From positions 8,184,001 to 8,248,000 of the forward strand of contig NC_047077.1 of assembly GCF_902459465.1 (NCBI RefSeq): DNA of 64,000 nucleotides, read 5' to 3'. Positions within the stretch are counted from its first letter, which is position 1. The number at the start of each line of letters is the position of its first letter. Below are positions 1-64,000 of the stretch, piece after piece. Both the position numbers and the translations under genes were made by a program. The stretch is from Asterias rubens. Taxonomy: Eukaryota. Below the pieces are notes generated by a model. The model made no database searches, was not told where the DNA came from, and worked only from the letters and a program-made list of their open reading frames with translations.

Positions 1-10
1 AAAACATACG

Positions 11-86
11 GCTAGTCCTAAGTTAGGACAAGTAACTAGTCCTAACTTGAGATAAGACTAGTCTTAACTCGTTGTGAAATCCACCC
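11..86. mobile_element. Right part of a CWG-target MITE (family H2)
   Basis: Ends gtgaaatccaccc followed by CTG; homologous to 45230-45353 and 59607-59693. Confidence 0.7.
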
Positions 87-444
87 CTGGAATTTCATTG
101 TCGCAAGGCCTGCACATTGCCTTTGTTATTTTTTATTCACGGGTACAAACGGAATTCAAATTAGCTGGAGCAGTGCTATTTCTAAGGGTTTTTGAGAAGA
201 AACACAATTTTTAGGACACAATTTGAGGGAAAAAGCATACCTGTTGAGGTCAGGGGAAACAAAATCAGGAATATCACAGTGAAAAAAGTCAGACGTTTGA
301 TTTGAATCAGAAAGTTGCATCTCTGAAGTGAGCAAAAACAACGGTTTACTATATTTTTGAAGTGGGGGCACAAGTGCAGAAGTTTGAAAATTTGAACTTA
401 ACTGTTCCTAAAGGTATATTCATTTTGTTTGTTTACCCATTACA

Positions 445-718
445 CTGATGTGTGTTAGCACTGCATACTCAGTACTTTTGAAAACAAAATAACAGGCATC
501 ACCTCGGGTGGGATTTGAACCCACGACCCTTGCCATTCTAGAGCAGTGTCTTACCAACTAGACCACAAAGAATGCGCGTTGGCTAGAGGCAGTTCGAATC
601 CTATGTTTTAGCAGCAGGTACTGTAAACGATTTAATAGATGTTAAATTTACATCAAGGATAAAGAATACTCATTATTTGTTTTTTTACCCATATACACCG
701 ATGTGTGTTAGCACAGTT
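445..718 (-). mobile_element. tRNA-derived SINE-like repeat (family T1), rearranged copy
   Basis: Matches copies at 1115-1296, 2195-2390 and 12672-12886; A-box and B-box on the minus strand. Confidence 0.75.
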
Positions 719-720
719 TA

Positions 721-885
721 CTCTAAAAGGTTGTTGGTATTGAATTGTCAGGGTATAGACATGACAGGGAATCATCCTGTGCTCCTGTAGAGCTGTGGTG
801 GATTCAACATCACCATTAAAGTTTCAGTGTATCTAGACTTGTATTCATCCACCACCTTGGTGGCATTCTGGCCGTTAACATAGAG
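721..885 (+). pseudogene. Degenerate tandem duplicate of the PREP exon at 942-1090 plus its acceptor
   Basis: 190-bp offset copy of 911-1070; acceptor AG kept at 750-751, in-frame TAG at 788-790, small deletions, truncated before the donor. Confidence 0.85.
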
Positions 886-941
886 TGTTGAGAATTTGAA
901 CTTAACTGTTACTAAAAGGTTGTTGATATTGTTATTGTCAG

Positions 942-3900
942 GGTATAGAGATGACAGGGAATCACCCTGTGCTCCTGTACGGCTATGGTGGATTCAACAT
1001 CTCCATCACACCAAGTTTCAGTGTATCTAGACTTGTATTCATCCACCATCTTGGTGGCATTCTGGCCGTTGCAAATATACGTGGAGGCGGGTAAGAGCAA
1101 CTAGTTTTCATCATAGTAGATGTTTAATTTGCAACGAGGATAAAGAATATTAATCTTGGTTTTACATGTACCCTTGCACCACACCAATGTGTGTAAGCTC
1201 TGTATACAGTACTCGGTACTTTCCCAAGTTCTGTGAAAACAAATCACAGGCATATTACTTGGGTGGGATTCGAACCCATGACCCTTGCAATTCTAGTTTC
1301 ACCCTTTGGTTTACTTAATGTCGATGTTCTGTTTCTTATTTGATGTTTGAAGCTTTGTGCTCTGTTAAGAGATGGTAACTGTACTTGTAATTCATAACTT
1401 ATTTATATATTTATAATTTATACATTAGTTTTATCTGTTATTCTCTATTATGCTAGTGAACTTGCTGGTACAACCATGTGCAAATCTTATGTGGGAGAAT
1501 TTTTTCTAAGGGTGGAGGAAATTCATTGTGACAGCAGTTTTGAAATTAAGGAGTGAGGGCTAAAAAAGAAATGGGTGGGTTTATAAACCTTTTAATGGAA
1601 TTTTGGCCTTAAATATTGATTATTTACCCTTGAATTTCATAATGTACATACACCAGCGCTGACCCATGCGTGTTGCACTCACAATCAGCCTGTCCACTTC
1701 AGTTCAACGTGCACATAACTAAGAACAATGGAGGCAGGTCTGCTGCCACCTTGCATCCAAAAAGTACCCCTTAACAACTATTTGAAATGCTTGCCTTCAT
1801 CAGAGAGTACGGGGAGACATGGCACAAAGATGGTATGCTTGGCAATAAACAGAACGTGTTTGATGACTTCCAGTACGCTGCAGAATATCTGATCAAGAAT
1901 AAGTACACCAATGCTAAAAGGTAATCATCGCGCTAAATAGATTGGCAATAGAGGCAATCGCCTCCATGCTATGGCGATTGTCTTGGTGCAACTTGAAATG
2001 TTCCAGTAGAACAGTCTAATTTCCCAATAAGAATTGCCCTTTGTTTAGAAAAAACTGCCTTGCCTTTTAGAAGAACAAAGTATCAGGTCTGGGGATGCTT
2101 GTCCTTCTCCATTTGCTGCAAAAGGGTTCAGAGGCAACAGGATGATTTGGGGAAAAGTCAAATATTGAACCCATTTTAAACCAATGTTATGAATGTTATT
2201 AGCACTTAAATGTTGGTTTTTACTCAGACACCGATGTGTGTTAGCACTGTATGCTCAGTACTTTCCTGAGTCCTGTGAAAAAATATCACAGGCATGTTAC
2301 TCGGGTGGGATTCGAACCCAAGACCCTTGCAATTCTAGAGCAGTGTCTTACCAACTAGACTACCGCGGTTGCCCGGTAGCTAGAGGCAGTAGAATCAATT
2401 AATATTGCTATTTTTGTAATTACCTCCCTACAGAATAGCTATTAATGGCGGATCCAACGGAGGTTTGCTGGTTGCAGCGTGTGCCAATCAGCGCCCAGAT
2501 TTATTTGGATGTGTCATCAACCAAGTTGGGTAAGGAAACACAATCAGAAAGCAATTCAATGTTTTGGATTGAAATAAACTTTTCAAGTGCAATTTTGTTG
2601 AGGACATTGGTTCTCTTCAGTCCACCTATGAGAATTTCAGACTTTTATCTGAATTCAGAAATGTTTACGTCTCCCTTGCACCTGTCATCCTGTTGAAAAA
2701 GGATGGCTGTTATTTTCTATACAAGTAGGTGTATAGAATGCTCTAAGATCTACTTCCCTAGCCCTGAAAATTCTGCTTCCAGAAGCGTCTTAATAACTCC
2801 AGGAAATATAAGGAGTACATGGCCGAGTGGTTTAGAGCATTAAACTCAAGTTCTGGTGGTCAAGTCATCAGGGTGTGGGTTCCAATCCTAGTCATGAGCA
2901 TTAAACTCAAGTTCTGGTGGTCAAGTCATCAGGGTGTGGATTCCAATCCTAGTCATGAGCATTAAACTCAAGTTCTGGTGGTCAAGTCATCAAGGTGTGG
3001 GTTCCAATCCTAGTCATGAGCATTAAATTCAAGTTCTGGTGGTCAAGTCATCAGGGTGTGGGTTCCAATCCTAGTCATGAGCATTAAATTCAAGTTCTGG
3101 TGGTCAAGTCATCAGGGTGTGGGTTCCAATCCTAGTCATGACACTTGTATCCTTGAGAAAGATACTTAACTAAAATTGCTTCACTTACCCAAGAGGTAAA
3201 TTTACCTGCAAGGTTGATGATGTGTTTGAAAAAGCCTTTGGAGCGCCAGGGCAGCCCGGGGCTGGCCACGGCAGCCCGGGGCTGTCAAAAGGTGTCATCA
3301 AAAGGTGGCAATCTTTGGATTGAGTTTTCAGTCTTTTTCCCCCATAAGGGTTTTCCCCCTACATCTGAAACTGAACAATTTGTCTTGTTTCCTTATCATC
3401 CTGTCATTATTACTAAGTATACTGTTTAAATGTGTAATAGCATTTAAATTAACTAGTTGTTTAATTAATCTATTCCAATATTTTTCTAAGATTTTGTTTG
3501 CGTTAGCACCATGTGTAAATCTCATTTGAGTAGTGTTGGTTCTGAGAAGAACCAGTGATTCAAGTATGTTCTGAGCGTCTTCAAAATGTTTGGGTTTTTT
3601 TGTGACAGGGTCCTGGACATGCTGAAGTTTCATAAATTTACCATCGGTCATGCCTGGACGACAGACTATGGCTGTGCTGACAAGAAGGAGGAATTTGATT
3701 GGCTAATCCAGTAAGACTCAAATCTTGTACTAGTTAAATAATCATAGGCTAAGAACTTCTGAACCCGTTTATGATAGGGTTTGGATACTTCTTTTACGAC
3801 AAATATTAAAAACGTCTACAGATTTACATTAAACTTACAAAGTTTGAAGATAATGTTGATAGAAAGCTTTTCATAAAATATTCTTTGCTGAAGAGATGTA

Positions 3901-6900
3901 GATTTTGAGAAAAAATTAGTAAAACAATTTCACACAGAAAATGTTTGTCTCATTGAGACAACAATTATTGTAATATGTACAACGGATGTACGGCTACTCC
4001 TAAAAACATTCCTTTGTGATTTTCTTTTTCTTTTTTTTTTCCTCAAAAAATTTGACGACTAATGAAGCTGAAACTTCTAAAGGTGATTTATAATTTGTGA
4101 CCCGCTACGTGAAAATGAGTCAGATGTTGACAATTTCAAGAATTGAGTTATACATGTATGTATGGCTGGAAAGAACACACCAACAGCAGTAGTTTGGTAT
4201 ATGTCTAAGCTTCGGGGTGTATCGCGTTGCTGAGTTACTTCCGTTTGAAATTAGCCAATACATCATTTTTTCTGAAAAACGAATTACAAGTAAAGTGATG
4301 TTTTAAACTACCATTTCGCGCAAAAGGATACAAATTAGACATAAGTATGATCACAAAATTGTTGTTTTCATAGCTTATTGCCTAAAAGCAAGTGTACTAA
4401 AGGTTAACCATGCAAATATATCTTAAAAAGTGTAATATAAAAAAAATGACATCTGACTCACTTTCGCGTAGCGGGTCACATTTTACAAACATCTTCATTC
4501 ACAGTGAGTAGGGATTCAACCCATGGCCAAACACTTGATCTACAAAAGGTAGCAAAACCCTTTAAGCAAATGCCTGACCTACATTGTGCAGTCTTTGGTA
4601 GATTAGCTATTCCATCAAATTTGTTCCCCACTATTTAAGTATGAAGAAGTGCAATGCTTGAAAGCGCTTTGAGACGCCCTTCGGTTGTGTTAAGCACTAT
4701 ATAAAAACTGGGTATTATTTAGCTAACAAAAGTGTTACTTATTTGGTTCTATAGGTACTCGCCTCTACACAATATTAAAGTTCCATATGATGGTGACGTA
4801 CAGTATCCGAGTACGATGCTTCTAACTGGAGACCATGATGACCGGGTCGTTCCTCTACACTCTCTCAAGTACATTGCTAATCTACAGCATATTATGGGAG
4901 CTGTTGGGAAGCAGACCAACCCACTGTTTATACGGGTAGACACTAAATCAGGACATGGCGCTGGCAAGCCGACTGCAAAAGTGGTAAGTCAAGAATAGAA
5001 TCAAAGCAGGCATGATATTTGTAGTAACTTGCAAAGTATCTTTTGGTTATAATGGTTTGTTATTGCTTAGTTTTGTTACTGTTTACAAGATGGCTGATGT
5101 GAGGATAATCATTGATAAATAAAGCTCATTCAACTCAGTAAATAATTGTCTCAACGACTGGTTATAACAATATTTGTCCCTTGAAAAAAGTAGGAACCTT
5201 TTATTGTACAAGGGCTGACCCATATTCACATTTGCATATCGAACAGGATTTTATAGACTTTTCATGCTATTTAAAAAACCACTTTGCTGATCTAAACTAA
5301 GCAAAAACAATATCATGTGAAAGTAAGTGCTTTCCATGCCTACTATTTCACTGAGGCAAATTGCTGTTAATCACTCGGTGCACCCTGGGGTTCATTGCCT
5401 TGGTGCCCTTTGAAATTATCCACTAGAATTAAAATTACCCTCGTAGAAGTGCCCTTTAGCAAGGAACTGCTACCTTGCCCCTAAAGGAATAAAAGATCAG
5501 GCCTGGCTTTCCAGCTCTAATAAAATCTTGAGAATTTACCTGATCAACTTTTGCAAGTGTCATAATCACAGAGTACATTCAATGACCAGTGATTCGTTTA
5601 ATACCTTAAGCAGGGGATTCCATTCAATTCACAGAGTACATTCATTGACCAGTGATTCGTTTAATACCTTAAGCAGGGGATTCCATTCATTGACCAGTGA
5701 TTCGTTTAATACCTTAAGCAGGGGATTCCATTCAATTCACAGAGTACATTCATTGACCAGTGATTCATTTAATACCTTAAGCAGGGGATTCCATTCATTG
5801 ACCAGTGATTCGTTTAATACCTTAAGCAGGGGATTCCATTCATTGACCAGTGATTCGTTTAATACCTTAAGCAGGGGATTCCATTCAATTCACAGAGTAC
5901 ATTCATTGACCAGTGATTCATTTAATACCTTAAGCAGGGGATTCCATTCATTGACCAGTGATTCGTTTAATACCTTAAGCAGGGGATTCCATTCATTGAC
6001 CAGTGATTCGTTTAATACCTTAAGCAGGGGATTCCATTCAATTCACAGAGTACATTCATTGACCAGTGATTCATTTAATACCTTAAGCAGGGGATTCCAT
6101 TCATTGACCAGTGATTCATTTAATACCTTAAGCAGGGGATTCCATTCATTGACCAGTGATTCGTTTAATACCTTAAGCAGGGGATTCCATTCAATTCACA
6201 GAGTACATTCATTGACCAGTGATTCGTTTAATACCTTAAGCAGGGGATTCCATTCAATTCACAGAGTACATTCATTGACCAGTGATTCGTTTAATACCTT
6301 AAGCAGGGGATTCCATTCAATTCACAGAGTACATTCATTGACCAGTGATTCGTTTAATACCTTAAGCAGGGGATTCCATTCAATGACCAGTGATTCGTTT
6401 AATACCTTAAGCAGGGGATTCCATTCAATTCAAGTCAACATTTATCTCATACTACTCTTCTCAAGATATAACGTATACAAAATATTACAAAGATAAGCAA
6501 AATAATAAGCACAGAGGATGTAGAGAAAATAGTTAATCTATGTCAACCAAAATAAAGAGAATATGAGGCTGTCAGATAAACCCAAGGCTTGTAAAAGACA
6601 GCCTCTCTAGACTTCAATCAAGGAGACAAGACATACATGTACAGGGAACAAGAAGAAGAAGAAAAAACCAGACCGGTTGCTATGAGAGAAATATGTATAA
6701 ACAGGCAGGGCTAAAGCAAATGGCTGATGACCTAATGTACATGTAGGAGCTGGACTGACTATTAAAGAGAATGATACCAGAATGATGCAGATTTCATGTT
6801 TCTTGAGTGGATTATTTTCCTTTATGAAATCTGACATTGTGTTTAACATGTTCTTCTCTTCCAGATTGAGGAATACTCCGATATCTATGCATTCATCGCA

Positions 6901-6930
6901 GAAACACTTGGGATTCAGTGGCAAGAATAA
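942..6930 (+). CDS. PREP: Prolyl endopeptidase (prolyl oligopeptidase, peptidase S9A), 3' six coding exons; 5' part lies upstream of the window
   Basis: Exons 942-1090, 1804-1920, 2434-2529, 3609-3710, 4755-4983, 6865-6930, all AG/GT bounded with matching phases. Spliced product [60 protein letters not shown]...GGSNGGLL...[11 protein letters not shown]...[32 protein letters not shown] contains the S9A catalytic Ser (GGSNGG), Asp (DHDDRV) and His (GHGAG). Confidence 0.97.
2195..2390 (-). mobile_element. tRNA-derived SINE-like repeat (family T1)
   Basis: Near-identical reverse complement of 12672-12886. Confidence 0.8.
2818..3200 (+). mobile_element. tRNA-derived SINE (family T2) with internally amplified head
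   Basis: A-box TGGCCGAGTGG, B-box-like GGTTCCAATCC, body gacacttgtatccttgagaaagatacttaac; related copies at about 53455-53545 (-) and 59425-59510 (+). Confidence 0.75.
2835..3141. repeat. 61-bp tandem repeat, 5 copies
   Basis: Units start at 2835, 2896, 2957, 3018, 3079; few substitutions. Confidence 0.95.
3776..4564. mobile_element. TTAA-type MITE (family K3) interrupted by a second MITE
   Basis: 3776-4092 plus 4483-4564 align to the uninterrupted copy at 19672-20018. Confidence 0.7.
4096..4480. mobile_element. MITE with about 32-bp terminal inverted repeats nested in K3
   Basis: tgtgacccgctacgtgaaaatgagtcagatgt ... acatctgactcactttcgcgtagcgggtcaca. Confidence 0.8.
5582..6427. repeat. Compound minisatellite (16 x 45-bp unit with 7 interspersed 18-bp inserts) in the last PREP intron
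   Basis: Directly visible; both modules are multiples of 3, which explains the 322-aa repeat ORF. Confidence 0.95.
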
Positions 6931-7329
6931 GATATACACGGAACTTTATCTACAACTTCAAATTACTTCAATTCTGACATAAACCAATGATGCAAAGAGA
7001 GATTATACAAACAGGTTAGGATTTGTATCATTGTTCTCCAACGGATTCTACTTGAGTTACCAATAAGGTTCTACTTAGGAAGAAACTATCAATAAACAGT
7101 AAATTTTGTACAACCATATGTAAATCTCTTTTGTGAGAGTGTGAGCGTGAGCTTTGGTGGGGTCTTGACGTTTTGAACAGTGCTCGTCTTCAACAGTTTA
7201 CTGTTTGTCTCTGCAACATACACACAAAAGACATTTCCACATGGTTGTACCCGCAAGTTCACTATTTTTTATTTATTTATAGTTTTTTCCTATTTATCCG
7301 CACCATGAAAAACTTCAAACAATACTTAA

Positions 7330-7702
7330 AGACACTGGAAACTATTGGTAATTGTCAAAGACCATTCTTCTCACTTGGTGTATAAAATAATAAACCTGTG
7401 AAAATTTGAGCTCAATTGGTCATCGAAGTTACGACATGTACGAGATAATGAAAGAAAAAAACACCCTTGTCACACAAAGTTGTGTGCTTTCAGATGCTTG
7501 ATTGCGAGACCTCAAAATCTAATTCTAAGGTCTCGATATCAAATTCGTGGAAAATTACTTCTTTCTCGAAAACTATAGGTTACTTCTGATAGAGCCATTT
7601 CTCACAATGTTTTATACTATCAATAGCTCCCCATTACTCGTTACCAAGTAAGGTTTTATGCTAATAATTATTTTGAGTTATTACCAATAGTGTCCACTGC
7701 CT
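7330..7702. mobile_element. Kolobok-like MITE family K1 (AG...CT ends, TTAA target duplication)
   Basis: TTAA at 7326-7329 and 7703-7706; TIR agacactggaaactattggtaat / attaccaatagtgtccactgcct. Confidence 0.85.
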
Positions 7703-8556
7703 TTAAGGTTCTACTTACATGTATGACAGGCATGTGACTTCTCAGGAATCTTCCTGATTTCAGGATCTTTTCAAAATCTGGCAGCGTTATTTAGAATTTT
7801 CTTGAGAAGTTACAAAGCAGTGCCCAAGGGGTCAAAAACTTAGTCCACAGTGTGTCTAGACATGATGTTTTGTATGGATGGACCATCCATGGTGATGCAC
7901 AGAGTCTAAAACCTCATGAATTGAAACTTCTGGGAGGTTCTGGTTCTAGAATAAGTAGGAACACAGTAAGCCATTTTGCATGAATGATTACATTCTTATC
8001 TCATACCTAGTTTTAACTGCTCTTTTTTATACGATTTGTATTTCTTATTTTTTCACTCTTGTTTTGTACATTTTGTTTCATCAAAAAAGTTCCGTAAACG
8101 TTTAATTCAAATCCATTAAAAGTTCAATGCAAAAATATATTATGCATAACTAATAGTAAAAGTTACAAAAGTTTTATCTGAAATCACAGATTAATTTAAT
8201 TTTGAAAATGGCGAATAACAGCCTTTCTTCAACTTGTTAGATGAGCTTGAATTGTTATTTGTTGACACCAGCAATATCCTGGGCCAATAGAGCAGCCCGA
8301 TTGTTTAAAACTGTGTATTGGTCTATTTATAACGTATTTGTATTGGATACAAGACACCACATGACGACCTTACAACGACCTTTGTGAAATTTCCAAGTCA
8401 AAGTCCTCTATGAGTTTGTGTTTGCTTGGACTGCAGTCATTGGTTCAAGAATTTTTGTTTGAATATTCCAATAGTTAAAAGCTTTAAGTTCACGGTATTA
8501 AGTCACATGGTACTGTTTGGTTTACACCCATGATTAGGACACTTTAACTGTTTAAA

Positions 8557-8935
8557 GGCATTGGATACTCTTGGTACTTGTCAAAGACCAGTATTATCAC
8601 AAAATAACAAATCCGTGTAAATTTTTACTCACTTTGTCATCAAAGTTGCAAGAGAATAATGAAAGTAAAAACACCCGCGTGCACAAATTTGTGTGCTTTC
8701 AGATGCCTAAAAAGAGGCTGCAGCCGTCGATTTCATCAAACTCTTCCTAACTTAGGATTAATCTTAGGACTTAGGACGGGTTCAGTTCCGTATCCAAATA
8801 CGTAGGACCAGTGAACTCATCCTAAGTTAGGACGGGTTACTCTTCCTAACTCGAGATAGGATTGATCCTAGCGTTTCGTGAAATCGACTGCAGGCCTGAA
8901 GTCTTTTGATATTTGAGTGAGAAATTACTACTCTG
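8557..8935. mobile_element. K1-related MITE fragment interrupted by a CWG-target MITE (8724-8890)
   Basis: K1 sequence resumes (gcctgaagtcttttgatatttgagtgag) after the insert; CAG on both sides of the insert. Confidence 0.7.
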
Positions 8936-9045
8936 CAGTATGACGAATGAGGCCTGAAAACTCATTATTACTAAGGTCAATGAAGGTAGTGAAGTTCAAT
9001 TGTACGTGTAACTAAATTGTACGACACTGGAAAGCAACACTCCAG

Positions 9046-9239
9046 GGACCAATGTCATAGAGCTTCTAAGCAGAAAATATTGTATACAACTTTCTTCTAT
9101 GCAGAAAGGAGCAGGATGCCAGTCACAAATTGTATATGTCACATGCTATTTTGGCTGGTAACCATACTCCGGTAAGCATAGTTATTTAGAGCTTGGGTTC
9201 TTTTTGTGCTTTAATTAAACAGCTCTATGAAATCGGGCC
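9046..9239. mobile_element. Harbinger-like MITE family H1 (ggNccaatttcatagagctgct TIR, CWG target duplication)
   Basis: CAG at 9043-9045 and 9240-9242; further copies near 9858-10040, 26008-26232, 46601, 47143-47519, 59276-59415. Confidence 0.75.
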
Positions 9240-11351
9240 CAGCATAAAAGAGCACTTTTTTATGGCTTTTAATCTCGCATTTGGACACGAGCAAGTGCAG
9301 AACATGAAATTTAGAAATTAATTGACATATCAAATTTAACTACTACCAGTATGTAAGTACCTCATCAATCAGGCGTTTCAGTTTCCAATATGTCTGCCAT
9401 GCATGACCAAGGTTCATCAATATCAAAAAGACTTTTCAGTTAATTATTCATAAGAACTCTCAGGGTATGTATTAACCACTGTCTTCAAATCAACTGTTAA
9501 GGTATTCAGGCTTTGTGTTTTAACTCTTATAGAACGTTTCCCAAGACTCTCCATTGGAGTTAAAACTTCAGGTTTTATTTATACCCAAGACACAGGGCCC
9601 ATGTACATGTATGCAAGTACATCATGCATCACACTAGCATTCCAGCTTCCAATAATGTCTGACATGGTTCAAAGACCAGTCGGTTAATTATTCATAAGAA
9701 CTACAATGTATCAGGGTATGCAATAACCACCTGTCTTCAAGTCAACTGTAAAGGTATTCAGGCTTCATGATTTAACCTGTGCGGTATGTTTTTCAAAAAG
9801 CTACAAAGACGAAGACTCTTGTAGAGTTGAAGTGTCACGTTTTATTTATACCCCAGGGCCTAATTTCATAGAGCTGCTTAAGCACAAGAAGTAGCTACGT
9901 AAGCACAGCAAAATTATGCTTACCAGAATGGTTACCAGCCAAACTACCATGTCAAGTGTACAATTTGTGACTGGTACCCTGCTCGTTTCTGCTTAGCAGA
10001 TAATTGTTTAGCAATATATTCTGCTTAAACAGCTCTATGAAAAGTTTGATAAATAGTTTATGCTTGCTAGTTTTTTCCTTTTTTTTATAGGTACATGTAC
10101 AAGGAAAATAGGTAATACTTCAAGATGAGACATTTTGGTTTTCATTAATACACTACTTTTACTTAAACCTAATCAGGGATCTATCCAAAATTAAAAGAAA
10201 AAGTATCAAAATATTGAAAAACAGGGAGTCCCTTCTGCCAAAGAAAATACTGTCAAAGTAGCAGAAAGGTTTACCCAGTTGATGTAGTCTTCGTTTATTA
10301 TTTGCAAAAACTGTTAATTGGCCGGACATCTTGACCTCAGAAGAGTCTTTCTCGGTTTCAGTTCCACTGTTATTAAAATAATTAATAATCGTGTCATAAA
10401 CATGTCTGGACAAAGTCTGTCTCTATCTAATAAATGCCTTAAAGTCGGTACTCTTTGTAAATGACCTTGTTTCGGGGCTAATTACTTTGTTTACGTAGTC
10501 AGTATACCAGCATATTTTGGGTTGACTTTATTTTTGAGTACGTGAAAGTAATGTATTCAGATTAGATGATTGTTTTCCCCTGGTTCTGCCATTATTGTTT
10601 ACAGAGGATTTCTTTGTTTTCGTTTTTCTTATGCGCACCTTAGATGCACACAGACCATCATGATTTCTAAAAGGTTAGATAATTGTGGAAAATCGTTACT
10701 CAGTTACTTTAATACCAAATTAGTATTTCACTTGATAACGCCAAAACCATAGTTGCCATTGCCAGTGTTGTACCTTACAGGCGCAAAATGCATACTATAT
10801 GAATGTCTGGTATATGAAACCTTAATGAGGTGACATCAAGGCATCAATCATAATTGACTGCTTCTCATGTTTTATTGAAGAACCAATTGTGAGTTCACAT
10901 TGGACTGAGTTGTGGCCTGTCACCTACATTTTAATGGAATATTAGTGGAGTGAAGATTAATAGCCACTGTCGTTAATGACCTGTACATGTTTACGTGCAT
11001 CTCTGTGCGTCTCTGTGCTAATCCTGCGCAACCACCAGCAGTCAGGACTCAATAGTTATACCAGTGATCTGCAGTGGATTCTGCTCATTAATATTGAGGA
11101 GACACTAGTGAACTTATTTTGATGGGGATTCAAACCAACAGCCTGGTGTTTTCAAGTCCTGCAGTCTCTTACCTTTGCAAAAAAAGGTAAGCTTGTCATC
11201 ACCACATTGTAGCAACCAAAAAAAAACTTACCTCGAGGATCAACAGTTTTGATGTACTATGAAATAAGAATAGACCTTCTACACCAAACGCACATTTTAA
11301 AACTCATGCCCTGCCAAATCACCAAATTCAGTCCAAGAAACTTAAACCAAA

Positions 11352-14300
11352 ATGAAGAGTTCATTGCACCATTTACCAACATTCAGAATGCCCATTATAA
11401 TCCTCCTCATCGTAATTGCAAGTCCATCGCATGTTTTGACACAAACTACACCATCTTCACTGGATTCATCCTCAACCGTTGGAACAACTACGGTAGATAC
11501 GGGAACTGTCGGCTTGCTGACAACCACGAACCCACCTCAGACAACATTAGATACGGGAACTGTCGGCTTGCTGACAACCACGAACCCACCTCAGACAACA
11601 TTAGCCCGACCACCTGACTGGCCTGAGCAAGAAAAACCTGGTGAGTGTTGAAAGTCTTTCACCTTGGTAATTGTCAAAGACCAGTATTCTCACTACATGG
11701 CGAGTCAAAAAGAGGTTGACCAAGATTTATGATTTAAAAACAAAACAACAACTGACACTCAAAACCCCAGTGAAGCGCATAACAAGCATTCTATCCCGCT
11801 TATCTGAAAAACAAGTTAAGCAAATTGATCATTTGTAAGAGAAGTTATGCCAGTTTTACTGAAAGCACTCAACTAAACAATCAATAGTCGTGACTCGGAC
11901 ACTAGTAGTCGCAGTAGTCGACCACAGGATTAGCATATGTGCATAATTTTGAGAACAGGCATAGAGTAGCATCAGGAGGTAAGAACTCTTCTTCTCGGAA
12001 AGACAAACAGATTATTGTCTTTCTTGTTTTTGGCACTAAGGAATAATGCATTTTTCTGGAATGTTTTCATTTCAGTTACAAAACTGGAGCTTGCTGGCAC
12101 AACGGTGGAACTATGTACCCATCGACACCTATGCAGTAGTCTTGGTTGCCACTTTCAGCCATTTGAAGATTTCGATCGTACTGGGGCTGCTCCTCTCTGC
12201 CAGTGTGATCCAGATTGTGTCTTCTTTAATGACTGCTGTCAAGACTACAAGGAAAGTTGTGAACATGTAACAGATGATGATCAAGGGACTGACTCCAGGC
12301 TTAGGAAACTCAAGGTAATACAATTTTTCAATTTTGTTAGACTAATGGTAGTTTTCACCATGTCTTCTTAAATCATCATCATCATCTTCTTATAGACAGA
12401 TAGACCTTATGCACATATCAGTAGGGCACCCTCACCTTGAGGTGAAAAAGCGGCCATTCATTGGCCAAACCTGTGCGCCGTGCGTACAAATTTGTGCATT
12501 TTGAATGTTTCGTCAGCGCTTTACCTGTAAGATGGTGACTGGATGGCGTGAATGCATAAGGTCGATACTGTGCAGAAACTTCCTCCGCCCTGGAGTATAC
12601 TTGCACATTGGTTGAAGTACAGACAAAACTCAAGGCATAAACAAATATCAGTATTGTGTGCAAGTAAAAGCCTCTAGCTACCGGGCAACCGCGGTAGTCT
12701 AGTTGGTAAGACACTGCTCTAGAATTGCAAGGGTCGTGGGTTCGAATCCCACCCGAGTAACATGCCTGTGATATTTTTTCACAGGACTCGGGAAAGTACT
12801 GAGTATACAGTGCTAACACACATCGGTGTATGGGTAAAAACCAAATTAATATTCTTTATCCCCGATGCAAATTTAACATCTATTACAAGTAAAAGCAGTT
12901 TCTTATTTTAGCATTTTGTGTTGGGATTGGTAATTAGCTGAAGGTGACCCCTTTTAGCCTGCTCTTGAGGACATCCAGAGTTGGTGACTCAACAACTTGC
13001 TTGGGCAGTGATTTCCACAGGTGGATGGTATCGAGGAAGAAGCAGCCTTTCAGTAAGTTGGATGGAACATGAAATTTCATGTTGTTTCCTAGTGAATACT
13101 CACCATGATTTTGCTTTGTTTGTTTTTCAGCTTGAAGATTTAACCTGCTACCCTGGCAATACAAAGAAGGGTTACTATGCAATAGCGTCTTGTCCAGAGG
13201 AACGCCAATCAGTGTCTGATGAAATGCTGTTTCTTTGTGAAAACGTTGACAGCAACGATTTGTTGTCGACCATTCTTGTCTCTGGAGTGAAGTATAACCT
13301 CCCGTACAGGAATGTTTACTGCGCCCTCTGCCATGGGGAAGACTTAGTCGACTTAACATCTTGGTCTCTTGATGTAGATTGTTTTGGGGAGCATACAACC
13401 AAAGAAGCTCTGGGGCTACTATCAAACTCTACTTCATCTGAAACTCTTGATTATTTACAGAATACCCTGGATTGCACTGTTCAACCCAAACCTCAAGACC
13501 CGACCTTAAACATCCTCAGAGCTTGTTTCATTGTCTTTTTTGAATCCTGCCCTGCAGGTCATCCACTTAGTGAAGCTTGCGAATCATACACAGCTTTCGT
13601 CCACACAGCATTATTATTCGATTATCTTGAGAGCAAAAATCCACATTGTGTTGCCTGCAACAACGATGTTGAAAATGCTACAGAATGTGAAAGTTTCTAC
13701 CCTTACATTCCACTGAAAGGCGTAACTCCTCAACCTGGCCTTGGAGGACCACCTATTGGTGGTGTACCACCCATTTCAATTGTCTTGGACTTCCGATCTG
13801 GGGGCAATGTTAAACTCTTGAGGGAAGAGACGGTTGTTGTTGAAGAACAGGTTGCATGCTCAACCAATGAAGTCTATGATCCATTCCGTACAATATGTCG
13901 AAAGTTGTCTTGCTCCTTTGGGTATGAGTTAGTTGGAAATGAGTGTGTCTTAAAGTCCGAGCATGATGATGATGGCATTGTGGTTTACATACATGTCACA
14001 GTTTGCACTTCTGAGCCTCTTGGTTATGCCTCTGAAGAAGCTGTCAGAAACTGCCTGCAAGAGCTGATAAAAGTCAACCAAAGTAAGCTTGAGGAATCAA
14101 TTATTATTCCACTTGGAACACCAATGGCGACTTGTTTCCAAAATGAGCAACAAACGACTCATCCTTATATGGTCCAGACAGACAGAAAAACCTTCCAGGA
14201 GTTTCATGTCAATCTTCAAGAGCCAAGAGGCGTGAAATTTTGCCAAACCCAAATTGATGCAATGAAGATTGTTGCTATGGAAGTAATTCACCATACAGCA

Positions 14301-16331
14301 AATCTTGCTGTTGGTAAATGCAATGGGCGATGGATTACAGAAGCCCAATTCCACACGGATGGGTCAGGTTTAGTGTACATAAATGAATCCGACTCTTGGT
14401 ATGCAGCCAACCAAACGCTACAACGAGAGGTTTTCATCCATGAGGAGCTATCCAGCGACTTGAAGCAATCTGGCAGTCTTCAGCTTTGCCTCAATCCTGA
14501 TCTGTCCTGCTTATTAGAGACACTCAACAGTTCCTTATTTCTCCACGATGATCTGAACAATATTCTTACATACATTCCAACCGGGGAAATGTACAGTCGA
14601 GACCAATACATAGAGACATGGAGTGGACAAATCCAAGTTTGTTCCTTCAATGACCGGAATGGAACTCGAAACACAACTAGAATCATAACCTTCTTTGAAT
14701 ACTCTCAACCTCAGCAGATTCTTAGTCTAATCCTTAACATCATATCAATGCTTGCTGCTCTAATTACCTTTATAACCTACTGTGTCTTTAAGGAGCTTAG
14801 AAACCACACAGGTTATCTGATAATGAACTTTGTTGGCACTCTCTTTATGGCACAACTATTTCTCTTATTCAGTGGAGTGGCCACAATTTATCCATCAGTC
14901 TGCACTAGTGTCGCTGTTTTAGCCCACTACCTTCTGTTGGTCAACGTGATGTGGACTGGACTTTTGGCATTCGACCTCCACCAGACGTTTGCAACACGAT
15001 CAAAAGTTCGACAGAGCAAACATGGTAGCATACCTAAGGCAGCAGTGTCAATTGCTTGGGGTACCCCTATTCTAATCATCCTTCCCTGCTTGATCTTACA
15101 CCTCTGTGACTGCACTGAGATCCCGCTGTGGTATGGTGATGAGAACATCTGCTGGATCGGGAACGGTTACGTCAACATTGCTGTAGTTGGAGGTCCAATT
15201 GGGGTCGTCATATCAGCCAATGTCATCTTGTTTGCTTTTACTATCCATGGGATATGGAGGACAAACAGAGACACGATTACAGTACGGAAGAATAAATCTC
15301 TGGTCCAGCAGACAAAGGAGGAGTTGATCATATACCTGAAAGTAAGTACAATGCACTATTTACACGTATTCTGCCTAGCTTTATTCACATACTTCCAGAA
15401 AAGACATCTAAAAGCCTGCTACACAGACCACAGGCTTATATGATTCCTTTTCGAAAGGGCAAGGGCACCAAGGTATTTTCCCCTTGGTAAAGAGCAACCT
15501 TTGAGAAAATTGTAAATTTCTACTGGTGCATTTCAAGGGCACCAAAGGCAAAGACCAGGGGTATGGAGGCAAACAAAAGGGATATCTGTGGGGAAAAGGA
15601 GAAGGCGCAGGCAAAATGTTGTTAGTCATGTGCTTAAAGACACTGGACACCTTTGGTAATTTTCTAAGATCAGTCTACTCACTTGGTGTATCTCAACATT
15701 ATGCACAAAATAACAAACCTGTGAAAATTTGAACTCAATTGGTCATCGAAGTTGCCAGATAATAATAGAAGAAAAAACACCCTTGTCACACGATGTTGTG
15801 TGCTTTTAGATGCTTAAATTTCCGGACCTCAAATTCTAATTCTGAGGTCTCGTAATCAAATTCAAATATTTTAGTGGAAAATTACTTCTCAAAATCTACA
15901 TTACTTCATAGGGAGCCGTTTCTCACAATGTTTTATACTATCGCTATTGATCGCTAACAAGTAAGTTTTTATGCTAACAATTATTTTGAGCAATTACCAA
16001 TAGTGTCTAGTGCCTTTAAACGTTCAGACCATTGTTTTCAATCGAACAGATCTCCAGTCTGATGGGTTTCACTTGGATCATTGGCTTTACAGCAGCTTTC
16101 ACTGATGTGATTTTACTCTGGTACATCTACATCATTCTCAACTCTTGCCAAGGTCTTCTGGTCTTTCTCTCCTTCGTCTGTAAGATCAGCATCTGGAGAC
16201 GGTGGAAGAAGACCTTTGCCTCGAGATGTTGTCGACGAGAGGACCACCAAGCTCACAGTTCAAACATGTCTCAAGGATCTAGTCCTTCGAGACCAACAGT
16301 GTCTGCTGACACCCGCATTACAAGGATTTGA
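11352..16331 (+). CDS. Somatomedin-B-domain, Cys-rich ectodomain, family-B (secretin/Methuselah-like) 7TM receptor, paralog 1 (about 1006 aa)
   Basis: Exons 11352-11640, 12076-12314, 13131-15341, 16050-16331 (phases 1,0,0; total 3021 nt). Hydrophobic signal peptide, Thr-rich stalk, SMB motif CQCDPDCVFFNDCCQDYKESC, YRNVYCALCH and KNPHCVAC motifs, seven hydrophobic segments with family-B-like TM6/TM7 LMGFTWIIGF and YIILNSCQGLLVFL. Confidence 0.9.
12400..12566. mobile_element. Small MITE with atagaccttatgca TIRs
   Basis: Second copy at 58198-58370. Confidence 0.75.
12672..12886 (+). mobile_element. tRNA-derived SINE-like repeat (family T1)
   Basis: A-box TAGTCTAGTTGG at 12695-12706, B-box GGTTCGAATCC at 12739-12749, paired D and T arms, broken anticodon arm, shared 3' body in four copies. 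Confidence 0.8.
15638..16015. mobile_element. Kolobok-like MITE K1 in receptor paralog 1 intron 3
   Basis: TTAA at 15634-15637 and 16016-16019; ends about 30 nt before the exon 4 acceptor. Confidence 0.85.
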
Positions 16332-17016
16332 GTGTTAGAATATTAAAGTATATTTGAAGATTTTAAACAGGGTTACCTTTGATTTAATGAATTTGTTCAT
16401 CTTGAATATTCTATAATAGCTGTAAATATAAGTGTGGCACAACCAATTGTATAGTATTCAAGCATGGTTCAAGTTAATTGCCTTTCCTGTTAACATTTCC
16501 TCCTTTTAAGGGGCTTAAACAGCTTAAAAGCTGTTTTATAGCACCCATGTAGTTTGCTATTTTCTTAGAAGTCTTTGTAACTGTTTTACTCTGGTCTATT
16601 TAGCTGTGTTTTAGTTTTGATTGTTAGTTATTTCTTGGTTTAGGTTTCACTTAGTTTGAAACGAATTCAACTTAAGATTTAGATCCCAAGTTCATTCATT
16701 TTGATCTTGATGGTTTTTATTGTTTGGTACTGCTTTTGGTGACTGATTTATAATCAATAAATTTGTTTGTTCTTTTTTTGTTTGAGAAACCTACAACTTT
16801 GAGTCACTGTTCCTATTTTTGCATTTCTTCGCGTCTTAGCCCTATTATATCTAGTTTTTAATTAATTTTTCTTGAGTGAGTTCCCCCACAGCATTCAGTT
16901 TTATTTGGTTCATTCAAGTGGTGCATTTTTCCCGGTTACATTTGTATTCTCATGACAATGATTTATACACCTATAGATGAGTATGTCACTTTTAAAAGTT
17001 TACTGTTATTGCTTAA

Positions 17017-17403
17017 AGACACTGGACACTATAGGCAAATGCCAAAGACCAGTCTTCTCACTTGGTGTATCTCAACATATATATGCATAAAATAAAAAAA
17101 CTGAAAATTGGAGCTCAATTGGTCGTCCAAGTTGCGAGATAATAATGAAAGAAAAAATACCCTTGTCACACAAGGTTGTGTGCTTTCAGATGCTTGATTT
17201 TGAGACCTCAAATTCTAAATCTGAGGTCTCGAAATAAAATCCGTGGAAAGTTACTTCTTTCTTGAAAACTATGTCACTTCAGAGGGAGCCGTTTCTCGCA
17301 ATGTTTTATACCATCAACCTCTCCCCATTACTTGTTACCAAGTCCCAAGTAAGGTTTTATGCTAATAATTATTTTGAGTAATTACCAATAGTGTCCACTG
17401 CCT
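17017..17403. mobile_element. Kolobok-like MITE K1
   Basis: TTAA at 17013-17016 and 17404-17407. Confidence 0.85.
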
Positions 17404-18901
17404 TTAATAAGGGCAACAGTATTGTTGAGACTACATTTTGTTAGCACACTGGACCAGTGTTACAACCACTCGGTGAAATCTTACTTTTCCATTACATTTT
17501 GCAATTTCCTTGTAGAAATTGAATAGTCCAGATTTTCACCCCATGATTATTGCAAGAATGCACACATTTGAATCCAATATTTGTATATCACAAAACACAA
17601 CATTTGAAGAAGTTTAATGTGTTATGTATGTAGGGCAATCAGCCAGGACTGACCAAGTTTTTAAGGGATACGCATGGCAAGTTATGCAGGTGGTTATTCA
17701 CACAAACATCATGTTTTTAAAATCTTGCTTCATTTGTGTGATTTAATGGGCTTATTGTGTAGAGGTTTCAATCGATTGTGTGATAGTATAAGACAAACCA
17801 GACTTTGTTTTGCTCTCGGCTGTTGACATCCTACCTACAAGTGGTATTCAGAATCTAGGACTTAATATTACAGATTGGAAGTTCATGCATCAGTGAGCAG
17901 TTAGATCTACCGCCAGGTAATTCTGTAAAATAGTAAAACCTGTATTAAGAGGGCTGATGCACACTCGCTGCGTTTTCACTGCGTATATGCAGTGCCCGTT
18001 TATAAAAGTCTGCAGTCCGTAAACAGAAGCGCAGTGCGTTATCATGTTGCGCATATACGTACACATTTTTTTCAAAATGAATAGGTCGTACACAAAAATC
18101 AGATACGTAGGCGGACGAATTTAATAAAAACAAAATATATGGGGGATGCGTACTATGTATACGTAATGTCAGTGAAAAGAAAATTTAAAAATCTGTTTAA
18201 CACAAGTTTGAACGAATACTGAGATGTTCAGAGGGCAGTGACTTCATGGAAGGGAAATTCGGGAAATCTGCGATAAAGATATGGACAGAAGGCAAAGATA
18301 CCAATTAATTTATAAAAAGATCCTTGCACCGCACGAATGTATGAACACAAATTGACGTGTGTGTTTCCGCATCTGACAGTGAAACACTTTGTAGTCTGTT
18401 AAATGCTTTATTAGTTGTATTTTTAAACTTGCAATTGTTTGTAATTGGCTATATAGCAATTTAAAAAATTCATTTCCATGTTCATCTTTTGAATTAGTCA
18501 AGTTTGGTCGAAGAAAATCTTTAAATAAAGGAGAGTTTTCTCTAGATGGTTCTGATTTGTATAACAACAATGCTGGGTTCTACCTATAGTACATTAATTT
18601 GTAACGTTAATTTGGGGTCAACATTAAGTGTTTGTAAGAATGGCGGATTCTGAAACTTCTGAAAAGTTGGTCTTACCAAGTTTGTAGAAGAATGTGCTCC
18701 TTGCATCCTCTTGATTTTACCCTGTTAACAGTTTGGCCTGGACTTCAAAAGGCCATTGACTCTGTTGCCCTGGTTTTGGTCTTGATCCCCCTTCAAAACT
18801 TCCCAAACATTTTCCAATAGACGTGCCCTTTGCAAAATAAAAATTGACCTTACCCTTTCAAAGATCATGCCTGGTATCTTCCGAGTGCAGAGAGTCGACT
18901 A

Positions 18902-21900
18902 ATGATGGGAATGTTCTACTCGGCAAGTTGGTGTGTTATGGTGATGGTGGTACATGTATGCCCACAGTACACACTAGCACAAACTACACCTCCACAGCCC
19001 CCTTCTATGCCCGTTTCTACCTCTGGAGGGGTATCAATGGGTACAACAGGAGTTACCCAGTCTCCTTCATCTGAATCCTTCTCAACATCACCTGTTGTAA
19101 ATGAGAATGTCATCGGTGAGCTTATAATTTTCAATTAATAGTCAATAAGCCATGCGTGAGTTAGATTTGAATAATCTCAATGACTTGCTTAGTCTCAATG
19201 TTACACGTACATTTGAATTCCTAAGACTATAGAGACAGTTGCTTTGTCAAATGGTTCGGGATAAGCATTTGTATAGCAACCTCCAGATGAGCGAACCCTG
19301 GTACCATTGTTCCATACACATCCATTCAGAATTGTGTACGGATCGATGTTCACCGTCTCTGATGTGACTACTCTAAAGCTTGCCCCTTATCTTGTGACAT
19401 ATAGCAACGGTCTCGATAGTCTGAGGAATTCAAATTTAAGTGGTAACTTGTGATCAAGGACGTCTTTGTACCAGACGATATTAAAATCTAACACGCAAAT
19501 GGCTTATTGTGCTATTATTTGTTCATACAAATTTGCATACATACTTTAAAAAAAATAGATTTTTTATAATTATGTATTAATGCTTTTATTGATGTTTGTC
19601 TTAATTGCTTTGAAAAACTCAGTTGTTGTCATTAAAAATATTACTTACAAAATCAACATCAACCACTTTAAAGTGTTTGGGTAATATTTTTTCTGACGGT
19701 TAAAAAACACAAACACATACGGGATTTTAAGATAATGATGGTAGAAAGCTTCCCTTAAAATATTACTTTCTGATGAGGTGCTGTAGTTTTTGAGAAATAT
19801 GGGAAAAACAATTCAGCGAGACGAAAACTATTTTAACATGTACGCGACTCTCCTGAAAACATTGCTCTGAGATTTACACTTTTTTTCCTCAAAAACTTGA
19901 CCACTAGTGAAGCTTAAAAACTTCTACAGGTAAATTAAAATACATGTATCCTCGTTGACAGTGAGTAGGGATTTATGTCATGGCCAAACACTTGGCCTAC
20001 AAAAGTTATCAAGACCCTTTAATGAAGGGATTTCAAGAAACAATGCCAAAAATACACAATTTTTTTTGAAGTATCCCAGGAATAACATTGAATCACTTTT
20101 TAGAAACCATGTAATTTTTGAAGAGTAATGAATATTCACCATCCGTAGATCTTGACTCTGTTACGGAACTGGAGCTTGCTGGAGTTCTGATGGACCTATG
20201 TACCCATCGACACCTATGCAGAAGTCTTGGTTGTCACTTTCAGCCGTTTGAAGATTTCAATCGCACTTGGGCTGCTCCTCTCTGCCAGTGTGATCCAGAT
20301 TGTGTCTTCTTTAATGACTGCTGTCAAGACTACAAAGAAAGTTGTGAACCATGGACTGTTAGTGAAGATTTGTCTTCTTATTTGACTGGCTTGAAGGTAT
20401 ATATATGTACCATGTCATGATATGTTGCACAGGGTGTGTCCCCAAGACCCCCCCCCCCCCAATCCAATCCAATGCTCACCTACATGTACGTTAACCAGAC
20501 GCAACATTCTAATTGCAAACAAAGAGGAAACGGCCGATCACACTTAAAGGAACACGTTGCCTTGGATCCGACGAGTTGGTCTATAAAAAGCGTTTGTAAC
20601 CGTTTGTTATAAAATGCATAATGGTTGGAAAGATGTTGTAAAAGTAGAATACAATGATCCACACAAACATGCCTCGAAGTTGCACGGTTTCCTTTTACCT
20701 CGTCGACTAACACGGTCGGCCATTTATGGGAGACAAATTTTGTACTCTTATAAATGGCCGACCGTGTTAGTTCGCAGAGTAAAAGGAAAACCACGCAATT
20801 TCGAGGCAAGTTTGTGTGGATCATTGTATTTTACTTTTAAAACATCTTTCCTACCATATGCATTTTATAACAAATGGTTACAAATGCTTTTTATAGACCA
20901 ACTCGTACGATCCAAGGCAAAAATTAATAACGTTTTCCTTTAACTTTTGACAGCGTTTTTCAGTTTTCTATGGCACTGAGTTGAAAGAAAAAGAGGAAAT
21001 CAGCTGATCAGCTGAAAAGTTGCATGAGAGGGAAAGAGTTTCCTTATATTCAGGGACATTTTCAAATTTGTTCATCAGAACCAGGAGAATGTTTCTTTCC
21101 AGGGTCTGCAGAATCCTGGAGAGTTTGCAGCTCTGCATATTCAGAACACAAAGTGCTGGTAGGGGCTTAAAGATTGCCTGTTAATTAAACAGTTTATGAG
21201 AAGAACAGTACCTGCATTTATGTCTCCAACCATGTCCTCCCTAAGGTCATGGAGGTGTGATAGACCATGTAGCCCATATCCCTGCTGCATGATACGTGTC
21301 CTCCCTAAGGTCATGGAGGTGTGATAGACCATGTAGCCCATATCCCTGCTGCATGATACTTGGCTATTGGAAATAAAAGTATGACATTTTAATTGAGTAC
21401 AAGAGCTGACCTACATGTACGGTATAGGCTTTTATAGACTTTAGGTCAGGCTATCTATTAAAATAATTGCCGATTCTTCTGAGAGACAAACAATCGGAAA
21501 GCAGACTTAAAGCCAGTATACACTTTCGGAAAAGAAAAAAGAAAAAAAGTTCACAGATTTACAAATAACTTACAGGGTTTACAGAAGGTAATGGTGAAAG
21601 ACTTCTCTTGAAATATTATTTCATGAAATGCTTTACTTTTTGAGAAAAACGTTAAAACAATTATCAATTTTCGATAACGAGAATTACGGATTTATGTAAA
21701 ACACATGTCATGACATGGCGAAATGTGCGGAAACAAGTGTGGGTTTTCTTGTTATTTTCTCCCGACTCCAATGACCGATTGAGCCTAAATTTTCACAGGT
21801 TTGTTGGTCGATACTGTGTACCGAAAGTGTCCAATGGCTTTAAGTAGGAAGAATATCAATACCAATGCTGCATATTTTTATTTTTTTTATTTTTTTTTAT

Positions 21901-24900
21901 CCAACATCCAACAGCGCAAGTGCCAATTACAGGACGGATGAAAATATTAAAGCAAAAATATATTGAAATGTCCTAACTGTAGCCAATATCACACCCTACA
22001 TCTATTTCTAGTTCCTAACTCAGCGTATAAAACCTACAACTGTTCCAACAATGGGTACAGCGAAAGCTGCACATCATGTTCGCTTGAAGATAATGTTATA
22101 AACACGGCTTAATAGGGCATTTACAGTGGGTCAAAATGTCCTTGCCAATAATCAAAATACCCTTGCCAATAATCAAAATACCTTCGCAGAACTGTGCTAG
22201 TTCAAGCAAACACAATTCATTGCAAATGCAAATTTCTTTACAACTTAATTTCAACATCATGTTTTCCCCAATCGCTAATAAAAATGAAAGTCTCAACAAG
22301 TCATTATTCTGAATAAAATATGTTGGTCAATCTTTTTCAGCTTGGTGATACAATTACCTGTTATCATGAAGAAACCAGAATTCCACTGGAAGTTAAGAAG
22401 GGCTACTACATTATAGCCACTTGCCCCAATGAAGGTCCGGTGCATAATGAACAGACTCAGTCTCTATGTGAGCACATTGACAGCGAGGATTTGTTGTCGA
22501 CCATTCTTGTCTCTGGAGTGAAGTATAACCTTCCCTATAGGAATGTATACTGCGCCCTCTGCCATGGGGAAGACTTAGTCAACGTGGATGCGTGGCCTTT
22601 GAACATAGAATGTGAATTTCAGGACATATCTGATGAAGCTCTGAATCTCCTGTCCAACTCTACCTCCAATGCCACTTTGAGTTACATTCGAAATACTCTG
22701 GGATGTATTGTTCAACCGAAACCTCCATACCTGACCTCGACAATCCTCAGGGCTTGCTTTCTCAACGTTTATGAGTCCTGCCCAGAAGGCCATGGACTTG
22801 CTGAAGCCTGCGCTTCATACACAGCCTTCGTTCTCATTCCTTTACTGTTCCTTCAAAGTAAGAACCCACACTGTGCTTCATGTCAGATCAACCAATCACT
22901 GTTTATACACTGTGCCGAGTATTACCCCATCCTCCTGCCAGTCCTGTTCACACCTTACGACCCGCCGGGACCACCCAATGATTCAGGAATTCCACCCATC
23001 TCAATTGTCCTGGATTTCCGATCTGGAGGCAATGTCAAGCTTATTAGGCAACGAGAGGTAGTTTTTGAAGAACAGGTGGCTTGCCTTCCCAATGAGGTGT
23101 TTAATCCGTTCCTCAAAACATGTCGAAAATTGTCTTGTCTTATAGGATATGTTCTGAAAGAGAACGAATGCATCAAAAGCGTCACGCCTACAATTCACAT
23201 TGATCAGGACATTGTGATTTATATCCACATCACGTCATGCTCATCAGAAACCAAGAAGGGTACTCAAAAGGCTGTTAAAAGCTGCCTCGCCGGGCTGTTG
23301 GATGATAATGATCAAAGTCTGTTTGAGCAATCAGTTATTGTCCCGGAAACGATCCAAGCAAACTGTTCCCATGGTAAGCAACAGAAGTCCTCTAACGCAT
23401 TCATGATTCAATCAACCTTGGAAACATTTATGAACTTTCGTCAGAAAATAGGAGTGGTTGAAGGATTGTTTTGCCCATACTTGCCCATACAGATTATTGC
23501 CTTTGAAATCATTTATCATGGAGTTAACTTATCTCTCAGTAAATGCAATGGGCGATGGATGAGTGAAACCCAGTTCCACACGGATGGGTCAGGTTTAGTG
23601 TACATAAATGAATCCGACTCGTGGTATGCAGCCAACCAAACGCTACAACGAGAGGTTTTCATCCATGAGGAGCTATCCAGCGACTTGAAGCAATCTGGTA
23701 GTCTTCAGCTTTGCCTCAATCCTGATCTGTCCTGCTTATTAGAGACACTCAACAGTTCCTTATTTCTCCACGATGATCTAAACAATATTCTTACATACAT
23801 TCCAACCGGGGAAATGTACAGTCGAGACCAATACATAGAGACATGGAGTGGACAAATCCAAGTTTGTTCCTTTAATGAGCGGAATGGAACTCGAAACACA
23901 ACTAGAATCATAACCTTCTTTGAATACTCTCAACCTCAGCAGATTCTTAGTCTAATCCTTAACATCATATCAATGCTTGCTGCTCTAATTACCTTTATAA
24001 CCTACTGTGTCTTTAAGGAGCTTAGAAACCACACAGGTTATCTGATAATGAACTTTGTTGGCACTCTCTTTATGGCACAACTGTTCCTTTTGTTCAGTGG
24101 AGTAGCGACCCTTCATCCAACAGTCTGCACTACTGTTGCCGTTTTAGCCCACTACCTTCTGTTGGTCAACGTCTTGTGGACTGGTGTCCTAGCATTCAAT
24201 TTCTATCGAACATTTACCAACCATTTAATCACATCCCGCAACACTAACAGCAATAGTTCCATGGCATCTATGGCATTTGCCTGGGGTATTCCCATTCTGA
24301 TCATCCTTCCCTGCTTGATCCTACACCTTTGCGACTGCACCGACGTCCCGCTGTGGTACGGCAATGAGAATGTCTGTTGGATAGGGAATGAATACAACAA
24401 CATCGCTGTTGTTGGAGTTCCAACTGGGGTTGTTATTTGTGCCAACGTCATTTTGTTTTCCTTCACTGTCCACGGGATCCGCAAAACAAACAAGACAACA
24501 AAATTGGTTCATAATACCTCTACAATGCAACAAGTGAAAAAGGAACTCATCATTTACATTAAGGTTAGTTTTCAAGTAATTTGCTTCTTTTTTTTATGTC
24601 GGAACAAATCGGTCTTACACTAGTTGCGATGATCGCATCACTACATCCTCCCAACAGTTATAGACCACTCATCGCAACTCGCTTTACACATATGTTTCAT
24701 TTGGAGTGGTCAGGGGTTTGTTAAGGTTTTGTTATTGCAATGGTATGGATTCTGTAACAATACCACATTAATTGTGTGCATTTCACACAAAAACATGCTC
24801 AAAAGCGCATGACAATAAGATACAATCCTAAAAAGTCAGCACATAAAGTACTGCAGAGTAACTGCAACAACTTAAATAGCCGAAATTTGTTTTATAAGAA

Positions 24901-25458
24901 ATACCTTACAAACAATAACAGACCAATTGAATAAGCAGGTCCATTACAAAGCGTCAGTACAGCTTGAATAAATGACTTTTCCCCCCATTGGATTTTTGCA
25001 TCTTTTGACTACGTTAAAACATTCTCTGAACTGAACAATTGATGTATGAATATTATCTTACCCGAGTCTTCTGGCTGATGTCTGAGATCCAAAGTATCAG
25101 AGTTGGGTAGAAAGACACCAATACACGAACCTGACTAAACAATGACTCCATCTATTCAATCCACTAGATCTCCAGTCTGATGGGTTTCAGCTGGATCATT
25201 GGCTTTGCAGCAGCTTTCACTGATGTGATTTTACTCTGGTATATCTTCATCATTCTCAACTCTTGTCAAGGTCTTCTGGTCTTTCTCTCCTTCGTCTGTA
25301 AGATCAGCATCTGGAGACGCTGGAAGACTTTCATCTCGTCGTGTCATCATCGCTGTCATCGGGAGAATGAAGATCCTGCCAGTGATCGTATTGGCATTGC
25401 GGTGGATGTTCATTTAAAACCAGAAACAACAGCTAAGACTTGTACCACTGGCATTTGA
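18902..25458 (+). CDS. Somatomedin-B-domain family-B-like 7TM receptor, paralog 2 (about 991 aa)
   Basis: Exons 18902-19115, 20149-20396, 22341-24563, 25168-25458 (phases 1,0,0; total 2976 nt); same exon layout and motifs as paralog 1. Confidence 0.9.
19672..20018. mobile_element. TTAA-type MITE K3
   Basis: TTAA flanks at 19668-19671 and 20019-20022; similar to 3776-4564. Confidence 0.7.
20548..20939. mobile_element. Kolobok-like fully palindromic MITE family K2
   Basis: TTAA flanks; arms fold around ...atttatgggag / ...ataaatggccgacc; other copies 27852-28223, 37010-37225 (partial), 52381-52762, 52933-53304. Confidence 0.85.
21511..21839. mobile_element. TTAA-type MITE (family K4)
   Basis: TTAA-agccagtatacactttcgg ... 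ccgaaagtgtccaatggct-TTAA. Confidence 0.75.
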
Positions 25459-25487
25459 TTTTCATCACCCCCCCCCCCCATGTTTGG

Positions 25488-25862
25488 AAATTGTAAAAGC
25501 CCAGTATTTCTCACTATGTGTATCACCACATATGCATAAAATAACAAACCTGTGAGAATTTGGGCTCAACTGGTCATCGAAGTTGCAAGAAAATAATGAA
25601 AGGAAAAAACACCCTTGTTGCATTACTTTGTGTGCTCTCAGATACATAATAAAAGGCTTCAGCTGAGGCCTTTAATTATTCAAGTGAAATTTGAGTGAAT
25701 AGACACCTTTCTCAAAGACTACACTTGTACATGTACATGTATATACTTCAGAGCAAGCCCTTTCTCACAATGTTTTATATCATCAACATCTCTCTGCTCG
25801 GTACCATGTATTTTTTATGTGAACAATTATTTTGAGTAAATACCAGGTGTCTAGTGCCTTTA
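25488..25862. mobile_element. K1-related MITE just downstream of the receptor paralog 2 stop
   Basis: Homologous to K1; left end decayed, right end gtgtctagtgccttta. Confidence 0.7.
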
Positions 25863-27493
25863 GAGACCAACCTTCTAATAGCAGGGGTGAAAGCCACTGC
25901 TGACAACAAGTCCAAAACTAGGATCTAAACCCTACGTGGTAAATGTTGGTAGAAATGATGGCATTCCACCTTATGGTAACCCGGAGGTTTTTCTTTCACC
26001 AAGCAGGGCGCAATTTCATAGAGCTGCTAAGCACAACAATTTTCTTAGCATGAAATTTCTTCCTTTGTAAACACAGGATTACCAAGCAAATTTCCATGTG
26101 CAATTAACAGCTGAATACCAGTAACAAGCAATATGAAACAAATGGAAATTTGGTTGGTAAACCTGTTTTTACCAAGGAAGAAATTTCATGCTAAGCAAAT
26201 TTTTGTGCTTAGCAACTCTATGAAATTGGGCCCCATTATTATAGGAATAAAGTAGTGTCCTCAGCACTGACAAGTAAATCAAAGAGCAGGATTGTGGTGC
26301 TTTTTTTCACCAGGCGGACTTGAAAAGTCTCAACTCGGGATACAATTTCTCATCCATGTAATTGTTATCTGTTGGAGACTAGGCCACCCTTCTGTGGACT
26401 CGGAGCAAAAGAACTGTAATAAATGTAGGTGCTAACAGATTTTGCCACCAAAGTTAAAAGGGTAATCAAAATCAAGTTCAAAGAACAAGTGAGATTCAAA
26501 CAGAATTGCAGTTTCTTAAGAATAAAGATGATTTATTGGTACAGTTTAAAACAAATATTAAACTCGTAAAAATGTAAACCTCCCAGATAAAACAGATCTT
26601 TCAGTTTCCCACAATGCATTTATTTTTTTTAGTCGTTTTGAGATCACAATTTTGATTCAAAAGATTGTGTGGACTTGTATATTGGAACAAACTGAAACTT
26701 CTGTAATTTGTAGCTAAAGTTCCCGAGTAAAACTCAACACCACATACTGTTGAATACAGTGCCAGTGAATGCAATATGAATGAATAACTGCATCAGTCGA
26801 CTTGTGTTCAACTCCTGCGAAATACAGCCCTGTTACGTCGAAATTCATATTGCATTCCCAAGAAGTATGAACCAGGCTTATGTACATGTATTGTTTTCTT
26901 AAATGTTCAAACATGTACATGATTGTAGCTTTAATCAGGGAACAATACAATAGAAAAATGGAAAGTATCTTTTTAAGATTGCACATTTTTAGTACTTGGT
27001 GAACTGGGAGCCTACTGATAAACTTGTATTTGTACAAAAATAAATGTCAAAATGGGTTCATGAGCTATCGTTTGCGGTACAAAAGGGCTCAATACCCGTA
27101 ACCAAGATTGGAGGAACATTAAGAGTTCCATTCAGGGAAAGGTTAAAAAAATATTACGTTCAGTCGACTCACGTTAACAAGATTTCTTGGACCGGCCAAA
27201 TTACCTCTTAATTTTGCAAAACAATTCCCTATGTTTTGGTTTTTAACTTTTTAACATTGGCTGAATAAATTACTGTCTTATCTTTAACAACAGGAATGTT
27301 GCTTTGCATAAGAGGATAGCAAAACAAAGAAACATATAAAGCACGAGCCACAAATACATTTTTGGGACTTTAGACAGTGGTGTTAGAATGTACTCTTTAT
27401 AAGCAGAATCTTTTTATAACGAGGGTCGACTCGTGTCGTGTCTAATGAACAAATTAAATTTTAGAATAAACACTTAATGTGAAACAAACTTAA

Positions 27494-28250
27494 AGGATTT
27501 GGGTACTTTTTCAAAATGTCCACAGATTTACATTAAACTTACAGGGTTTGAAGATAATGATAGTGGAAAGCTTCCCTCAAATTATTACTAACTGAGGTTC
27601 TGTAGTTTTTGAGAAATGGGTAAAACAAGTCACAAAATAATTTTTGTCTCAACTGAGACAAAAATTATTTTAGCATGTAAAATCACATTAACCAGTTATG
27701 ATATTATACCATAAATATAGCACAACTGGTTAATATGTTTTCACATGCTAAAACTGAGACAAAGTTTTACTCATTTCTCAAAAACTACAGCACCTCAGTA
27801 ATTCAAATTTCAAGGGAAGCTTCCTACTATCATAATCTTCAAATTGTTTAAAGGAACAACGTTGCCTTGGATCGGACGAGTTGGTCCATAAAAAGCGTTT
27901 GAAACCGTTTGTTATGAAATGTATGGTTAGAAAGATGTTTTAAAAGTAGAATATAATGATCCACACTCAAAATTGCATGGTTTTCTTTTTACGTCGCGAA
28001 CTATCACGGTCGGCCATTTATGGGAGTCAAAATTTTGACTCCCATAAATGGCCGACCTCATTAGTCGGCAAGGTAAAAAGAAAACCACGCAATTTCGAGG
28101 CATATTTGTGTAGATCATTGTATTCAACTTTTACATCATCTTTTCAACCATATGCATTTCATAACAAACGGTCACAAAACGCTTTTCAAAGACCAACTCG
28201 ACCGATCCAAGGCAACAATTCCTTTAAGTTTATGTAAATCTGTGGACATT
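27494..28250. mobile_element. K3-type MITE with a K2 palindrome nested at 27852-28223
   Basis: Insert flanked by duplicated TTAA (27848-27851, 28224-28227); host right arm resumes gtttatgtaaatctgtggacatt. Confidence 0.85.
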
Positions 28251-29359
28251 GTGTTTTATGTTAGCGAAGATAATGGACAAACTGTGCATGCGCGTAAGAA
28301 TAAAAATTATGACTGAAATTAAAACCAGACTTATAATGTTTTGTTATTCTGGTTATGGAACAAGACAGTTTCAACTGAAGTGCTTTTTTAGTGACAAATG
28401 ACTGTTTAACCTGGAAGACACGAGCCAGGAGATTGAATGTATGCCAACAAAAACAAACAAAATTGTACCTTCATATATGAATGTTGTAAACAAACTGTTT
28501 TGCACAAAAATCAAATGAAATAATAACCAAAAAAAAGACAGATAGTAATGAGTTTAATAATGACAAGTTAAAATGGAATTATAAACTGTTAAGTTATTAA
28601 AAACTAAAGATTATCATAACTCCCAACACAACCAAACACATTACCAGCATGATTTTTTAAACTGAACATTAACCCATGATTAACCAGTAAGCATGGAGAA
28701 GGTACAACAGTGGTTTGTTAAAGAGAAATGATGCCAGTGGCTGCATCATCAACTTGTACATAATGGCCAAAAGCAACAAGTCAGGATAGCATCAGTTTCA
28801 ATCCTCAACAAATTTATGATCGAAAGTTACAAATGTTAAAAATTGCACAGTAAAAAAGTATGTCAGCAGAATGCCTTTTAAAAAAATATTTTTTTAATAA
28901 TTGCGTTTTAAACCCGAGTTGTATCTTCTCATAACAGACCCCTTACATAACAGCTTATCAGTGAGATCACACAGTGGCAACACCCAACGATCACACGTTT
29001 AATTTAATGGTACTGCTTCCTGAGAGGGTGCTGTTTAAGCCGTTGCGGTATCATGTGCAAGGAGTCTTATGGATGATGGCAAGTATAATATAATATTGTA
29101 ATATAAACCTGAACTCGGAAAGCATGAGCATAGTGGATCTGATGAATCATCGACTTGAGTCTCCTGTTTGGAGTGTCAGTTCTTTTAACATGTTGAAAGG
29201 CTGCAGAGAAATTAAATCAACAAGAATAAGATTTAATTGGAAAGTAACATCGGCTGACAACATTAAGGTACAAATGGAGGCAACATCCGGTGGAGGTAAA
29301 ACATAAAAAGAATGACAAAAACGACATAAAAATGATGATGATGATGACATGGCCCTTTT

Positions 29360-29715
29360 AAGGTGCAGGGAAAATACTCAAAATAATTATTAGCATAAAA
29401 ACCTACTTGGTTTTGAGGAATGGGGAGCTGTTGATAGTATAAAACATTGTCAGAAACGGCTCCCTAGCCTCTGAAGTAACAGTTTTGAGAAAGAAGTAAT
29501 TTTCCACGAATTTGATTTCCAGACCTCAGATTTAGAATTTGAGGTCTCGAAATCAAGCATCTGAAAGCACACAACTTTGTGTGACAAGGGTGTTTTTCCA
29601 ACTTCGATGATCGCTTGTGCTAAAATGTTCACAGGTTTGTTATTTTATGCATATGTTGAGATACATTAAGTGAGAAGACTGGTCTTTGACAATTACCAAT
29701 CGTGTCTATTGTATT
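29360..29715. mobile_element. K1 MITE, reverse orientation, decayed ends
   Basis: Reverse complement of the K1 body. Confidence 0.75.
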
Positions 29716-29927
29716 TAAGCTCCTTGTTTAAGACTCAATTTGTTTACCAATGAACAAAACAACCGACACTAGTCAGACTACCAGTATATTTTATTAAACA
29801 AATATTTTATCTACTCTGCTTTTTTTACAACCAGATGTGGGGCAACATGTCTACAAATCACAGTAATCTGCCACATATTTAACGCGGATGAGGGCGCTCT
29901 CAATATTAATACTTGTATCACTTCCCG

Positions 29928-30169
29928 GGGCCAATTTCATAGAGCTGCTTAAGCAAAAAATTTGCATAAGCACAAAAATAGCTCGCTTGTTTTATTCATG
30001 TTACTGGCCAAAATTTCATGTAATATACATTGCTTGTGACTGGTATTTAGCTGTTGTTTGCTTGGCATAACAATTGAGTGGAGTCTTGGACGGCAATCTG
30101 ATTTTACTAAGCAAGGTTTTTTTGGCTTGAGCAAAATTTTGTGCTTGAGCAGCTCTATGAAATTGGGCC
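29928..30169. mobile_element. Harbinger-like MITE family H1
   Basis: TIRs gggccaatttcatagagctgct / agcagctctatgaaattgggcc; flanks CCG/CAG. Confidence 0.8.
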
Positions 30170-33100
30170 CAGCATTCTGTCACTTCTGTGTGCCGTATTG
30201 TTAAGCTGCTTACAGTGAGGGCAGCTTAATTCCTGACACTTTTATAAAAACTTTCAAGCTTACCTTCTTTGCAACATCAATGATCTTTGACAGCGTCTTG
30301 AGAAATTGCTGTAGAACCCAAGATTTAGACCACTGCAATAAAATGTCATGGGTTAATATAACTTTATCCTGCTATCTGAGCCTTTTTTCATCATCCAAAT
30401 GTAGGGTGGTGACCAAGCGGTCCAGTTCAACAGGCCAAACTCTGGTGTTGTCAGCAGCAGAGTGTGGGATCGATAGGAAGTGATCACTTGACACTTGTAC
30501 TAATGCTTGCTTTGTAATAAGTTGAGAAGGTAGTGCAGTCTGCTCTGCCAGCCAGGCTCCTAGTGGATGATGCCTACATCCTACGGACTCTGAACGACGG
30601 ATATGCCAGCTTGCATAGGCTGCTTAGACAGAGACTTGTGCTTTATGAAATTGGGACCTGTTAAAATGTTCTGAAAACCTTCTGGTGACGTTTCACTCAA
30701 GGATTAGGACAAGGAAAACACCTTAGGGGTTTCAGAACATTAGGGTGTCGGGGCGTTTCATAACACATTTCCACATCGTTTGATTATTTGAAATTACCTT
30801 GCTGATCAGCTTCAAGGTGGAGGATCCTCTTCTTTACCATTTCATTATTCATCTTACTTTTCAATCATCTCTTCACTGAAGCTCCTTGAAAATAAAAATA
30901 TAATGTATGTTATGATCTTGTTATTATCAGCAAAAATACAAATTATTGACTTTTTCAACAATTTTTTTTTTGAAAATGTGGAGATGTTGCTTATTTTCAA
31001 TATAGCATAATGTTGGAAACCAGTTATAGGACTCTAAATGCAGACCCTAATGAAAAGGCTGTCAAATGTTGCCTCTTTTGTCTTGGTAGCTAATGTCTTT
31101 TCCTTCAAATAAAAATTCCAAGGAAGTCTTCGAACAAATTTAAGACTAAAATTACCACTAACATGGCATTAAAACACTGACAGTGTCAATGCACCAAATG
31201 TAGCAACTTAAACATGCGTTTTTCAAAATTGCAGGCTTTCTTTAAAAAAAGTAGCCCAGGAAAAAAATCTTAGGTCAACTGAGGTTGCAAAGTGTGTTTG
31301 TTTGTTCTTTTACAAAATTACAAAAACAAATTATTTCCCTGGAGCTGGAAACAAGCTGAACTACCCAAAAAATGTGTTTCCCATAATTGAATTGAAAACG
31401 TGTTGCACCTGGTTTTATCTTCAGCATCAAGTGAAGAATCCAGTGTTTTTAAATAAAAACCCAACAGTGCTAAAAAGCTAAGTGAGTGACATGAAGAGAG
31501 AGGACGTCCCTCCCTTACAAAGCTATATCGAGCGACTTGATTCGTCAGGATTGAAAATAACCAACTCTTGATAGCATTGAAAGTAACTGACTCCTGATTG
31601 GACGATTACCCTTAAAATTATTAATACACAGAACGAGATCTCAAAAAGTGTTGGCTTACCTCAGGCTTAAGTCTGAAAAGTTACAAGTTCAAAACAAGGA
31701 TATAATTGTAAAACCTTGAGTACCATTTTTACATCTTACAATCAGTTTCTAAGCTAAGCTAAGCCTAAACAATCTTAACATACATTCTTCAGGAATCATA
31801 TTTGGTCGAAGGTATCTAAAATTCTTTCCAGTTGTAAAAACAAGAGTTTTACAAAGGGCTAAAATATCGTAAAACGAACTTTAAGTATGAAGAATATCAT
31901 GCCTGGTTCTTAAGTGTAGCAGCTTATTCTGAAGTACTGTTGAGTAACAGGGTAGTTAAAGTTGTTTAAGTTCAAAGTGACCGGTCGAAAAAACCATATG
32001 AAATAAATCCTCAAGACCAACATCGATGTTTTTGAGCATATCTAACAGAGTTTACCCTTAACTTGTTTTATGTTACCGACCATAAGCTTTTCAGTGGTCG
32101 ATAAAAGCCACACCAACTGAAGTGATTTTTGACTGGTACTCTGGTGTCTTAACTGGTACTTTGCCCACGGACCACTGTTCAGGAGAACGTTTTATTCAAG
32201 GACTTGGATAAACTTATTAAATAATTTGAATAGCAGTCTCTGGATCTTCGAAAATATGCATTACGCGAGTTTCAACTTTTAAAAGAAATTGTCTACTGGA
32301 TTTTAGATTGTATTCCCTTAATAGCCCATGCATGTCGCAAAGTGATGGCTGGTGCACAAAAGGATTGTGTGTTAAAATCAGAGTCCAAGCAAAACTGACA
32401 ACCATCATGGCACGCTTATTTAGAAGTACTGCCGTTCACAACAATCAAAATGAACTCGAGCATGGCATCCATCTTGGTATATACTCAGTTTCTCTTTGGT
32501 GGTACGTTTTCATGGAAGCACTTGAGCATACTATGGGCTATTAGAATTAATTACAAGGCCTTGTCGCAAAACCATGCTCATAAACTTAATAAGGACATTA
32601 TGCACTAAATACAAGCACTCAAATGAGCCATCTTTTCCTTGGAGATATTTTCCAGACTCCTGTGTGAACTTCCTAATAAAAAATGTACATGTACCCGAAA
32701 AGGTATTTTTCTAGAGATGATGTGCAGGTACCATTTCCCTCAAGGCACAAGGTACATGTGTATATACAATGTACATGTATTACCTATTAATTTTGAACCT
32801 GGTGTTATACTGTCATCTTGACCTTAACCGGAAATGAAGTAGATACAACTCACTTCCACCAATCAATCGGCAGCAAAATGCCCACCTGTTTCAGCTCACG
32901 CCTCCCTCCCTTTTTCCCTTTCTTTGATTAGCTGATCTCTCTTCAAAATATTTCCCTTACAAAGAACTGCACTTAATTGAGCTACGATTTCTTAAAGCAA
33001 AGCTGGAATTAAATTAAGGCAACTGAGAGACCATGGCCTCTGCTGCCCCAGTCTTGGACTCGCTGTCCCTGTGAAACCTTCCCACCTTTTTTTCAAATGA

Positions 33101-36100
33101 CATTGCCCTTTCACAAATGAAATTCCAGGCCGGCAAAAGAATCAAAGATGACTTTCTTCAAGGGGTTGCCACCCATTAGTTATGGCTCGGAGAAAGTATG
33201 CTAGACAATTCAAGAAATTTCGTTGATTTTGTTGGTACAGATTTTCACAAAATGGTGTCACCTTTTACTGCATATTTCAAAGTGAATTTTTAAGGCCTAG
33301 ATATTTATTTCGGAATCAATTTCCTTCAGGAAAATAAATGCCAGCTGAGCTTTGGTCAAGACGAATGAAGTTATTTCATAATTTTGTCTGTACAGATTTT
33401 TATAAAAAAGCATCTTATCTGCAGTGTATACTTTTACTGCATACACTTCAATTCCAACTCTGCCCTACAAAGCACAATGAGTCTACTATACCATTCTAGA
33501 TTTGTTAATTAGGAACTGGTTTTGTAATTGTGGTCGTTCTTGACAATTACAAAGTTTATTCGACTCTAAATACCAAACAGCAATACACTTATAAGACAAG
33601 TCTAGTCATTAAACCATACATGTATAAAACGAAGAATACTAGATTACAAATAAGGATTTTTAAACAGTAAAATTAATAACAAAGATCTTGATTAAAATGC
33701 TTAAAAAATACTTCTTTTGAGTGCGGCAAAAAGATACAAAATAATCAATTTCAAACATGTCATTCCATTGGCTTTTTAGACACACATAGCTTTTAAGTCT
33801 GTGAGAGAAAATTATGCTGCATAAACCTGTAAGTTTTTTCAAAACGTTTGTGTTTGTGAATCTCCAATTCTGTAATTCAATATTCCACCCTTTAAAAAAC
33901 TGCAGAATGCAAAGAAAAATGAAAGGTTTATTTTTCTTCAGATATTGAACATTTTACTGTTGAAAACTAATGACTTGAATCCATTTAACTGTTAAAATTG
34001 TACACTTAATTCATAGATTTAGACAATCTCAATAGAGTTTCAATACCAGTGTGTAAATATTGCAAGGTGCAAAGGTTGTTTTTCTTTAAAATTTGTCATG
34101 TTGTTTTTTTGGTCTAGTACAAATAAAAGCCGAGTGTGCCCCAAAATCCTCCGCATGTGCAAGCAGATAAATTGTGATGTATTCATAAATGTTGATTTGT
34201 TATTTCCATTGGCAACATAGAGGCAACCTAACCCCAAAATAGTGAAAAAGAACTTCAGACTTAAGAATTAAACCATTCCCTTATGCAATATCATTTTACA
34301 TTTATCTATAGGTATAAAGACTCAACTCCCCCAAAAACTACACTGATGGACATTTCATAAAATATTGACTCAGGATTTGTATTTTTGCTTCGAGGCACTC
34401 CTAGCACTGTCCACAAAAAAAACATCGGTGCGTAATTATTATACAAAAACCTAGGACTCATAAACTGGTATCAATGCAATGGCACAAGCTGATCATTATC
34501 AAAAGATGAGATCTAATTATCGCTCGATGATCCAAGTGGTTTAGAGTGAAATTTTCAGACTTAAATCCGGCTACATTTATCGCATCCTAAAGGCAAGAGT
34601 GTGTTCGACAATTTGTTACAAGATCTGTGTAACAACAATCTGGTTAAGGGGACCAGATGACGAAACCCCTTTTTGCTTTTTGTCTATTCAGTGATTTTAG
34701 TTTGAGAATCCTCCTGGAGAACACGTTCAACTGTAGACTAGAGATGTTTGAATTGCCAATATCGGTACCAGATTAACAGACCTAATAGAAGCTCAGAAAA
34801 TGTAACAGTATATGAATCTTAGTAACTATACAAGACGTAAAATAGCAATACAACAAAGGGCAATTTGCAAATGACAAAGACATTCAATTTGTTTTCCCTT
34901 TCCTTTCTCGTTTCTTTTTCAGTAATGAACAAAAATGGTTTCAAATGGAAAGTTTAATTTTAAGGTTTTAGAAAAAATAAATTTCAACCTGATGAAAGTC
35001 TCTGTTTTAACAGACATCTTATTAATTTATGTGCTCAAAAGGTTCAAAGCAAAGCTGAACTAAATTCCAACAGATTCTTACTCTCAAACCCTCGAGCTTT
35101 TTACATGGTTGGTTTGAGCTCTCATCATTGGTCATTGCCCCAAAAAGTTGGTGAAGTATTTTAAAACTCAAGTAAATGTCTTTCATAAAACAGGGGGGTT
35201 AAGATGGAACTGGTTATAGAGGGCCAGCCCTTATTGTTAAGTATTGGGTCTGGTTTTTATTTACAACATGTCGAGCGTTCATCCAAGGATAAACGCAGTC
35301 TGGATAGTCGATTCCTTGAGTTGGTTTACTTCCAACTTCCTTAAAGTCTCACTTAGATCCTTGGGGTCACTATGACTAACCATCCTTCAGGCAACTTAGT
35401 CTTTTGGGTTACAGGTCTAGAGATCAAAGGCAGCCTAGATGGACGAGACTCAAGACACTCCTGCTGTGCATTGTACTGAATAAGAAGGGCAAAGACATTT
35501 TCCTTAAAGAACTGCAACATGGTCACATAATAACAACAATGGCGTGATAGTCATAAGTGATAGGCGCACTGCTTCGGAAATGTTAGCTGTTTAGGAGGAT
35601 GTCTGACTCCTGCAGTTTCACAAAAGTTGTCAAAACCTAAAAGGCTTCGCTTACTCAGTCATAAAAGTGAGAACCCCAATAGCCTCTCTCAAAAGGCGCT
35701 TTCCTAGAAGGTTCTTAAAGCACAAGTCTGCTTTTGCGTTTTTCTGTGCATAAGAAATTTGACAGCTTTGCATTTTGTCACAAACATGTCCTAGCAGAAA
35801 TGCTCTGTGATCCAATCGTGATTATGAATAACGCTGATTGCTTGGTTAAGTAGTTTTCTTATTACTGAATCTTCCCTAAAGATTGAGCTACTACGAGTTC
35901 TTTCTAGATTCTGTTATTCCAACACACAAGCTTATTGCAAGACTAAAAACATTCACTTGTGAAAATCACTGCAAGCTACAAATAAAGAAGCAATTTGAGG
36001 CTCTATAATATAATTTAATTTCTTTAGCCGTAGGGTTTATCCAAATAACAAAGTTCTAAACACGGAAAAGAAGTTAAGGAAATAAATAAAACCTGTTCAA

Positions 36101-36751
36101 TACATTACACATTTGTATGAATGAAAGTTTCCAAATTTCCATCTTTTTGTAACAAGAAGTCTAAAGTCAGCAGGGTTCTCTGAACCAAATTTAAAAAAAA
36201 GTTTAGCCATAGAACGCTGAATTGGTATGTTTTCTACTTGGTGTTAATCTTGTTTTAAAAGCCCTACTTTTTAAAAGATATTCGTTGTTAGCAATTGCCT
36301 CATAGAACATGACTGGCAAATGCAGAATCGTAACCCCTGTCGGAATATCCCGGTAGGGATTTCGCAAAAATAGTCCTATCTGGATTTGTGAACAAAACCT
36401 AATCCAAATTGTTCAATGGCATTCACATCCTCCTCAAAGTCTGTGTGAGTCACGAATGCGTTGATAGCCGAGTTCTCAGAATCCTTTCAATTCTAGGATG
36501 GCCACATGTTCCGAAGTCAACCGACAGTCGCAGATTGGCAAAAGTTGGAATAATGGAAAGTTCTGGATGTATACCTGACCATTTAATAACGAAATGAAAA
36601 GCCGATTTCAATGAACCCTTGATACGAATCATAAATCTTATCCCACTAAGTACGGGAAACAAAGCGAGGATAAAAGAAAATGGTCCCAACAAAATGAGTT
36701 AAGCGCCCTCAGTTGACTTACCTTACATCAGCCAGCTCATTGTTGACTTTA

Positions 36752-39700
36752 CTAGTACGGAGCACCCCTGCTGTATCCTCCTCCCCCACTGCTTCCACTG
36801 TATCCACCACCACTGCCTCCACTGTTGTATCCACCACTACCACCACCACTGCCATAGTTTGTCCTTGTAGACGACGAGTACGAATTATTGCCATTAGAGT
36901 ATCCACCGCTGCCACCACCACCACTGCTGTAACCCCCAGAACCTGAAAGAAATAATAACAAAGATAATAATAAACACTTGTAATGCACTCCACCCTCATG
37001 GGTGTTTAAGGAACACACTTTTAAGGAGTGAAAATTTTGACTCCACAAAATGGCTAACCATGTTTCTTCCCGACGCAAAAGGAAAACCGTACAATTTCGA
37101 ATCATGTCTGCGTGGATCATTATATTCTACTTTTAAATACTTTTTCTAACCATATGCATTTCATAACAAATGGTTCCAAACACTTTTCAAAGACTAACTC
37201 AACCGATCCAAGGCAATGTGTTCCTTTAATATTCATATTCATAATAATAATAGTAGCTTCTTTTTTAGTGTGCATATCCATAACTCAGTGATGCTCAAGG
37301 ACCTTTAGCATAGTTTTGTTTCTGCAAGGTATGTGGGACTATGTTTGAATTATGAGATCTACACCTTTTACATAGCACCATATCACGGTTTAAAAAGGTG
37401 CTTCGCCACAATATGCTGCCAATCAAAACACGAAGGTGTTCAAAGCGCAGTAAAACAAAAAAAGAACAAAATGAAAGAAAACAGACACAACAAAATTAGT
37501 CCTTGACAACCTTGTCACTTTCAAGAATTGTTAAAGGCACTGGCACTATTGGTAAGTTCTCAAAATAATTGTTAGCATAAAAACCAACTTGTTAACAAGC
37601 ACTGGAGAGCTGTTGTAGTATCGTAGTTTTCGAGAAAGAAGTAATTTTCCATGAATATTATTTTGAGACCTCAGAATTACATTTTGAGGTCCCAAAATCA
37701 AGCATCTGAAAGCACACAACTTGTGTACAAGGGTATTTTTTGTTCCATTAAATGTCTCGCCACTTCGACGGCCAATTGAGTTCAAATTTTAACACGTTAA
37801 TTATCTGTGCATATGTTGAGATACACCAAGTGAGAAGACTAGTCTTTGACAATTACCAATAGTGTCCAGTCTCTTTAAGATACTCCTAAACCATACCTTA
37901 GGAGTACTGACACACTAAAAAATATCAAAACGGTTTTAATACCATACGAGGAGTACTGACCACCACCACCGCCGCCACTTTTCATTGGTCCATAGCCGGA
38001 GCTGCTCTGTCCATAACTAGATCCTAAGCTGTCATAGCTACTACCACCTCCTGAACTATAAGAGTCATTGTACGATGAAGCACCACCGCCACCGCTTCCG
38101 TAGCTACTACCAGAGTAGCTGCCTCCTCCACCACCACTGCCATATCTGTTGTAACCTACAGACCAGGGGGAAAAGAAATAATTAATGAAGCGACAAGATG
38201 AACACAATGAACTGAAGCAGCCTGGAGGCAACACTTTAAGAAGGTCCACCCAGCGATTGTTCTATGTGTTTTAGTAGCTTTGATACAAGGTGTGGAACAG
38301 AAATAGTTAGCCGAATTTAATTTGACTTGAGAAATTAGTATTTAAATTACATAACGAGGTAAGTAAACCCAAAATTTATTTAGGCGTTTCTGGAAATATT
38401 TGTTTAACTATAGTACTAGTTACAAACAGCCAATACTCATCGTAGTTACGTCTGATTATCACCATCACTCAGAAAAGTCCGAATTCAGATAGAAGTGTAA
38501 ATGTCTTATCCCTGAGTACATGTATCAATTTTTATAGAATTTTGTTAAGACTAACAGGCCTGGAGTTTCATCTTTGAAAGGGCAAGGCAAATGTGGAACT
38601 TCTGAGGAGACACCAAGGCCAAAATCAGGGGCAATGAAGGTCATGGCCTCCATGTGATCCCAGGCCCGGGCTACTTAGCAACAGTTTTGTTGGGGTTTTT
38701 TTTAATCAGGGGAATACAATCTGAAGATTGAAGAAGGAATATTATATCATGCCTGAAGTCTCACCTCCCCCGCCTCCTCTGCTGCTTCCTCCCTGTCTGT
38801 AGCCTCCTCCACCACCACCATTATATCCACCGCCTCCTCCTCCATAGCCACCACCACGGCTGCCGAATCCACCACCACCGTATCTACCACCACCACCACC
38901 ACCGCCGCCGCCACCACGACGCTCTCTGTCTCCTTGTGGCATGGCCTTCTTTACGTAGAACTTCTGCCCGTTGTACTCATGGTCACCTTGTGCTGGAGAA
39001 GGAAATGAAAAGTTCACAATAAGTTTAGGCAATATCACGATAGAATCGAAAACCCAGATACCAGATCTTGAACAGTTACGATAATGCAATATCGGTAAAT
39101 AGCGATTTTGGTGAAGATGTGTGTTTTTCTTGATTTCGTCAAAAGCCTCATATTATTAAGGCTTTGAATTGTGATCCTGAAGGGGCACATCAATTTTTCC
39201 TCTGGTAAGGGGCACTTAATTGAGGACATTTTTTGTTTGTATTGCAATCTTGCGAAGAGAACTGCCTTCGAAAACCTTTGAAGTCAAGGGAAAACTTTTA
39301 AAGGAGCAACAAGATAAAGACCAGGAGACTGGAGGCCATGACTTAAATGATTGAAGTTCATGTTAGACTCAACCATCGTCTCATAACAAAACTTCGCGAA
39401 AACAACACTTACAGACAAGGTCATCCACAGCTTTCGTCTCTTCTAGCTCGACGAAGGCAAACTTCTGTCTCTCTCCAGTGTCCCTGGACATAGGGATCTT
39501 GACGCTGGTGACTGTGCCGTGGTTCCCAAAGAAGTCATGCAAATCATCCTCTGTCATTTGTGGGGGAAGGTTTCCGATGTACATCTTCTTAACAGCTCTG
39601 CCGCCAGCACCGTCCTGAGTAAAGAAAAACGCGCTTACTCAATACAAGTTCTGACAGAACAATGAACACGTACATGTAAGGCAGCATTTGAAACAGCGAC

Positions 39701-42698
39701 TTCGGTTTTTACAGCTAAGGCTTGTTGCGCGCGTCTTCCTATTCTCCAACACTGGCAGACGCGATGATCTAGCCGTAGCTGTAGCTGAAGTCCCAGTTTT
39801 GGACACGGCCTAACTGTTTATGTTTTCTTCAAAACACAGTTACTCAATACAAGTTCTTATCCATTTCTCAGGGGGAGGAAACAGGCAGAATGGCGGAAGG
39901 GAGGATACATAACGTGGAACATGTTACGGCAAAGCACATGCAATATGACATTGTGGCAGGTGATTTGCATAAATTTGAGGTACATCCTCTCAAAGCCAAA
40001 ACAAGAATGTACAAAGGGAAGGTCAATGAGTTGCAATCTTACTCACCCTCCTTCCACCACCACCACCATCACCGCCAAATCCGCCTTGTGATGACTGAAT
40101 GAGAAAGTTAAATCATTTAGAATAATTGTAACAAGTCCACAAATCAACGTATGACCTTTCTCCAACTGCCACCTCCACAATCATTGCACCAATTAAATCA
40201 ACTGTGTGAGAATCGGTTTATGAGCTCATGACCATGAGTCTGCTGAGTGCGGAAAGGACTTTACCTATACTTGGAATGGTGAATAATTTCCTTCCGCTCT
40301 GAGCAGACTGGGTCTTTCTAGGGCTTTAAAATCCTTTTTGCTCTGAACCAGTGAATTACCTTTCTGCTTTAAAATGAAACACTTTGCCAAAAACATATCT
40401 TAGTATTTGTCTCATGAGAGACAAATCGTGAAACCCAGCTGCAAATATTTGAACTCAAGACTTTTTACTAATAGATGTATTTAAGTCAATTCTCTTTCAG
40501 TTTCTAAACCCTACCAATGCTCTAAGCAAGAAAGATGCACCACATCAATACAATAGGACGTTGGTGCTTAAGGGAATCTCAATGTACAGATAATGCTAAC
40601 CACTAGGCTACTGGCCACATTTTGTGATGCTGCATGATGCCACCCTAAGCATGGGAGCGGTGTAGCTTGCAACCATTTTTAAGCCTAATTAAGTGCACAA
40701 TATTAAATACATGGCAGCCAAAGTGGTGCAAATGCTTACAGGTCTCTTTGGAAAATTGTAAGTTTGGAGAAAAGAAGGGACAGGCTTTGCAATTTTAGTC
40801 AAAATCAAGCAGCCTTTATTAATCTTGCTTCAAGAGAAAATGTTGGCAGGTTGTATTTAAACGACCACACCCACCTAAATTCAGTGTCTAAATGTTTATT
40901 TTTATCATTATCATTATACCTCTCTTGGAACTGCTCTTTTGACTTCAACGCTGTTGCCAAACATGTCTTGTCTTCCACCGTCGTTGTTGGCTAGGACATT
41001 CTCTGTATCTTCAACTGATGACATTGTGACAAAGCCAAAACCTTTAGACTCTCCTGTCTTTTTAGTGATGACCACTTGGTCGACAACTTTGCCGAACTTG
41101 CAGAAGTGGTTCTTTATGTCATCGTCTGTTGTGTCCCGGTGGAGACCACCAAGAAACAACTTCCGCATCTTTTCCTGTTATCAAAAATAATCTGTTTTAA
41201 CCTTACCATCCTAACATTTATTCATTTTATAAAGTTATATTTATTCCTTTTCTAAGGTAGAAAAATTACACTATTGCACATTGGTAAAAGCAATGTCGCC
41301 TCAAGCTCAAAGAACCGAACAGACTTGGGGATTCTTGTTATAAATACACCCTGTACTCGGCTGTGTTGTATGAAACAGAGCAGAGGGATCTAACTAACAT
41401 CTGCAGAGCGGGTCTTTACATGACGCCCGCCCGCCCTCTGTTGTTGGTAAGCACAAAATCTACCTGCATCATAATGGACTGGTCCAAACTCGGTTTTTAA
41501 GGTTTCTGTGTAAGTTTAGATTTTTTCTGGTTAAAAATTCACTTTTCTTGAAGTTTTCCATTACATTTCTGTTTTTATTATAAAGCACACATAGTTCCAA
41601 TTTGTCTTTGGTTTATTTGCTGTTTTTAAGGTATTTGAAACCTGTTGTCGGCATGTTGTCGGCGCTCCTGGCCTTGTTGTCGGCGTGGTCGGCTTTAAGT
41701 AGGACCCCAGTTGATCCTTTTTTAGGGTGCATACCTTTTTTTTTTTTTTTGAGTTTTCGTTTTTTGCATCCTCCATCACCATGGCATTTTGACTTGGCGG
41801 CCATCTTCATAAAAAATATGTATAAACTAAAAGCCCCTAATCCTCCTCTTAGGAAAAATCCGGACATTCAACTGGTATTTTTTTATTTGGCCTAGGCCAA
41901 GGCCTAATTAAAAAAAGAACATTTTCTTTGTTTACTGTATTGAATACAAGAGAGAAGCATCTGTATTAAAAAATGTCTGGGGAAAAAAATTAATAGTTTT
42001 TTTCTTTTGTAGGCATTTCAATGGATGCCATGACATCGACTACAAAAACATTCTCATTCCTGTTGATTATTTCATTTGCCTGAGTGAAACAATTTGATTT
42101 TAACGACACATGAAGTCATTGAAAATCAAAGAGAGGCTGCTTTTTGATAATTTTGACTTACCTGCTGAGCTAAATAAAAGGCAAATACACCTCCTGTCCA
42201 CTGGCAAAATTTAAAGTCCCTTTTTCATACAAAAATCTATACATCACGTGACGATGCCCCAAATTTCACTCAAATATTCAGTTATTTGACGTGTATTTTT
42301 AAATTTCTCAGTCGAGTTGAACACACCAGTTACAATTCTAAATATTCTGACTGTATTATAGAAGCAAAATAATTCGGTGGCACAATAATTTGGTGGAATT
42401 TGAAGTAGGAAAGCAACCACGCGTTGCCATTTACAATCACGCATCGCCCCAACAAAAACCACGCTTTCCTTTCTTTGTAATTTCTAGCGCACCGCACAGC
42501 GTCCTTTTTTATGACGAACACCTCTGAAGAAACACTAAAAAATCACATAAAAGGCTGAAGTATAACATTTTTTTATTTAACATTTCTAATGCTGATATCA
42601 TACTAAAGGGTGTCTTGGCAATTTTAAGAGAATTAAAAAGCAACATTCGGTAAAATTTTAAGGAAAATACTTACGTCTGTTCTGTCACGGCCTGCCAT
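36752..42698 (-). CDS. hnRNP A1/A2/B1/A3-like RNA-binding protein, paralog A (2 RRM + Gly/Tyr/Ser-rich tail)
   Basis: Exons in transcript order 42698-42675 (MAGRDRTD), 41174-40920 (RRM1: LFLGGL, KGFGFVTM, VEVKRAVPRE), 39614-39413 (RRM2: MYIGNL, KFAFVEL), 38992-38765, 38155-37943, 36942-36752 (ends YSRGAPY*). Phases consistent. Introns after KRAVPRE and after AVDDLV match positions I recall from vertebrate HNRNPA1. The first exon is the least certain. Confidence 0.9.
37535..37874. mobile_element. K1 MITE, reverse orientation, in the hnRNP A last coding intron
   Basis: TTAA at 37531-37534 and 37875-37878. Confidence 0.85.
38557..38670. repeat. Dispersed repeat caggcctggaNtttcatctttgaNagggcaagg family
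   Basis: Related copies at about 61166-61280 and 61696-61800. Confidence 0.6.
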
Positions 42699-42794
42699 TT
42701 TTGAGTTCAGAAATGATGATGCTGCTTCCCCCCTTGCTGTTATTTTCTGAGGCTAAAGAGATAAGGTGTGTGCGCGTGCGCGTTATGCTCTGGC

Positions 42795-42800
42795 TTTATA
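42795..42800 (-). promoter_or_regulatory. Candidate TATA box of hnRNP paralog A
   Basis: TATAAAG on the minus strand about 100 nt upstream of the AAAAATGG start, in a CpG-enriched stretch (42760-42960). Confidence 0.45.
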
Positions 42801-43236
42801 TCGCGCATTCACCTTTTGTCCGATTTTACGCACGTCACTAAATGAAAAGGAAAACAAAGGCTTCCACGCATGCGTACAGTAGCACGTCTGTGATTGATTG
42901 ACAGATTAAGATCACGTGGGTGAATGCATCGCGCTTTTTGGCGGTAAAAAAGTGTTTTGTTAGTTTTGGGTGTTCGTTTTCCAGCGGGGGAAAAACCTAA
43001 ACTGGTCTATTTTAAGTTTTGTTGTAAATGCAAATTGTCCCCAGCCAGCTCATTAATTTTTTCGTTTTTACAAAAACAATAATGATTATTCAAAAAGAAT
43101 AATATTAACCACTAGCTGAAATGAACACATATGGGGAACTACATGTTTTTGCTTGAGTCGTGTGATGTGAGACTCGTAATAGCGGGAGCTTATAAAAGGC
43201 CCCCCCCCCCAATAACACGATAATATTTGGGTCAAT

Positions 43237-43250
43237 CCACAAGAGGGCGC
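43237..43250 (+). promoter_or_regulatory. CTCF-like motif upstream of hnRNP paralog A
   Basis: CCACAAGAGGGCGC, close to the CTCF core CCASYAGRKGGCR. Confidence 0.45.
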
Positions 43251-44879
43251 TATTGAATCGACTTTTTCAACCTACTTTTTGATGAATGGGGGCGCGGCAG
43301 ACGAAATTATTGTTGCAGGAGGATAGGCTAGATGGTTCCACATACCATCACCAACTTTATTATACGCCTACCATTGTGCTACCATTTATCCCTAAACCGA
43401 GAAAGACAGATTGAAAGAGCTTAAAATAACTAGACCATCACCCTTAATTACTTCATAATAAAAACTTTGCAGAGAATTGTAAAATAATTTCAGGATGGCA
43501 TAATACATGTTGGCTCCATGGTGTTACCATCATATTGAATAAGAAGGAACCCTCTTACCAATTAATTAACTCATTTCCCATCCATTGTTCAAATCGGAAC
43601 CTTGTGGGTATTCACCAAAGTGTGTTCTGTCGACACTTATTATATTTGAACCATTTGGACATTATATCTTCCAATTGGACAACATTAACCAAGTTTGGAT
43701 TAATAAATGAATTTGGAAAAACCATGGAGCAAAAAACTAGACTCCTTTGAAAAACTAACCATGGGAAACATTTAAAACCATTTTGACAAAGTTTTTCCCT
43801 GCGTATACGTATGCTTCAAGGACCAACCATGGGACTCACGGAAATCATGGAGGTACTGAAATCATCAGTGAGTTAACAAGGTGATTTGGGAGAACAAAAA
43901 TAAAGTTTACAAGTTGTTTCAGGGAGTCCTATACCATCAGTGGGATGCCACAAACAAGAAAGGGATTGTGCTTTGGGTCGGTGCTGTCGATCCATGCTAC
44001 CTCCTTGATTCTACCATCAGTGGGATGCAAACAAGCAAGAGACAGTGCTTTGGGTCGGTGCAGTGATCCATGCCCATCAGAACAATACATGAATGGTTCT
44101 AGGGATACACTTTGGGGGTTTTCATCAGAAATTTGCTAAGTTATATTTTATTTTGCTTTCAGCAGCTCTATAACGGCCCAGAGCTTAATAAGCTGCCTCG
44201 ATGAGACCATTCAACCCCCATGGTCTGAACATCCAAGAAGGAAATGACTATTTTCCCCACTCCTTTTCCTTACTCCTTTCCCCACAATTAGTGATTGAAG
44301 CATGAATGGAGGAATATATCTGTGCACAAATAAACCTCCATTCTTGCCTGTCTCAGTCACTAATTAATTACTTGTCTCCTTCTTTCTACCCTTGATATTA
44401 TCCTTTGTGTTTCCATCTCATTGTGGTCAAACCACTTCCCTACCTACCCCATCCCACTTTTGACTCCCTATTCATTGTTTATTCATTGTTTACCCCTTGC
44501 TTTTTTCTGGTGCATGCTTTCTGACTCTCTATTCATGTATTTCCTCTTCACTGCTTATGTTACACTTAGTTACCAGTTCATGTTTGTTGGTTGTTGTGTT
44601 GTTCCACATAGTTGACACGTCAGGCTATGAACTATTTTTTAGGTTCCGTGAAATATCACCTTTCATATTGAGATATCTCCCTTAGTACTAGTGATAAAAT
44701 GGCAATGATGATATTTGAAGAAAGTGGCAATTCCTGAAAGGGTGTTGCAGTCTGGGTTCACCTTAATATTCAAAGCCAAAGTGACCTCCTCCCATGTGTT
44801 ACAATTCAGGTTTACAGATTCTGTGCATCACAAGAAATACAAAACAGGTTGGGACACAATTTGTATATGCACGGGACAC

Positions 44880-45364
44880 ATTTGGTTATTGTAAAAGACC
44901 AGTATTCTCACTTGGTGTATCCCAACATTTTCACAAAATTTGATTTGTGAAATTTGGGCTCAATTGTGGTCATATTGAAGTTGCAAGAGAGTAATACAAG
45001 AAAAAAACACCCTTTTTGCACAAATCTGTGTGCTTTCAGTAGTGGCCTGGCAGAGGCATCAAGCCTGGTCTTTTCTCTGATTCAAAAATCGAGTGAAACT
45101 ACCTCTTTTATCAAAAACTATGTTACTTCAGAGGGAGCCATTTCTCACAATATTTTATACTTTACCAACTATAAGTTATTTTATGCCAATATATTTTGCA
45201 ATTGAGTAATTATTACCAAACATGTCCAGGGATGGATTTCACAAAGAGTTAAGACCAGTCTTATCTCAAGTTAGTCCTCGTCCTTACTTAGGACTAGCCT
45301 TAAGTTTTTAATATCTTCTAAGAACAGTCCTAAGTTCTTTGTGAAATCAACCCCAGTGCCTTTA
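44880..45364. mobile_element. K1 MITE with an H2 element nested in its right TIR (45230-45353)
   Basis: Host gtcCAGtgccttt is split; CAG duplicated at 45227-45229 and 45354-45356. Confidence 0.8.
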
Positions 45365-47663
45365 AAGCCTTTACTTCTTTCAAGAAAAGGAGGGTCCAGG
45401 TTTTGAAAACCCTGAAATTAGGAGAAAATACTAAGAAATCACACACCGACCTAACATAGACAAAAACCTGCAAAACCATAGAAGAAACTTGGGTCTTTTT
45501 GCATTTTAATGACATCACTCAACTAGAACTTACTAAGGAAATGTGTAATACTTACAAAATAGTTCAACAAAAAACTTATTTAGAGAGCTAAAAAAAAAAG
45601 ACAGTTTGAAAATATATCTATGCATGACTAGTACATAATAATATAACAAAAAAAGTGTATAGTTTACTTGAACCTTTTACATAAGCTCTTTCTTTTATTC
45701 TGCTCTATAAGGACAAAATCATTTGGCAAACTGGCAAGAGAAATGATGGAGTTGGAAGAGTAGACTGTTGTACACCTATCCTTTCTTTGATGTCGATGAG
45801 TTTGGTTATTTCAAAGTGTTTTGTGAGATTGTAAAGTGTTATTTTATATGGCAATAATACGTGGACAAAATTGGCTGTGCAATAGTTGCAGTATTGGTGA
45901 TTAATGAAGTCTTTAAAGTGGTTATGATGCACAAAGGTCATATGCAAGTTATTGAGGTCAACATGACGAGACCTATGTCAGCTTAAAACCAAGCTACACA
46001 TTCGCGAACTGTCCGACAGTTTATGCAAATAAAATACTTCTTGGTAAGCTTTTTAAAAACGGACAAAGCGAAATATATGATGGTGTTGCACAAGACAGTT
46101 TAGGCAAACCACCACCACTCAATTGCTTTAAAAGCCACACCATCATAAGGCAATTCTTTTTTTTTTTAAAGGCTGTTATATATAACAAAATATAAGTACA
46201 GTTTTATAGTGGTCATTATGTCAAGCAAAATACTTGTTTAAATTCTAATACATCTGTACAATTTAATTACGGGAGCCCCACCTGGAATCCCAACAGCCCT
46301 TTGATCAGCTCCATACCGACAGCCACTCAACCCCAACTTGTACTTTAGGCTGTGTCTGAAACAGTAAACTTGGCTACAGCTACGGCTAGATCCACGCGTC
46401 AGCCTTCTTCGACACTGGCAGACACGCTGGTCTAGTGTTTCAAACCGTTTCGGACCTGGCCTCAGACTTTTTAACAACCAGAATCAATCCCAACACTGTG
46501 TGTGCACAGTTAAAATTACAGTGTGCTCCAACATGAATAATGATTGCCATCAACTTCCATCAGCACACACCAAGTGTAATGCTAGCTGTTGGATTCTGGG
46601 TCCAATTTCATAGAGCTGCTTAGCGGCCGATTTTGAGCTTACTGTAAGATTTCCATTTCATAGCGCTGCTAACCGTTATCACACAGGCGTGCTAACCTTC
46701 CTATGCCTACTGCACGGAAATGAACGACGTCACAATATAAATCCATGGTGAATACGCAAGATGGCCGCCTAATTTTCTTGCTAACCTGTGAAATACGCTT
46801 ACACCTTTGCAAATTTTATCTGCTACAGTAAGCCTGAAAATTTGCTTACCGTTTAGCAGCGATATGAAAAAGGTGTTGGTTATACACAATAGGTTTATAA
46901 TAATCATTGATACCATGTATTCAAACAATCAGTATTAAGTACTGCACTCGACTAATCGCACATTTCACTTCGTCTTTTGGTGAAACGACTTTTAAAAATG
47001 CACTTCAAAAAGACAACCTTGAACATGAGTGACTTTGTCTTGAAGAAATAACATTTCTTGGTTTTACTTTCGGATTAAATTGGTTGCATTCAAGAACCCC
47101 AAGATACTATGAAAAAAGGCATTCAATACAGTCTGGACCAAATTGCATAAACCTGGTAAGCACAACAAAGTGCTTAGCACCGGAAAATCTAGCTGAGCAG
47201 ACACAGGTTACCAGCCAAATTACAATGTGGTGTTTATTGTTTACACTGGTTTCCAACTAACTTCATGCTTAGCAGAAACATTTGCCCAGCACCATCTTCT
47301 GCTTGAAAACAGCTCCATGAAGTTGGACCCAAGGTCTAGTTTCATAGAGCTGCTTAAGCACAAAATATTGCTGAACAATCTTCTGCTAAGCTAAAAGGAG
47401 CAAGATATCAGACAGAAGCCATGTGACCCAGTATTTTGGGTGGTAAATTTACCCTGGTAAGCATAATCTAGTTCTGCTTAGCTACCTTTTTTGCTTAAGC
47501 AGCTCTATGAAATTTTGCCCAGGTCTTAGATTGTTTGAATTCATTCACAATAAAATAACAATGCAATAGGCGTCACTTCTCACCAAGATCTTTCCCCCGA
47601 TTGAGAACCATTAATATCCACATGTGGAGAAGAGGTTTTCAATCGGGTTTAAAATCTACCCAA

Positions 47664-47865
47664 GTGGGTGACTTTGGAACACTAGGTGGCGGTAGACAGA
47701 CCGGACACATTTCCATTGTTTCAGTTCCTGGTAGGCATACATATCCAGGAACATAAATGCGCTTCCCTAGCAGATAATTTGTGTAGGTAAAGCAAGCACA
47801 CATCTTCAGAATAATGGCTGTACCCGGTTCGCCTGACACCCCCTAGCATTCCAAAAGTCGCCCAT
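47664..47865. mobile_element. MITE whose TIR contains a CTCF-like motif
   Basis: gggtgactttggaacactaggtggc ... caccccctagcattccaaaagtcgccc. Confidence 0.65.
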
Positions 47866-48390
47866 TCAGGTTACTTTGGGAGACATTAAATGACCCGTTA
47901 AGCATTATTCAGGGTTAACAATCCTTTGAGATTGAAAAACCTGGGTTGATATCACCGTGGCAGTGTTTAGCATATAAAGGTGTGGAAGAGTAATTACTAA
48001 CAAATAAGTATCTTATGGTTGATAATGAGCTGCGTTTATTTAAAATTTAAGATTTTATTTTACGAGACAGTATCGTACTGATTGGCCAGAGGATAGAGAA
48101 CACTTCCAAGATCTTTACCATGTGCTTGTCATGTACCCTGTATTCAATAATGGTTATGCATATACAGAATCTCCTTACATGAAAATGGGGCCAGACTTTC
48201 CTCCTTGGCTTTATTTCAGTGACTTGAATGGAAGGAAATGCAGAACGTTCCATCTGCCATACATGAGAAACAATTAACCAATTTGCAAAAATGAATCACT
48301 GAAAGATGGATACACATGTGTCTGCCTTGGTAATAGCCACTTGAACAAAAGTCACATGCGGTGACTGTGCAAGCAGGACTGATACTGTAC

Positions 48391-48682
48391 CAAAGAGTTA
48401 TATATAAGAACTAGAGGGTGCACTGGTGATGCTGCTTGCACAAACGCGACGGGACCACAAGATGACCAGCGTGCCATTCTGTACGTGCGTTGAATATGAA
48501 ATACACGTTTGATTTTGTTTTATTGAACGCTCACGCGATGCTGTTTGTTCAAATTACAAAATGGCCGCACAAACACACGCTGTGAGATGGCTGTTTTGTC
48601 AACTTAGAAAATGGCCGCCTGCGCACATGCCGGGGCGCGTAATAGGCCAGTGCGCCATCTAGTTCTTATATATAACTCTATG
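48391..48682. mobile_element. MITE with about 35-bp TIRs containing CTCF-like motifs
   Basis: agagttatatataagaactagagggtgcactgg ... ccagtgcgccatctagttcttatatataactct; possible TAC duplication. Confidence 0.8.
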
Positions 48683-51143
48683 TACTTTACAAAGGCAACA
48701 AAGGCCGATACTTCACAAAGGGAACTCAGGCAATTGCCTCGGTTGCCCCATGTCATTGCCTTGGTGCCTCTATAGTTTCCTCATAGAGGTGCCCTTATAT
48801 ACCAAGGAGAAATCACATTGGTGCTGGCTTGGTTAACGTCTAATGTTGTGAATCCAGTTAACAACAAGCATGACCTCAACTCTGCCTCATGCTGACTACA
48901 ATGTGATGATATTCTATGCTTATAAATACAACTTAATTTGCCAGTCCTTACAAATGAGAAAGTAGCCTGAAAAATGGTAAGATATTCTTGTCAGTATAAG
49001 TAGTGAATCATTTCCCCAAAATAGACTTGAAGGAATTCCCTTCAAATAAGGCCTGATGGTTAAATACAATCTCTTTTCAAAAACCAATATCGTTTACAAA
49101 TTTTACATCGACACAAAACTTGGCAATAATTATGTGATATATTTTAAATCATTCCTGCGTAATGGGAGTTATCCGTGATTATTACTTTCTTTCATCTAAT
49201 TTAATTTCTTTCAATTACGTGTATACCAAACATTTCATTTTTTTCTTCTTTTGTAATAATTTCTAAGAAAGTACACTGCAATAAAATATAGGGTTAGCAA
49301 TAACGCATCATTGAGAGAAATAATTTCTTTTGAGTTGGGAGAAAAATTCACTTATCGTTCTAGTTCTTTCGAGTGACGTTTTAGAATCCAGTCACGAAGT
49401 GGCCATTTGAGTGGGTTCCTGGCTGTCCCCCCTGACACCCCCATGCCAGTGGAATCAGTTGTAGGGGTTTTGCTCTTTACGCTTTTAGCGTCTACCCCTG
49501 AAGGAACGGTTGGCTTGTTGTTTAGCTTGTCCACTAGCTCATTCTCTAAACCATATTTGATATGGAATAGGGATGCTTTAAATATTGAACTAGCCAGCAG
49601 TACCCCTTTTGGGTCAACTAAGACTCGTCCTCAAAGATTTTAACTAACATGACTTCAGTTAAAGGAGAACGCTGGTTTAAGCCCAAGACTGTATAGTACC
49701 GAAAATCACAGATGGCCACTTTTGACAAAAGGATTCATGGAATTTCAGTTTTTTTTTTGTAGGGATTTCCAAAGTTGTATTTTCACCACTTTTGACCCCA
49801 AAATACAAAAGTGAATCTTTGGATAGAAATATTTACAATGGTTTCAGAAAACAAAATACATCTACAGTATACAAGAGCAGCGAGACCAACCAATTGCTCA
49901 TGATTATTCATGATTTAATCAAAGTATGTCAGCCAATGACAGTGTAGTTTTCATGGGTAATTTACATATTATAATTATAATTGATCAAAAGTTAGAATTC
50001 AATATTTAAATTAATCACTGAATTGAATTGGGACACAAGATTTTGCTCACCTTTAATTATTTTCTCTCAGTGATGAGAATATTCTTTTAGAGGAAGGTGT
50101 CTTTTTAAGGACGCCATGTGTTTTGAGAATAAAAATAGATACATATTTGTGGACAACATTGAGTGGCTTTTAAAGCCAGGTACTAAAGCCAGGTACTACA
50201 TGTACATGTATAGCCGCCGTTATCAAACTTTGTTTGGAAGCAGTGTGTTTTGAAAAACCTCATCAAACAAAAATTTCTCGATTGATTTATTTTTCAGGAG
50301 GAGTTGTGATTCAAGTAGATCAATGCTGGTCGAAATTTGAACTTACAAAGTATTTGTTTCCAGCTGAATAGACCATGGAAACACAGCCAGCCGTAAAAAA
50401 AACGTGTCATCAACTACTCCCTAGCCGACAGAAATGATCAGTCCACCCCGGGCAGACGTTAAAAAAAGCAAAACTCTTTGGCAAATTCAATTAGGAAGGC
50501 TTCAAGAATAAAACAATTAAAGAAGAAATATGACTGAAGCATTAAGCACGTTTTCTTTTGAAGAGAGTGTCGAGTGAAACTCAAAATCCGACTGCCTTAC
50601 AAGCATTGACAGCCGTGAAGCTTTCTTTACAAACAATTACCTGTGATTTGGATTTCCATTATAAATATATGCCATCTCTTGCATAACATGTCTGCTCATA
50701 CGTCGACTAAAAGTCTCCATTGGATCTCTGGCCGTCCAAAAGTTAACCTCGGAATACTTCAAGTTGCAAACTCAACAGCGACTCTAAGAGTCACCATGTG
50801 ACTGAATTACTACAATGAGTTGACGGACATACATACACTAATCAAAATAAACGCTTGCAACTTTTCGTCTTTGTCTTTTGTTTGCAACTGGAAGTGTTCA
50901 ACTACTTAACAATTAGATCATTCAACAACATGGGACTTTTCACTCTCATAGGAATTACCATATCAATGGAAGTTTCCCTGCTGGTAGGTTTTCCCACTTC
51001 CAGGACAACTTCCATGGACAAGGTAATTCCCTTATCAATGACAACTTTTCCTTTTTTTAAGTATTAAATTAAGGAAATCCATTCTACATGATCACATTGC
51101 CTTACATCTCTCCCGCAAACGGCTATCTACACAGCTTCCCACA

Positions 51144-60300: not shown

Positions 60301-62543
60301 ACCAGAACCACTTCCAGGTATTTTTTACTCCTTTATCAATGGCTTTAATTTGGCCAGGTACCACTCGGTCCCGCTCTAAAAAATCATTTCTTTTGGATGT
60401 CATTTTGACGGACGTTTGAAGATACGACTGTACACACATAGCACACAGTATACATGTACATTTAGCAACTAACTCACACACATACATGTACATGTACAAC
60501 ACGTGTATACTATACTATTGCAAAACAGCGGGACCAGACGAAGACACGACCTTAGACTCATTTCAAGGCTGTATAATAACTTTGTTTAGCACACAACTCG
60601 CCTGCGCCACGGGTGCGTTCCACTGTTCCAGATTTTTCGACCGTACACACGGCTATTAGTGACCACACGCAGTGTGTAAACGTACGCTTTGCTTGCTGTG
60701 GGCTTTAGATTGACCCTGCAGTAGAATGGATTGCGTGCCGCGGCAGAGGCCAGACCATGCGTTACAATGTATTGTTGAATTTATCTTTAGATCGCGCTAA
60801 CCGCGGAATGTATTTTGGATATTTTTTTAGCGCTAATCATTTGTCTTATGATCGCGCTAACCGCGGAATGTATTTTTTTGCGCTAATAATTTTTTTGAAA
60901 ACGCGGAATTCCGCGTTTCCGCGGAAGAGTTGCATGCCTGATAAATTGCGATATAAAAACTGATTTTTATTATCTTACCTCCTTTTCCTTGTCCTCCTCT
61001 CCCATACCAGTTTTCGTCCTTGTTACTTCTGTCTTCTGCCTTCATACAATAAATCGTTCTGCCCTCAATTGGATGTTTTTCCATAACTGATGAGAAAGAA
61101 AAAGGTTTTGTTTTGTTAAATCTCTGCCACTTGTAGTTTATAAGATTTAATCTCATGGCACACGCAGGCCTGGAATTTCATCTTTGAGAGGGCAAGGTCA
61201 TTTCCATTCTTAAAAGGGCACCTCAATTGGACAATCTTTAAGTCTTTGGGAATTTTTAGAAGGGGCACCAAAGGCTTTTAGGGGGTTTGTTTAAGCGCTT
61301 TGTTGGGTATTTTAGTGGAATTTTTTTCATGGGGGGGGGGGGGTGTGTGTGGCTCCATGAATGAGGCAAGCACTCACTTGCAATCTTGTCAACGGCGTGA
61401 GTGTCTTCGAGTTCAACAAAGCCGAATCCCTTGCTCTTGTTGTCTGCAGCTCTGTCTTTGATGACCTTTACTGATTTGACCGTGGCAAATTTGCTGAAAT
61501 ATTCTCGCAGCTGGTCCTCTGTGATTACTGTGCCCAGGTTTTTGACGAAGAGTTGGTTTGTTGGATCCGGAGGGATGTTTGACTGTGAAGGACGAAAAGA
61601 ACAAAATTAGCGCTGTATTGCCATCAACATGATTTAAAAATTCACTTTCAAGTACAAAACCAATGGGGAAGTTGAATAAAAAACAATAGGAGTAGGCCTG
61701 GCATTTCATCTTTGAGAGGGCCAGGCCATTTTCATGTCTTTGGGAAACTGCAGATGGGGGCACAAAGGCTGGGACCAGGGCAACAGAGGCAAAATTTCAT
61801 GTCCTGCTAACAATGGAATGTTACACCACAAACATAAACAAATTGAAAACTCTTTGGTTGCTAAGCTTTCAGAGCAAGATCCACCTATTTGTAATCGTTT
61901 GGTTATTTATTTCCTATCTAAATGGATAAAACTAACATGTGAAACTTCCATTTTGAAAGGGTGGTAGGTAGTGTTTTTGAAATATTGCGGACAAGTTGAG
62001 GCGGTAATGTCCACACAGGAAGATCCGTAATTTATAAACAAAATCTGAGAAACTTTTCATGAGGATCTGATGCTCAGATTGAAAATGCTTTTAAATCACT
62101 CTCTTTGAAACCACATTCATTTGTTTCTCAAAATAAAGCACATAATTAACAGTTGCAGTGCTCCTAACAAAAGTTAGTTTCTGTAGTCGAATTTGTTTTG
62201 AGTAATAATGAAAGGTATGTACAAGATACCCTCCCTTTAACGCAAATATTTCAGCTTTTTCTAGCCGGATTTTAAGACTTACATCTTTTGGAATAGCTCT
62301 CTTAACCTCCACTTTCTTGCTGTTGATTTCATGGGGTCCACCCTCGTTCTCATGAATGGCCAAGTCTGTCTCTTCTATGGTTGCCATAGTAACAAAGCCA
62401 AAGCCTTTTGATTCTTTGTTGGAGTTGCAGATGACGACGCAGTCCTTGACGGTGCCGAATTCTTGGAAGTGTTCCATTAAATCCTTGACAGTAGTAGCTC
62501 GGTTGAGACCTCCGAGAAAGATCTTCCGGAGATTCTCAGGCTC
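54391..62543 (-). CDS. hnRNP A1/A2-like RNA-binding protein, paralog B; first coding exon not identified
   Basis: Exons 62543-62283 (EPENLRKIFLGGL...KGFGFVTM...VEVKRAIPKD), 61582-61378 (LFVKNL, KGFGFVEL, AVDKIA), 61086-60979, 58660-58598, 58003-57947, 54617-54391 (Gly-rich, ends GHYKNY*). All AG/GT bounded, phases 0,1,1,1,1. Confidence 0.88.
55084..55548. mobile_element. Two adjacent small palindromic MITE-like elements (55084-55264; 55338-55476 with duplicated right arm to 55548)
   Basis: Long inverted arms visible in both. Confidence 0.7.
55600..55883. mobile_element. MITE with atagacctttctat TIRs
   Basis: 14-bp inverted ends. Confidence 0.65.
55897..56153. mobile_element. Short hAT-like element with CAGGCATGCAACT TIRs and 6-bp TSD
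   Basis: TAAGAA at 55891-55896 and 56154-56159. Confidence 0.85.
56309..57808. mobile_element. 1.5-kb non-autonomous DNA transposon with GTAACGTCCGTCGAT TIRs and 6-bp TSD
   Basis: 15-bp TIRs, TATCTC at 56303-56308 and 57809-57814, clustered TCGATA subterminal motifs at both ends. Confidence 0.7.
58692..58862. repeat. Long imperfect palindrome (MITE core) centred on cgaggcggagccgag
   Basis: About 75-bp inverted arms. Confidence 0.7.
59745..60940 (-). mobile_element. Internally deleted hAT-like transposon, same TIR family as 55897-56153, 6-bp TSD
   Basis: CAGGCATGCAACT ... AGTTGCATGCCTG; ATAAAT at 59739-59744 and 60941-60946; repeated cgcggaat subterminal motifs. Confidence 0.85.
60116..60403 (-). 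pseudogene. Frameshifted N-terminal transposase exon with BED-like zinc finger
   Basis: MTSKRND...KNTWKWFWLE...RKVDKPGMAYCVMCKT, then after a frameshift at about 60209 GKREQVALTEHCKAAKHRQLIKLRKTNYCFPG followed by a GT donor; CxxC...HxxxxxH pattern. Confidence 0.7.
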
Positions 62544-62719
62544 CTGGAGAAAAGAATGACAAAAGCATTTACAATGTATGATAGTTAGGTGTGGAACGTA
62601 TTTACCTAAAATAACACCAGTGAAATCAGATTTTGAATTGTCCGAAACATTTACCAAAGTAGATTTGGACTTGGATATTCTCAATGCTCTTACTACTTTT
62701 AAAGCCAAATGAGAAGGGA

Positions 62720-62895
62720 GAAGATAGGAAATTTCAGTTTTAGATGTGGGAAGGAAAAAAAACATAGAATATTTCAGGGAAACCCACGCAGTCTAGAAGG
62801 GACTGAAAACCCAATCCACATAGTACCCCCAGAGGAATTCGAACCAGGGTCCTAGAGATGGAAGGCGAGGCACGATACCACTACACCAACCTAAC
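62720..62895 (-). mobile_element. tRNA(Gly)-derived SINE (family T3)
   Basis: ggtgtagtggtatcgtgcctcgccTTCCAtctct...GGTTCGAATTCC head, body ending cccacatctaaaactgaa; decayed copy at about 3315-3385. Confidence 0.7.
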
Positions 62896-63657
62896 TGCCA
62901 TCAGACAGTGGGTGCTTTATATACTTCCCCGGGTCAACCCCGATCTGCCCCCAGTACGATCGAATAGCATTCCAGGGACTCACCTCGGTCAGTCCCAAGT
63001 ACCCTGATTGTGGAACTGGTCACTTGGGGTAAATGATCGTTCAATTAGCTCTTGTCAGGGGTTCACCCGATGAGCACCAAGGGGTCGATCCAGGGAAGCT
63101 AATGGAACGCACCCACTAACAAATATTAACATTCATTAGAGACCTTTCTTTTTCGGCTTACCTATTGATATTATTTCCCTTTAGTTGTTTTGTGACCATG
63201 GTGAGCATTTTTTGAGCACTTCAAAATACTATTGCATCTGTGGCAAACAATATCATTTTGCCGCTTGGTTATTTAAAAATAGTCACAAGTTCAATTTTCT
63301 CAAAATTAAAAATTGTGTTTTATATACATAAATAATTTCATGTAAATTGTTGGAAAGATTCCCAGCCCTGATACTTCTTGATTAAATTGCCGTCGTTGCC
63401 CCTACCGATTGCCGCAATGCCCTTCAAAAACCCGTGATTGCCGTGCCCTTTTCTCATCATTGCCGCCGTGCCCTTCCTCCCGAAAACAAATTATATTCAA
63501 CGTTGTCAAAGTTCGAAAATAAGCCAAAAAGTCCCGATGTCTGTGTAAATTTCACGCAATGAAATAGACCCCAATTTCACGCACGTAAGGCACAACAGCA
63601 GATTTCAGGCCCGTTAGTCGTTGTTCTTTGCGTGCGACAAAAAATACTCAAACATCG

Positions 63658-63715
63658 AACGCTAGAGGGCGTTTCGGAACAAAGCGATAGCATGAGATTA
63701 AACGCCCTCTAGTGG
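63658..63715. promoter_or_regulatory. Inverted pair of CTCF-like motifs upstream of hnRNP paralog B
   Basis: CGCTAGAGGGCG on + and CCACTAGAGGGCG on -, forming a 13-bp inverted repeat (ctagagggcgttt / aaacgccctctag). Confidence 0.45.
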
Positions 63716-64000
63716 TAAAATTACGCAAACCAACGCTAAACGCCTTGAGACAAAGACTCGACGTGTCTGTGCATGCTGGGATAGTGGTTTTACCCATGCT
63801 TGGTACATGTGATGTACCATCATGTACAGCAAAGTCGTCGCGCACCGCATGCATTTATTCTGTCAACATCGTGTCAAAATGGAGCAGTTACGTGGGAATT
63901 TTAGCGTCTCTACGAAAAACTACACAACGTGCATGACCAATAGTAGGATTACGTATGAACTCAAATTATTTATTGTGTATTGTAAGTAGTTGTTCTTGAT

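Follow-up and report, generated by a model that had tools for sequence, protein, structure and literature searches.

The two neighbouring genes studied here, LOC117301085 (gene A) and LOC117301086 (gene B) of Asterias rubens, are probably tandem paralogues in a branch of class-B2 receptors that carry a DUF8401 ectodomain and lack a GAIN domain, the branch of the non-arthropod Mth/Mthl and the NvX or PARF1-type receptors; judging from their sequences, we put the probability of this reading at about three in four. They are ordinary members of a widespread Methuselah-related family and nothing new as a system. What is new here is the anatomy of DUF8401 as modelled, in which a CxxC module present in duplicate is followed by the PISIxxDF linker, the hairpin module, a SEA-like domain, and a Methuselah-like beta domain.

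The window, a 64,000-nucleotide stretch of A. rubens DNA free of any N, holds both genes on the + strand, each with four exons and canonical GT-AG introns. Gene A (exons 11352-11640, 12076-12314, 13131-15341, and 16050-16331) encodes 1006 AA, identical to XP_033640858.1 starting at Met13, and gene B (18902-19115, 20149-20396, 22341-24563, and 25168-25458) encodes 991 AA, identical to XP_033640859.1 starting at its second Met; RefSeq names both products 'uncharacterized protein'. The initial annotation had described a tandem pair of family-B receptors, and both genes proved intact, with a full-length 7tm_2 domain (Pfam) and a shared layout of signal peptide, S/T-rich stalk, 9-Cys Somatomedin-B (SMB) domain, Cys-rich ectodomain of approximately 520 AA (about 500 AA in the first description), and complete 7tm_2. 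In the model of gene A, exon 1 (11352..11640, +) encodes the signal peptide and S/T-rich stalk, and exon 4 (16050..16331, +) the final TM helices, which end at about 16163, the cytoplasmic tail, and the stop codon. Exon 1 contains, at 11494-11604, a 54-bp unit perfectly duplicated in tandem, of which the A. amurensis orthologue has a single copy. For gene B, the match to XP_033640859.1 places the signal peptide and an S/T/P-rich stalk in exon 1 (18902..19115, +), the gene model and Pfam place ectodomain parts D1-D4 (DUF8401) together with TM1 up to about TM6 in exon 3 (22341..24563, +), and the gene model places the final TM helices, which end at about 25281, the tail, and the stop codon in exon 4 (25168..25458, +). 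Gene A is transcribed weakly and spliced as modelled: an RNA contig from run X1 joined 15341 to 16050 (exon 3 to exon 4) exactly with 0 mismatches, another from run X2 joined exon 2 to exon 3, and read depth in the runs examined was confined to exons and very low.

The SMB domain is encoded by exon 2 of each gene (gene A, 12076..12314; gene B, 20149..20396; both +) and matched Pfam PF01033 at 29.4 and 30.9 bits, respectively, both above the gathering cut-off of 23.1 bits. The nine cysteines first noted from the sequence were found at residues 110-158 of the gene A product, and the core C-x-C-x3-C-x5-CC-x6-C is present in both genes together with one extra N-terminal Cys.

The remainder of the ectodomain corresponds to Pfam DUF8401 (PF28443, Pfam 38.1), which is precomputed on gene A's orthologue in A. 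amurensis and, with PF00002 and PF01033, on the gene B product, and is also annotated on every relative found. Pfam defines it as a domain of unknown function, without structure or ligand. The motifs YRNVYCALCH, KNPHC, and PPISIVLDF that had been picked out at first reading were recovered in both genes, and an AF2 model of the ectodomain resolved confidently into four domains (pLDDT 84.5). The first, D1 (gene A exon 3, 13131..13745, +; AF2 residues 1-205; pLDDT mostly 82-94), is an alpha/beta Cys-rich domain forming the DUF8401 core, and its halves represent an internal duplication (hhalign of first versus second half, probability 95.5%, E 1.5e-8), each module ending in N-x-Y/H-C-A/V-x-C (YRNVYCALCH; KNPHCVAC). 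The linker that follows (residues 207-233), with the PPISIVLDF motif at 13767..13793 (+), was the only low-confidence stretch of the model (pLDDT 43-49). D2 (13827..13955, +; AF2 strands 233-274) is a small four-Cys beta-hairpin module (V-x-C...VYDPF...CR-x-LSC-x-GY...C) in which C243, C256, C261, and C272 are invariant. D3 (13977..14300, +) is a ferredoxin-like/SEA-like alpha-beta domain and the least conserved part of the protein between gene A and gene B (38% identity); in the fold search it appeared SEA-like and resembled the 376-506 region of Gpr126/ADGRG6, which we take to be a SEA domain. D4 (14316..14690, +) is a membrane-proximal all-beta domain with invariant Cys that terminates in a conserved strand ...NGTRNTTRIITFFEY, directly before TM1, and its top solved match in the fold search, a weak one, was residues 121-186 of the Methuselah ectodomain 1FJR.

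The part of the 7tm_2 domain from TM1 to about TM6 extends in gene A from 14718 to the end of exon 3 at 15341 (+; Pfam), and the 7tm_2 domain of gene B begins at about 23943; in both genes the Pfam match spans exons 3-4 and covers profile positions 6-250 of 250 (E 1e-17 to 1e-22). The nearest solved 7TMs were ADGRE1, G6, L3, and D1, from E 9e-16 for ADGRE1, the best, to 1e-13. All PDB sequence matches (23/23) were to ADGR 7TMs, with no secretin-type (class B1) receptor among them at E<=0.01, and in the Atlas feature search a VIP-receptor cluster ranked only 35th, the 7TM being equally near adhesion-like and Methuselah_N-bearing clusters. In 73 family members, conservation extended to the two class-B disulfide cysteines (C195, C278), to the N..QG motif of TM7, and, in at least 90% of rows, to W279, which adjoins C278. 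On the PDB matches, the 7TM sequence is closer to that of adhesion-type than of secretin-type solved receptors.

The combination had been taken for an unusual and undescribed architecture, which it is not: the ectodomain is DUF8401, the layout is widespread among animals, and published surveys already list such receptors (PMC3261222, PMC2246102, and PMC4768249). DUF8401 with 7tm_2, with or without SMB, was found in cnidarians, placozoans, molluscs, annelids, arthropods, rotifers, and echinoderms, the carriers including Nematostella (A7SFI6 matches the ectodomain model), Trichoplax, molluscs, spiders, copepods, a cockroach, and rotifers. Atlas clusters likewise united 7tm_2 with DUF8401 and Somatomedin_B, and family members in the AlphaFold DB, from Cnidaria to Arthropoda, are named SMB-domain, Mth2, MTH, or Mth-like 1. 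A check for orthology yielded no characterised orthologue among named relatives, all of which are 'uncharacterized protein' except for one sea-cucumber protein automatically named ADGRL3.

SMB-bearing Methuselah-like receptors have been reported before as NvX and PARF1 (PMC3261222), in amphioxus (PMC2246102), and in PMC4768249. Nematostella NvX, whose cluster derives from Nordstrom 2009 as cited in PMC3261222, and planarian PARF1 have an adhesion-like 7TM, a single Somatomedin-B domain, and reported Methuselah homology (PMC3261222; Zamanian 2011); both are known from genome surveys only, and we liken them to the starfish pair by domain layout. De Mendoza, Jones & Friedrich 2016 (PMC4768249) described an 'ancient Mth/Mthl family' with non-arthropod members, placing in it proteins from sea urchin (S. 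purpuratus XP_011660493), acorn worm (S. kowalevskii XP_006818657), amphioxus (B. belcheri 069800F), oyster, and Nematostella (N. vectensis XP_001628572), with Mthl10, Mthl11, and Mthl15 as best fly matches. According to that study, the family is expanded in sea urchin and missing from vertebrates, and Methuselah_N is arthropod-derived, the wider family doing without it. Its members have 7tm_2 without GAIN as in the starfish pair, some have an N-terminal SMB, and the sequences listed there share with the pair NVYCAxCN, NPHC, the hydrophobic-DF linker, the VYDP...CRxLSC hairpin, and the ...VCS(F/Y) motif of the juxtamembrane region. The sea-urchin XP_011660493, listed there as Mth/Mthl with Mthl11 as best fly match (7e-13), has the SMB, NVYCAxCN, NPHC, and juxtamembrane motifs of the starfish pair, and TM3 reads ...VLAFDLH.... 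We provisionally place the pair in Mth/Mthl because of these published assignments and the identity of motifs. In PMC4768249 the ectodomain counted as 'no known domain' and was given no anatomy, and the starfish pair was outside that study's set.

SMB domains of vitronectin and ENPP bind partners of the integrin, uPAR, or PAI type or a matrix protein, and SEA domains, which have a ferredoxin-like alpha/beta fold with a G|S-V-V-V autoproteolysis site, also occur in mucins and dystroglycan. The pair could be matrix or adhesion sensors, mechanical or adhesive rather than receptors for a soluble ligand, in which the SMB binds a partner of this kind and the mucin stalk and SEA-like domain provide a sensing role. 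The presence and conservation of the SMB, the S/T-rich stalk, the SEA-like fold of D3 (compare mucins, dystroglycan, and Gpr126), and a 7TM nearest those of adhesion GPCRs are all consistent with this possibility, to which we give a minor share of our belief.

A tethered-peptide receptor without GAIN is a less probable alternative, in which PISIxxDF or the pre-TM1 strand ITFFEY would act as an intramolecular agonist exposed by ligand or force on the N-terminal modules. P214, S216, and F221 of the linker are at least 90% conserved (56 sequences), yet lie in the sole unmodelled stretch, and the final strand ahead of TM1 is conserved among echinoderms and folds only within the whole ectodomain (pLDDT 96 to 75, versus 55 with D4 alone). 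However, the proposal is purely inferential, the PISI motif (present in 53/164 representatives) is about 320 residues from TM1, neither protein has a cleavage motif or any likeness to the Stachel consensus (T-x-F-A-x-L-M-like), and the low pLDDT may simply reflect a strand that AF2 failed to place. In a broader and similarly doubtful version, DUF8401 receptors would be an ancient pan-metazoan orphan lineage, from Placozoa and Cnidaria to echinoderms, and the nearly invariant PISIxxDF, in a flexible linker that joins the ligand-binding modules to the SEA-like/Mth-like stack, would be a non-GAIN tethered agonist or docking switch; if true, a class-B ectodomain could be coupled to its 7TM in a third way, in addition to hormone capture (B1) and GAIN/Stachel (B2), and the fly Methuselah ectodomain would derive from this state.

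The initial annotation had also called the ectodomain variable and supposed that it recognises matrix, microbes, or chemical cues. The pairwise dN/dS of gene A versus gene B was 0.16-0.6 in every part, so the ectodomain is not notably variable and selection on the paralogues is purifying. Each copy has a 1:1 orthologue in A. amurensis, with 96-98% identity, and the idea of a diversifying recognition of microbes or matrix finds no support. Diversifying immune or chemosensory receptors, with a duplicated fast-evolving ectodomain directed at microbes or environmental cues, would fit a tandem pair in a family of at least 17 A. rubens loci, mostly clustered on one chromosome (the family size that had been suggested for checking), and a D3 identity of just 38% between paralogues. 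In D1 and D3, where dS is saturated, dN/dS is 0.3, which points instead to an old constrained duplicate; together with the closeness of the A. amurensis orthologues, the very low RNA depth in the runs examined, and the modest family size, this makes the explanation quite improbable. In the tree, gene A and gene B were sister lineages, and the pair probably arose by tandem duplication in the Asterias lineage after the Acanthaster/Patiria split and before that of A. rubens and A. amurensis. Between 14349 and 14857 of gene A (+; partner in gene B, 23574-24082), identity and dS define a gene-conversion tract with 5 mismatches in 509 bp, flanked by sequence 50-75% identical, and with a dS of 0.037 inside versus 1.1-1.5 outside. 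The A. amurensis paralogues are similar over this tract as well (157/169 AA), suggesting that gene conversion has repeatedly homogenised the juxtamembrane segment (D4-TM1-TM2).

The reported lack of a GPS and GAIN held by profile, motif, and fold, including a search for a cryptic GAIN domain. Neither protein gave a Pfam match to GAIN or GPS at E<=10, C.C.HL[ST] and HL[ST] were absent throughout both in a motif scan, the sequence ahead of TM1 reads ...TRIITFFEYSQPQQ, and in the fold search neither the D4 model nor that of the whole ectodomain matched a GAIN chain. No other known ectodomain was recognised either: the profile of 56 ectodomains had no PDB match, no profile match to the HRM (hormone-receptor) domain was obtained, and Methuselah_N (PF06652) was not found by sequence, profile, or fold search. 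Drosophila Mthl proteins, which presumably belong to the Swiss-Prot entries, did not match the ectodomain model, a point against the Mth/Mthl placement. Adhesion GPCRs (ADGRE1, ADGRG6, ADGRL3, ADGRD1) likewise have a long modular ectodomain, include the nearest solved 7TMs, and in ADGRG6 contain the region resembling D3, but they possess GAIN, GPS, and Stachel, whereas the starfish pair has none of these and therefore lacks their defining self-cleaving module. A cryptic self-cleaved adhesion GPCR with an overlooked divergent GAIN, to which the ADGR-like 7TM and the ADGRL3 auto-name might point, is thus largely refuted and very improbable.

If the pair are GAIN-less DUF8401 receptors as we propose, they would function without autoproteolysis and without a GAIN-caged Stachel. 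The closest analogies are Drosophila Methuselah (1FJR) and Mist/Mthl1, where a class-B2 7TM without GAIN carries a beta-rich, disulfide-bonded ectodomain directly on TM1, as here. By analogy, an extracellular protein or peptide partner may bind the disulfide-rich N-terminal modules (SMB and DUF8401), the structured D3-D4 stack seated on TM1 may relay that binding to the 7TM, and the 7TM may then activate a heterotrimeric G protein, as has been proposed for these fly receptors.

The pair adds two annotated but unnamed members to a receptor family found in most invertebrate phyla, and the starfish-specific part is limited to a lineage-specific duplication with gene conversion. We know of no ligand outside insects for this Mth/Mthl-type family. 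The anatomy of DUF8401 and the absence of GAIN can inform the design of constructs for deorphanisation and for tests of activation in GAIN-less class-B2 receptors.

Gene models for the two tandem receptor genes were built from sequence alone and then compared with RefSeq proteins. Both genes lie on the plus strand in four exons separated by canonical GT-AG introns: gene A (LOC117301085; 11352-11640, 12076-12314, 13131-15341, and 16050-16331) encodes 1006 aa and gene B (LOC117301086; 18902-19115, 20149-20396, 22341-24563, and 25168-25458) encodes 991 aa. The window was without any N, and the models were identical to the Asterias rubens proteins XP_033640858.1 from Met13 and XP_033640859.1 from its second Met, respectively. 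For both genes, Pfam placed a somatomedin-B domain (Somatomedin_B, SMB) in exon 2 above the gathering score and a complete 7tm_2 domain spanning exons 3 and 4, and the TM3-ECL2 cysteine pair of class B and the N..QG motif of TM7 were both conserved. The gene models, the RefSeq matches, and the Pfam domains bore out the initial annotation, which had described two SMB/7TM genes at 11352-25458; all of the motifs that it quoted were present in the sequence, and the SMB region, noted for an atypical 9-Cys spacing, did contain nine cysteines, one beyond the Pfam core pattern. The S/T stalk of gene A carried a 54-bp perfect tandem duplication of 2.1 copies (11494-11604), adding 18 aa (DTGTVGLLTTTNPPQTTL), and this unit was single copy in the A. 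amurensis orthologue.

These family-B receptors had also been described as lacking a GAIN domain and a GPS. Pfam at E<=10 gave no GAIN/GPS match in five family members, PDB profile searches found no GAIN with either a profile of 56 ectodomains or the membrane-proximal domain D4 alone, and Foldseek and VIA found no GAIN fold in the predicted structure of the whole ectodomain or of D4 alone. Regular expressions for a GPS-type motif found no HL[ST] anywhere in either protein, and a cryptic GAIN domain was rejected on the combined profile, fold, and motif searches. Among solved structures, the 7TM was closest to adhesion-type receptors, namely ADGRE1 (E 9e-16) followed by G6, L3, and D1, and the same search matched no secretin-type receptor. 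Given the negative GAIN/GPS tests and the adhesion-type 7TM, we concluded that "GAIN-less family-B2 receptor" is the correct description of genes A and B.

A search among 1.8 billion representatives yielded 327 relatives; 56 of them were aligned, and from this alignment AlphaFold2 modelled residues 1-520 of exon 3 (gene A numbering). The model had a mean pLDDT of 84.5 and resolved four domains (D1-D4) and one linker, all encoded on the plus strand. D1 (residues 1-205; 13131-13745 in gene A, ~22341-22960 in gene B) was an alpha/beta, disulfide-rich domain containing the core of DUF8401, and its two halves were homologous (hhalign probability 95.5%, E 1.5e-8), D1 comprising two copies of an internally duplicated, Cys-rich module of ~90 aa that ends in N-x-(Y/H)-C-(A/V)-x-C. 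This motif sits on a short helix closing each half and corresponds to the "CxxC modules" of the initial annotation; an oyster member of the family has at least five such modules (supplement of PMC4768249). The linker (residues 207-233) was the sole low-confidence stretch of the model, and yet its P-I-S-I-x-x-D-F motif (13767-13793) was nearly invariant across the family. D2 (residues 233-275) was a four-Cys hairpin module, D3 was SEA-like, and D4 (residues 396-520) was all-beta and adjoined TM1.

The Pfam family DUF8401 (PF28443, Pfam 38.1) was found on the products of both genes and on every relative recovered. The ectodomain model matched AlphaFold DB clusters at E values of 1e-7 to 8e-17, under names such as "SMB domain-containing", "receptor Mth2", "MTH", and "Mth-like 1". 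From accession prefixes, we take the organisms in these clusters to be corals, Nematostella (A7SFI6), Trichoplax (B3RZM3), mussels, oyster, limpet, octopus, spiders, mites, ticks, a copepod, a cockroach, a rotifer, and a bryozoan. In the ESM-Atlas clusters, 7tm_2 (98-100%) occurred together with DUF8401 (92-94%) and Somatomedin_B (16-24%), with arthropods commonest. At the sequence level, the named relatives with all four domains were exclusively echinoderms (starfish, brittle star, sea urchins, and sea cucumber). In the A. rubens genome at least 17 loci matched, each with the same long single exon and mostly clustered on the chromosome of the window. Apart from the tandem pair, these included at least 15 DUF8401-type loci, each with an open frame of 700-1100 aa and 0 internal stops; they lay at ~7.70-7.87, 12.56-12.59, 12.82-12.84, and 13.47 Mb of this chromosome (C17), with others on contigs C23, C28, C19, C12, and C8.

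One-to-one orthology to a characterised receptor was looked for and rejected among the named relatives, all of which were "uncharacterized protein" but for one automatically named ADGRL3. The source of that protein, Holothuria leucospilota KAJ8047328.1 (P0120), names it "Adhesion G protein-coupled receptor L3"; because query residues 56-511 of the DUF8401 ectodomain align with it, it seems to have been mis-annotated automatically. Homologues of the gene B 7TM region and of a 73-row profile were DUF8401 proteins only, plus one fish ADGRF5, with no fly Methuselah or Methuselah-like (Mth/Mthl) receptor among them; likewise, a Swiss-Prot model search gave no ectodomain match to Drosophila Mthl, and an Atlas feature search of the 7TM did not separate adhesion-like from Mth-like neighbours.

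Receptors of this kind have been met before. SMB domains were reported in an adhesion-like expansion of amphioxus (Nordstrom 2008, PMC2246102), and the planarian PARF1 receptors have one SMB domain each and homology to Methuselah, as does the Nematostella NvX receptor cluster (Zamanian 2011, PMC3261222). An "ancient metazoan Mth/Mthl family" was defined from 7TM phylogeny by De Mendoza, Jones and Friedrich 2016 (PMC4768249), who described sea-urchin expansions, found SMB domains in members from Nematostella, amphioxus, and acorn worm, and counted 51 members with an ectodomain without any known domain; the best fly hit of S. purpuratus XP_011660493 was Mthl11 (7e-13, supplement). That protein, S. 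kowalevskii XP_006818657, B. belcheri 069800F, and C. gigas 10006654 share with the starfish genes the SMB core, the NVYCAxCN and NPHC modules, the hydrophobic-DF linker, VYDP...CRxLSC, the juxtamembrane ...VCS(F/Y), and AFD in TM3. Judging by these shared motifs, the architecture appears to be already filed under Mth/Mthl, with its ectodomain unanalysed there. The initial view of GAIN-less, SMB-bearing orphan receptors stands, but not that of an undescribed system, since DUF8401, Mth/Mthl, NvX, and PARF1 are already catalogued.

Expression was examined by mapping two sets each of transcriptome-like contigs and RNA-seq reads to gene A (5,101 letters). One contig contained the exact 15341-16050 junction with 0 mismatches, a contig from the second set, of sister-species origin (~2.5% differences), contained the exon 2-exon 3 junction, and depth was 4-23 in exon bins versus almost none in unique intron bins. 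Transcription of gene A and its modelled splicing are thereby confirmed, with low levels in the samples examined.

Pairwise dN/dS between genes A and B was 0.16-0.6 in every part, so positive selection on the ectodomain was rejected at this pairwise level, and dS was saturated (1.1-1.5) across most of exon 3. Orthologues of both genes in A. amurensis were 96-98% identical, and in a tree of the unconverted part of the ectodomain A and B were sisters (SH-aLRT 92) in a clade sister to an Acanthaster/Patiria pair. Together these comparisons mark the duplication as old, within the lineage leading to Asterias, with both copies kept by purifying selection.

In contrast to flanks of 50-75% identity, 14349-14857 in gene A and 23574-24082 in gene B were 99% identical over 509 bp (5 mismatches), a tract covering D4, TM1, and TM2, with a dS of 0.037 inside versus >1 outside. 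Within it the A. amurensis paralogues were alike at 157/169 aa, compared with 52% in D1-D3, and the A. rubens paralogues matched at 168/169, more than either orthologue pair (162-163/169). This pattern shows that gene conversion homogenised D4-TM1-TM2 before the A. rubens/A. amurensis split and again later in A. rubens. Between A and B, dS was also lowered in the SMB exon (0.38) and exon 4 (0.45).

Elsewhere in the window, three intronic stretches of gene A (11642-11812, 12668-13009, and 15404-16087) carried RNA and contig depth exceeding the exonic depth by factors of thousands, along with numerous variant letters and chimeric "joints" in the hundreds. They resemble dispersed, high-copy repeats (transposable elements) of high abundance in starfish transcriptomes. 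One of these stretches is overlapped by two ORFs on the minus strand (12418-12819 and 12934-13425), neither of which had a Pfam hit. A 224-aa minus-strand ORF at 62091-62765 matched RRM_1 (Pfam E 2.9e-13) and probably belongs to a gene for an RNA-binding protein, as one of its exons. The large ORFs at 5528-6496, 51088-51879, and 54192-54650 were rejected as Pfam noise below threshold; the first two, where the matches were scattered and antisense ORFs overlapped, are probably low in complexity or repetitive rather than genic.

Genes A and B encode intact class-B2 receptors under selection, transcribed in the case of gene A, with a structured, disulfide-rich ectodomain that lacks GAIN. SMB domains are known to bind proteins. 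With this in view, and taking Methuselah and Mist/Mthl1 as models, we consider it most likely that the N-terminal SMB/DUF8401 modules bind a protein or peptide partner; the D3-D4 stack, seated on TM1, would then relay the change to the 7TM and the 7TM would activate a G protein, all without self-cleavage and without a Stachel. A matrix or mechanical sensor working through the SMB and SEA-like domains is the strongest alternative, and we consider it unlikely. A non-GAIN tethered peptide, supplied by the PISIxxDF motif or the ITFFEY strand, seems more doubtful, and a diversifying immune or chemosensory receptor more so again, as a pairwise dN/dS below 1 everywhere speaks for purifying selection. 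A cryptic GAIN domain is very improbable after uniformly negative tests.

Genes A and B thus belong, as ordinary members, to a family that is widespread and already on record (DUF8401, comprising the non-arthropod Mth/Mthl, NvX, and PARF1 receptors), and their interest lies mainly in the anatomy of the ectodomain and in the conserved motif of its linker.
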